This document shows, one piece after another, positions 1-44,261 of a DNA stretch of 44,261 nucleotides (position 1 is its first letter; each line of letters starts with the position of its first letter). The translations under genes were made by a program, and so were the position numbers. Origin of the DNA: a virus; IMG/VR virus record IMGVR_UViG_3300045988_061436, positions 1-44,261 of that record; one strand, written 5' to 3'. The notes beneath the pieces were generated by a model that was not told the DNA's origin, did not search any database, and saw only the letters and a program-made list of their open reading frames with translations.

Positions 1-55
1 GACAACTCGTCTAACTGCTTTATAAGGTCGGTTATAGAGTTGTCGGGCGAAACTA
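1..55. repeat. Left copy of an exact 55-bp terminal duplication (identical to 44207..44261); closure overlap of a circular or circularly permuted genome
   Basis: Base-by-base comparison of both ends shows identity over all 55 nt. A tape-measure reading frame runs straight through the junction. Confidence 0.95.
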
Positions 56-92
56 AGTCTTTGTAAAAAATTGGGTTCGTCTCTGTTGCCAT
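1..92 (-). CDS. Tape measure protein, true 5' end (continues at 44206 across the contig junction)
   Basis: The frame of ORF 40465..44211 stays open upstream through the duplicated 55 bp to ATG 92..90, with an in-frame TAA at 99..101. It adds MATETNPIFYKDLVSPDNSITDLIKQLDE. The track start at 44211 is only a TTG. Confidence 0.7.
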   Translation of the reverse strand, partial: MATETNPIFYKDLVSPDNSITDLIKQLDEL

Positions 93-110
93 AGTTATTT
101 ATCTTTTATT

Positions 111-183
111 TTGCGTCTAACGGCTTAAAATTATATTTACTTATAGTTTACCATAAAACAGAAATAAAAGCCGTGTCGGGTGT
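111..183. repeat. Module-boundary element, copy A
   Basis: TTGCGTCTAACGGCTT at 111..126 and AAGCCGTGTCGGG at 168..180 (start-to-start 57 bp). It lies between stop 187 and tape-measure ATG 92. Confidence 0.85.
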
Positions 184-186
184 AAA

Positions 187-957
187 TTATGCCTTAACGG
201 CTGTTTTCTGTCTTTTAACCTCGTCCTCCATGTACTCGTATGCGTTGAAAAACTCTAATACGGTGTAGTTCTTTGGGTCTACGTGTAGGTGCTTGCTTAA
301 CACTAAGCACATATTTTCAAATTGTTTGTCGTACTTTATTTCTACACTATCTTTACCCTCGTAACATTTAGGCTTGATGTAGGTTATAAGTTCATTTGTA
401 AGGCGTTCGATTTCTTGCTTTGTTTTTAGATTCGCTTCCCCCTCGACAATGTCCTGCAATATTAAGATAGTACGCCTTTTCAGTTGGTCGTAATATTCTT
501 TTGCCGCTGCATCATCGAACGAGTGCGGAAAGTACGTTTGCAAGTCCTCATCTATTTTTTTTTTGACAACCCCGAAAAGGGTTGTTAAATCTTTAACGCT
601 CACATCGCCTATACGGTTTAATGTGCATTGTAGTGCGTCATCTGATATATCATCGCACGGCTTGCCGTCTATGCTTGCAATCAGACACGCAAAGGCACTG
701 AATTTTGGACTAAGTTCTGTTTGCACGGCATACAAATTTTGTCTCATGTTCATAATTTCCTGCCCGGCTGCATCTTTGTCCCCGCTCTGTATGTAGCGCA
801 CAACCTTTTCAATATGTGCGTCAAAGTCTGCAATATCTGAACCTATACCCGAATCTATAAGTAGCAATTTGTTGAACTTATGGAAACGTCTTATCGGTAA
901 ATCTGCTATATCATCGTATAGCGTTACTTTGTGCGTACCTAATCGAACTTCTTTCAT
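187..957 (-). CDS. Hypothetical protein; positional candidate for tail assembly chaperone
   Basis: 256-aa ORF. ATG 957 overlaps the upstream stop (ATGA). It is the last gene before the tape measure and carries an A10 tract at 555..564. No motif recognised. Confidence 0.6.
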   Translation of the reverse strand: MKEVRLGTHKVTLYDDIADLPIRRFHKFNKLLLIDSGIGSDIADFDAHIEKVVRYIQSGDKDAAGQEIMNMRQNLYAVQTELSPKFSAFACLIASIDGKPCDDISDDALQCTLNRIGDVSVKDLTTLFGVVKKKIDEDLQTYFPHSFDDAAAKEYYDQLKRRTILILQDIVEGEANLKTKQEIERLTNELITYIKPKCYEGKDSVEIKYDKQFENMCLVLSKHLHVDPKNYTVLEFFNAYEYMEDEVKRQKTAVKA

Positions 958-1211
958 AATATGTTACGTGTTATAATAGTTGAAACAAAAGGCGCAAGCA
1001 AGCACCGATAATCACCCGTATAAATTGCAATAGGCAAAACCAAAAGAACACAGACCCACCAACTTAAACAAAAATCGCAATTTGCCATTTTAGAAAAGAA
1101 AGTGTTTCCGTGTATCTGTAAGTGTTCTATTACACGCCACTTATACAACAAAGTCAGCACAAAGGCGGCAACGCACGCCAATAATATGCAAAAACAAATA
1201 AATTCTATCAT
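954..1211 (-). CDS. Small multi-pass membrane protein (DUF1360-like CxxCxxxW signature)
   Basis: I use ATG 1211, because the track start at 1262 overlaps the upstream gene. 85 aa with 2 to 3 hydrophobic helices; CDFCLSWWVCVLL resembles the CPWCxGxW signature I recall for DUF1360. Confidence 0.55.
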   Translation of the reverse strand: MIEFICFCILLACVAAFVLTLLYKWRVIEHLQIHGNTFFSKMANCDFCLSWWVCVLLVLPIAIYTGDYRCLLAPFVSTIITRNIL

Positions 1212-1224
1212 ACGTATATACTTT

Positions 1225-1833
1225 TTATCGCTCGTAACACGGCTCGTTATAAACAATCTCACCCTCTAAACGTACAGCCCAATAAGGGTGCATTAAGTAT
1301 TGGTTTGTTGTTTCGTCCAAGTTGTAACCCTTGTAAACGTTCTCGGACTGCTCATAAATACGATTAAACGTGTATTGACAACCCGGGTGCGTAAAACCTC
1401 CGTTGAGTTCTCGCAATAGCTGTGCCTTTAACGCTTCGGTGTTTCGGTTGTCCTTTTCGTTGTACACCTTGCGCAAATCAACCCACACAACAAGCGCAAA
1501 CGGGGTTTTTATCTTGTTTTCTATACCTCTGTTATAAGGTTCTATTTTGTGCGGTTCTAATACATCAAAAAAGGCAAAGTTACCGATTTTTGCGTCTGGA
1601 CTTACACAAATATAGTCATTATGATTATTGCCCTTTGCGTAATCGGTGCCGCCTGCATATACGTGCGGTTCTTTGTACGTCTTGCCATTAACAACACGTG
1701 TTAACCTTTGCGCACGCCCAAAAACAACGTCAAGCCAACGGATATTATCAGCTAAGCCTTTTTGAAGTTGCCCAATAGCTTTGTCAAGCATTACCGGGTC
1801 TTTTATGATAGGTGCTAACGTCTTTCTTTCCAT
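1225..1833 (-). CDS. Hypothetical virion/neck-tail protein
   Basis: 202-aa ORF with clean ATG 1833, tightly packed in the structural block. No motif recognised. Confidence 0.6.
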   Translation of the reverse strand: MERKTLAPIIKDPVMLDKAIGQLQKGLADNIRWLDVVFGRAQRLTRVVNGKTYKEPHVYAGGTDYAKGNNHNDYICVSPDAKIGNFAFFDVLEPHKIEPYNRGIENKIKTPFALVVWVDLRKVYNEKDNRNTEALKAQLLRELNGGFTHPGCQYTFNRIYEQSENVYKGYNLDETTNQYLMHPYWAVRLEGEIVYNEPCYER

Positions 1834-1839
1834 ATTTCG

Positions 1840-2295
1840 TTATTTATTTAGCATTTGTCGCAATTTCTCAACTACTGCCGGGTAAATGTACTCCCATATT
1901 AAAACAGCCTTATTTTCTGCGTTCAAACCCATAATTTGACGACCGTACTTTTTTATCAAGTCCTCTGTCTTGAAGTCAGACGCTTTTATCTCAAATGATT
2001 TGTCGCCTACCTCGACATAAAAAGAACTTTCAAAATCGCCCTCGTCCCTCAACGTTACACGGTTTGTTGGTTGTCCTTTTAACTCTTTAATCTGTATCGT
2101 TACCGGACTATAAGGTTGATAATCTGCTATCGACACGCCCAACGCATTCTCACCGCTTTCGTATAGCTGATTTTCTGCGTTCATATCCACGATTAACGCC
2201 TCGTTATCTGTTACGATATTAGAGAGTAAAGCACCGTTTTCTAATTGCTCGTTAAAAGCCTTGATACGCTCTGCAAGCTGATTAATTACGCTCAT
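1840..2295 (-). CDS. Hypothetical virion protein (head-tail connector region)
   Basis: 151-aa ORF with ATG 2295, 5 nt after the upstream stop. Call is by position only. Confidence 0.6.
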   Translation of the reverse strand: MSVINQLAERIKAFNEQLENGALLSNIVTDNEALIVDMNAENQLYESGENALGVSIADYQPYSPVTIQIKELKGQPTNRVTLRDEGDFESSFYVEVGDKSFEIKASDFKTEDLIKKYGRQIMGLNAENKAVLIWEYIYPAVVEKLRQMLNK

Positions 2296-2300
2296 ACATT

Positions 2301-3659
2301 TTACACCGTTCTATACCTTACACCGTGGTTATTACAAGTTAGGCAAATTCTGTCTATCCCTTGCGTGCTTATCCTTAACGCTGCATACGCTTGTTTTAAC
2401 TCATAGCCTAAGCCGCCCGGGCGTACTCCGTTTGTGTTGCCGTCCAACTCGTACAGAATTTCCATACGGCTAACATTTGTTTGATTTCTGTTTACTCTCG
2501 CTTCGGGGTTCATTGCCATTGTACGCAATGCAATAGCGGCAACTTGACGTTGTAAGGCGGTCGCAAATATGTGCCTTTGCTCTATGATAAAATCGGTAAG
2601 GTCACAACCGACAGACACCTCAACGTTTAACCCATAATTGCAAGTGTTCTCATAAATCAACATTCCGTTGTCGAATAGTTCGGGGTTATCGCTCCATTTA
2701 GCGTCAACGCCTACACGGAAAGGACTAATCTGTAAATACTTTGTGAGTTCACGCCAAGCCTTAACGCTGCCTATGTTGCAAGTGCCGCACGGTTCACGGC
2801 TCCAATCTTTCGACACGTTTATAGCTTCCATTCCCAACGGTAGTGCGTTTTGGTCGTAACCAATAAACCAAGACCCGCCGGCGTTCGTGCGTCCTCCCAT
2901 GTAAGGCATAAACCAATCGTTTACGCTTACCCAAGTAAACGAGCCGTTATCTTGTGTTATCTCAACATCTTTGTATGCGATAGGCTCATAACGTGAACTA
3001 TGAAACAGATAAAGCCTAATTGTACCGGTTGCGCCTGCTACTTGTAACCCTACACGTTCAATCTTTGCCGTTACACCCATAGAACGCACAGGCGTTATCT
3101 CCATACCAACGAATGACTGTTTATTGTCTATAACGTTGCGAATACGCCCGGCACCGTCAAAAAACGTAACTCTATCAAGTAGCGGGCGTGTTTCCTCTCC
3201 TATTACCTTTGTTTGTATAAACGTCTGTAATAGCTTTCTGATACCGCTTCTTGTGAGTGTCTGTAAGTAATCGTTAACTATGTCATAGCCTGCCCACGGC
3301 TTATCCTCTGCGTTTGCCCCATAGTCTTGCATATAGTAATCATCGTTAAAGTCGCTTACATTGCTATCGGGTTCTAATCCTCTAACCTCCTTTAACGCAA
3401 CATAGACACGCCCGGCGTGCCTTACCTTTTGCCCCCTCGTGTACGTTCTGAACTCTGTATATTCGGGGTACTTGTATAAAAAATCTTCGGGTATAATTGC
3501 CCGTATGTTTTCAAGCGTCAAAAGCGGGTGCGCATCTTGAAACGTTAAACCGCTTTCGCTCTGTGTTAAATCCTTATTGATTGCCTTTTCGGGGTTGTAA
3601 TCTTGCGCCCACCCTACCAAATGTAAAAGGCTATCTTCTATTTGCGTTAATCTATACAT
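2301..3659 (-). CDS. Structural protein of unknown role (452 aa)
   Basis: Start set at ATG 3659 (MYRLTQIEDS...). The track's 5' extension to 3878 runs through a strong terminator hairpin and overlaps the capsid gene. Confidence 0.65.
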   Translation of the reverse strand: MYRLTQIEDSLLHLVGWAQDYNPEKAINKDLTQSESGLTFQDAHPLLTLENIRAIIPEDFLYKYPEYTEFRTYTRGQKVRHAGRVYVALKEVRGLEPDSNVSDFNDDYYMQDYGANAEDKPWAGYDIVNDYLQTLTRSGIRKLLQTFIQTKVIGEETRPLLDRVTFFDGAGRIRNVIDNKQSFVGMEITPVRSMGVTAKIERVGLQVAGATGTIRLYLFHSSRYEPIAYKDVEITQDNGSFTWVSVNDWFMPYMGGRTNAGGSWFIGYDQNALPLGMEAINVSKDWSREPCGTCNIGSVKAWRELTKYLQISPFRVGVDAKWSDNPELFDNGMLIYENTCNYGLNVEVSVGCDLTDFIIEQRHIFATALQRQVAAIALRTMAMNPEARVNRNQTNVSRMEILYELDGNTNGVRPGGLGYELKQAYAALRISTQGIDRICLTCNNHGVRYRTV

Positions 3660-3665
3660 TTGCGT

Positions 3666-3701
3666 CAAAATGAAAAAGGGGGAGGGGAAACCCCCGCCCC
3701 C
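3666..3701 (-). terminator. Intrinsic terminator directly after the major capsid gene
   Basis: Minus strand reads GGGGGCGGGGG-TTT-CCCCTCCCCC followed by TTTTTCATTTTG. It lies 24 nt after the capsid stop. Confidence 0.8.
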
Positions 3702-3724
3702 ACAAATTAAAAGACATGAAAAGA

Positions 3725-4837
3725 CTAAACCGCCTTTGTTGATACCGGGTTGCTTGCTCCGTTGGTAATGACAACCGGGTTGGCGGTTGGAATGTCTCCA
3801 ACAGGGTTGGCAATAGCAAACTTGATGATTGGGTTTGCAATTGTTGCCGGTGCGCTGTTGTAAGCCACCAAGAAACAAACGTCAAGGCTGAATCCGTAAA
3901 ACTCCTTAACTGCACAAGTCAAGTCAGCGGTCGCAGTTCCTGCAATTGCGCTCTGATTGCCCACCTCTGTGTAGAAGTGCGCACCAACAGGCAAATCAAG
4001 CATTGGCAGGCGCACAACGTCCCACTCGTGCGAGTTTGCGGTCGCTCTGCGCAACGCTTCACGGTCTACACGTGTAACGACTGCACAATTGCCGTCCTCA
4101 ACCACGAAACCGGTCGCAAACTTGCCGCTCTCGTTCGCTACTGAATTGGTGTAGTGCAGAATCTTGCCCTCGTACTCCAATCGCCTGTTCTGCTCGTTGT
4201 ACACGCCCATCTGTGCAAGCTGCCGTACGTGTGCATCGACACCGCTGTTGCCGATTACGTGCAACTCTCGATAGAACTTGTTTGCCCTCATCATTGGTGC
4301 GCTATCGCCCAAGATACTGTTACGGAGCAGCCATGGCACGTTTACAACGTTGCCGGTCTGCTTGTAGTAGAGCAAGTTCTGAAACACCTGTGTCTTGTTC
4401 GCTTCCAATGAAGCAACGGCGTAGGAGTCCAACTTCTCCAACAGCGCACGGGTAATGTTTGCCATTTTGCGGTTGAAATCTCTCTCGTAACCGATAGAGT
4501 TGTTCATGTACGCAGACGGCACCATCGTGAAGCCTACCGCAAGCGTTGCCCAAGTCAAAGTATATAACTTTGAGGTGTTCTCTGCATCTGCAATGACACA
4601 ACTACGCTCGTTTGCCACCACTACATCGCCGTTGTAATCAAGAACCGGCACCTTTACATCGTTGCCCATGCTCTGAAACGCTTTGTCTCGTAATTCGGGC
4701 GAAATAATTGAGGTCGGTGCATCTGTCTGTGAGATAAAGAAGTCAATTGCTCCGTACTCACCCATACGGACCATATTACGGTCGAAAGTCGGGTCACTGA
4801 TACGCCAATCCTGCACTCGTGTTGCTACTAATGACAT
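3725..4837 (-). CDS. Major capsid protein (candidate)
   Basis: 370 aa. It follows a coiled-coil scaffold-like gene and the portal, and is followed by the strongest terminator in the genome. Call rests on position and size. Confidence 0.65.
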   Translation of the reverse strand: MSLVATRVQDWRISDPTFDRNMVRMGEYGAIDFFISQTDAPTSIISPELRDKAFQSMGNDVKVPVLDYNGDVVVANERSCVIADAENTSKLYTLTWATLAVGFTMVPSAYMNNSIGYERDFNRKMANITRALLEKLDSYAVASLEANKTQVFQNLLYYKQTGNVVNVPWLLRNSILGDSAPMMRANKFYRELHVIGNSGVDAHVRQLAQMGVYNEQNRRLEYEGKILHYTNSVANESGKFATGFVVEDGNCAVVTRVDREALRRATANSHEWDVVRLPMLDLPVGAHFYTEVGNQSAIAGTATADLTCAVKEFYGFSLDVCFLVAYNSAPATIANPIIKFAIANPVGDIPTANPVVITNGASNPVSTKAV

Positions 4838-4894
4838 AATTTAATTAATTTTGATATGTTATTATTTAGGGCTAACCCTTTGCCCGGTTAATTC

Positions 4895-5842
4895 TTACTG
4901 AAGCGGTAAGGATTTGTAACCCTCGTTCGCTTTGACAATCTCCTGCATTGCGGTGTCAAACTCTGCCGAGCCGATTGTCTTGCCCTGCTGCAATAGAGAT
5001 TGAGTTGCAATCTCGTTGAACTCTTTTCGGGTACGTGCGGATGAAACGTCAACAACGACACCGCCACCGTTACCGCCTGTTGGCTGTACAGGCTGCGTGC
5101 CTGCTCCCGGTGCCGCCTTGCCTGCTAATACGCCCAACGCTTCCAGCTCTCGCTCCACCAATTCACGTGCCGTGAAAGGCTGCAAGTTGGTAGCCGCATT
5201 TCTCATCACGCTGTTGTCTGAATTGTGGAAACCCAACACCTTGCCGCCCTTGCCGTCGTCAATGAATTGAGGGTTGAAACCCTTTACCTTTTCAACAGCC
5301 TGCTGCATAAGCACCTTTGTCACGCTCTCCGGCAACTCCGGCTTGAACTTGATACCCGCCAATGAGTTGTTAATCTCATTGTCGACACGCACACCAAATA
5401 TCTGCGTTTCGTACTCTGCCTTTTGCTTCTCGCTCTGCTTCTTCAAACTTGCGTACTCTTTTCGTACGTTCTCCAAGTCTGCTTTTGCTCGTGCGAGTTG
5501 CGCCTGCGTTTCCTCGTTGCCGCCCTTTGCGACCAAACCCTCCAAACGTGTCTTCTCTGCTTTCAGCGTTGCGATTTCCTCCGTGTACTTGCTTGCTCCG
5601 TCTTTCTGCTTCAACTCCGTTGCAGCACGCTTCAAGAAATTGTAAGTCTTTTCGTCTCCGTCACGCTTAACGCCGGTAACGTTTGTAATCGTTTCGTCCA
5701 TCGTGCGGTAGACTTCGCCAATCCTGCGGCCGATAACATCGTTCTCATCGTTTTGGCTCATCTGCACCAATGCGGCAACCTGCTTGTCGTTCAAGCCTGC
5801 TAACTCCGCATTACCTCTAATTGTTTCTTTCGTTAATGCCAT
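4895..5842 (-). CDS. Scaffolding protein (candidate)
   Basis: 315 aa with a long Lys/Glu/Ala-rich coiled-coil centre (KAEKTRLEGL...KADLENVRKEYASLKKQSEKQKAEYE). Lies between portal and capsid. Confidence 0.55.
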   Translation of the reverse strand: MALTKETIRGNAELAGLNDKQVAALVQMSQNDENDVIGRRIGEVYRTMDETITNVTGVKRDGDEKTYNFLKRAATELKQKDGASKYTEEIATLKAEKTRLEGLVAKGGNEETQAQLARAKADLENVRKEYASLKKQSEKQKAEYETQIFGVRVDNEINNSLAGIKFKPELPESVTKVLMQQAVEKVKGFNPQFIDDGKGGKVLGFHNSDNSVMRNAATNLQPFTARELVERELEALGVLAGKAAPGAGTQPVQPTGGNGGGVVVDVSSARTRKEFNEIATQSLLQQGKTIGSAEFDTAMQEIVKANEGYKSLPLQ

Positions 5843-5887
5843 ATAACTAACCCTTTGTTATTTGTTTTTAATTCGGTTTCCCGTTTG

Positions 5888-6346
5888 TTACTTTGCACCA
5901 TTTTTCGGTGCTGCCCCCTCGTTGTTAGGCTGCGTTGCGTTCACCGCTGCCAAAGCCTTTGCAACAGCTTCGTCAATTGCCGCCTGCTGCTTCTCCTCGA
6001 ACTCTTTGCACTGCTTCTCCAACGCTTCCTCGATAGCTGCCTGCTGTGCTTCTGCTGCACTCTGTGCGCTCTGTCGTTCTCGTTCCTCCGCTTCCTTTGT
6101 CTGCTTCTCAATCCAAGCGGTAGGGTCGTAAACTACACGCACATCGTAACCAAGTCGCTTCAAGTTTGGGAAAGCCGTCTCAAAGGCGTTAACGCCGAAT
6201 TTCTGTACACGTGGCACAGAAACCCTTTCGCCTGTCTTTGAGTTGAACTCTTTTACCTCAATGACAGCGTGGAACAACCCCTCTTCGCCTTTCGGTACGT
6301 CGTAGTTATCAACTGTCACCTCGTCTAATTTGTACTTCGTTTCCAT
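5888..6346 (-). CDS. Hypothetical head-morphogenesis protein with Ala/Glu/Gln-rich C-terminus
   Basis: Start set at ATG 6346 (METKYKLDEV...), which still overlaps the portal 3' end by 38 nt. 152 aa. Confidence 0.55.
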   Translation of the reverse strand: METKYKLDEVTVDNYDVPKGEEGLFHAVIEVKEFNSKTGERVSVPRVQKFGVNAFETAFPNLKRLGYDVRVVYDPTAWIEKQTKEAEERERQSAQSAAEAQQAAIEEALEKQCKEFEEKQQAAIDEAVAKALAAVNATQPNNEGAAPKNGAK

Positions 6347-8054
6347 ACTCTGTAAATTTGTTGTTAATTGATTTGATTTTATCGTTAAAATTGATTGCGC
6401 TACCAAATTCTAATATATTAGTATTTTCACGCTCAAAACGCCTGACAAAGTTAGAGAAATTTAGCTTTACAACCAAATCCCTATCTGAAATTATACCCTT
6501 ATCGTGGTAAACTTGTACCTCATCGAGTGTTAAATGTGGATAGGGTTCTAATTCTCTAAGCGTTATCATACGTTGTAACTCTGCGGGGTTGTTGCGGTAC
6601 TCTGTTTCAAGTATCTGCGTTTGCATCGCATCAAGTTCTGCATCGCTTGCCCCGCTTTCCTTTGCTTCTTTGTATCGCTTTCGCAAGTCGTTTGCACTCA
6701 AATTATAAAATTCTGTGCCATAACTTACCGTTGCACCTATGAAGCCTTTGCCATAACGCAAGCGGCAAACGGTCGCATCAACCCAACGCTGTGCATCTTC
6801 AAAACCTTTCTTGATAGTGTTTAGTATCGTGGTTTGGCTTTCAAAGTTTGCGTTTACTTGCGCTTCGTTAAGTGCCTGCGTATTGATTAAGCCCTCGCTG
6901 TCTGTACCAACACACGCCTGTATAATTTCAGTTTCCAAGCGTTCCGTTTCCTCTGTGTTGTAATCCAAAGACGAACGGTCTACGGTTAACATCTGTACAG
7001 GGTTGCGCAAATCGGGTTGTTCCTCTCCGCCTGCATTCGTGCCGGGTATTGGTATCTCTACAAACGAACCAACGCCTGCAATACGTTTGTCCCCACACTT
7101 CGGGCAACGCATCAGCAAGCCGTTCGCATCGTATAGGTAGTTGTTTTGTTTGTCTTTCAAAAAACCACCGTCACAATATTCGCCGGTCTCGTCATTGTGG
7201 AAATCGCAATCCATTTCGTAACCGCTATAAATCGGGTATGCTCCGTACATGTCAAGATTGCGTTTTGAAATGTGGAAGAACAAAAACCAATCCAAGGCTT
7301 CCAACTCGACAGACAAAGGACTTTTCTTAATATCGGGTGTTTCGATACTCAACGCTTCGTTCCAAAAGAAACGAGCGGGCGTGTAACCCAAGTTGTGTGC
7401 TACCTCTACAATAGGCAAGCCATCAATTACACCGCCTTTTGCGTTGTATATTCTGTAATACATATCATCAAGCACCGCAAGTTTATCGCCCGGCTGCTTA
7501 AAAACTATGTACTCCATTTGTCCCGTTGTCGGGTTCGCTTCATAGCTTACCACGTTATCAATTGTCAACCAATAGAAGTAAGGACGTGCGTACTTGTCCG
7601 CTTCTGTGGGTTCTGCTGGCATATCAACAACCAACACCGAGTTTATTTCAGTTTTGAAATACTCCCAACCTTTCGTTGCCCACACTTGCGGCTCTCCCAA
7701 AACTTCCTTGCGGTAGGTTTCCCAATCCTCTCTGTCTGCTTGATTTACAAATTGATAGTTAAAGGCTGCGTTGCGACCGTCAAAAACACGGCTTAACTTG
7801 TCAAAAATCGTTCCCGCTGTCCGATTGGTACGGACAGGGAAACGAAACATAAGTTTGAACATACGGAACTTATCAACCGGCAACAGCTTGCCAGCCATTG
7901 AGAGAAAATCACTCAAAGGCTGATTAAGGCGTGGTACTATCTGCGTGCAAGCGTGGAACTTAATCCTGTCCTGCTGCGCTTTCGCTTTCGCTATTACCTG
8001 CCTGTTCTTCGGTTCTGCTACCGCTTTCTTGATTTGCTCGTATGTTAATATCAT
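6309..8054 (-). CDS. Portal protein (candidate)
   Basis: About 581 aa from ATG 8054 (MILTYEQIKK...). It is the largest head-module protein between terL and the scaffold/capsid genes. The start is uncertain. Confidence 0.6.
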   Translation of the reverse strand: MILTYEQIKKAVAEPKNRQVIAKAKAQQDRIKFHACTQIVPRLNQPLSDFLSMAGKLLPVDKFRMFKLMFRFPVRTNRTAGTIFDKLSRVFDGRNAAFNYQFVNQADREDWETYRKEVLGEPQVWATKGWEYFKTEINSVLVVDMPAEPTEADKYARPYFYWLTIDNVVSYEANPTTGQMEYIVFKQPGDKLAVLDDMYYRIYNAKGGVIDGLPIVEVAHNLGYTPARFFWNEALSIETPDIKKSPLSVELEALDWFLFFHISKRNLDMYGAYPIYSGYEMDCDFHNDETGEYCDGGFLKDKQNNYLYDANGLLMRCPKCGDKRIAGVGSFVEIPIPGTNAGGEEQPDLRNPVQMLTVDRSSLDYNTEETERLETEIIQACVGTDSEGLINTQALNEAQVNANFESQTTILNTIKKGFEDAQRWVDATVCRLRYGKGFIGATVSYGTEFYNLSANDLRKRYKEAKESGASDAELDAMQTQILETEYRNNPAELQRMITLRELEPYPHLTLDEVQVYHDKGIISDRDLVVKLNFSNFVRRFERENTNILEFGSAINFNDKIKSINNKFTEYGNEVQIRRGDS

Positions 8055-8205
8055 AACCGTTAAACTCGTATTTACTTGTTTGTGGAATAAACCAACCGCC
8101 ATTATTCTGCATTCTCAAAAGGCGTTCTGCGTGGCTTATCTCGAAATCCTCTGTTACGCCTAAACTATCATTTTGAAGCGTAACAAGCGTTGTCTTTCCA
8201 CTCAT
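7960..8205 (-). CDS. Hypothetical 81-aa protein overlapping the portal 5' end
   Basis: ATG 8205 lies 5 nt after the upstream stop. The globular-looking N-terminal ~55 aa is followed by a low-complexity tail that overlaps the portal frame. Confidence 0.45.
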   Translation of the reverse strand: MSGKTTLVTLQNDSLGVTEDFEISHAERLLRMQNNGGWFIPQTSKYEFNGYDINIRANQESGSRTEEQAGNSESESAAGQD

Positions 8206-8210
8206 AGCCG

Positions 8211-8852
8211 TTACACGTTCTTCAAGTCTGTAAGCGGGTTGTAATCATCGGGCGTAATGATTACAAAGTCATCACTCCAATTAGGCAAGAACGACCAGTT
8301 AACACTGTTGTTGTCGGGGTTCTCGAAGCCGCCCAAACCCTTATCGCCGATAAACAGGTTGCGAATTGGAATTGGAGAAACATTGCCCGCTTCGTCTTTC
8401 AAAGCACCGATAGCCCCGTCCTCGTTGATGAGGTAAACACCCAAATTGAACACGTCTGCTTCACAAGACAAATATTTCATTGCCTTGATTTGCGCCTGCG
8501 GTGCGTTACGGATAACAGACGTGAATGCGGTCGGCTCTCGACCGATTGTCATCTCGATACCTCCCAACGTGTCGTTACCACCTCCAAAGGTGCGAGCCTT
8601 GCCCGGTTCTGCTGACGGTGCCTGCAAGTAAGGTGAGATAACCATCTTCGAACTATCTGCCGCCGCAAACAAAGGCGTAATGCTGGCAAGTTTGGTAATT
8701 GGTTTGCTTGAGGCAAACACGTTCTTTGCACCGTCGTCTTTGCGCAACCTCTGAAAGATTACTTTCTGCAACTGTCCGAAACCCTCCGAGCAAGTTGCCG
8801 CCGGGATAGTTTTGAGTGCAGCTAAGCCCGGACACTGACAAAATTTTGACAT
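8211..8852 (-). CDS. Virion structural protein, first gene of the late operon (possible major tail or head-associated protein)
   Basis: 213 aa. First ORF after a TATATTTG promoter box and a structured leader. No motif recognised. Confidence 0.55.
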   Translation of the reverse strand: MSKFCQCPGLAALKTIPAATCSEGFGQLQKVIFQRLRKDDGAKNVFASSKPITKLASITPLFAAADSSKMVISPYLQAPSAEPGKARTFGGGNDTLGGIEMTIGREPTAFTSVIRNAPQAQIKAMKYLSCEADVFNLGVYLINEDGAIGALKDEAGNVSPIPIRNLFIGDKGLGGFENPDNNSVNWSFLPNWSDDFVIITPDDYNPLTDLKNV

Positions 8853-8918
8853 CTGATTAAAGTTTAATTAATATTAATTCTCTAACACTATTACGCTAAC
8901 CCATTGCGTAACGTGCGA

Positions 8919-8950
8919 CAAATATACTTATTTTTTTTATGTGTGAAAAG
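8919..8950 (-). promoter_or_regulatory. Late-operon promoter candidate (perfect -7 box TATATTTG, weak -33)
   Basis: Minus strand reads CTTTTCACACATAAAAAAAATAAG-TATATTTG. It is followed by the leader hairpin TTACGC-N9-GCGTAA (8891..8911). Confidence 0.5.
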
Positions 8951-8986
8951 TATTTGAGAGATTATTTGCGTTATTTGACTTAAATA

Positions 8987-9060
8987 TTGCGTCTAACGGC
9001 TTATATTTCGTTTTGCTTATAGTTTTACACCTCAACAAAGACAAAGCCGTGTCGGGCGTG
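8987..9060. repeat. Module-boundary element, copy B
   Basis: TTGCGTCTAACGGCTT at 8987..9002 and AAGCCGTGTCGGGCG at 9044..9058 (start-to-start 57 bp). The same halves and spacing occur at 111, 12886 and 32133. Confidence 0.85.
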
Positions 9061-9083
9061 AAAATAAGCCGTGCTATATTCTG

Positions 9084-10628
9084 TTAGTTCCTACGCCTTA
9101 CCCCTCTGTGCTGCCTGCCGTATGGTTGTACGCTCTTTGTCGCAATCTCTTTCTCGTACACACCCGTCAAACCGTCCTCTATATCATCATGCTTGTTTGC
9201 ACTGAAATTACGCAAAAAGTCTGTAAGATGTTCGTATATGTGTGGGTAGCGAGTTTCCCACCCATAAGGCATAATGATGCACTGATTAACCATTGCAGAA
9301 GATGTTATAATACGGCTTTCCTTGTTGCTACTCTGATGAAATGGTAAAGTTACCGCCTTAACCTTGCTTTTGATTATCTTCTCAAATTGCGAACCACCGT
9401 TGTTGCTCTCTATCCATGCTTTTTGTACTCCGTTGCGGTTTATCATTTCGGGTACTGTTACCGTTGTCACCTCTGTTGGCTCTGTCGTTGCTATCATGTC
9501 AGTAACCAACGCAAACAAAATCGGTTCAAATGTGCCGGTGTGTTCGTTGTATGCTTTGTTAGGGGATAAATAAATATCATAACATACGCTAAACAGCATA
9601 TCGTCTCCCTCGTCTGCTACGTCTGTATAATTGCCACTACGTACATACGTGCCGTAATCTTCTTTGTTTACCCACGTCTTGAAAGGTTGGTAAAGTAAAC
9701 CCTCAACGCCACCCGGGTTGCCTTGATGTAAACAATTAAACTGCACCGGGTCTAATGCTTGTTGCGCTTTCAATTCCTCCAAGCTGTGCCTTTCCTCCCA
9801 TAAGGCGGTATCTTTCAGACGTGGGTCTATCTCTGTCGGGTCGCTTGTTTTTATTGCTTCAAAGTTTACACGCACCCACGCACCCGGCGGCACGTTGTTA
9901 AGGTCGCTCCACTTCTTAATATCAATTATCTGCTCTTTGCTCTTTTCAAGCCTACCGATTATATCCTCTTTGTGCCAACGTGTAAATACGATTAACTGTT
10001 GGCTTCTGTTGTGCAATCGAGTACGTACAACCGTTGTGTACCACTTCCAAGCCGCTTCACGTACTATTGGACTGTTTCCCTCTGCATAATCTTTGTACAC
10101 GTCATCAAGTATTGCAACATCAACCGTCTTACCGGTTAACGCACCACCACGACCAACGACACGTAACGACCCTTTATGTCCTACCGTCTCAAATACCGTA
10201 CTATTGCGTAAATAGTTGTTTGCTACTGTTACCACGTTTGAACCGTTGAGGTACGTGTCGGGAAACACTTTTTTATAGCGTTCTGTGTCGATTATACGCT
10301 GTACGTCACGGTTAAAGTCTTGCGCCACTGTTGCAGCGTATGAACCGATACATATTTTTTTGTCCGGGTCACGACCCAACAAGTAAGCAGGCAAGAAACG
10401 ACTACTACCTTGCGACTTTCCATGCTGCGGTGGTGCTTGCACTATGAGTTTACGAATAACACCCTGCGCAAACAAATCTAATACACGGTAATAGTTAACG
10501 TGAAACTCGTCTGCGTCAAAATCTACCTGCATATAACGGGCAAAATTTAGTAACCTTTTCCGTGCTGCTGCTATTATCAACGCTTCCGGGTTACTTTTCA
10601 AATACTCTAATGCTTTATTTTTGCTCAT
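9084..10628 (-). CDS. terL: Terminase large subunit
   Basis: 514 aa. Walker A-like QAPPQHGKS, Walker B-like VAILDDV, and a C-terminal acidic nuclease-type segment (HDDIEDGLTG). Confidence 0.85.
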   Translation of the reverse strand: MSKNKALEYLKSNPEALIIAAARKRLLNFARYMQVDFDADEFHVNYYRVLDLFAQGVIRKLIVQAPPQHGKSQGSSRFLPAYLLGRDPDKKICIGSYAATVAQDFNRDVQRIIDTERYKKVFPDTYLNGSNVVTVANNYLRNSTVFETVGHKGSLRVVGRGGALTGKTVDVAILDDVYKDYAEGNSPIVREAAWKWYTTVVRTRLHNRSQQLIVFTRWHKEDIIGRLEKSKEQIIDIKKWSDLNNVPPGAWVRVNFEAIKTSDPTEIDPRLKDTALWEERHSLEELKAQQALDPVQFNCLHQGNPGGVEGLLYQPFKTWVNKEDYGTYVRSGNYTDVADEGDDMLFSVCYDIYLSPNKAYNEHTGTFEPILFALVTDMIATTEPTEVTTVTVPEMINRNGVQKAWIESNNGGSQFEKIIKSKVKAVTLPFHQSSNKESRIITSSAMVNQCIIMPYGWETRYPHIYEHLTDFLRNFSANKHDDIEDGLTGVYEKEIATKSVQPYGRQHRGVRRRN

Positions 10629-10643
10629 TTTGTAAATTTATTT

Positions 10644-10701
10644 CTAAAAAGGGGCAAAAATACTTAATACTGATTATCAGTAAGTTAGTATCATTTGCCC
10701 C
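10644..10701 (-). terminator. Long imperfect hairpin plus U-tract immediately upstream of terL
   Basis: Minus strand reads GGGGCAAA...ACTGATAATCAGT...TTTGCCCC followed by TTTTTAG. It ends 16 nt before the terL ATG. Confidence 0.5.
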
Positions 10702-10734
10702 AAGGGAGATATAAAAACACGTTGTAAACAAATT

Positions 10735-10971
10735 TTAAAAGTCCTTTTTACCTACTTTAGGCGTACCCTTTCGGTAGTGCGTGCAAGTCTTTGCGTTATT
10801 TCCTCGTAATATGTAGTAACTTTCGTGCGGACAAGTCAGACAAATAGGCTTACCGTGTATATCCATGTGTCTGAACTGCATTACCCAAGTAGCGTTAACA
10901 CATTCACGGCAATATTGCTCTATCTCTGCCGGTTTGCTTTTACTCGCTCTCTGTGCTGCTTTCCTTGCCAT
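10735..10971 (-). CDS. Small Cys-rich (zinc-ribbon-like) protein
   Basis: 78 aa with CRECV...CLTCPH...C..H. Overlaps the terS 3' end by 32 nt. Confidence 0.5.
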   Translation of the reverse strand: MARKAAQRASKSKPAEIEQYCRECVNATWVMQFRHMDIHGKPICLTCPHESYYILRGNNAKTCTHYRKGTPKVGKKDF

Positions 10972-11506
10972 TGCCTACACCTTTTAACTTGCGTTCTTGC
11001 TCCGCCCTGCTGTCTTGCATAGCGTCTGCAATGTTAAACAACACATCATCGGGTACGCCCTCAAAATGATATTCTTGCGGCTCGTCCTTTGGCTTGCCTG
11101 TTATATCCTCGTTCTGTACCTGCTGACGGTTCTTCCACTTCTCGGGGGCAACATTACACAAAGCAAACACCAAAGCACCCGTATCGGGCGAAAAGTGCTT
11201 TTGCTTTACACGCTTATACTTGATTTGTGGGTTGCCGTCTTTGTCGCTTCTGTACTCTGTTTCAACTTCTTCCTCGACATAGCCGGTCGCTTTCTTGTAC
11301 AGGGCGGTTTCTAACTTTATACGCAAAGTTTCTCTGTACTTCGCCTTGGCTTTATCTATAAGTTCACGAAATTCATTCTTTTCGTGCCACCAACGGTTAA
11401 ACGTGTTCTCTGATACACCCGCCTTGAACCCCGCTTCTTTTTGAGTATCGCCTTTTGCCAAATTCTCAAAAATTATCCGCTTTACTTCTTTATTATACTT
11501 CGCCAT
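10940..11506 (-). CDS. terS: Terminase small subunit (candidate)
   Basis: 188 aa with an N-terminal HTH-like segment (GDTQKEAGFKAGVSENTFNRWW). Sits directly upstream of terL. Confidence 0.6.
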   Translation of the reverse strand: MAKYNKEVKRIIFENLAKGDTQKEAGFKAGVSENTFNRWWHEKNEFRELIDKAKAKYRETLRIKLETALYKKATGYVEEEVETEYRSDKDGNPQIKYKRVKQKHFSPDTGALVFALCNVAPEKWKNRQQVQNEDITGKPKDEPQEYHFEGVPDDVLFNIADAMQDSRAEQERKLKGVGNGKESSTESE

Positions 11507-11533
11507 AACTAACCCTTTGTTATAGTTAATATT

Positions 11534-12862
11534 CTATTTCTTCAACTCTCTTATAATTGCTTTTTCTTTCTCTGTTAATTCCCATTCATGGGTTACAACA
11601 ATTCCCTCCCTTTCTTCTGCTTCTGCCCTTTCTTCTGCTTCTGCCCTTTCTTCTGCTTCTGCCCTTTCTTCTGCTTTATAGTCGGGGATAAGGTAGCCAC
11701 TTCCAAAGATAGACTTGCCCAACTCTTTCTGACTTTCCAAGCCGTCTATCCTATGTGTTTCGCTCACCTCTGCTTCAAACTCTACCCCGTACCTCGATAG
11801 CTTTGCAAGTGCTGCCGCTGTCATTACGTTAATAGGGTACGTGTACTTTGGTAGCTGCTTCTTAATCTCTTTGAGGTTCTTATCATTCTCTGCCTTAATT
11901 ACCTTGTATAACTTCGGTACAGACCTAAACCGCACACTTCCGTTTAGGTTGGTTACAAATGATGTGTTAACGTTTGCCCCGTTCTCATACGTAACAGTTA
12001 CGCCCAAACTTATTGCCGTGAAATCTTGTGATGATGAGAATAACGTGAGAGTAGGTGCAAACAAAAAGAAATTAATGTCTTTCTCCTTGTAAAATCGCAT
12101 TATCTCTGCTAATATAGAGAAAGGCGGGTTATCAAGTACAACGCAACCCTTTGGATAGTCAAAGTGTTTGTAATCTCCACCCGGATAGAAAGGACGTACA
12201 ATGTCCTTGCGCTTTATCTTATATTCAGATATACACCAATCAACCACCGCATCGTAAATATTTTGTGGCGTATAACAATCATCGGTCGTTTTCTTTGGTT
12301 TGAACTTCTCCACAAAGGCAAGATATTCCTCATCGGTTTCGTCTATTTCTCCGCTTTCCAACTTCTTGCGAAATTCACGCATACCCTTTTCGTACTCCTC
12401 ACGCTCTTTGCGTTCTTGTTCCTCTTTGCCTATCGTCTTATCCCAACTTTCGGGCAAAGCCACGTCCCATTCTTTAAGCTCGTTTACATTCCACTCTCGG
12501 GCAACCTTTTCCCAATCTACCGAGCCTTTGATGTCGTTGTCTAACATTGCCATACGTCGCAACTTCTCAACGGGTGTGTCTTGTGGCAACAAAATAACGG
12601 GTATTAACTCTTTGCCCAACTGCTTCTGCGCCTTAACTCGTCCGTTTCCTCCAATAGCCACGTACTTACCATTAAGCGGGAACACCATTGCAGCACGTGC
12701 GACAGTCATTTCGGGCAACGCTTCAACACTTTTGCGCAACTCTGCTTCCTGCTCCTCTGTACGTATCATGTAGTTTTCGGGTACGCCCTCGATTTGCCCC
12801 TCGTTGTACTCTACAAGATTAGCGGGTACAAATTTTATTTCTATATCTCCGGTTTCTTTCAT
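11534..12862 (-). CDS. ParB-like nuclease domain fused to an N6-adenine-type DNA methyltransferase
   Basis: 442 aa. The N-terminal region is ParB/Srx-like (IAIGGNGRVKAQKQLG). Motif IV is DNPPFS. The C-terminus carries an (AEAEER)n repeat. Confidence 0.65.
   Translation of the reverse strand: MKETGDIEIKFVPANLVEYNEGQIEGVPENYMIRTEEQEAELRKSVEALPEMTVARAAMVFPLNGKYVAIGGNGRVKAQKQLGKELIPVILLPQDTPVEKLRRMAMLDNDIKGSVDWEKVAREWNVNELKEWDVALPESWDKTIGKEEQERKEREEYEKGMREFRKKLESGEIDETDEEYLAFVEKFKPKKTTDDCYTPQNIYDAVVDWCISEYKIKRKDIVRPFYPGGDYKHFDYPKGCVVLDNPPFSILAEIMRFYKEKDINFFLFAPTLTLFSSSQDFTAISLGVTVTYENGANVNTSFVTNLNGSVRFRSVPKLYKVIKAENDKNLKEIKKQLPKYTYPINVMTAAALAKLSRYGVEFEAEVSETHRIDGLESQKELGKSIFGSGYLIPDYKAEERAEAEERAEAEERAEAEEREGIVVTHEWELTEKEKAIIRELKK
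11608..11676. repeat. 18-bp tandem repeat, about 3.8 copies, in-frame inside the ParB/MTase gene
   Basis: ccctttcttctgcttctg occurs three times exactly (11608, 11626, 11644) plus a partial fourth copy. It encodes AEERAEAEERAEAEERAEAEERE. Confidence 0.95.
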
Positions 12863-12885
12863 ATTGGTTTTATTTTGGTTGAATT

Positions 12886-12957
12886 TTGCGTCTGACGGCT
12901 TTTAATTCTTTTTGTGGTGTAATTTATTGTTTGTCGTATTTAAGCCTTTTGTGTGCC
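12886..12957. repeat. Module-boundary element, copy C (most diverged)
   Basis: TTGCGTCTGACGGCTT at 12886..12901 has one mismatch. The distal half TAAGCCTTTTGTGTGCC is degenerate. Confidence 0.6.
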
Positions 12958-12998
12958 TTTATTTTTGCTTCTCTGCGTTTCTTATAAGAGCGATAACG

Positions 12999-13025
12999 CC
13001 CGGAACGCTTCTGAAACGCTCCGGG
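12999..13025 (-). promoter_or_regulatory. GC-rich intergenic hairpin (terminator-like, no U-tract)
   Basis: cccggaacg-N9-cgctccggg: a 9-bp stem with one G-U pair. Confidence 0.45.
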
Positions 13026-13059
13026 CAACAATGAAAAACATAAAAACAAATATACGCCA

Positions 13060-13296
13060 TTACACTGGCTTTTCTTTTGGTTTAAGTATAACCTCAATCT
13101 CCCACTCCTGCACGGCTTCTTCTTCCTGCTTAGCCGCTTCCTCAATGTCTGCCAACAACTCTGTACCCAAATAGAAAGCGACAGGCGTGTTTCTGTGTCC
13201 GCCCTCTCCGTACTCGATTACTTCTGTTGTATCGTGTTCTGGCTGCTCTATTATTACACCGTTGTCAACAAACTTGAAATTATACTTATTCTTCAT
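13060..13296 (-). CDS. Hypothetical acidic protein
   Basis: 78-aa ORF with ATG 13296. Confidence 0.6.
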   Translation of the reverse strand: MKNKYNFKFVDNGVIIEQPEHDTTEVIEYGEGGHRNTPVAFYLGTELLADIEEAAKQEEEAVQEWEIEVILKPKEKPV

Positions 13297-13438
13297 TTTC
13301 TTTGTCTCCTATACTTTGCAGGCGTTGTCTTAACCTTTTGTTCTGTGCTGCTGCTTCAGGACATTCTCCGTTTATAAACAACTCACAACCGGGGCAACAA
13401 CCGCCTGCTGATTTGATTTCGTTACACTTCGCCGTCAT
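13286..13438 (-). CDS. Unlisted 50-aa Cys-rich ORF
   Basis: MTAKCNEIKSAGGCCPGCELFINGECPEAAAQNKRLRQRLQSIGDKENEE. It fills an otherwise empty 125-bp gap and overlaps both neighbours (17 nt and 11 nt). Confidence 0.4.
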   Translation of the reverse strand: MTAKCNEIKSAGGCCPGCELFINGECPEAAAQNKRLRQRLQSIGDKENEE

Positions 13439-13607
13439 ATCCACACTTGACAAATAGGTCTTTAATTCGCTTCGGTTCGCCTATTACAACAAACTCCGCT
13501 TTTTCTCCTCTCATAATTGCAACATTTGCTATCTCGCAATCAAATAGCGGTGCTTCTTTTTGAAGCCGTCCTACTGTATAGATTGAAGCCTCGTGTCTTT
13601 TTCCCAT
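13422..13607 (-). CDS. Hypothetical protein
   Basis: 61-aa ORF. ATG 13607 lies about 20 nt downstream of a TATATTTG box. Confidence 0.5.
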   Translation of the reverse strand: MGKRHEASIYTVGRLQKEAPLFDCEIANVAIMRGEKAEFVVIGEPKRIKDLFVKCGYDGEV

Positions 13608-13626
13608 TATGTTTATAATTTACCTG

Positions 13627-13657
13627 CAAATATAATATTTTATTTTCTATTTTGCAA
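13627..13657 (-). promoter_or_regulatory. Promoter candidate (TTGC-N19-TATATTTG)
   Basis: -7 box caaatata at 13627..13634 on the plus strand, with the -33-like TTGC 19 nt upstream. Confidence 0.45.
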
Positions 13658-13792
13658 GTGTTTAATGAAAATAATTCTAAACCCAACACCAAAGCACAAC
13701 GCACGCACCTCAATATCCACATACGTATCTGCATTGTTAAGATATGAGAGAGAAAGGGCGGGGCTTAAAAACTCCCTATTTCTCCACGTGCT

Positions 13793-13824
13793 GCGGGCGT
13801 AAAAGCATACGCCTAAACGCCCGC
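13793..13824 (-). promoter_or_regulatory. GC-rich hairpin after gene 13836..14216
   Basis: GCGGGCGT-N16-ACGCCCGC (8 bp), with an alternative inner stem GGCGTA/TACGCC. Confidence 0.45.
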
Positions 13825-13835
13825 CATGAAACACT

Positions 13836-14216
13836 TTACTTCTCATTGAGTTCCTCGACTTCCATTTCTGAAACAAAGTCCAAATTTTCACGCATAGACC
13901 TTGCGCCGTCTAACTTCGCTTTGTTGTAAAGCATGACAAGTTTTTTATGTCTCATCTGATAGCCTTTAACCCAACAGACGAAAGAACCGTTTTTGCCTTT
14001 CATCTTAACCCTTAATTTCGTGTCGGGCTTGAATGGCGCAAACTCTTTGATGTACTGTGCATCTAATAGATTCTGCTCATGTAAAAGCCCGTCACGCTCG
14101 TTCTCGATTTCCTTTGAACGCTTGAAATACTCTTCTTCTGTCATAGTTTCTTTTTTTATTGTTTTATTCAACGCTGTTTTAGCGTAGTTCTCGACTTTGT
14201 AAAGATTATAAAGCAT
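13836..14216 (-). CDS. Hypothetical protein
   Basis: 126-aa ORF with ATG 14216. Confidence 0.6.
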   Translation of the reverse strand: MLYNLYKVENYAKTALNKTIKKETMTEEEYFKRSKEIENERDGLLHEQNLLDAQYIKEFAPFKPDTKLRVKMKGKNGSFVCWVKGYQMRHKKLVMLYNKAKLDGARSMRENLDFVSEMEVEELNEK

Positions 14217-14356
14217 TACTTTGAGTACTCCCGCAACACTTCTTCATCTTTTGTTAACTCTCGCTTTCGTGTGCCTTTATATCTTGCAATTCTGTACTCA
14301 TCGCTTCTACACACGCAATAAATACGCTTGTACGCTTGATTATCTTTTGAACTCTG

Positions 14357-14872
14357 TCATACATTGCTATCTGTTTTTTGCAATAACAACCAATCTTCAC
14401 GACTTACCTTGCAGATACGTGGGTACTCGACTATATCGCCTTTTTCAAAAGCAATATTATAGATACCTAATTGCCCCTTTACAGGCAACTCAACACATCG
14501 CACCGGGTTGCGCATCAACCAACCGTAACCGGTCTTAATCTCTGCACGCTTGTTTCTTGGTATTCTCGTTTTGTCCCAATCTTCGGGCGTGAAATCCTCT
14601 ACACGCTTTATATCGTACAACTCGACAAAACCCATAATACAACCGCTTTCTTTACCCGGTATAATCGGTTTTTGACTACTGCAAATCAAAATACGCCCTC
14701 GATATTGTGTGGGTTTGCTTCTTACCTCGATACTCTTAACACCGTACACGTTACCGTCAATATCTTTGTAAGCTGCTTTAACCAAATCGTCTGCGTATGG
14801 TTGCTTTACCGTTAACGCCTTGTAGGCTTCGTGTTTAGTTGCATCGTAACCTTTCTTGATGTTTATCTGCAT
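14357..14872 (-). CDS. ASCH/PUA-like domain protein (candidate)
   Basis: 171 aa. ALTVKQPYADDLV...KSIEVRS resembles the N-terminal strand pattern of ASCH domains. Confidence 0.45.
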   Translation of the reverse strand: MQINIKKGYDATKHEAYKALTVKQPYADDLVKAAYKDIDGNVYGVKSIEVRSKPTQYRGRILICSSQKPIIPGKESGCIMGFVELYDIKRVEDFTPEDWDKTRIPRNKRAEIKTGYGWLMRNPVRCVELPVKGQLGIYNIAFEKGDIVEYPRICKVSREDWLLLQKTDSNV

Positions 14873-14883
14873 AGCCTATTTGG

Positions 14884-15363
14884 TTAAAATGGAAAATCGT
14901 CTTCCTCCTTATTAGGCGATACAGTGCCGTTCCATTGCTCTGTCTGTTGTGGTGCTGCCGCCTGCGTTCTGTTAATTACGCCTTTCGGTGCTGCTGTTGG
15001 TTGTGGTGGCGGTGGTGCTGCCGTTTTTGGTTTTGGTGTCAACAACTCCATACGTGAAGCGTATATCTCCGTTACATAGCGTTTTATTTTCGCTTCGTCC
15101 TCATACGAACGGTAACGCAACTTTCCCTCTATGTAGAGTTTATCGCCCTTATGTACGAACTTCTCCGCTACGTCTGCAAGTGAGTTAAACAGCGCAATAT
15201 TGTGCCACTCTGTACGCTCCGGCACGGTTGTGCCGTCTTTTCTCTTATACTCCGGCACTGATGTCGCCAAAGACAAAGACACCGTTTTCCCTCCATTCTC
15301 GAATGTGTAAACCTTTGGGTCTCCTCCTACGTTACCCAAAAGTGTAACCCTATTTATTGCCAT
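14884..15363 (-). CDS. ssb: Single-stranded DNA-binding protein
   Basis: MAINRVTLLGNVGGDPKV OB-fold start, a Pro/Ala/Gln linker, and the canonical acidic tip EEDDFPF. Confidence 0.95.
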   Translation of the reverse strand: MAINRVTLLGNVGGDPKVYTFENGGKTVSLSLATSVPEYKRKDGTTVPERTEWHNIALFNSLADVAEKFVHKGDKLYIEGKLRYRSYEDEAKIKRYVTEIYASRMELLTPKPKTAAPPPPQPTAAPKGVINRTQAAAPQQTEQWNGTVSPNKEEDDFPF

Positions 15364-15364
15364 A

Positions 15365-15478
15365 TTAAAAAAGATTGATTAAAAACTTTACAACGCTTAC
15401 CGCTGAATAAATGTACGACGCAAACGTTAACGTTACAAACGTATAGAACACGATTTTATAACCTGTACTTGCTTTCAT
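15365..15478 (-). CDS. Unlisted 37-aa hydrophobic mini-protein
   Basis: MKASTGYKIVFYTFVTLTFASYIYSAVSVVKFLINLF. Its ATG overlaps the upstream stop (ATGA), and its stop lies 1 nt before the ssb ATG. Confidence 0.5.
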   Translation of the reverse strand: MKASTGYKIVFYTFVTLTFASYIYSAVSVVKFLINLF

Positions 15479-15561
15479 TTCTTGCGCTTATCTTTAATGA
15501 TTAAATAAATAAAAAAGGCATTGATTAAAGCAATCAAAACGCCCATTGTGTTATCGTTCAT
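15475..15561 (-). CDS. Unlisted 28-aa hydrophobic mini-protein
   Basis: MNDNTMGVLIALINAFFIYLIIKDKRKK. Starts 2 nt after the upstream stop. Confidence 0.5.
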   Translation of the reverse strand: MNDNTMGVLIALINAFFIYLIIKDKRKK

Positions 15562-15563
15562 AA

Positions 15564-15908
15564 TTACTTAAATTTTACACCGTCCAACAGATACTCGTCT
15601 TTGCGCTCGCTCCAGTCTGCCGCCCTATTCAACGCCCTGCGGTCTTCGTCAAATACAAACATACAGAACCAACCACCGAAAGGTGCTTCACGTATTAACC
15701 GCACTTGCTTGCCTAAAATCAAATTGCGGTACTTATAATATCCGCTATTCTCATTAACGAAAGCTATACGCCTAATCGCATTTATTTGCGGTTGTTTTTG
15801 CGTCTGTCGCCCTTTCTCCCTTTCGGGGGTACGATTATAAGGCTTAAAGTCTGAACGCACGCTACGCCTTGAAATTTCGCTATAATCTGTTTTTCGTTTT
15901 ACTCTCAT
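15564..15908 (-). CDS. Hypothetical basic protein
   Basis: 114-aa ORF. ATG 15908 overlaps the HNH gene stop by 4 nt. Confidence 0.6.
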   Translation of the reverse strand: MRVKRKTDYSEISRRSVRSDFKPYNRTPEREKGRQTQKQPQINAIRRIAFVNENSGYYKYRNLILGKQVRLIREAPFGGWFCMFVFDEDRRALNRAADWSERKDEYLLDGVKFK

Positions 15909-16345
15909 AGGATAGTTTTATCTTTCCAAACCTCGTTATACTCTTTTGTTAGCTGCTCGATAGTCTGCACGTTGCCGGGATATATTCTCATCGCTTTGCG
16001 GTTTCCTGTCTCCCATTGGTTATGATGTTTGAAGCAAAGTATATTAACGTTTCTAACATCGTGTGCCGCTTCGGGGAACGCTCCACGTGTGCGAATGTGC
16101 GATATATAGGTCGCTGAAAATTGCGTTAAAGGTCGCATACACTCTTCACAGATATGTGGGTACAAGTCCCAACAATAGCGGTAAAACCTTTCGTTCTCTG
16201 CCGGTGTGTGTCCTGTGCCAAACAGATAACGTTGCACATCTACACGCACCTTTATAGGCATTTCAAACCGTTTATCTGTCAAAGGCTCGTAACCTTTGCT
16301 TTTCGCATACTTGTAACATTCTAAGTCCTCTATCAGAATAGCCAT
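15905..16345 (-). CDS. HNH-family endonuclease (candidate)
   Basis: 146 aa with CEECMRPL ... SHIRTRG ... NILCFKHHNQWE (Cys pair plus His-Asn-His pattern). Confidence 0.55.
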   Translation of the reverse strand: MAILIEDLECYKYAKSKGYEPLTDKRFEMPIKVRVDVQRYLFGTGHTPAENERFYRYCWDLYPHICEECMRPLTQFSATYISHIRTRGAFPEAAHDVRNVNILCFKHHNQWETGNRKAMRIYPGNVQTIEQLTKEYNEVWKDKTIL

Positions 16346-16362
16346 TTTTTCAAAGTTTATAA

Positions 16363-16381
16363 GCGGGGTAATTAACCCCGC
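16363..16381 (-). promoter_or_regulatory. Intergenic GC hairpin, GCGGGG-loop-CCCCGC family
   Basis: gcggggt-aatta-accccgc, lying between stop 16390 and ATG 16345. Confidence 0.6.
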
Positions 16382-16389
16382 CTATGTTG

Positions 16390-17046
16390 TTAGAAACTTT
16401 CGTTTTCGCCCGGTTCCGGCGTTTCCTCCGGCTCCTCTGTACCCTCTGTTTGGTCGTCGTCGTCACCCTCTCCAAATAGAGAAAGTTCTGCTTTCTTGCC
16501 CTTGAACAAAAAGGCGTACACCTCGGTTTCAATGTCTGCGATAATGCACTCCAATTCCTCCTCAAAACCCCACGTTTCGTTTTCAAGTTTAAGGCGTGGT
16601 GTGTTGATAGCGGTCTTCTGACCGTTTGCCACCTCGTACAAGCCGGTAAGCACAACACCAACGTTGTCGTCTTTGCCGCTTAGACTGATACCTCGTACCT
16701 CAATATTCTTCAAACACTGCTCGGCAAAATCTTCCGCCAAAGTAACCTGCGCCGGTCTTGCCTTGAACTCGTCTGTACTTACAAGCGTCTTGAAACTTGT
16801 AATATTGAACACACGACCCATAATCGGGCGTAATTGTGAAAACAGCTTGCGCAAATCGGGGTGTATATCCTTTGCGCTCTCGATATGGTACTTGTTGGTG
16901 TAAACCTCGTTACCAACTGTTTCCACTACCTCGTAATGAACGTCAAGACCTCCGTCTTTAAGTGTCTTAACCTTGTTCAAAGAAAATGCGTTCTCGCTTG
17001 GGATAGGCATATTCTTCACTTCTGTTACTTCTTTTGTTTCTTTCAT
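16390..17046 (-). CDS. Hypothetical protein with a long acidic C-terminal tail ending in Phe
   Basis: 218 aa. C-terminus is FGEGDDDDQTEGTEEPEETPEPGENESF. Confidence 0.6.
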   Translation of the reverse strand: MKETKEVTEVKNMPIPSENAFSLNKVKTLKDGGLDVHYEVVETVGNEVYTNKYHIESAKDIHPDLRKLFSQLRPIMGRVFNITSFKTLVSTDEFKARPAQVTLAEDFAEQCLKNIEVRGISLSGKDDNVGVVLTGLYEVANGQKTAINTPRLKLENETWGFEEELECIIADIETEVYAFLFKGKKAELSLFGEGDDDDQTEGTEEPEETPEPGENESF

Positions 17047-17060
17047 ATCTTTTTATTGGT

Positions 17061-17333
17061 TTATAGGCTTTCGCCAAGGTTGTCTTTTCTATCTACTTTT
17101 AACTTTAACTTTGCCGCTTCGTCTATAAGCGTGTAGAATTTGCGCTCCTCGCTTTCCTCTTTCGTTTCGTCCTCAAACTGCAATTCTAACCACTCATTAA
17201 GTAACGTTGCCGCAACTTCTTTCTCGTCTGTTATTTGCGCTTCTCTCTCTGCTACTGCATTAATGAGTACAAAGATAAGCAATATTAGCATAATTAGCAA
17301 GCAAATAAGAAAGCCTAATATAATATTAACCAT
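17061..17333 (-). CDS. Small N-terminally membrane-anchored protein
   Basis: 90 aa. The first ~27 aa are fully hydrophobic (MVNIILGFLICLLIMLILLIFVLINAV), and the rest is acidic. Confidence 0.6.
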   Translation of the reverse strand: MVNIILGFLICLLIMLILLIFVLINAVAEREAQITDEKEVAATLLNEWLELQFEDETKEESEERKFYTLIDEAAKLKLKVDRKDNLGESL

Positions 17334-17335
17334 AA

Positions 17336-18199
17336 TTAGAAATCTTCCTCGTCTAACAAAGCGTTACGATTTGAAACGGGTTGTACAGTTGGCTTCTCGG
17401 TTGTAGTCGACTTCATTTCCTCCTCCTCGTAATGGTTTGACTTTGGCAACTCTACCGGCTCATCGTCAAAGATAGCCTTTGCCTTTACTATCTTTGTCTT
17501 TTTGATTGCCGGTGCGGTTTTCTTTGCCCTTGTGCTTGTTGCTCTCTTTGGCTTGCCGTCCTCATCATATTGCTTTTGTGCGAGTTCAACAAACCCCAAC
17601 TCAACCAACACTGGCAAACAAGCTGCCAACGCCTTTACATCTTCGCCTGCGTCATGTGCCGGGAACGTCTTGCCCTCAAAACATTTTGCGTGCAACTCTT
17701 CAAGCGTTGGAAACTTGCCCGGGCGTCCGTCTGCAAAGCACGCACCGACAAACTTAATAGTTTTCATCATTGTGTCGATACGCTTGCCCTTGAATAGTGC
17801 TTGGTCTGCCTTGCTCTCGTAATATTCACGCCCTAAATAGCGCATAATATTAGCCTTAATGATAGACGTGTCAAAGTAGATGTTGTGCGCACAAATCAAA
17901 GGGGAAAGCGTGCAATCTTTGATAAACTCCTGCACCACCGCCTCAAACGGTACACCCTCTTTCATTGCTCGCTCTGTACTGATACCGTGTATCTCTGTCG
18001 TTGCTTCGGGTATCTCATAAGGCTTTCCGTCTGCCCCTATTGGCTTAATTATATACGACTTCAATACGCCGTCTTTAAGCCACGCTAATTGCGCCACATA
18101 GGGAAATTGATTGCAATCTTTTTCCCAATCTAAACCCTTTGCGGGTACACCCGTTGTTTCTGTATCAAAGAAACAAACGTCTTTAATTTCGTACTGCAT
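17336..18199 (-). CDS. DnaQ-like (DEDDh) 3'-5' exonuclease with a disordered C-terminal tail
   Basis: Start set at ATG 18199 (MQYEIKDVCFFDTETTG). Motifs FDTETTG, HNIYFD and HDAGEDV. The tail ends LLDEEDF. Confidence 0.8.
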   Translation of the reverse strand: MQYEIKDVCFFDTETTGVPAKGLDWEKDCNQFPYVAQLAWLKDGVLKSYIIKPIGADGKPYEIPEATTEIHGISTERAMKEGVPFEAVVQEFIKDCTLSPLICAHNIYFDTSIIKANIMRYLGREYYESKADQALFKGKRIDTMMKTIKFVGACFADGRPGKFPTLEELHAKCFEGKTFPAHDAGEDVKALAACLPVLVELGFVELAQKQYDEDGKPKRATSTRAKKTAPAIKKTKIVKAKAIFDDEPVELPKSNHYEEEEMKSTTTEKPTVQPVSNRNALLDEEDF

Positions 18200-18201
18200 A
18201 A

Positions 18202-18384
18202 TTATAAATCTAATGTTAAATCTAAATTCTTTATTTTCTTTGCGTATGCTTTGCGTGTCAACCACTCACAACCACAACGCAAACACTTTACCCGGCTAAA
18301 CCCTTTCGGGGTGTACCTATAACGGTTTATACGCCACGTTGACAAAGGATAAAATCGTGGTCTACGTTCACACTTACAAAACAT
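18202..18384 (-). CDS. Small Cys-rich protein
   Basis: 60 aa with CKCE...CLRCGC. Its stop lies 2 nt before the exonuclease ATG. Confidence 0.45.
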   Translation of the reverse strand: MFCKCERRPRFYPLSTWRINRYRYTPKGFSRVKCLRCGCEWLTRKAYAKKIKNLDLTLDL

Positions 18385-18386
18385 AA

Positions 18387-18608
18387 TTAAAGCGTTTCAA
18401 GTTGTTTTCTTATCTCGTCACGCTTTGCTTTCACTTCCTCTATTAAGGCGTTGCGAACACGTTTGCGCAACTCGTTTGAAATCTCAACATCAAAGCCGTT
18501 GACGTGTACGGTTATTGTTCCGCCCTCGTGCAAACGTTGGTTTAATTCTTGTTGCTGCCTAAACTCTTTTGTTAAGCGCAAAACATTGTCTATGTTTTCT
18601 ATCTTCAT
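18387..18608 (-). CDS. Hypothetical coiled-coil protein
   Basis: 73-aa ORF whose ATG overlaps the upstream stop. Confidence 0.55.
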   Translation of the reverse strand: MKIENIDNVLRLTKEFRQQQELNQRLHEGGTITVHVNGFDVEISNELRKRVRNALIEEVKAKRDEIRKQLETL

Positions 18609-19036
18609 ATTGTTTTAGGATTTTCGATAAATGTATTGAGTTCCTCTGCTGCAAACTGCTTTATAAACTCGATATGTTCTATTAATTCAGCATTTCCTAT
18701 CTCCGCAATCTCTTTAATGTGGGTTGTGTACTTGCTTGTTGATATGTCAAAATTTGCAACACACATTACGGGACTTTGTTCACGCAAAAACTTTTCTGTC
18801 TGCACCTCTGTAAGGCGTTCGCCTGTTTCATACAACGCCCGGCGTACAGTTGGAACAACGTAATTATAGTAATAGCCTTTCAGTGCTTCGCTGCTGCCTT
18901 TAGGCGCAACAATGAAACGCACCGTAACACGTTCGCCCTTGTGTAGTTTCAGAAACTCGTTGACTTCTCCCATGTAGAGAGATAAGCCGCCCTTATTGTT
19001 GACTACTCCGGTCGCTGATATTTCCCTCGGTTTCAT
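18605..19036 (-). CDS. Hypothetical protein
   Basis: 143-aa ORF. ATG 19036 overlaps the upstream gene by 44 nt. Confidence 0.55.
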   Translation of the reverse strand: MKPREISATGVVNNKGGLSLYMGEVNEFLKLHKGERVTVRFIVAPKGSSEALKGYYYNYVVPTVRRALYETGERLTEVQTEKFLREQSPVMCVANFDISTSKYTTHIKEIAEIGNAELIEHIEFIKQFAAEELNTFIENPKTI

Positions 19037-19397
19037 TTTCTCTTAGTTGCTTAATTGTGCGCTTTGCAGCGTCATCGCCTACCGCCTTAATGAAATAGCG
19101 TGCGTTTGCTGACAAATCGCAATTCTTGTTCAATATAGCTGCGTACTGCTTCACGAACTCAACGGGCGTTAAATTCAAATAGTCAATAGGGTGTCGCTTT
19201 AACTCGTTTCCGCCCATGTTTGCCTTTATAGCTTGCGCCTTGCGCTCGCTCTTTAACGACTTTATAATGTTTTGTGCGTTCGTGGTAAACTGCCTTGTTT
19301 GAAGCAAGTCCCGCACCGTATAATCATCTACACACTTTTTGCGCTTTGCCTGCACCGGCTTCGCTTGCTCTTTCTTTTGTTTTCTTTTGCTCGTCAT
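18993..19397 (-). CDS. Hypothetical protein with a basic N-terminus
   Basis: 134-aa ORF starting MTSKRKQKKEQAKPVQAKRKK. Confidence 0.55.
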   Translation of the reverse strand: MTSKRKQKKEQAKPVQAKRKKCVDDYTVRDLLQTRQFTTNAQNIIKSLKSERKAQAIKANMGGNELKRHPIDYLNLTPVEFVKQYAAILNKNCDLSANARYFIKAVGDDAAKRTIKQLRENETEGNISDRSSQQ

Positions 19398-19412
19398 AGT
19401 TTTTATTTTGCA

Positions 19413-19433
19413 GGCGGGGCAATTAACCCCGCC
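19413..19433 (-). promoter_or_regulatory. Intergenic GC hairpin, same family
   Basis: ggcgggg-caattaa-ccccgcc, lying between stop 19442 and ATG 19397. Confidence 0.6.
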
Positions 19434-19441
19434 CGGGTTAC

Positions 19442-20875
19442 TTAATCTTCTGTGTACTCCTCGACTTGCATTTCCTCCTGTCCTCGCTTCACGTTCTCGA
19501 TAAAGCCTTGGAAGCCGTTTTGTTTCGCTACGTCTAAAATCGCTTTAAGACGTTTTGCGCCCAAACTCTCACCTCGTGCAATTCTGAACACCTTAACGGT
19601 TGGGTTTGCTGCAATAATTAGTTTAGTTGCGACCTCCATTTTTTGACTGTCTGATACAACACCGTCAACGAAAGGCACGTTATTGAGTGTTAACCCCTCA
19701 TCACTGAACGAAAGACCGGTAATTGGTAATTCTGATTTTTCGATAAGTTCCTTGCGCTCGTGCTGCAAAGTGTCTACCTTTTCGCCCAACTCATTGTAAC
19801 TACTTTCAACCTCTGAAAGCTGTTCAGCACGCTTGTTGTAGTCCTCAACTTGTGCCGCCTTTTCGTTGTGTACTTGCGCCTGCTTGATTTCTTCTGTAAC
19901 GTCTACGTCCTCTTTGTTTTTCTCGTATTCTTGCAGCCACTTCTCACAATTTGCCTTACGTCTTTCTGCTTCCTCCAGTTCTCGGTCGTACTGCTCAATA
20001 TCGTTATTGTAACGTTCCTCTGCGTCTGAACGCTCGGACTTTGCTACGCTTACTTTGCGGTCGTACTCTGCTTTTGCGGCTTCGACTGCCAACTCGTAAT
20101 CTCTTTTTGCGTCTTTCAAAACGTTGTCGATACGCTCGACTTCCTCGTGGAAAATTCGTGCGCTCTCTTTCTGCTTTGCCGGCACCGCTTCAATCTGTGA
20201 GATACGTTCCTCTAATTTTTGCTGTACGTTTTGCGCCTTTGCGTCTAATTGCGCACGCACGTTTTGACGCTCCAACAACTCGGTAACTTCAATGCGACTG
20301 CCGTACTTGGTAATGTCGCCCGGCTGCAAACCCTCTTTAGCTGCCTTAACTTGCGCCCCCAAATTCTTAATATCTCGGTTAAGGTGTGTTCGTTCCTCCT
20401 TTGCTGCCTTAACCTCTGCGTCTATCTCCTCAATGCGTTTCTGCACCTCCTTTGGCAATAGAGATTTTACAACCTCTATCTGCTTGCGTCTGCCCTCTGC
20501 TGTTTCTGACCAACTGCAAAAGTCGACAGCGTCAAAGTTTTGGTAGCCGAAAAGTTGTTGCAACATTGAAACGTTGTTACTTTGTACCGTCTTGCCCTTA
20601 ATGCTTAAAACTCCACGTGGGTTTGCTTTCGTGAAATTAAGTGATACGGTGTACTCGTTGCCGTCGTCACCGACAACCATTTTGGCAAAGCCTTTTTCTT
20701 CTCCATTGCGCAAAACTGCGTCACGCTCTCCGGTAAGCAAAGCACCGATAGCTTTCAAAAGGGTTGATTTGCCCAACTCATTGTCACCAGTTATAAAATA
20801 AACGTTACCGGTAAAGTCTGCGCTAAACTCCTTGATTACTTGGAAATTTAGCAATTCCAATTTTTTAATATACAT
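19442..20875 (-). CDS. AAA/SMC-like ATPase with a long coiled coil (Rad50/RecN/SbcC-like)
   Basis: 477 aa. Walker A is GDNELGKST; the central ~250 aa are a Glu/Lys/Ala-rich coiled coil, followed by a C-terminal globular part. Confidence 0.65.
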   Translation of the reverse strand: MYIKKLELLNFQVIKEFSADFTGNVYFITGDNELGKSTLLKAIGALLTGERDAVLRNGEEKGFAKMVVGDDGNEYTVSLNFTKANPRGVLSIKGKTVQSNNVSMLQQLFGYQNFDAVDFCSWSETAEGRRKQIEVVKSLLPKEVQKRIEEIDAEVKAAKEERTHLNRDIKNLGAQVKAAKEGLQPGDITKYGSRIEVTELLERQNVRAQLDAKAQNVQQKLEERISQIEAVPAKQKESARIFHEEVERIDNVLKDAKRDYELAVEAAKAEYDRKVSVAKSERSDAEERYNNDIEQYDRELEEAERRKANCEKWLQEYEKNKEDVDVTEEIKQAQVHNEKAAQVEDYNKRAEQLSEVESSYNELGEKVDTLQHERKELIEKSELPITGLSFSDEGLTLNNVPFVDGVVSDSQKMEVATKLIIAANPTVKVFRIARGESLGAKRLKAILDVAKQNGFQGFIENVKRGQEEMQVEEYTED

Positions 20876-20891
20876 TTTTCGCTCTCTTTGT

Positions 20892-20909
20892 GGGTGGGTT
20901 GCCCCACCC
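20892..20909 (-). promoter_or_regulatory. Intergenic GC hairpin with a GCAA tetraloop (minus strand)
   Basis: gggtggg-ttgc-cccaccc, about 17 nt upstream of the ATPase ATG. Confidence 0.55.
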
Positions 20910-20914
20910 GGTTA

Positions 20915-21085
20915 TTATTTTGTTTGTCTTATTCTCTGATGTATTAACGTAAACATATCATTAAAACACGCTTTGTTACTCTGCGCTTCCTCTGGTGTTA
21001 AGTCCGCCAAAAAGTTTTCTAACTTTCTGTAAAGGTCGTTTAGAGTTTCCCGGCTCATTGTGTGCCGGGAAGCTGTATCTCTCAT
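20915..21085 (-). CDS. Unlisted 56-aa ORF
   Basis: MRDTASRHTMSRETLNDLYRKLENFLADLTPEEAQSNKACFNDMFTLIHQRIRQTK. Its ATG lies 2 nt after the upstream stop, and it fills a 212-bp gap. Confidence 0.45.
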   Translation of the reverse strand: MRDTASRHTMSRETLNDLYRKLENFLADLTPEEAQSNKACFNDMFTLIHQRIRQTK

Positions 21086-21087
21086 CT

Positions 21088-21393
21088 TTAATCCTCCGTT
21101 ACGCTAACAGTATAAACATAATCGTCAGAACCTGCGTCAATGTAATGCGCTTCGATTTTGACAATTAGCGTTGTTACCCAATCGCCGTCAACCTCTCCAA
21201 GCATATCAAACGTTTGTGCGGTCTCGCTACAAACGTAACCCTCTTCCTCGAAGTTGTCCTTAAAAAATTGCTCTGCTGCTGCCTTATCCTCAACTACGAT
21301 AAGACCGTTATTTGTTAACTCTGCCTTTACTTGTGCTTCAACCTCTGCAATAGTAACTGCGTTGATGTTCTCTTTGTTAACTAAATTCTTCAT
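21088..21393 (-). CDS. Strongly acidic small protein, first gene behind early promoter P1
   Basis: 101 aa with 22 Asp/Glu against 6 Lys and no Arg. Confidence 0.65.
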   Translation of the reverse strand: MKNLVNKENINAVTIAEVEAQVKAELTNNGLIVVEDKAAAEQFFKDNFEEEGYVCSETAQTFDMLGEVDGDWVTTLIVKIEAHYIDAGSDDYVYTVSVTED

Positions 21394-21415
21394 GTTTTTT
21401 ATTGTTTTATTGTTT

Positions 21416-21456
21416 CCAAGTAAACCGCTTGGTCGGTTGTGTTATTTCCTTAACAC
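21416..21456 (-). promoter_or_regulatory. Conserved structured 5' leader, copy 1
   Basis: Minus strand has GTGTTA-AGGAAA-TAACAC followed by ACCGAC and CCAAG-CGGTTTA-CTTGG. Confidence 0.6.
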
Positions 21457-21460
21457 GTTG

Positions 21461-21491
21461 CAAAGATAATACTTTATTTTATATTACCAAA
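21461..21491 (-). promoter_or_regulatory. Early promoter P1 (TTTG-N19-TATCTTTG)
   Basis: Exact match to the Bacteroidota sigma-A consensus TTTG / TAnnTTTG with a 19-nt spacer. A T9 tract lies upstream on the plus strand. Confidence 0.75.
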
Positions 21492-21521
21492 ACTTTTCAG
21501 TATTTTTTTTTGCGAATTTCT

Positions 21522-21809
21522 TTATTTTCTTTTGAAAAGGGTTAATTGACTATTGAAATAACGTTGTATTATGTCGTCAACCTCTCGTTCTTGCCGTTCT
21601 TTCTTTTCTATAAGATTAGGCGTATAGGTCGCACGCTTTTGCGTGTGCCTTAACTGCCTAACCTTATTTAATAACTCCGCAAAAGTAGGCACGCCCTTAT
21701 CCTCTGTAACCCTTGCACCCTCTACAATGTTACGACATACGTTGCAAAGTTCCTCAAAGGTTAATTTATCGAAATCTTGCGCCTGCTGGCTTAAAGTCTT
21801 TTTGCCCAT
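21522..21809 (-). CDS. Hypothetical protein
   Basis: 95-aa ORF. Confidence 0.55.
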   Translation of the reverse strand: MGKKTLSQQAQDFDKLTFEELCNVCRNIVEGARVTEDKGVPTFAELLNKVRQLRHTQKRATYTPNLIEKKERQEREVDDIIQRYFNSQLTLFKRK

Positions 21810-21844
21810 AAGTTACACGGTTTTACAATTATCGCCCCTTAGAA

Positions 21845-22408
21845 CTAAAATAATAACCCTTTCGCCCTTTGCGGTACGTTCTGCAACACCCAATCTAAAT
21901 CGTTTTGCAGCACATAACGCCCATAGTGCATTATCAGAATAGCGTCTGAGTTCCACAACGTAACGTTTGTGAGTGGGTACAACTCCTTTGCCACTTGCTT
22001 ATAACGTGCCTTGCGTGCGCTTTTCTCCTCGTGCAACCCCTTAATACGTAACTTTAAGCCGCTTTGCCACTTAATAGGGTGTACAAGCACAAAAGGCACG
22101 TCCAACACGTCTAAAACCGTCTTTATCTGTTCAAAGTTGGCTAACATCTTCTGTATGCGAAAGACTTTACCCCTATTTTCGCCCGTACTCGTTACCATAT
22201 CATCGGGGCGTATGCTTAACTTTTCGACAAATACAATAGGGTTGGTAAAGCCTTTGTAGTACTCAATGAAATCTCGAAGCTGTCGCAAATCTTTTGGCAT
22301 ACGCACGCACTCTAAATTATAACCGGGTCTATAAACGCAAATACCCCCGTTACTTGCGCCCGGGTCTATTGCTATAACGCAATTAACTTTTAATTTCTTT
22401 GTTTCCAT
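21845..22408 (-). CDS. RuvC-like Holliday junction resolvase (candidate)
   Basis: 187 aa with VIAIDPGASNGG (first catalytic Asp), FVEKL, and NSDAILIMHYG near the C-terminus. Confidence 0.6.
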   Translation of the reverse strand: METKKLKVNCVIAIDPGASNGGICVYRPGYNLECVRMPKDLRQLRDFIEYYKGFTNPIVFVEKLSIRPDDMVTSTGENRGKVFRIQKMLANFEQIKTVLDVLDVPFVLVHPIKWQSGLKLRIKGLHEEKSARKARYKQVAKELYPLTNVTLWNSDAILIMHYGRYVLQNDLDWVLQNVPQRAKGLLF

Positions 22409-22425
22409 ATCTTACTTTGTTTTAA

Positions 22426-22848
22426 TTAAAGACCTAATATTTGCTTTATCTTTCCTCTGTAATTCTCGTTCGCTAATCGCTTCGCTTCCTCTACGCTTGG
22501 AACTTGCTCGTAAAAATCAGACATTAACAGCGTGTAGACAAATACACCTTGCTTTGTGTCCTCTATGCAATAGATGTTTACTTCTGTCTTTGCAATCAAG
22601 CCAAAGGTTTGATTTTCTTCCCACTGCAAATCTTTTATACCGTTCAGAACCTCATCAACTGCGCTTGGTATGTGCTTGTTCCAATCCTCAAAGAATTGCA
22701 ACATTTCTACACACTTGCACCGAATTGTAGCAACGTTGTGCGATACGTTACCGGTCGTAATTTTGTCACAAACTCCCTTTATACCCTCAAAGGCGGCTAT
22801 AAAGGTGTCGTTCATTTCCTTTTGTGTCATTAAATTTAATTTCTCCAT
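22426..22848 (-). CDS. Hypothetical protein
   Basis: 140-aa ORF. Confidence 0.6.
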   Translation of the reverse strand: MEKLNLMTQKEMNDTFIAAFEGIKGVCDKITTGNVSHNVATIRCKCVEMLQFFEDWNKHIPSAVDEVLNGIKDLQWEENQTFGLIAKTEVNIYCIEDTKQGVFVYTLLMSDFYEQVPSVEEAKRLANENYRGKIKQILGL

Positions 22849-22859
22849 ACTGCTATAAT

Positions 22860-23039
22860 TTACATAAATAAATTTTGTTCATTTGTTTGCAGAATAGCGT
22901 TTACACGCTTTATCTCTGTGTCAATTTCTCGCTCTATTGCTTTACACTCTGCAAGTATAGACTTGCTTCGTGTGTTAAAGTACTCTTTTTGTAGTTGCCG
23001 CATAAAAGCAACCTTGTTAAAGAAATCCTTACTATTCAT
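22860..23039 (-). CDS. Unlisted 59-aa ORF
   Basis: MNSKDFFNKVAFMRQLQKEYFNTRSKSILAECKAIEREIDTEIKRVNAILQTNEQNLFM. Its ATG lies 1 nt after the MTase stop, and it fills the 192-bp gap. Confidence 0.5.
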   Translation of the reverse strand: MNSKDFFNKVAFMRQLQKEYFNTRSKSILAECKAIEREIDTEIKRVNAILQTNEQNLFM

Positions 23040-23040
23040 A

Positions 23041-24110
23041 TCACTTTAACCTACTTAACCACTGATTATAAATATTACTTGCTATCTCATACATCATAAG
23101 GGGCGGTACGCTCATTCCACACACATAAATAGGACGATACTTCAAAAAGTTATAATCACTTGGGAAAGTTGCAGCCTTTATTATTTCTTTATTAGAAATA
23201 TAACGTGGCTCGTAAAAAGACACATTCCCCTCAATGTGTGACGTTAACGTGCCTAAAACTTTACCTCTATACGCAAACGTATAATTAAACAAAGCTGATT
23301 TGTTATAAACTCTTTCATAAGCCTTTGACAAATCTTTGTCGCCCTCTTTTCTGTACTGCCATAAATGCGTATTCTTTTTTGATAATTTATTTTCAAAATT
23401 TCCCTTATCCTCAATTTCTCCGAACGGTACCTCCTTTTTGCAAAAAGCCATGTCTATTTTTGGAACTTCTGTAAAAAGGTCTTTTTGATACAAAAAACTA
23501 CCTGCTAAATCTTTTCTTAAACAGATAAAGAATACACGCTCCCTTTTTTGTGGTACTCCCATTCTTGAAGCGTCAAGCAAGAAATGTTGACAATAAAAGC
23601 CGGCGTCCTCAAACTCTTTATAAATCTTTCTTAGATAGTCTTTCGCTTCGCCTAATAGTAACCCTTTCACGTTTTCAGCCACGACAACCTTTGGTTGCAA
23701 TTCTTTTGCTAATTCGATAAAGTCAAAGAAAAGCGTGTCAAGAACTTGTTTTTGTTGCCCCTCTCTGAACTTCTTTTCTTTGCCCCAATCCTTTGCCCTA
23801 TTGCCGGATATTGAAAAGCTACTACACGGGGGCGAACCGTCCATAATGTCTAAATTATACAATTCCTTTGGCAAATCTTTTCGCTTCTTAAATTCTTGTA
23901 TAGGCTCGCAAAAGCTATACTTTGGGTTGTGGTTTTCCCTATATATAGACATCATTCTCGGGTCTATTTCGTTGCAGCCTATAACATCGTAACCTGCTAA
24001 TTTATAACCCATTGTGCTGCCCCCCCACATGAAAAGCAACTAAATACGGTGCCTTTGTCTTTTGTGAATTGTGCGTCCTTTAACGTCCAATTATATGTTA
24101 TTTCTTTCAT
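23041..24110 (-). pseudogene. DNA (cytosine-5)-methyltransferase interrupted by a frameshift in a G7 tract (C7 on the plus strand, 24020..24026)
   Basis: The 5' frame from ATG 24110 reads MKEITYNWTLKDAQFTKDKGTVFSCFSCGG and stops soon after. The 3' frame carries GGSTMGYKLAGY, GSPPCSSFS, ENVKGLL and QKRERVFF. One extra G would fuse the two frames. Confidence 0.8.
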
Positions 24111-24283
24111 TTTACTTTACTTTCTTTAATTAAATTCTGCAACTTCTTTCCGTCCATAGGGCAAAATTCGTCAACAAGTACGGCACCGTCTTTCAGTCCA
24201 AAACCGCAATACTGAAAATCATCACGACTATTGCCCAGTATAGGGTTATAACCGTATTTACAATTTATACACCTACGCTTCAT
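24107..24283 (-). CDS. Unlisted 58-aa Cys-containing (zinc-ribbon-like) ORF, translationally coupled to the MTase start
   Basis: MKRRCINCKYGYNPILGNSRDDFQYCGFGLKDGAVLVDEFCPMDGKKLQNLIKESVK-type sequence. Its ATG overlaps the upstream gene end, and its stop overlaps MTase ATG 24110 (AAATGA). Confidence 0.5.
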   Translation of the reverse strand: MKRRCINCKYGYNPILGNSRDDFQYCGFGLKDGAVLVDEFCPMDGKKLQNLIKESKVK

Positions 24284-25229
24284 AACACCCTCCCAACTTA
24301 ATATAATCTGTTATTTGCGTTTCCTCCCTTACCATTGTATCGAAGCACTCAATTAACGCCCTACGTTGTGCGTACTTGTATGCGCCGGTTTTGACGGTTT
24401 CGTGCTGCTCTCCATGTATGCGAATATTTCCAGCTTGGAAAGGCTTTATAAAGCCGGTCGCAATCTGTTTACGTATTTCTAACATTGACAGGCGCAAATC
24501 TTCTTCTGTTATTTCTGCTTCAATTAAGCCACATTCTGATAACAACTTATAGCACATAAATTCCTGCGTGTCGCTTAATTCACACATTACGCCCTTATAC
24601 TTGTAATACAGAAAAGCGTATATAAGTTTTTGCTTGAACTTGTTTGTCGCTCTTTTGTTCTCTATTGCGTTAACCGCCGGGCGTGGTATGCTCTCAAACG
24701 CTTTATAAATTACCTCGCTTTGCCGTTGCTCGTATGCTCGTAATATCTTTGAAAAGTAATCAGCGTTGAACTGTTGGTAATGATTTTTATCCGCCTTGCC
24801 GTTCTTATCTCGTGGCAAATATTGGTCTAATTCTCCAACGGCGGCAAGTTCAAAAGCCATTTTAATATCGTTTAGCGTCACTTGTGGAAAGTACGTACAA
24901 AGCACATCTAAAAGACGTGTTTGCATGTATTGCCAATCTGCTGTATTACTTGGTATCGTATAGCCTACGTCCATAGCTATGTATCTAAACAGCGTGCGAG
25001 CGTTACGGACTAATTCCTCTTTGTCCTCGTATTCTTGTAATTGCCGCTTTGTGCTTGCTACAAAAACACTCTTTTCTACTTTGGTAAGTCCTGCAAAGAC
25101 TTCCGGCACATCAACCAACGCCCGGCGTATCTCTACCGCCTTAACACCCGGTTGTGGGTTGTATAACATTAAAGCGGCTTTGCGCATTAATGTGGCTTTG
25201 TTCGTTGTTTTTGTTAGTTCGTTACTCAT
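24273..25229 (-). CDS. Hypothetical replication-module protein
   Basis: 318-aa ORF directly downstream of the initiator-like gene. No motif recognised. Confidence 0.6.
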   Translation of the reverse strand: MSNELTKTTNKATLMRKAALMLYNPQPGVKAVEIRRALVDVPEVFAGLTKVEKSVFVASTKRQLQEYEDKEELVRNARTLFRYIAMDVGYTIPSNTADWQYMQTRLLDVLCTYFPQVTLNDIKMAFELAAVGELDQYLPRDKNGKADKNHYQQFNADYFSKILRAYEQRQSEVIYKAFESIPRPAVNAIENKRATNKFKQKLIYAFLYYKYKGVMCELSDTQEFMCYKLLSECGLIEAEITEEDLRLSMLEIRKQIATGFIKPFQAGNIRIHGEQHETVKTGAYKYAQRRALIECFDTMVREETQITDYIKLGGCYEA

Positions 25230-25231
25230 AA

Positions 25232-25945
25232 CTACATATTAAGATATTGCATTGCTTCGTCTATGTTTACTTTGCCGCCCGGCTGCGTTGTTTGGTTTTT
25301 CAAATGTAACTTGTTTTCCTCTCGGTCTTTTCGCATAAAGTTACGCATTGTTGAAATCCAACCATTTTCGTGTCGCTTCCTGTTACTGCTTTCGCTCCAG
25401 TCCATAACAGCGTGATAATAATACGCAACATCAATGTCTTTATAATCGTCTGAACTGAATTTTTTTAAGACGTAATTAATATCTGCTAATACCGGGTTTT
25501 CTGACATTAACGTCTTTTTCGTTTTGTCATAGACGCTTTTTTTTGGTTTTGCGTATATATTATTATCTTTATTTTCTTCTTCTTTATTATTATCTATATT
25601 ATTAGACCAAAAATTTTGGTCGCCCTCAAACAAATTTTTTGGCTCTTTCGCCAAAATTTTTGTACCCCCTCCAAAATTAACTGCATAGCTATTGAATGTA
25701 ACTTTTTGCCTTACCTCTGTACGCTTTACGATATAACCGCCCTCGCATAGCTTTATAAGGTTTTGCCGTACACTTTCTTTTGTCGCTCCAACAGTTTCTG
25801 CAAGATACTCTGTCGAGCCGTCAAAGAAACTTTCTTCGTCTTGACTGAACCCGTATATAGTTGCATAAAGCAACAACTGCGTACCTTTTAGTCCTAATCT
25901 GTTTCTCATCCACCCTGCTACGAGGATATAATTTTCATCTTTCAT
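25232..25945 (-). CDS. Winged-helix replication-initiator-like protein
   Basis: Start set at ATG 25945 (MKDENYILVAGWMRNRLGLKGTQLLLYATIYGFSQDEE...ESVRQNLIKLCEGGYIVK). The track's extension to 26080 runs through a hairpin/U-tract. Confidence 0.6.
   Translation of the reverse strand: MKDENYILVAGWMRNRLGLKGTQLLLYATIYGFSQDEESFFDGSTEYLAETVGATKESVRQNLIKLCEGGYIVKRTEVRQKVTFNSYAVNFGGGTKILAKEPKNLFEGDQNFWSNNIDNNKEEENKDNNIYAKPKKSVYDKTKKTLMSENPVLADINYVLKKFSSDDYKDIDVAYYYHAVMDWSESSNRKRHENGWISTMRNFMRKDREENKLHLKNQTTQPGGKVNIDEAMQYLNM
25551..25604. other. Extremely AT-rich segment inside the initiator-like gene
   Basis: gcgtatatattattatctttattttcttcttctttattattatctatattatta contains very few G or C. Confidence 0.8.
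25605..25678. repeat. Four A/T-tract palindrome repeats (CCAAAA-n-TTTTGG type) spaced about 20 to 24 bp; candidate iterons/origin
   Basis: gaccaaaaattttggtc (25605..25621, a perfect 17-bp palindrome), caaattttttgg (25631), ccaaaatttttg (25651) and ccaaaatt (25671). Confidence 0.45.
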
Positions 25946-26057
25946 AAAATAAAAAGCCCCACCAATGGAAGCCACAACACATTCCAAAGACGGGGGTGCT
26001 AAATTATAGCTATTATATTTTTTAAGCGACTTTGTTGTGGTAAAGTGCTTGTTAATC

Positions 26058-26153
26058 TCAAAGAAAACCAACCGGGGCAAGAAAGAACATTATAGTTCGG
26101 AGGTGTCATAGGCAGCCCCGGTTGGAGACCCTGTAATCTTAATTATAATTTAT
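26058..26153 (-). ncRNA. Candidate ~95-nt small RNA or terminated leader (attenuator)
   Basis: A canonical promoter at 26161..26191 is followed by an 11-bp stem CCAACCGGGGC/GCCCCGGTTGG (26068..26125) and then UUUUCUUUG on the minus strand. Confidence 0.35.
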
Positions 26154-26160
26154 CTCGATG

Positions 26161-26191
26161 CAAATGTAGCAAATTATTTTATACAAACAAA
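26161..26191 (-). promoter_or_regulatory. Promoter (TTTG-N19-TACATTTG)
   Basis: caaatgta at 26161..26168 and caaa at 26188..26191 on the plus strand. It lies directly after the stop of gene 26200..26934. Confidence 0.65.
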
Positions 26192-26199
26192 ATATTTTC

Positions 26200-26934
26200 T
26201 TATTTTTTTTGTTCAATACCCACAACGGGCGGGTTAATTGGTACAAATGCTTGCTTAACTATTGCAACATTTTCCTCGCTCTCATTAGGAACTAACGACA
26301 CAACGGGAAAGCGGCTATTATCTCCCGGCTTCTGTGTTGTGGCAAACTTGACGTTTAAGTCAAAGATTATACCACGCACAAAACCCCTATTTTCAAGCAT
26401 AGCGTCAAAGGCGTTGCGTACTTGCGGAATAGAACTCGCTGCCCCTTTCGTGGTAAACGCCCACACGCCTGCTACACCACGCACAGCCGGCACAACAAAC
26501 GTCAAAGTTAGCGTAACACTCCAACCGTCATATCCTGCTCTTACCGCTCTATTAGGGTGCTTTTGCGCTATTCCTTGCATAAGGTTTGGATATTGCTCTA
26601 TTGTGTAGCTTTGGTATGTTTTGCCGTTCCATACGTTGAACGTTTGCCCATCACCATACGCAACCAAACCGCCTGCGTCGTCCCTATACTCATAGCGTTC
26701 TGCACAAACCTTTGACGGGTCGTCATCGGGAAAAACTATCTGTATAGTTGACGGTTTGTCACCGAATGCTTTTGTAAACATACCGGCGTACTTGCCGCCC
26801 GGTATGAAATAATCTGTACTTGTTGGGTACTCTTTACCGTTCTTTCCTACTACCTTTTTACCGACCTTGATTGTGCCTATACGTGGCAAAGCAAGCCTTT
26901 TGTCGGGTGTTGGTCTTTTTATTCTTCCGTCCAT
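26200..26934 (-). CDS. Conserved-looking phage protein next to the nuclease (possible recombination partner)
   Basis: 244-aa ORF. ATG 26934 lies 3 nt after the nuclease stop. No motif I can name with confidence. Confidence 0.55.
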   Translation of the reverse strand: MDGRIKRPTPDKRLALPRIGTIKVGKKVVGKNGKEYPTSTDYFIPGGKYAGMFTKAFGDKPSTIQIVFPDDDPSKVCAERYEYRDDAGGLVAYGDGQTFNVWNGKTYQSYTIEQYPNLMQGIAQKHPNRAVRAGYDGWSVTLTLTFVVPAVRGVAGVWAFTTKGAASSIPQVRNAFDAMLENRGFVRGIIFDLNVKFATTQKPGDNSRFPVVSLVPNESEENVAIVKQAFVPINPPVVGIEQKK

Positions 26935-26937
26935 AGC

Positions 26938-28170
26938 TTACATATCTAATTCGTTGTTGAGTAATTTTGCCGTATTTTCGCTTTTAACGGCTTTCTTTTC
27001 TTTTTGTGGTATATTTACCACACTTTCAGCTTTAGGCGTTGACACGGCTTTTAATTTGCCTTTTTGCGTATTTTTACCGCCTTGTTCGTTGTTGCCCTCA
27101 ACTTTTGAAGACTCAACCGGTGTTAAATCTTGTTCTTTTACCCCGGCTTCCTCCGCTGGTGCCGTTTCCTCTTTCTTTGCCTTTGTCTTTACCAACTCCG
27201 AAAGGGTTAAACTTATAACATTAGGTGTTAAGTCTTTATCATCAAGATTTATAAAACCGTTGCAAGCCGTGAAATTATTATCACGCTTTGCGTCCTCGAT
27301 AGCTGCCAACTCTAACAGATAAGGAATTTTCTTTGCTTCTGTACTGTCTGTTTGGTCTTTAAGGTGGTATGTTGGGTATTTACGCCAATCTTTAGGCGCA
27401 AAGTTAAATACTTTGTCCACCGGGTGTTGCTCGTAATTTGCTTCCCACATCATTTTGTAAAGATGTAGCTGCACTTCGTGTTCAACCCAAAACCCCTTGC
27501 GACCGCTCTTAAAGTCAACTATTGCCGTTATACGTTTGTCACTTCCCGGCTTCTCTAACATTGTACACGGCAAATCAAGCATACCCGCATAATTGTAAGT
27601 AGGGTGTACAAGTGCAATCTCGACCGCCAAAGGCTTTACGTCATAATCTAACACGAATTGCGCAAACGAAAGTACATCTTTCTTTAACTCGTCAGAATAG
27701 TGTATAAACTCCTCCGGCAAGTGGTTAACGTCTATGTACGTTTTTAACTCGGTTTTCAAGCCGTCCAAATCATAAGTACGTTCTATAATCAGTTTTTCAA
27801 ACTGCGAGTGCATAAACGTTCCATAGCTTGCACGCTCCATTTTGTAGCGTTCAGCTTCCTCGAAGCCTTTGTCGGCTATCCACTTTGTAAGGAAAGGATT
27901 TGCCGGCATAGTTTGATTTAAAATTGTAGTTACACTTGGATAGAACTCCGGCTCGTTTTGCTCGTTAAAACGGTAATAGTATCGGTGTCCCTTGCTGTTA
28001 AGCTGATATACACGGTAAGGGGGTTCAATCAAAGCGTCTGTATCGAAAAATACGCTTTTCATTTCCTCAACCGTTACGCCCGGCAATAACTCAAAAGCAC
28101 CGCTTTCGTTATTCTCAACCTCTACACCCTCAAAAGGTGGTATTACAAAATCGCTCTCTTTTGTTTCCAT
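26938..28170 (-). CDS. PD-(D/E)XK (RecB/Cas4/YqaJ-type) nuclease with a disordered Lys/Glu-rich C-terminal tail
   Basis: 410 aa with GMLDLP...AIVDFKSGRK...EVQLHLYKMMW (D...D/ExK...QxxxY pattern). The last ~95 aa are low complexity. Confidence 0.6.
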   Translation of the reverse strand: METKESDFVIPPFEGVEVENNESGAFELLPGVTVEEMKSVFFDTDALIEPPYRVYQLNSKGHRYYYRFNEQNEPEFYPSVTTILNQTMPANPFLTKWIADKGFEEAERYKMERASYGTFMHSQFEKLIIERTYDLDGLKTELKTYIDVNHLPEEFIHYSDELKKDVLSFAQFVLDYDVKPLAVEIALVHPTYNYAGMLDLPCTMLEKPGSDKRITAIVDFKSGRKGFWVEHEVQLHLYKMMWEANYEQHPVDKVFNFAPKDWRKYPTYHLKDQTDSTEAKKIPYLLELAAIEDAKRDNNFTACNGFINLDDKDLTPNVISLTLSELVKTKAKKEETAPAEEAGVKEQDLTPVESSKVEGNNEQGGKNTQKGKLKAVSTPKAESVVNIPQKEKKAVKSENTAKLLNNELDM

Positions 28171-28182
28171 ATCTTTGTAAAA

Positions 28183-28386
28183 TTAATTGTTATTTTCTTC
28201 TTCCTCGTCCTTAATTTGTGAGTTTACAAGCGCAATTCCTGCGTAACAAGACAACGCAAAAGGCAAAAGCCAAAAGTTACCAAAGCAACAAAGCAAACAG
28301 AACGTACCCATGTAAAACAAAAAGGCTCTTATAACTCGTAACTGCTTCCTACTATCAAGTAGGGCGGCAAAAAATCTCTTAATCAT
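28183..28386 (-). CDS. Small two-helix membrane protein
   Basis: 67 aa with two hydrophobic stretches and an acidic C-terminus. Overlaps the HTH gene stop by 8 nt. Confidence 0.55.
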   Translation of the reverse strand: MIKRFFAALLDSRKQLRVIRAFLFYMGTFCLLCCFGNFWLLPFALSCYAGIALVNSQIKDEEEENNN

Positions 28387-28609
28387 TGCTTAAACCGAAT
28401 AAATAGTCAGCGGTACAATTTAGTTCACGACAAAGAATTTCTACCCACTCAATAGAAACCTTTTTTGATGTGCCGTTAACTAACTTTGTCATATTAACCT
28501 GCTGTGCGTTTACGCTACTATCAGACCACAACAAAGCGGCTAAATCTTTCTTAAATACTTTCTTTCCCATTCGCTCTGCTCGTGCGATTGCTTCGTTAAT
28601 TCTCAACAT
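28379..28609 (-). CDS. XRE-family helix-turn-helix regulator
   Basis: Start set at ATG 28609. KKDLAALLWSDSSVNAQQVNMTKLVNG...VEILCRELNCTADYLFGL fits the HTH_3 pattern. Confidence 0.6.
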   Translation of the reverse strand: MLRINEAIARAERMGKKVFKKDLAALLWSDSSVNAQQVNMTKLVNGTSKKVSIEWVEILCRELNCTADYLFGLSND

Positions 28610-28628
28610 AATTATTACTTTTATTTGA

Positions 28629-29048
28629 TTAATTATAAAATCTATTACCACAGCTTAAACACTGCTTTTCCTCCCATATAGTTTCCGTTTCCGGCTCGCT
28701 ATCTCTGTCTTGTTGGTGCGTTCTATATTCTCCGTCTATTACCTCGCATTCACCCCCACACTCTGGGCAATCTCCGTCACCAAAAAGAACGCACTTCATA
28801 AGGGTTTCAAACTCTCTGTAAGTAGGTTTGTTTATACCTATTGCAGGAAAAACCCCGCACACCTTTACAATAGGCGTTTTGTCTTGCTCTGCAAACGTAT
28901 CTAATAGCGAACAACCGCAATAACACTCCGGGCAATCTATTAAGCCGTTATCCTCGATATATTCTACTACTTTACGGCTTACCACGTCAGAGGGGCAATT
29001 TGCCACCTCTGCGAGTTTCTCCACGTTTTTGTCTATATATAACATCAT
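28629..29048 (-). CDS. Cys-rich (multi zinc-finger-like) protein
   Basis: 139 aa with DCPECYCGC, GDCPECGGEC and CLSCGN. Confidence 0.6.
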   Translation of the reverse strand: MMLYIDKNVEKLAEVANCPSDVVSRKVVEYIEDNGLIDCPECYCGCSLLDTFAEQDKTPIVKVCGVFPAIGINKPTYREFETLMKCVLFGDGDCPECGGECEVIDGEYRTHQQDRDSEPETETIWEEKQCLSCGNRFYN

Positions 29049-29052
29049 AGCC

Positions 29053-29283
29053 TTAACCCTTTACGTTTAACATCTGCATTGCCAAAGTCGCTGAAGCTGC
29101 TATGTCTTTACTCGTCCACTTAATGCGAAAGCAATTAAACAAATCTATGATACACGCCCTTAATGACATCTTATTCGCACACTCTATATAATTGCTATAT
29201 CTGCACGCTGCTTCTTCTGCAAATATGACTCTGTCCTGTGCCGTTGCTTTGCGCTGCCAAAAGTTGTTTTTATTTGTCTTCAT
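29053..29283 (-). CDS. Hypothetical protein
   Basis: 76-aa ORF. Confidence 0.55.
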   Translation of the reverse strand: MKTNKNNFWQRKATAQDRVIFAEEAACRYSNYIECANKMSLRACIIDLFNCFRIKWTSKDIAASATLAMQMLNVKG

Positions 29284-29299
29284 ACGTTTACTTTGTTAG

Positions 29300-29318
29300 G
29301 CGGGGCAAAACGCCCCGC
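29300..29318 (-). promoter_or_regulatory. Intergenic GC hairpin, same family
   Basis: gcggggc-aaaac-gccccgc, lying between stop 29326 and ATG 29283. Confidence 0.6.
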
Positions 29319-29325
29319 ACATTGT

Positions 29326-29700
29326 TTACTCGTTGTAAGTTCTGTTAAGTTGTTGTAACTCGTTGTAATCGTATTCGCCTTTGAAAGATAAACTTTCTAT
29401 GTCGTGCGTGTACTTTTCGCAAGTAGTGTAAACGATTGGCATTTCTTCGTTTTCGTCTGTTACATTAACACGGAGGAAAGAACCGTCAGAAACAACTTCA
29501 ACGCCTGCAATCTCTGTGTCGAAAACGTCAAGCCAAAAAGCATGATAATCGTAATCTTTTTCGTACTCGTCAATGTCATTATACTCTGATACTGCTTCAT
29601 TTGCGAAGATTGTAGCTTCTTCGATAGTGTCGAAACTCTGAACTACTGTTAATGTCTCGTAATGGTTGTTGCAAGCAACGCAAAATCTTTTTGTTCTCAT
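29326..29700 (-). CDS. Strongly acidic small protein, first gene behind early promoter P2
   Basis: Start set at ATG 29700, because the track start at 29763 lies inside the -7 box. 124 aa with 28 Asp/Glu against 8 Lys/Arg. Confidence 0.65.
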   Translation of the reverse strand: MRTKRFCVACNNHYETLTVVQSFDTIEEATIFANEAVSEYNDIDEYEKDYDYHAFWLDVFDTEIAGVEVVSDGSFLRVNVTDENEEMPIVYTTCEKYTHDIESLSFKGEYDYNELQQLNRTYNE

Positions 29701-29719
29701 TGTCTTATAATTTTTGTTT

Positions 29720-29756
29720 CTAAGTACCCGCTTAGTCGGTGTGTTAACCTTAACAC
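29720..29756 (-). promoter_or_regulatory. Conserved structured 5' leader, copy 2
   Basis: Minus strand has GTGTTAA-GG-TTAACAC followed by ACCGAC and CTAAG-CGGGTA-CTTAG. Confidence 0.6.
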
Positions 29757-29760
29757 AATG

Positions 29761-29791
29761 CAAAGGTATAATTTTTTATTTAATTACCAAA
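29761..29791 (-). promoter_or_regulatory. Early promoter P2 (TTTG-N19-TACCTTTG)
   Basis: caaaggta at 29761..29768 and caaa at 29788..29791 on the plus strand. Confidence 0.75.
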
Positions 29792-29898
29792 ACAAAAAGC
29801 ATATTTTTTTTAATTTTCTACGTATTTTTTTCAAAATACCCCTTTTTCTGCGTAATTTTGCAACACGCAATACCTTTTCGCTCTCGGTTTATTGCGTT

Positions 29899-29935
29899 AC
29901 GCCCGGCAATGTGCTAATATACACACGCCGGGCGT
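29899..29935 (-). promoter_or_regulatory. GC hairpin after gene 29940..30476
   Basis: ACGCCCGGC-N19-GCCGGGCGT (9 bp). Confidence 0.5.
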
Positions 29936-29939
29936 TTTA

Positions 29940-30476
29940 TTATAGGTCCCATTCTATTGTATAACGCTTCAAAACCTTGTTAAGTTTGTGCCGTTCTCTA
30001 TCCTTGCGTTTGCGCCTTTCTTTTCTACGCTTTAATATCTCATCAAAAAGAAAACGCCCGTAACTCCCATAAACGCCCGTTGTTAGCGATATTCTCGTAC
30101 ACTCTAAACCCTCTAATTCCCACGTACTGACATACTCCTTACATTGTTCTTTTAGCACAAGTTCGGTCGTTATATCAAAGTATTTGTCACCTCGCTTGTT
30201 AAATGCGTGGTCTATTGGCAAGCCGCCAACCTCAACGAACCCCTCCACGTACTTAACGCCTAATATGCGGGTCGCTTCGTGTGCATTTCTGTAACACTCG
30301 TGTTTTCTCGGTCTGATGTACTCTAATATAAAGTTTATTTCCGCTTCTGTTAACACCTCCCTAATAGGCGTTAACTTTACCACTTTTGAACGCCTTTTAT
30401 ATTCGTTCCACATTTGCCGGGTTTCACCCTCTGAAACCCGACATAAGTTCTTAATATAATTTATCGTATTACTCAT
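29940..30476 (-). CDS. Hypothetical protein
   Basis: Start set at ATG 30476 (MSNTINYIKN...), which overlaps the upstream stop (ATGAGTAA). 178 aa with a basic C-terminus. Confidence 0.6.
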   Translation of the reverse strand: MSNTINYIKNLCRVSEGETRQMWNEYKRRSKVVKLTPIREVLTEAEINFILEYIRPRKHECYRNAHEATRILGVKYVEGFVEVGGLPIDHAFNKRGDKYFDITTELVLKEQCKEYVSTWELEGLECTRISLTTGVYGSYGRFLFDEILKRRKERRKRKDRERHKLNKVLKRYTIEWDL

Positions 30477-31119
30477 TGTTTCCCCACAACTTAATCGCAA
30501 TGTCGTACTTTTTCTTTAAGTCGTTAACCTCCTTTTTCGCATAAGTTAACGTATAACTATGCTCTTTTGGATATTTACCGCTTTTCAGTCCTGCGTGGTA
30601 CTCTGTCGCTTGCTCCAATTTGTGTGCGAAATACTCGACACTCTCCGGCATAGAAAGGTTTATAACGTTTTCACGATTTGCCCAATACTCTGCACGCCTT
30701 TGGTAATCTTTTTCTTTCTCCATTGCGTCACACATTTTGCGCATATTGCGGTCTTTGTCCTCAAACATCTTGCGGTGCCGTCTTTCAGAGTGGTGTCCTA
30801 TCTTTATAGGCTCTCCCAATTTCAAAAAATCATCATTCTTTGTTGCAGCTGCAAAGTAATCGCTGCTTTTCTCGCTTTGCCTTTGCGCTGCTTCTGTAAG
30901 GCGTTCCGCCTTTGCCTTTGCTCGTTCCTGCATATTATAGCCGTCCGCCCTTACAATGGAATAGTAATAAAAGCCGTTGAGTTCTGCAACTTTGTTATAA
31001 ACCACACATTCGTTAACTTTGCCGTACTTGGTTTGCACCTCGATAATTTCGCCCTTTGTGTGCTGCTCTGTACATTGTGCGACATATACATTTGGGCAAT
31101 ATTTTTTATAAGTGTTCAT
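30469..31119 (-). CDS. DUF3560-like protein
   Basis: 216 aa. GEPIKIGHHSERRHRKMFE matches the HHSERRHR signature I associate with DUF3560. Confidence 0.55.
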   Translation of the reverse strand: MNTYKKYCPNVYVAQCTEQHTKGEIIEVQTKYGKVNECVVYNKVAELNGFYYYSIVRADGYNMQERAKAKAERLTEAAQRQSEKSSDYFAAATKNDDFLKLGEPIKIGHHSERRHRKMFEDKDRNMRKMCDAMEKEKDYQRRAEYWANRENVINLSMPESVEYFAHKLEQATEYHAGLKSGKYPKEHSYTLTYAKKEVNDLKKKYDIAIKLWGNNE

Positions 31120-31139
31120 AATTATAGTGTTTTAATGTT

Positions 31140-31164
31140 ACCGGGAAACCGCTCGGTCGGGTTC
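31140..31164 (-). promoter_or_regulatory. Fourth (promoter-less) copy of the leader ACCGAC/CGGTTT hairpin motif
   Basis: Minus strand reads GAACCCGACCGAGCGGTTTCCCGGT, lying between stop 31165 and ATG 31119. Confidence 0.5.
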
Positions 31165-31398
31165 TTATTTCATTGTGTATTTACTCAATCTTTCAATATC
31201 TCTTTTTAATCTCCTTGCTCGTTGTTCCTCAACTTCTGCAAACTCGTTGTTTCCTATGCTTCTGTTAAACTCTGCTACTTCAATAGCGTTTGTTAATGCT
31301 TTTTCTTTTACTGAAAGAATGTACTCTATTTCTGTAAGATTGCCGTTATTGATAACTTGTGTAATCATATCAGCCTGTAATGTTGTTGTTACTTCCAT
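31165..31398 (-). CDS. Hypothetical protein
   Basis: 77-aa ORF. Confidence 0.55.
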   Translation of the reverse strand: MEVTTTLQADMITQVINNGNLTEIEYILSVKEKALTNAIEVAEFNRSIGNNEFAEVEEQRARRLKRDIERLSKYTMK

Positions 31399-31407
31399 TG
31401 TCTTATA

Positions 31408-31683
31408 TTATTTGATTAAGAATAATCTCAAAGTTCCGTCTACTCCTACAAGTGTAGGCAATTCCTCTTTTTCGTTTCCCATTACAGACGCTTCAAGTTT
31501 CATTTTTGAAGTGTAGAAATACACACCGTACCTTTTGCCAATGTATTGTATATCATTAACCCAACCTTGCTCTTTATATTCTTCTGATATAAGGTTTTGG
31601 TCGTACCTAATCATTGAGAAATCAACCTTACCGTCTAATTTCTGTGCAATCTCTGCGATAATACTTGCGTTTGTTCTTTTCAT
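31408..31683 (-). CDS. Hypothetical protein
   Basis: 91-aa ORF. Confidence 0.55.
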   Translation of the reverse strand: MKRTNASIIAEIAQKLDGKVDFSMIRYDQNLISEEYKEQGWVNDIQYIGKRYGVYFYTSKMKLEASVMGNEKEELPTLVGVDGTLRLFLIK

Positions 31684-31706
31684 ACTGCATTATGTTTTAT
31701 TTGTTA

Positions 31707-31949
31707 TTACTTTACATAAAAACTAACTTTCAAACCTCTGCGCAACTTGCATACGCAAACATCGTCCATACAAGCGAAAGCACGGTCTAAAAACTTATTA
31801 AGCAATTCCTCTCCTATTAGCGAAATCAAACCGCTAACACCTACTAACTTATTAAGTTTGTTTCCGTTGTTATCAACGCCCTTAACTTTCAAACGAAAGT
31901 TCTTGTTAATAACTGTCGTGCTGTAAGTGAGTGTTATTTGCTTTTTCAT
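31707..31949 (-). CDS. Hypothetical basic protein, first gene behind early promoter P3
   Basis: 80-aa ORF with ATG 31949. Confidence 0.55.
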   Translation of the reverse strand: MKKQITLTYSTTVINKNFRLKVKGVDNNGNKLNKLVGVSGLISLIGEELLNKFLDRAFACMDDVCVCKLRRGLKVSFYVK

Positions 31950-31971
31950 TGTTTTTATTGTTTTGTTGTTT

Positions 31972-32011
31972 CAGAGTAACCGCCCTGTCGGTTGTGTTGT
32001 TTCCTTAACAC
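31972..32011 (-). promoter_or_regulatory. Conserved structured 5' leader, copy 3
   Basis: Minus strand has GTGTT-AAGGAAAC-AACAC followed by ACCGAC and CAGGG-CGGTTA-CTCTG. Confidence 0.6.
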
Positions 32012-32015
32012 GTTG

Positions 32016-32046
32016 CAAAGATAGCACTTTTATTTTAAGTACCAAA
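32016..32046 (-). promoter_or_regulatory. Early promoter P3 (TTTG-N19-TATCTTTG)
   Basis: caaagata at 32016..32023 and caaa at 32043..32046 on the plus strand. Nearly identical to P1 over about 85 nt. Confidence 0.75.
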
Positions 32047-32132
32047 ACTTTTAGTTATAATATTCTCGTTTTTAATAGATTTTAACCAAAACAAATAATT
32101 TAAGCGGTATAATTAGTTATTTTGGAAAGTTT

Positions 32133-32206
32133 TTGCGTCTAACGGCTTTTTATTGCTCTAAGGTGTAGTTATTAGGTTGAGATAAAAACAAAGCCGTGTC
32201 GGGCGT
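32133..32206. repeat. Module-boundary element, copy D
   Basis: TTGCGTCTAACGGCTT at 32133..32148 and AAGCCGTGTCGGGCG at 32191..32205 (start-to-start 58 bp). Confidence 0.85.
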
Positions 32207-32211
32207 TAAAA

Positions 32212-32255
32212 TGCGAAAACGAAAAAAGCGGGGGTATCTCACGACACGCCCGCTT
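32212..32255 (-). terminator. Intrinsic terminator ending the tail/lysis transcription unit
   Basis: Minus strand reads AAGCGGG-N16-CCCGCTT followed by TTTTTCGTTTTCG, 30 nt after stop 32285. Confidence 0.75.
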
Positions 32256-32284
32256 CGATTTACATAAACATTATTGCAGTACAT

Positions 32285-32923
32285 TCATCTAATTATGCTA
32301 ATAAACTCAACATCTGTTATAACCGTGTTTGGATTTAAGCTAATAGCGTCTATCTTTCTACTTTTTACCTTGTGAGTACGCCAAAACAAAAAACGCTTAT
32401 ACTTCACGGTTTCTATAATCTTTATTTTGTCATAGGTTTTAAGCAAGCCGTCAAAGCCGCCTATACTATTAATACAACCGTCAAGCGTGTACCACTTATC
32501 CGACACGTGCAAACATTTCAAAGTATCTACTTTATAAACCGTATCGCCCGGCAAGTATATAATACTATCCCTTATTTGCGTTTTGATACGTGTAACGGTT
32601 TGCGTTGTCATACTTGACACGCTGCCTACGTCTTTACTCTTTGCGCTTAACTTCTTTATAAGGCTTGCGTCCTCCGCTCTGTACCTCTTTAAGTCGTCAA
32701 CAGTGAGAGAAAGACCACGTACACGCACAGCGTTAAGGCTGTCGTCTACCTTGTACCGCTCTACATCTTGCATAAGCACACCTACGTTTGCCCGTTGTGC
32801 TGCTTCTCTGTCTTTGTAGTGGCTTGCTTTGTTCCAACCTATACAATTAGCCACCACTAAACCGACAAAGGCTATAAGCGCAAATAAATACGCATAGCGT
32901 TTAATTTTCAAGAACCAACTCAT
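32285..32923 (-). CDS. N-terminally membrane-anchored protein, last gene of the lysis cassette (spanin-like by position)
   Basis: 212 aa with a single TM near the N-terminus (YAYLFALIAFVGLVVANCIGW). Directly downstream of the amidase. Confidence 0.5.
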   Translation of the reverse strand: MSWFLKIKRYAYLFALIAFVGLVVANCIGWNKASHYKDREAAQRANVGVLMQDVERYKVDDSLNAVRVRGLSLTVDDLKRYRAEDASLIKKLSAKSKDVGSVSSMTTQTVTRIKTQIRDSIIYLPGDTVYKVDTLKCLHVSDKWYTLDGCINSIGGFDGLLKTYDKIKIIETVKYKRFLFWRTHKVKSRKIDAISLNPNTVITDVEFISIIR

Positions 32924-32926
32924 ACG

Positions 32927-33454
32927 CTACTTCTTTATAAAGTGTTTATACTCGGGAATTGCGTTAAAGCACGGACACGCCTTTAAGTACTCATAGGGTT
33001 CTATTACACCGTTGCCGTTTTTGTCGGGACTGAAATCTCGGTGTCCTGCTATCTTCTGAACGCTTGGAAATCTCCCTGCTAATTGAGAGATAAGCCACAA
33101 AAGGGACTCTTTTTGCGCCGGTGTGCGTGTGTCCTCGTCCTTGCCTTGTGCGTTCAAGCCACCGGCGTAACAAATTCCTATACTGTTTGAGTTCCACCCC
33201 TGCACGTGTGCGCCTACCTCGTTAAGCGTGCGACCGACCTCGATTGTGCCGTCTTGTGCGACAACAAAATGATAACCGCAATAGTGACCGCTTTCGCTCT
33301 GACGGCTAAACCCTCGTGCCTTGTGCCATTTGTCTATCGCTTCAACGTCTGCAACCACGCCCGGGCGTGTCGCTGAACAATGTACGATTAAGTACTTTAT
33401 ATCTCTACTACATTTTTGCGTCTTGATGTACGCTTCTAATTCTTTTCTATTCAT
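32927..33454 (-). CDS. N-acetylmuramoyl-L-alanine amidase (Amidase_2/PGRP, T7-lysozyme type) endolysin
   Basis: 175 aa. LIVHCSAT, GYHFVV, AGHRDF and KACPCF fit the His/His/Cys zinc-ligand pattern. Confidence 0.85.
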   Translation of the reverse strand: MNRKELEAYIKTQKCSRDIKYLIVHCSATRPGVVADVEAIDKWHKARGFSRQSESGHYCGYHFVVAQDGTIEVGRTLNEVGAHVQGWNSNSIGICYAGGLNAQGKDEDTRTPAQKESLLWLISQLAGRFPSVQKIAGHRDFSPDKNGNGVIEPYEYLKACPCFNAIPEYKHFIKK

Positions 33455-33456
33455 AA

Positions 33457-33975
33457 CTATTTTACATTATCTTTGTTATCAACTCCTACGTCCTCGGGGT
33501 GTTCTCTCTCGTAACGTTCGATTATCTCCCTTACATTCTCGGGCAATGCTCGGGTAAACTCTAAGCGTATAACGTGGTAAAGGATATGAAATACCATACG
33601 GCGGGGGTACGCTATAACTAAGTTGCGAAACGCATTCTGCAAGTACACGTACTCAAAGATATAACTTAATGTTTTAACCACTAACAAAGAAGCGTCTTTG
33701 TCATCTTGCAAACTCATTACAGAGTAAACAACGTATATAATCGCTATATACAGAAAGAACTCACTTAAAGCGTTTTTGAACTTGGAAAACTTAAAGCGTT
33801 GACAACGCTTAATCGCTACCCCGTCCGCTCTCATACCTGCCCAAATGTTGAAACCGAAAACAATAGTTAAGGCGTAAATATATGAGTTTGTAGCGGTATA
33901 GTAAGCAAGCACCGGCGAAAGGGTGCTTACTACTATAAGCCTGCTTTGTTCTAACGTTATTAATCTATCTAACAT
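33457..33975 (-). CDS. Multi-pass membrane protein (holin candidate)
   Basis: 172 aa with 3 to 4 hydrophobic helices and a charged C-terminus. Immediately upstream of the endolysin. Confidence 0.5.
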   Translation of the reverse strand: MLDRLITLEQSRLIVVSTLSPVLAYYTATNSYIYALTIVFGFNIWAGMRADGVAIKRCQRFKFSKFKNALSEFFLYIAIIYVVYSVMSLQDDKDASLLVVKTLSYIFEYVYLQNAFRNLVIAYPRRMVFHILYHVIRLEFTRALPENVREIIERYEREHPEDVGVDNKDNVK

Positions 33976-33976
33976 T

Positions 33977-34426
33977 TTACAACAAAAGATTTATATATAT
34001 CAACAAAAATGCTAACACTTCACCGACATAGTAAGGCTTTGGAAATTTCAGAACTTTATACCCAAACCAAAGAACAACGGCAAAGGCTACTAATATAGGG
34101 TTGAAAGTCGCTACCCACAGCACACCACAAATTAAAGCCGTCAACGCTCCTATTGAGTGCATTTTCTCTATCTTGTAATGTGGTTCAATCGCTACCAATG
34201 CAAGACCAAACACGGCAAACAACGCTAAAAAACCAAAGTTACCGCCTTTCTCTAACATCGGGGGCAAAAGTAAAGCACCAACAACACCAATTACAAACGA
34301 AAATAACCACGATTGCCGCCCTATGTAGTAGTTATCACTTACAAAGTTTTTAACGCCGTACTTAACACCCATTACAGAGAGATAAGAAAGCATTATAACG
34401 GCACTAATCAAAACTAATATTGTCAT
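33977..34426 (-). CDS. Four-helix membrane protein (second holin/antiholin candidate)
   Basis: 149 aa, almost entirely hydrophobic helices. Confidence 0.45.
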   Translation of the reverse strand: MTILVLISAVIMLSYLSVMGVKYGVKNFVSDNYYIGRQSWLFSFVIGVVGALLLPPMLEKGGNFGFLALFAVFGLALVAIEPHYKIEKMHSIGALTALICGVLWVATFNPILVAFAVVLWFGYKVLKFPKPYYVGEVLAFLLIYINLLL

Positions 34427-34428
34427 AA

Positions 34429-34947
34429 CTATTGCGTTTTAAGCACCAACTTATCGGGATAGCCTTTCTTGTAATCGTAAGCGTTTACGGCTTCAACGCT
34501 TTGCAACTCCTTAACGGCTGCGATATGCTCCTGTGTTACGTTATACGCCTTGTAAGCGTAATGTCCGACCGCATCAAGTAGGCGCAAAGCTAATTGAGAG
34601 TTAACAACGAGTTTGAAACCGTTTAGCCATATTTCGCTATCCGTCTGTCCGTTCGCAATGTCTAACTCAATTGCCCGGCGTGTTCCAATTCTGTCCTCTC
34701 TATTTATCCACGCCGGAAAGCCATTAAGGGAAAACGAGTTAACCGCATCGCTACTATCATACGCCTTTATCTCGCTTACCTTTGCGTTGATTGCAGCTTC
34801 TAACTTCTGCGCTTCGCTCTGCATTTCCTCTACCTGCTCATAACCGTTTGCTTTGAGCGTTTCTTCTGTCGGGTTGATTATTCTAACCCCTCCTACCTCG
34901 ATATATACACCGTTATAGGTGTCGTTTCCTTTCTTGTATTGTTTCAT
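34429..34947 (-). CDS. Tail-fibre-associated protein (DUF4376-like, tentative)
   Basis: 172 aa, lying at the end of the tail-fibre block. Family assignment is from memory only. Confidence 0.4.
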   Translation of the reverse strand: MKQYKKGNDTYNGVYIEVGGVRIINPTEETLKANGYEQVEEMQSEAQKLEAAINAKVSEIKAYDSSDAVNSFSLNGFPAWINREDRIGTRRAIELDIANGQTDSEIWLNGFKLVVNSQLALRLLDAVGHYAYKAYNVTQEHIAAVKELQSVEAVNAYDYKKGYPDKLVLKTQ

Positions 34948-34952
34948 ATCAT

Positions 34953-35621
34953 TTACTTTCCTAATTCACTAACTGGTAATATTTCTGAACACATAGTTCC
35001 TATCACAGAACTTTTCCTATATTCTGCAACTGCATCATCAGGGGCATAACCTACCGTGGTAGGTCTATTTCTGTAATTCCATGGCGTTTTAATAACGGGG
35101 GGGGTCTTTGACTTAAAGATATAATGTACATTGTCATTCATAGAAAAAGCGTTTTCGCCAATACGCTTTATTGTACTTGGCAATGTAACATATATATCTT
35201 CGGCTAAAGCACCCATAAACACAAAATCGTCAATGAGTTCCAACCCCTCTTGTAAAACTAATTTTTTAATTTTATTAGTATATATGTAACAAAAATCTCT
35301 TTGGTTCAGAACTTTAACCCTTGGTAACTCAATTTCCTCCAAATTATTAAAATTTCGAAATGCTACCCATTTTCCAATGTAAGAAATCCCAAAGAACTTA
35401 AACTCATTGAATTTTTTAATTTCTCTTACCAAAGGGTCTTCAAAGGCTTTTCCTACTTCGCCTTCTATATCCTTAATCATAGATAATTCATCATAGGCAA
35501 TTTTCCCGTCCTTATCTGTGTCAAAATACTTAAGACAAAGAATCTTTGTATTTTCATCTTCAAATCGCACAAACTTTGGCTTTTTAGCCACGTTTGCAAG
35601 TAATTTCTCAAACAAAATCAT
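34953..35621 (-). CDS. BspA-type leucine-rich-repeat protein with an N-terminal EF-hand/dockerin-like Ca-binding loop
   Basis: 222 aa. DTDKDGKIAYDE (nt 35487..35522) fits DxDxDGxIxxxE. The LRR_5-like repeats include VTLPSTIKRIGENAF. A C8 tract (G8 on the plus strand, 35097..35104) lies in the coding sequence. Confidence 0.55.
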   Translation of the reverse strand: MILFEKLLANVAKKPKFVRFEDENTKILCLKYFDTDKDGKIAYDELSMIKDIEGEVGKAFEDPLVREIKKFNEFKFFGISYIGKWVAFRNFNNLEEIELPRVKVLNQRDFCYIYTNKIKKLVLQEGLELIDDFVFMGALAEDIYVTLPSTIKRIGENAFSMNDNVHYIFKSKTPPVIKTPWNYRNRPTTVGYAPDDAVAEYRKSSVIGTMCSEILPVSELGK

Positions 35622-37102
35622 AACGTTCCTCCCATTATTAAAAGTCCGTTAACGATACACCCTTGATATGTCTGTCCCTTTTGTGGCTTGAACACATCGC
35701 CTATCCACTTTATAGTGGTTGGCAGAGAAAGTTCTGTGCCACTTGCAGCCGGGCAAGTGAACTGAAAACAATACTCTTCAACAAATGCTTTGTCGGGTTT
35801 TAGTGCTAAGGTTAGTTTAAGGCTTTTAACTTCGCCCCAAACGTGCATTGTGTTTGGTGTTAATGCAAAAGTGGTGTCTTTTGTTCCATGATTAACCAAC
35901 TTGAAATAACCCGGCTCGCCTTTTTCTCCCTTTTCGCCTGTGTCGCCCTTGTTAATACGCTTTGCATGCTCTACGACTTCATCTACTTTACGCTTTACCA
36001 ATTCGGGCAACTCCGAACCGTCACCGGTTGACAAACGAATCATGCGGCCGCCTTTCCATGTGTAGGAACTTCCGTCATTGACAAAGAAATAAATTACACC
36101 CTCTTTCGGTTCAACACCACTGTTAGACGGTGTTCCGTATGCTTCTTGCCCTATCCACGCCGGGCAATAGTTGCCGTCTGCACGACAAAGGAAACGCTTT
36201 GTTACCTCGTCATAAACGACGCTGCCATCAGTTGCTGTTGCAGGCGTTAAACTTGCGTTTCTCACATACTCGTGGAAAGGCAACAAAGCCGCACCACCTG
36301 CACCGGATAGGCTCTTACTCCAATCGGCTGCGTCGGCGGAGAATTGTCCAAACTTGCAAAAATAAATAACCCTCTGCCTTGTCTTTGTATCAACAAAACT
36401 AACCGCTAAACGCTTATCAAACACGTTTGCGCCTTTTGTTTCAAGCTCTGTTAACACTGCTTCAAGCGTTGTCGGTTCATTCTTTGGCGAACCGTTGTGT
36501 ATCTGTATCGTGTTCTCAACCTTTTCGACTATATCACTATAAGACTGTATAATCTGCGCAATTAATTCCTCCATAGACAAAAGTTGCCAATCTGCTGGCT
36601 TATTGCTCCATTGCTCGGACGTGTTATAATAGAGGATATATTTGCCGGTGTCGCTCTTTACAAAGCGCAAAGTCATTCCGGCTTTTCTTCTCTCTGTTGG
36701 TATAGCGTTAATCGCTTCTGCCAACTCAAAGCGTCTACCGCTGTTATCTGTCGTTGCGTTGTAATCGTTAACCAAATCAAGTGTCGCAAATCTTGACGCA
36801 TCAATAAGCACGGTTTTAGACCAATTTGTACCGTCATACGCAAAGGCTACAAACTCACCCTTTGCAACGGATAGACCTGCAAAGTTAGCGTAAACGCCCG
36901 GCGTTGAAGCGAAATAAAGCGTCTTGCCACTTACTTGCGGTGTTGTACCTGTAACGGCAACGCCTTTACACTTGTACTCATCGCCAAACGTGTCTATCAT
37001 CTTAACTAACACGTTTTGCAAGATTTCACCCGTAATCTCTTGCACTCCGTTAGGCTTTATAACCTGCTTAACGGCTCTTTTTAATTCCTCGTAATTTGCC
37101 AT
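35618..37102 (-). CDS. Tail fibre / receptor-binding protein with a short collagen-like segment
   Basis: 494 aa. GDTGEKGEKGEPG gives four G-X-Y triplets. Lies in the distal tail block. Confidence 0.6.
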   Translation of the reverse strand: MANYEELKRAVKQVIKPNGVQEITGEILQNVLVKMIDTFGDEYKCKGVAVTGTTPQVSGKTLYFASTPGVYANFAGLSVAKGEFVAFAYDGTNWSKTVLIDASRFATLDLVNDYNATTDNSGRRFELAEAINAIPTERRKAGMTLRFVKSDTGKYILYYNTSEQWSNKPADWQLLSMEELIAQIIQSYSDIVEKVENTIQIHNGSPKNEPTTLEAVLTELETKGANVFDKRLAVSFVDTKTRQRVIYFCKFGQFSADAADWSKSLSGAGGAALLPFHEYVRNASLTPATATDGSVVYDEVTKRFLCRADGNYCPAWIGQEAYGTPSNSGVEPKEGVIYFFVNDGSSYTWKGGRMIRLSTGDGSELPELVKRKVDEVVEHAKRINKGDTGEKGEKGEPGYFKLVNHGTKDTTFALTPNTMHVWGEVKSLKLTLALKPDKAFVEEYCFQFTCPAASGTELSLPTTIKWIGDVFKPQKGQTYQGCIVNGLLIMGGTL

Positions 37103-37107
37103 AATCT

Positions 37108-37977
37108 TTATAATTTAGATTGTGTGTAATCTCTGTTAAAATCGTTGTTAAAACTCCCTTTCGTTTCCTCTCTGTACACGTTACCGATTTTCTTCGCTAC
37201 GGTTGCCGTTTCAAACTCTGTTTCAACGCTTGCAATATCGCCTTGTGTCTGCCACTTAACCGTAATTAAGAACGTATCGCAATCGTACTCTCTGCCTATC
37301 TCATCAGTTATAAGAACGTTGTCAGCCATACGGATAAAACGCATTGCATCACAAAGATACTCGGGGGCGGCAAACGTGAATTTATACACCTTTTCGGATA
37401 TTTGCTTTTCGGGAAAGAAATAGCCGTCTCGGTTTTCGCCCTCCTCCTCAAACTTATATTCGGGTTTGCCTATCTGTGTATTGAGATATAACACATTGTG
37501 GTATCTCACACCTTCGTAAACTATACGCCCGCCGTCAAATACAAAGTCCTCATTATCCCACCACTCTACACGTACATAGCCGTTTGTTGTGCTTACGCTT
37601 GTAAACATTTCGCTAACCCACGTTTGAACACCGTCTGTTAATTCTATGTAGAAAACGCCTATTTCCATATTAACGGCAAGTGGTAAGTAAGCGGGATAAA
37701 CAATTACATCGTAATCGTACTCCTCCATGTTTACAACGGTTAAGCCTGCACTTTTTACGTCCTCGGTTATGTCTACAAAAAGGCTGCCGTCACGTCTGTA
37801 CAGCTTAACGCCTACCACTTCCTCGTCCCTATGCTTTCTTATGATTTGGAAAGGCAAAAGCACATCAGCGGGCGCAAACAAATTATAGATAGCACCGTAA
37901 GCGTATGACTTACGGTGGTTTTGTTGCTCCTCGCTCTCATAGAAAGGCAAAGGCGATAAATTATTGTTCTGTGTCAT
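37108..37977 (-). CDS. Baseplate/tail protein (unknown role)
   Basis: 289-aa ORF that overlaps the upstream gene by 17 nt. Confidence 0.55.
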   Translation of the reverse strand: MTQNNNLSPLPFYESEEQQNHRKSYAYGAIYNLFAPADVLLPFQIIRKHRDEEVVGVKLYRRDGSLFVDITEDVKSAGLTVVNMEEYDYDVIVYPAYLPLAVNMEIGVFYIELTDGVQTWVSEMFTSVSTTNGYVRVEWWDNEDFVFDGGRIVYEGVRYHNVLYLNTQIGKPEYKFEEEGENRDGYFFPEKQISEKVYKFTFAAPEYLCDAMRFIRMADNVLITDEIGREYDCDTFLITVKWQTQGDIASVETEFETATVAKKIGNVYREETKGSFNNDFNRDYTQSKL

Positions 37978-40465
37978 ACTTTAACGTTGCTTTAATCATT
38001 CGACTTGACAAATTTACAGATAATTTTTCAATTTGCCCCTCTCCTAATAGAGTTTTTACCAACTTTTGCGGGTGTGGTTCTCTGTCGCCTGCCGGAAACG
38101 ACAAAATTTGTTTTTTCTTTCTGTCCGTACCTCGTGCGATAGTACGTCTTTTGTTTATCTCAACCACGCTTGCCGGCAAGTCGTAAACATAGTAATTCGA
38201 TTGCGCAAAGGCAAACGACACATAGCCGTTTTGCAAATCATACGTAACACCGTCAATCTCTGTCTGATAAAACGGCAATTCTCGCAAATTATCCTCAACC
38301 CATATCCCAGCTATACTTACATCGTTATAACCGTTCATATTAAAGGTTAAGTACTTGCATCCGGTAGGCATTACAAACGTTACATTTTGCTCATAATCTT
38401 GTGCTGTTAACGTCATAACATCTGTGTAGCCGTTATCTTTGTACACTCGTATGTTTGCCGTATTGCCTGCATTGGTTGTCCCGCTATGTCGCCTTAACGT
38501 TACACGCATACTTACACGCTTGCCGCCTACCGGCTTTAACTCCCATTGATTGTCAACCTCTCCGCCGTCCTTTGAGTACCACTCCGCAAAGTATGAAAAA
38601 CGGTTTGTAAACAAAGCCGTTGCCGGTACGGTTGCCAATAGCGCAAAACCGTCCTTGCTCATACCGCCCGGGTTTAGCAGCATAAGGTCTATATCGCTTG
38701 AAAAATTACCCACGTTCACGTCCTCTATCTTGCCTTTGGTTACGTAATTACTCTTTACCTCGATAGGATAGCCGTCAAAGGCTTGTGTGCAATCGTCCAT
38801 CCATGCGAATTGATAATGCTCTGACATATCCGCTTTATCAAACGTATATTCTGTTTTTGCAAAACTCCACGCCTTACCGTTACGCACGTTAAACAGCTTT
38901 GTTAAATCGTAATCAACCTCCGGCTCTCTATTATAAGACATGCCGTTGTTAAAATAGCTTACGTGTTCTATATGTAGTTTTTTGTTCTCGTCAATATACC
39001 AATAGCAACGAAACACGTCACGCAACATATTAAAGATATTTTGAAGCGTACAAATAGCCCTTTTTGCGGGTTCTTGATACTCACCTGTCAAGATGTTACT
39101 CTTCTGTGTTATAAATAGGCGTTGTTTAATTTTGCTTATCGGGTTATTTTCTGCATACAGAAACTTTGAACCGTTTTCGTTGCTGTCAAATGTAACGTCA
39201 CTGAATTGCTTTAACAGCACATTTATACAGCTGCCTAATTCGTACGCATCACGCAATAGGTAGCTTGTGCGCCCCTCGTACTCTGCCCACTCGTCTTCAA
39301 ACTTAAAGTAAAACCACACAGAAGCCGTTAACCACGTACTTTTGGCAACAGGGAAAAACTTTCCAGCACCCGTCATATATGGCATTTGAAAATAACGCCC
39401 GTCGTCACGCTTGCCGTACTCTGTTGCCTTGTCTGTGCTGTCAAGACTGACAACTATATTGCCCATTTTGTAGCCTATACCGTATTTGTAATTGCGGTTG
39501 TTATCGACTAAGTCCTCCGCCGGTATATCATACGTGTTTAGGTTGCTTATCTTTGGTTTGTCAAGCAACAAGCGCATAAATATCCGTATAACATTAACGT
39601 ATGCTTTTGCGTAACCTGTGCCGCCGTTAAAATCTATCAATACGTACTCATTGCTTTTGTCTGTCGCATTACCCACAATTACCGAATAGCCCTTATTACC
39701 ACGTGACACTACGATTGAACCCGTAGCAGCATGATGTGCCGTTTCCTTTATTTCTGTTATAGTTACTATGTAGTTTGTATCGTCTTTCCTTTTACACGTG
39801 TACACGGTTCTGTCGCCACTCTCAACGGCTTCATCGCCCACGTACACACCATTATAAGCCGGGTCGGTTGCTTCTGTTATGCTTACTTCTACCGCCTTAT
39901 GTGCTAAAGCAAAATGATACTTATTTATCATTTTATCCGCATTATCGCACGCCTCTGACACGTCTTGCTCCCAATTAGACCCGGAAAGGAAACACGATAC
40001 AACTTTATCGCCTAACTTGTACACTTGTATAAGCGGGCGTTTGGTAATTAACACGCTATCAACTTCGGGTGCTAACTCGATAAGATTGTACTCTTTTTCC
40101 ATACCCGCCAACACGTCTGTATAAGCGTCAATAGTTGACGGCTGTACGGTTATACTCTTATCTGTTGGGTCTATTGTGCAATCTGTGCGCATGAACTTTC
40201 CCTCCCAATAGTTGTACCACGACCGCCCTAAATCGTATGAAATCTTAACTACAAGCATATAAATAGTATCAAATTGCGCACCCATAATTAGGTCGTAATC
40301 TGAACGCAAAAAGGTAAACTTACCGTTTAACTTTGCACGAAAAAAACGGTTACTTGCTTCTTTCTCATAATCAAGCGTTACATCGTCTTTATAAATAGGA
40401 TTGACAGGGGTTTCTGCCCCTGTCTTTCCTAAACGCAAATAGAATTTATAAATAGGATTTATCAT
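37961..40465 (-). CDS. Large distal tail / baseplate hub protein
   Basis: 834 aa. Its ATG overlaps the tape-measure stop by 1 nt (TAATG). Call is by position immediately after the tape measure. Confidence 0.6.
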   Translation of the reverse strand: MINPIYKFYLRLGKTGAETPVNPIYKDDVTLDYEKEASNRFFRAKLNGKFTFLRSDYDLIMGAQFDTIYMLVVKISYDLGRSWYNYWEGKFMRTDCTIDPTDKSITVQPSTIDAYTDVLAGMEKEYNLIELAPEVDSVLITKRPLIQVYKLGDKVVSCFLSGSNWEQDVSEACDNADKMINKYHFALAHKAVEVSITEATDPAYNGVYVGDEAVESGDRTVYTCKRKDDTNYIVTITEIKETAHHAATGSIVVSRGNKGYSVIVGNATDKSNEYVLIDFNGGTGYAKAYVNVIRIFMRLLLDKPKISNLNTYDIPAEDLVDNNRNYKYGIGYKMGNIVVSLDSTDKATEYGKRDDGRYFQMPYMTGAGKFFPVAKSTWLTASVWFYFKFEDEWAEYEGRTSYLLRDAYELGSCINVLLKQFSDVTFDSNENGSKFLYAENNPISKIKQRLFITQKSNILTGEYQEPAKRAICTLQNIFNMLRDVFRCYWYIDENKKLHIEHVSYFNNGMSYNREPEVDYDLTKLFNVRNGKAWSFAKTEYTFDKADMSEHYQFAWMDDCTQAFDGYPIEVKSNYVTKGKIEDVNVGNFSSDIDLMLLNPGGMSKDGFALLATVPATALFTNRFSYFAEWYSKDGGEVDNQWELKPVGGKRVSMRVTLRRHSGTTNAGNTANIRVYKDNGYTDVMTLTAQDYEQNVTFVMPTGCKYLTFNMNGYNDVSIAGIWVEDNLRELPFYQTEIDGVTYDLQNGYVSFAFAQSNYYVYDLPASVVEINKRRTIARGTDRKKKQILSFPAGDREPHPQKLVKTLLGEGQIEKLSVNLSSRMIKATLKYDTEQ

Positions 40466-43400
40466 TACTTCTTAATTTTACGTGTTAAATTCTTATATTC
40501 TACAATCGTGTTGCCCTCTGCATCGTGGTACATCTTGCGTTCGTTTTGTTCTCTGATACTACGCACATTATCGGTTAACTCTGTAAGGTCGTTGTCGTTC
40601 TGTTTAACGTTAACCTCTAAGCCACCACCCGCAAACGTGCCGGCGTACTTATCTTCAAACGTGCCACGATTAAGCGACTTGATAACATCTGGTATTAAGC
40701 GGCGGTAACGTCTTGAATTGCGCTTGTTGATAACCGCAAAAAATTCGCCACCCTCTGCACGCCTTTTCGTGCCGTCTTTCTTTGTACCTAAGTCTACATC
40801 ATCGCCACTTTGGTGCGAACCACCCTCGAGCAACTCAACTGTACCCTCTCCGTAAGTTTCTTTGTCTTGTGCTTTCGCTGCTTGTGACGCTTTAATCTTT
40901 GCAAAGGCAAACGAACCCCACATAATTGCGATTGCAGGAATTGCCCAAGGGAAACCCAACTGCGACCAAATCATTGACGTTGCGGTTACAAGGTTGCCTA
41001 TCTGCTGCAACGTTTGGATAGCTGCCTGCGCTTTCTGTGCTTTCTGTTGCTCCTTTAACGCCTTTTCTTGGTTACGCTTTGCAAGGTCTAATTCCTTTTG
41101 TGCGTATGTAACGTTTGAAGCGTACCCATTTGCACGTGCTTCACGCTCGCTATCTAACACCTTTTGCGCATTTGCTACACGGTTATCCGCTCTCTTTACC
41201 TCTGCTTCTGCTGCTGCCACTTCTGCCTGCGTCCACGCATTCAAAGCGTCCATAGCATACTGTAAGGAGGTATCAATCGCTTCCTTTTGCCCGTCTGTCA
41301 AGTTCAAGCCTAACAACTGATACAAGTCTTTGCGCTCGTCTTTTTTGCTCTGCCCTATTTCTTGGTCTATCTTCTTAATCGTGTTAAGTATAGTTTGAAC
41401 CTCAATGTCAGACAACTTCGTGCCGGCTTGCTCGTTTAGTTGCAATATCTTTTTTAATCGCTCTTTTTCTGCCTGCAATCTGTAACGGGTCTTTTTCTCC
41501 TCTGTTGTCTGTAATAGTTGAAATTCGCTATCTGCTAAAGCCTGCTGTTGGTCAAATATAGCTAATTGCGCTTTGATATACTCGTCAGCAATACCGCTCT
41601 TTTTTGCGTCATACTTTGCGTTAATATCGCTTTCGCTCTGTCGCTCGTCTTTTGGCTTTGCCGTGTTCTCTCTTAACGCCTGCTTTCGTTCGATTTCGAT
41701 TTGTTCAAGTTTTAGCTGCCTTTCTTGCTCGCTACCTTTGGCAACGGCTTCCAAACGTAATTTAATTGCGTCCGCTTGAATTTTAAGCATATCGTCCTCG
41801 TGTTTGCGCTCCATTTCTTCAAGTACTTGCGCTTTCTTTTGCTGCAAACTTGCAATAGTACTTGTTATGTCGTTGCGCCTTTGAACCTCTGTCGCTTTAA
41901 GCAACTTTAGCGAGTGTGTCAAGTCCTCAACCTGCCTATCATAGTGTACTTGCGTGCGCTTGCGCTGCTTCTCGTACCCCTCTTCCATTAAGTCGATTTT
42001 TGCGTCCTCTGCCTTGCGTCTTGCGTCTAAGTCTGCTTTATAGGCTGCTTCTGCTGCTCGTGCTGCCTTTTCTGCTTCCTTTAACGGGTCTTTTTCTTTC
42101 TTCTTCTTTTGCTTTTTCTCCTTTTTCTTTTTGCCCTCGATAGGTGTATAAGCGGTTGACGCTTTCGGTTGCTCGGTTATCTCCTCCGCATCTGTGTGCG
42201 TTGGTAGAGATATTTCTTTAATGTGTCCACCGCTTGCCGTTTGGTTTATACCCTCGATAAAGGCGTTGCCAATAGCTTTACCGGACGTGAACACGTCTTT
42301 CATAACCTCGTCACCGCCTGCCTTTATTGCCTTACCAAAAGACGTTAACGCATTTTTGAAACCATTTGTAACGCTGTTCTTAATCTCTGTTACGCCTTTC
42401 TTTACCCTTTCAAAGTCAAAAGCGGCTATACCTGCCAACGCTTCGCCAAAGCCTGACAAAGCACCGGTAACAGCTTTGAAACCACCGTGAACGGTACTTA
42501 CAAAAGCGTCTATAACTCGTCCTAAGTTCTTAAAGCCGTCTATTATCAGATTAAAGGCAAGTTTGACAACCTCCCAAAGTATCTTAAATTGCGTTACAAT
42601 GTTAGCAACACCGGCACGAAATACGATTGAATTGTTATAGAGTTTTATAAACCAATTCGCCAAATCTATGCACCCTTTTACAACGGCAATCATCCACTTT
42701 GTAGCCGTCAACTTTAAGTTATCAATAACACCCTCAAAGCCTTTGTCGGTAACGTCAAATAAAGCACTCATCGCATCGTTAAGTTCTGCGGTTGCCTTTA
42801 TCTGTGCCGTTTGTGCTTCGCCCCACTCTCCTGTCTGCTTCTTTACCTCCTCTAAGTTGGTAGACATCGTGTCGAGTTGTTCGATTAGCTTAATACCTGC
42901 GTCCGCTCCATTCTTACCGAAAACGTTTTTAAGCACTAAACCGACTTGTTGGCTATCTGCGCCAAATTCTTTCATTTTAGTGCTTATCTCTTGGATAACG
43001 TCAAATGTGCTACGTGCGCCCGTTGCTAAATCTCTTTGTACGTCCTTAACGTTTACGCCTATACTCAAAAGTGCTTCTTGCGTGTTCGTACCCATTTCAC
43101 GAATACGTTTTGAAGCCATTGTAATAATATCAAGACCTTTGTCGCTAAAGATACCGCTTCGTGTCTGCTGCAAGATAGCCACCATTTGAGACGCTCCAAT
43201 GCCTGCATCATGGAAAACCGGTGCATAACGCTTTATCTTATCCAACATATCGCCGGAAAGGTCTGCACCACTTGCGAAGCCGTCCGCAACGACCTTTGTC
43301 GCCTGCTGTGCGGTTATGCCATAATTAGCCATTAAAGCGTCAACGGTTGACAAAGTGTCTTTGTAGTCGTGTCCCATTACGTCCGCACACGCTTGTATCT

Positions 43401-44261
43401 CATTACGCACGCTTATAAGTTCATCGCCTGCCAAGCCGGTAAACTCTTTGGTTAATCGTGTCGCTTCTGCTAAGCCTGCATTATAATCGTACCACCACTT
43501 AAAAGCCGCCCCGGCTGCTGCTACGCCTGCAATAGCCAAAAACACTGGGTTTGCCATTAACGTCATAAGTGAAGCACCCAACGCTTTCACGCCGTCACCG
43601 ATTGCGCCCAACGCTGCCTTTGCTCCTCCTCCGTTCTGTGCCAAACTGATAAAAGACTGACCGAACTTGTTGTTAAGTCCCAATACCTCGGTAATCTTGC
43701 TTTGGTAGCCGCTTATACCGTCACTAATAGCGTTTAACTGTGCGCTATAATCTCCATAATTACCCACGTTAAGCTGGTGCTTGCCGGTTTCAGCCTGCAA
43801 ACGCTTCATTTCTTCATATATAGCCGCCGTTTGCTTTACAAGTCGCTTTCCCTCCTCTGTCTGCTCCCTCTCTGCCTTTGTCATGTTGTTGAGGTAGATT
43901 TTATTTATTGAGTATTGAGCGGAAAGTTTGTTGTAACTGCCCTCTGCTGATTGCGCTAACTTAACGTTGAGTTTGTTTAACTCGTTGGCTTCTTTGGTTG
44001 CCTGCTTTAACTCTGCTATCTTTTTAGCGGTTTCGCTCTCTGCAAATGCGGTTTCACGGTACGCCCTCGCCAATTTGTCTGCATCGTCTGACGCTTTGCG
44101 TGTTGCCTGCCTGCCCTCCTCGGTTGCACCGCTCACACTCTTTAACACCGTTGTAAGCTGTATCGCTTCGCCTTTGATGTTCTTGAGTGTGTTCATATAT
44201 GTATCAGACAACTCGTCTAACTGCTTTATAAGGTCGGTTATAGAGTTGTCGGGCGAAACTA
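40465..44261 (-). CDS. Tape measure protein (main body; the 5' end wraps to 92..56)
   Basis: About 1277 aa in total. Long coiled coils, a hydrophobic Gly/Ala stretch (LMANPVFLAIAGVAAAGAAF) and a Lys-rich KKKKEKKQKKKKEK. It is the largest gene and lies upstream of the baseplate genes. Confidence 0.85.
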   Translation of the reverse strand, partial: VSPDNSITDLIKQLDELSDTYMNTLKNIKGEAIQLTTVLKSVSGATEEGRQATRKASDDADKLARAYRETAFAESETAKKIAELKQATKEANELNKLNVKLAQSAEGSYNKLSAQYSINKIYLNNMTKAEREQTEEGKRLVKQTAAIYEEMKRLQAETGKHQLNVGNYGDYSAQLNAISDGISGYQSKITEVLGLNNKFGQSFISLAQNGGGAKAALGAIGDGVKALGASLMTLMANPVFLAIAGVAAAGAAFKWWYDYNAGLAEATRLTKEFTGLAGDELISVRNEIQACADVMGHDYKDTLSTVDALMANYGITAQQATKVVADGFASGADLSGDMLDKIKRYAPVFHDAGIGASQMVAILQQTRSGIFSDKGLDIITMASKRIREMGTNTQEALLSIGVNVKDVQRDLATGARSTFDVIQEISTKMKEFGADSQQVGLVLKNVFGKNGADAGIKLIEQLDTMSTNLEEVKKQTGEWGEAQTAQIKATAELNDAMSALFDVTDKGFEGVIDNLKLTATKWMIAVVKGCIDLANWFIKLYNNSIVFRAGVANIVTQFKILWEVVKLAFNLIIDGFKNLGRVIDAFVSTVHGGFKAVTGALSGFGEALAGIAAFDFERVKKGVTEIKNSVTNGFKNALTSFGKAIKAGGDEVMKDVFTSGKAIGNAFIEGINQTASGGHIKEISLPTHTDAEEITEQPKASTAYTPIEGKKKKEKKQKKKKEKDPLKEAEKAARAAEAAYKADLDARRKAEDAKIDLMEEGYEKQRKRTQVHYDRQVEDLTHSLKLLKATEVQRRNDITSTIASLQQKKAQVLEEMERKHEDDMLKIQADAIKLRLEAVAKGSEQERQLKLEQIEIERKQALRENTAKPKDERQSESDINAKYDAKKSGIADEYIKAQLAIFDQQQALADSEFQLLQTTEEKKTRYRLQAEKERLKKILQLNEQAGTKLSDIEVQTILNTIKKIDQEIGQSKKDERKDLYQLLGLNLTDGQKEAIDTSLQYAMDALNAWTQAEVAAAEAEVKRADNRVANAQKVLDSEREARANGYASNVTYAQKELDLAKRNQEKALKEQQKAQKAQAAIQTLQQIGNLVTATSMIWSQLGFPWAIPAIAIMWGSFAFAKIKASQAAKAQDKETYGEGTVELLEGGSHQSGDDVDLGTKKDGTKRRAEGGEFFAVINKRNSRRYRRLIPDVIKSLNRGTFEDKYAGTFAGGGLEVNVKQNDNDLTELTDNVRSIREQNERKMYHDAEGNTIVEYKNLTRKIKK
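44207..44261. repeat. Right copy of the 55-bp terminal duplication
   Basis: Identical to 1..55. Confidence 0.95.

Follow-up and report, generated by a model that had tools for sequence, protein, structure and literature searches.

Structured elements in the leaders of phage and bacterial messages are known from a handful of systems. The gene 32 leader of phages T4, T2 and T6 reportedly contains an autoregulatory pseudoknot; in T4 a single copy precedes the gene for that phage's ssDNA-binding protein, at a distance of about 40-70 nt from the AUG, with a stem 2 of 6-7 bp and a loop 2 of 7 nt. In phages HK022 and lambda, RNA elements a short distance behind early promoters render RNA polymerase resistant to termination. 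The put sites of phage HK022 (putL and putR) are about 70 nt long and consist of two nested stem-loops, the two copies differing by pair-preserving changes, and the lambda nut sites combine a boxA (consensus approximately CGCUCUUUA) with a boxB hairpin. In Escherichia coli, the rpsO/S15 pseudoknot and the thrS operator are single-gene autoregulatory sites that include the Shine-Dalgarno (SD) sequence and the AUG and act at the 30S platform, where the ribosome is trapped, blocked or recruited, and pseudoknot ligands of ribosomal protein S1 are said to have been selected in vitro. T4-type phages reportedly carry PeSL repeats, in which an early promoter and a stem-loop mediate modular shuffling. 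For phages of Bacteroidota we know of almost no cis-regulatory RNA structures.

We analysed a 44,261-nt stretch of viral DNA (the window; IMG/VR record IMGVR_UViG_3300045988_061436), in which 100% of the candidate genes, together with the promoters and leaders discussed here, lie on the minus strand. Several of its leaders share a unit of 20-21 nt whose layout, like that of the T4 gene 32 leader element, is that of a compact H-type pseudoknot: loop 1 is a single nucleotide (A), and an A/U-rich unstructured run leads to the start. Unlike the T4 element it is present in multiple copies before unrelated genes and not before the gene for the single-stranded DNA-binding protein (SSB), since the 200-nt gap upstream of that gene (15364-15563) contains no copy. 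It also differs in its dimensions (stem 2 of 5 bp, stem 1 of 3 bp, loop 3 of 3-4 nt, end 16-24 nt from the AUG) and shows no sequence similarity; of the gene 32 CPK1 geometry, the 1-nt loop 1 is found here, whereas the stem 2 of 6-7 bp and the long loop 2 are not.

As with put and nut, the element is repeated in the leaders of phage early operons, and its copies likewise differ by changes that preserve pairing. In contrast to those sites, it is a short interleaved fold at a fixed distance from start codons, it also occurs after stop codons, its 5' neighbour hairpin 1 is not conserved, and the GC hairpins downstream are not followed by the U-tracts of terminators. Direct reading of all three promoter-proximal leaders of the window revealed neither GCTCTT nor a related boxA sequence. 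The rpsO/S15 and thrS sites and the S1 ligands resemble it in placing structure just 5' of the start region; the element differs from the two E. coli sites in lying wholly upstream of an SD-less start region and in being multi-copy and phage-borne. The preQ1-I riboswitch (RF00522), the smallest known riboswitch pseudoknot, is likewise a tiny H-type fold in a 5' UTR adjoining an A-rich tract, but in our element, which has no Rfam match, the helix order is mirrored (the short helix is 5'), nucleotides of a ligand pocket are lacking, and neither the start region nor a terminator is overlapped. PeSL is also a repeated module of promoter and structure distributed across an early region before unrelated small genes. 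In PeSL, however, the stem-loop precedes the promoter and is seen as a recombination substrate or terminator, whereas our element comes after the promoter, would be transcribed, covaries as RNA and may also stand without a promoter.

The positions of all features are collected in Table 1. The promoter pattern TTTG-N19-TAnnTTTG matches seven times in the window against 1.34 expected, and none of 100 shuffles reaches seven. An earlier sequence-only reading had assigned three promoters, P1 to P3, to the Bacteroidota consensus, and this assignment is borne out, as all three are exact matches. They contain the -33 TTTG, the -7 TAnnTTTG and the AT-rich spacer of about 19 nt described for the Bacteroidota sigma-A factor, sigma-ABfr (PMC7366714). 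The motif is centred at -7 in Bacteroides thetaiotaomicron (PMC7366714), which would place the P1 start about 4 nt past the final G. Genes downstream of promoters of the P1-P3 type are those of replication and recombination; we refer to these leaders as putatively early and to their +1 as predicted. After each of the three promoters the order is GTGTTAAGG..ACAC, (A)ACCGAC, a 5-bp hairpin (hairpin 2), an A-rich spacer of 19-22 nt and the ATG, and over 75 nt the copies share 60-85% identity with one another (repeat family D4).

Table 1. Positions of promoters, leader elements and other features in the window.
Feature	Position	Strand	Description
Predicted promoter P1	21461..21491	-	TTTGgtaatataaaataaagtatTATCTTTG; -33 TTTG, N19, -7 TAnnTTTG
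P1 hairpin 1	21439..21456	-	GUGUUAAGGAAAUAACAC; at or adjoining the predicted 5' end
P1 predicted pseudoknot core	21416..21436	-	S1a CCG 21436-21434; L1 A 21433; S2a CCAAG 21432-21428; S1b CGG 21427-21425; L3 UUUA 21424-21421; S2b CUUGG 21420-21416; as hairpin 2: CCAAG/CTTGG, loop CGGTTTA
P1 spacer	21415-21394	-	A-rich, 22 nt; then ATG at 21393
Predicted promoter P2	29761..29791	-	TTTGgtaattaaataaaaaattaTACCTTTG; exact consensus match
P2 hairpin 1	29741..29756	-	GUGUUAAGGUUAACAC
P2 predicted pseudoknot core	29720..29739	-	S1a CCG 29739-29737; L1 A 29736; S2a CUAAG 29735-29731; S1b CGG 29730-29728; L3 GUA 29727-29725; S2b CUUAG 29724-29720; 19-nt spacer; ATG 29700; as hairpin 2: CTAAG/CTTAG, loop CGGGTA
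Predicted promoter P3	32016..32046	-	TTTGgtacttaaaataaaagtgcTATCTTTG; exact consensus match
P3 hairpin 1	31994..32011	-	GUGUUAAGGAAACAACAC
P3 predicted pseudoknot core	31972..31991	-	S1a CCG 31991-31989; L1 A 31988; S2a CAGGG 31987-31983; S1b CGG 31982-31980; L3 UUA 31979-31977; S2b CUCUG 31976-31972 (one G-U); 22-nt spacer; ATG 31949; as hairpin 2: CAGGG/CTCTG, loop CGGTTA
Fourth copy of the core, promoter-less, inside the P3 operon	31141..31160	-	4 nt past the stop of gene 31165..31398; S1a CCG; L1 A; S2a CCGAG; S1b CGG; L3 UUU; S2b CCCGG; one A.C mismatch in S2; 21-nt spacer, then ATG 31119 of a 216-aa gene (Pfam DUF3560); missed by the sequence-only reading
Fourth consensus promoter	26191..26161	-	Without pseudoknot leader; missed by the sequence-only reading
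SSB gene	14884..15363	-	From protein search of the window
Strong GC hairpins inside operons	16346-16389, 19398-19441, 20876-20914, 29284-29325

The ACCGAC and the CGG-containing loop were initially described as an invariant and a conserved sequence. They are not elements of sequence recognition; ACCGAC and the CGGUU loop are the two strands of a covarying 3-bp helix, S1, interleaved with the 5-bp stem of hairpin 2, S2. Read on the sense strand, the conserved unit comprises S1a (3 nt), L1 (1 nt), S2a (5 nt), S1b (3 nt), a U-rich L3 (3-4 nt) and S2b (5 nt). The arrangement is that of a compact H-type pseudoknot, in which both helices would form simultaneously.

Support for this layout comes from 38 distinct sequences in an alignment from related phages. 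The structure ..[[[.(((((]]]...)))))... is paired in 99.3% of cells, compared with 71.4 +/- 1.7% in shuffles and 26-52% in slid registers; in the interleaved order S1a-S2a-S1b-S2b, S1 is paired in 98.2% and S2 in 100% of cells. Two-sided changes occur at 7 of the 8 pairs (3/3 in S1, 4/5 in S2), and 81 cells are compensatory where shuffles give 21; the covariation score is 0.751 against 0.201. The covariation of the hairpin-2 stem first noticed among the three window leaders thus extends to the wider alignment, where S2 is represented by at least 13 different stems. S1 occurs as CCG/CGG, CUG/CAG, ACG/CGU, UUG/CAA, GCG/CGC, CUC/GAG, CCC/GGG and CCU/AGG, with a wobble intermediate, CUG/CGG, at L248:9518. 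The arms differ even within one genome (CCG/CGG and CUG/CAG in L245; ACG/CGU and CCC/GGG in L257). At the position of the fourth window copy, with its mismatched S2, the close relative L244:100 has the perfect stem CCGGG/CCCGG. S2 of 5 bp, L1 of 1 nt and L3 of 3-4 nt are found in all 38 copies, the L1 nucleotide is A in 31 of them, and the junction G-C pair of S2 is invariant. Non-Watson-Crick cells read on the sense strand are G.U in 14 cases and A.C in 2, which indicates sense-strand RNA.

Part of the alignment was chosen with a structural filter, and two homologous copies that break S1 (L254:2288 and L266:3126) were put back; in the four copies with a 4-nt L3, one unpaired L3 nucleotide each was removed to hold the register, as gaps were misplaced by MAFFT. 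Folding of single leaders is not significant (z of -1.5 to -1.9), and a generic pseudoknot descriptor is not rare, with 50 matches in the window where shuffles give 33 +/- 5.5 and, in the relatives, 150 sense against 109 antisense matches. What speaks for the fold is thus its repetition, its position and the comparison among phages, not thermodynamics. By these comparative criteria, the presence of a selected RNA structure in the leaders is supported.

The structure is not the two-hairpin leader originally described. Hairpin 1 is present in the two closest clades only and is missing from more distant relatives that retain the rest of the unit, and its changes among relatives are one-sided or a bulge, with no covariation. 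It is a lineage-specific accessory, which in the window begins at about the predicted +1/+2.

The motif was found in approximately 30 related phage genomes of about 44 kb, which we identified using an SbcC-like ATPase (45-98% identical) as locus anchor; the exonuclease gene as an anchor gave close relatives only. At least six phage-host pairs are represented by cultured carriers (PDS1, PD491P1, AS73P1, C1_85S2P, BKO1-3 and TCUEAP2), and the named hosts include Parabacteroides (PDS1), Alistipes (AS73P1) and Elizabethkingia (TCUEAP2); phages of both Bacteroidales and Flavobacteriales hosts carry it. Each genome has 3-6 copies, which precede unrelated genes and are restricted to the early/replication module. 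The Bacteroides fragilis phage BF695P2, whose portal is 50% identical, has no copy and thus marks the edge of the family.

No Rfam 15 family matched the whole window at gathering thresholds, and the P1 region at E <= 10 gave four weak, unrelated matches (sR52, CRISPR-DR22, EGFOA-assoc-1 and ST7-OT4_3). Megablast of the 13-kb early region against GenBank phages returned no match. An exact-pattern scan of GTDB representative genomes gave chance matches in unrelated phyla and no prophage or host, and the corresponding metagenome scan recovered near-identical relatives only, with the same three leader types. In the literature we found no prior description. Judged by these searches and the alignment, the motif is a new RNA family absent from Rfam. 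A looser scan for the promoter followed by GTGTT gave, among the matches listed, mostly unrelated phages, with 5' hairpins as a side observation.

In nearly all copies the motif ends 16-24 nt ahead of the next ATG; the exceptions are one subclass at 7 nt and one outlier at 43 nt (L252:2645). The intervening spacer is A-rich and unstructured, differing in sequence between clades while keeping its length. This length roughly equals the 23 nt of the commonest 5' UTR in B. thetaiotaomicron, a species in which translation is correlated with an enrichment of A at -3, -6 and -11 to -15 (PMC7366714). In other early intergenic gaps of the window, GC hairpins stop 14-17 nt short of the next ATG. Among distinct TTTGG-type promoter leaders of the relatives, approximately 50 of 61 contain the motif, compared with a chance expectation of about 2% per promoter as estimated from the descriptor frequency in shuffles. 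Copies without a promoter begin 3-6 nt past stop codons in the window (31141-31160) and at L253:793, L254:671, L257:1530, L258:1704, L264:1303, L267:520, L270:1302, PDS1 2211 and AS73P1 11351. The motif is tied to start codons rather than to promoters. Since such copies lie inside operons, the proposal of a leader device that governs every early operon jointly, acting where transcription begins, is not the best reading. We also considered the internal copies as stimulators of read-through or frameshifting and rejected this, as the frame past the upstream stop is closed again some 10 codons further on, and no ORF precedes the promoter-proximal copies.

Whether S1 and S2 coexist or alternate bears on any function. 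The sequence-only reading had proposed AACCG/CGGUU as a pairing mutually exclusive with hairpin 2. That pairing is present in the sequence, with 5 bp in P1 and P3 and only CCG/CGG in P2, yet it is probably not such an alternative, being too weak against hairpin 2 in most members and kept in its inner 3 bp only (the outer two positions are 62% Watson-Crick). In ideal A-form geometry, an L3 of 3 nt bridges an S1 of 3 bp (18.8 A), and the 2 nt left to L3 by an S1 of 4 bp (21.8 A) or the 1 nt left by one of 5 bp (25.7 A) are too short. Three base pairs are therefore the steric maximum for an L3 of 3-4 nt, and exactly these inner three are conserved, a pattern more in keeping with an H-type pseudoknot than with a switch. 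The 1-nt L1 would span about 12.7 A across a 5-bp S2, compared with 10.0-10.4 A for 6-7 bp, and for T2 gene 32 variants that combined a 5-bp stem 2 with a 1-nt loop 1, an NMR study reportedly could not confirm pseudoknot formation. The fold may thus be strained, bent or partly formed; a literature search for groove-spanning rules returned nothing usable. In most members S1 alone is worth -0.5 to -4 kcal/mol against -5 to -10.5 kcal/mol for S2, and S1 is nonetheless maintained. In the window clade, S1 counted as a 5-bp hairpin is isoenergetic with S2 (-4.9 vs -4.6, -3.2 vs -3.2 and -4.3 vs -4.6 kcal/mol), and nested minimum free energy folding of the window copies picks hairpin 1 and S1, not hairpin 2; in this clade a switch is conceivable.

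The function that we favour, although we consider the chances of its being right to be about even, is that of a cis-acting element which would aid translation start at SD-less messages and protect mRNA 5' ends. In Bacteroidota 30S subunits the anti-SD is sequestered and SD pairing is not used. Acting in cis at the upstream border of the region where ribosomes land on SD-less mRNAs, the element would mark the A-rich start region or dock the 30S subunit there, helping translation of early genes. Its fold may at the same time hide the 5' end, or a fresh 5' end produced by cleavage, from 5'-end-dependent decay of the RNase G type. Transcripts made from strong host-type promoters would carry the element at their 5' end; elsewhere it comes right behind the stop codon of an upstream gene. 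The lineage of the window would have placed an extra 5'-terminal hairpin 1 ahead of it. Such an element would give access to the way in which translation is initiated and mRNA stabilised in Bacteroidota, which are dominant in the gut and do without SD pairing, and it could serve as a portable part when expression in Bacteroides is engineered. Even as a mere stabiliser it would constitute a new RNA family for Rfam, and it corrects the picture of two hairpins joined by an invariant linker.

A more specific form of this proposal, which we advance only tentatively, is that the pseudoknot may be a structural substitute for the SD sequence, docking on the platform or on protein S1 of the Bacteroidota 30S. 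If so, it would set the ribosome on the A-rich start about 20 nt downstream and favour early phage messages, including internal cistrons, independently of SD pairing, from Bacteroidales to Flavobacteriales. The subclass with a 7-nt spacer and the 43-nt case do not suit a single docking distance.

The several copies per genome, confined to the early/replication module and close to start codons, could instead be translational operators, in which a phage or host RNA-binding protein reads the fold (its shape, the A of L1 and the U-rich L3), blocks the 30S and later shuts off early genes together. T4 RegA, gp32 and S15 on rpsO are precedents for such control. The prevalence of A in L1, the invariant S2 junction and the U-rich L3 suit this explanation, as does the 7-nt subclass, in which the fold would lie within the ribosome footprint. 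We nevertheless consider it unlikely. Because the arms of S1 and S2 vary between copies of one genome (L245 and L257), such a protein would have little but shape to recognise; searches of the small early ORFs against PHROGs and Pfam gave no RNA-binding domain or candidate; and a 3' edge at -16 to -24 is rather distant for simple occlusion.

Protection of the RNA may also be all that the element provides, as a pure stabiliser or processing boundary with no role in translation that shields primary and cleavage 5' ends from RNase G or RNase Y. This would suit the RNase repertoire of Bacteroidetes, in which RNase J and RNase E are reported absent and RNase G, RNase Y and PNPase present (bioRxiv 10.1101/2021.04.08.439066). 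The element lies at or a few nucleotides from the predicted +1, either directly (at L259:7150 the S1 region begins about 3-6 nt past the -7 box) or through hairpin 1 in the window; internal copies begin right past stop codons, and further intergenic GC hairpins occur in the same operons. A plain hairpin would suffice for such a task, however, leaving the interleaved S1, the 1-nt L1 and the tight distance to the ATG unexplained, and in L266:9686 and several leaders of clade C the fold starts only after 8-15 unpaired nucleotides. As a complete account we regard stabilisation as quite improbable.

A two-state switch between S1 (as a 3-5 bp hairpin) and S2, set by ligand, temperature or transcription speed as in a small riboswitch or a co-transcriptional timer, would draw on the isoenergetic hairpins of the window clade, on the transcription of S1b ahead of S2b, on the incompatibility of a full 5-bp S1 with S2 and on a size like that of preQ1-I aptamers. 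This seems very improbable given that S2 is 3-8 kcal/mol more stable than S1 in most members, the outer S1 pairs are not conserved, and few invariant unpaired nucleotides are available for a ligand pocket. Moreover, no riboswitch was matched in Rfam, E <= 10 included, the start codon is occluded by neither state, and no terminator is formed.

Since most copies lie just downstream of promoters and strong GC hairpins occur within the operons, the nascent fold might act on transcription by modifying RNA polymerase or loading a NusG-like factor for antitermination through those hairpins, in the manner of HK022 put, lambda nut or LoaP/UpxY leaders. The probability of this appears to us slight: none of the four operon hairpins has a U-tract behind it on the sense strand, which would make them poor intrinsic terminators, the leaders have no boxA-like sequence, a unit of 20 nt is far below the size of put, and neither the fixed distance to start codons nor the recurrence after stops is required by such a device. 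Least credible of all is a role at the DNA level, as overlapping palindromic operators of a phage regulator or as a mobile promoter cassette kept alike by recombination in the manner of PeSL, for although promoter and leader travel as a 75-nt repeat before unrelated genes and a dimeric protein and the inverted repeats that it binds can evolve together, the interleaved 3- and 5-bp half-sites would need two overlapping dimers, the mismatches are of the G.T rather than the A.C type on the sense strand, some copies have no promoter, L3 varies in length, and the arms differ between copies of one genome.

Three minus-strand promoters in the window, P1, P2 and P3, match the consensus TTTG-N19-TAnnTTTG that the sequence-only reading had assigned to them (seven matches in the window against 1.34 expected), and the order of their leaders is as described there: promoter, hairpin 1 (GUGUUAAGG..ACAC), (A)ACCGAC and a 5-bp hairpin (hairpin 2), followed by an A-rich spacer of 19-22 nt before the ATG. 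The stems of hairpin 2 (CCAAG/CUUGG, CUAAG/CUUAG and CAGGG/CUCUG, the last with one G-U pair) and its loops (CGGUUUA, CGGGUA and CGGUUA) were recovered exactly. A fourth consensus promoter, with a different leader that lacks the pseudoknot described below, and a fourth, promoter-less copy of ACCGA and hairpin 2 had been overlooked. Thermodynamics alone does not set the three leaders apart (z -1.5 to -1.9).

Coordinates of the features discussed (in the window unless a phage or related locus is named)
Feature	Position	Strand	Remarks
P1	21491..21461	minus
P2	29791..29761	minus
P3	32046..32016	minus
Fourth promoter	26191..26161	minus
11-bp stem after fourth promoter	~26068-26127	minus	CCAACCGGGGC ... 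GCCCCGGTTGG, then UUUUCUUU
Listed TTG start, replication initiator	26080	minus
Promoter-less copy	31160..31141	minus	after stop codon
Promoter-less copies, seven genomes of one related clade (C)			between genes 1 and 2 of first early operon
Promoter-less copies, cultured phages	PDS1 2211; AS73P1 11351
PDS1 leader (MN929097; L272)	4546-4620		consensus promoter, "7-nt spacer" pseudoknot and ATG, inside CDS gp_11 (4430..5050)
Terminal duplication	1-55 = 44207-44261		exact, 55 bp
Tape-measure gene	40465..44211	minus	1248 aa; starts just within terminal repeat
Large terminase, portal, virion structural (capsid-like), tape-measure and amidase genes	187-12862; 32285-44211	minus	PHROGs
Replication/recombination module	~13-32 kb	minus	PHROGs
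SbcC-like ATPase gene	19442..20875	minus
GC-rich hairpins	16346-16389; 19398-19441; 20876-20914; 29284-29325	minus	end 14-17 nt before next ATG
GC-rich hairpin	29897-29935	minus	after last P3-operon gene, before P2
Repeats within GC-rich hairpins	16356-16382; 19407-19433	minus	85% identical
Intrinsic terminator	32213-32260	minus	GAAGCGGG..CCCGCTTTTTT; after last lysis/late-block gene (32285..32923)
AAGCCGTTAGACGCAAAA	97-149; 8973-9025; 12872-12924; 32119-32171	minus
ACGCCCGACACGGCTTT	161-189; 9037-9065; 32184-32212		~40 nt upstream of three AAGCCGTTAGACGCAAAA copies
Tandem repeat of 18-bp unit CCCTTTCTTCTGCTTCTG	11608-11676	plus	within 442-aa ParB-like nuclease gene (11534..12862)
Purine motif (A)GAGCG(A/G/T)(A/T)	20876-20890	minus	also L253:448, L254:328, L259:7150, L262:4828, L262:16499

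An alignment of 38 distinct copies places ACCGAC and hairpin 2 in one RNA element of 20-21 nt with two interleaved helices, laid out as S1a (3 nt), L1 (1 nt), S2a (5 nt), S1b (3 nt), L3 (3-4 nt) and S2b (5 nt). The "invariant ACCGAC" of the sequence-only reading corresponds to S1a, L1 and the first S2a base rather than a separate linker; S1b and L3 together make up its "conserved loop CGGUU(U)A". In S2, the helix of hairpin 2, every one of the 190 cells pairs (three as G-U) and a position can show as many as five pair types, which bears out the covariation claimed for this stem; the pair at the helix junction is always G-C. The inner three S1 pairs are formed in 112 of 114 cells, with the states CG/AU/UA/GC/GU, CG/UA/UG and GC/CG/UA. 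At L1, 31 copies have A, six have G and one has C, and L3 is mostly UUU, UUA or GUA. Part of the set was gathered with a structural filter, although their position and flanks show the copies to be homologous; with two S1-violating copies put back, 99.3% of cells pair, as compared with 71.4 +/- 1.7% in column shuffles and 26-52% in slid registers. Changes on both sides occur in seven of eight pairs, and S1 of one orthologous leader changes stepwise from CCG/CGG (L252:9509, locus and coordinate) through CUG/CGG (L248:9518) to CUG/CAG (L245:9518). The descriptor is found at about 50 of 61 promoters against some 2% by chance, as estimated from its frequency in shuffles. We consider it highly probable that the two helices are a selected RNA structure.

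The copies come from related phages. The exact duplication at the window ends marks a complete genome, circular or permuted, of 44,206 bp, with all candidate genes on the minus strand and a module encoding an exonuclease, replication initiator, methyltransferase, RuvC-like resolvase, SbcC-like ATPase, DnaQ-like exonuclease, HNH endonuclease and SSB. Exact-pattern scans recovered near-identical phages with the same three leader types from IMG/VR and metagenomes. Among 34 loci anchored on the SbcC-like ATPase (contigs of ~42-46 kb, 45-98% protein identity), nearly all consensus promoters of the TTTGG type are followed by the same architecture in different sequences. With 61-63% identity, the portal matches those of several cultured siphoviruses, of which Parabacteroides phage PDS1, Alistipes phage AS73P1 and Elizabethkingia phage TCUEAP2 contain the element; in Bacteroides phages BKO1-3 and C1_85S2P and Parabacteroides phage PD491P1 it is present by sequence, mostly in unannotated intergenic DNA. 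The best-matching copy in the GenBank records lies under no annotated feature, except in BKO1-3. B. fragilis phage BF695P2 (portal 50% identical) lacks the element. The PDS1 leader lies inside gp_11, which is either mis-called or hiding an internal start.

The proposal of a conserved two-hairpin leader did not hold, as hairpin 1 is confined to the two closest clades. No compensatory change is seen among its variants, which carry a U.G wobble (GTGTTAAGGTTGACAC), a bulged A (GTGATTAATAAACAACAC) or a terminal A.C mismatch (ATGTTAAGG..), and more distant relatives (e.g. L266:9686, L259:7150) have unrelated sequence or nothing before the pseudoknot. We take hairpin 1 to be a lineage-specific accessory at the 5' terminus.

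The sequence-only reading had proposed that AACCG/CGGUU pairs as an alternative to hairpin 2. Its inner three pairs are those of S1, whereas the outer two are only 62% Watson-Crick. On ideal A-form phosphate coordinates, an L3 of 3 nt can cross a 3-bp S1 (18.8 A), whereas 2 nt across 4 bp (21.8 A) and 1 nt across 5 bp (25.7 A) are not feasible; the selected part of S1 is therefore exactly the part able to coexist with S2. For most members, S1 by itself (-0.5 to -4 kcal/mol) is far weaker than S2 (-5 to -10.5), so that it could not compete there as a hairpin. Both observations favor a pseudoknot, which S1 and S2 probably form. Against this, a single-nucleotide L1 is strained over a 5-bp S2 (12.7 A; favorable over 6-7 bp, 10.0-10.4 A), and NMR on T2 gene 32 variants reportedly did not confirm pseudoknots with a 1-nt loop 1 and a 5-bp stem 2. 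Mutual exclusivity retains support in the window's own clade, where a 5-bp S1 and S2 are isoenergetic; given the weakness of S1 elsewhere and its restriction to compatible pairs, a switch or riboswitch is nevertheless very unlikely.

In B. thetaiotaomicron the -7 box is centered at -7 (PMC7366714), so transcription should start ~4 nt after TTTG, and hairpin 1, or the pseudoknot in other clades, would lie at or near the transcript 5' end. Promoter-less copies follow coding sequence and lie 3-6 nt past its stop codon. The distance from the end of S2b to the ATG is 16-24 nt in nearly all copies, though spacer sequence varies by clade; a subclass with S1 of CUC/GAG, CCC/GGG or CCU/AGG has 7 nt, and one outlier (L252:2645) 43 nt. 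The commonest 5' UTR in B. thetaiotaomicron is 23 nt, and the presence of A at -3, -6 and -11 to -15 is correlated with translation there (PMC7366714). The element may act in cis on the mRNA, where the ribosome binding zone has its 5' edge; it would help or position initiation that is SD-independent, and would shield the mRNA 5' end. We advance this function tentatively; the overall reading, a cis-acting mRNA pseudoknot tied to translation start and 5'-end protection, we put forward as about evenly balanced. An operator for an RNA-binding repressor seems unlikely, and a role only as stabilizer or processing boundary somewhat less likely still.

A scan of Rfam 15, which the sequence-only reading had suggested, gave no match to the element, and we found no description of it in the literature searched. 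The T4/T2 gene 32 leader pseudoknot resembles it in kind of fold and single-A loop 1, but not in geometry, gene context or copy number; other close analogues are put and nut elements, platform-binding leaders such as rpsO, the preQ1-I aptamer and T4 PeSL cassettes. The element fails at least one defining feature tested for each, and a put/nut/LoaP-like antitermination signal is highly improbable. A DNA-level operator or cassette is scarcely credible; there are 14 G.U against 2 A.C among the non-Watson-Crick cells, which points to sense-strand RNA. We rate the element among the structured cis-acting leader RNAs of phage mRNAs.

A stable structure just 5' of an A-rich landing pad is a recurring theme. 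Five GC-rich hairpins of 7-10 bp without U-tracts occupy early intergenic gaps; unlike these, the canonical terminator after the lysis/late block shows that U-tract terminators exist in this genome. The 11-bp stem after the fourth promoter, kept in close relatives (L241:4312, L244:4682), may represent a small RNA or an attenuator that precedes the replication-initiator gene. Since the PHROG match of this gene starts only at residue 46, its listed start probably lies too far upstream. The purine motif, which is not an obvious Shine-Dalgarno sequence, recurs in several leaders that otherwise differ, ~5-12 nt before the start codon. The partly complementary AAGCCGTTAGACGCAAAA and ACGCCCGACACGGCTTT repeats may be late promoters or regulator sites; AAGCCGTTAGACGCAAAA lies upstream of the tape-measure operon, gene 8211..8852, gene 11534..12862 and, oddly, just upstream of P3. 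Many other IMG/VR phage contigs (loci L026, L028, L032, L056, L059, L066, L078, L080, L081, L084, L098, L101, L111, L112, L117, L122, L126, L134 and others) show a 5' hairpin of the GUGUU..AACAC type after a Bacteroidota-type promoter (AACAC within 2-10 nt in 18 of the 106 cases listed, ~2 expected). In a large subclass a second hairpin follows, whose stem covaries and whose loop, CAAAGATACnAAAAA, is conserved. This loop is a -7 box in reverse complement, and CAAA or CGAA stands 20 nt beyond it; it could represent another family of leader RNAs or an antisense promoter.
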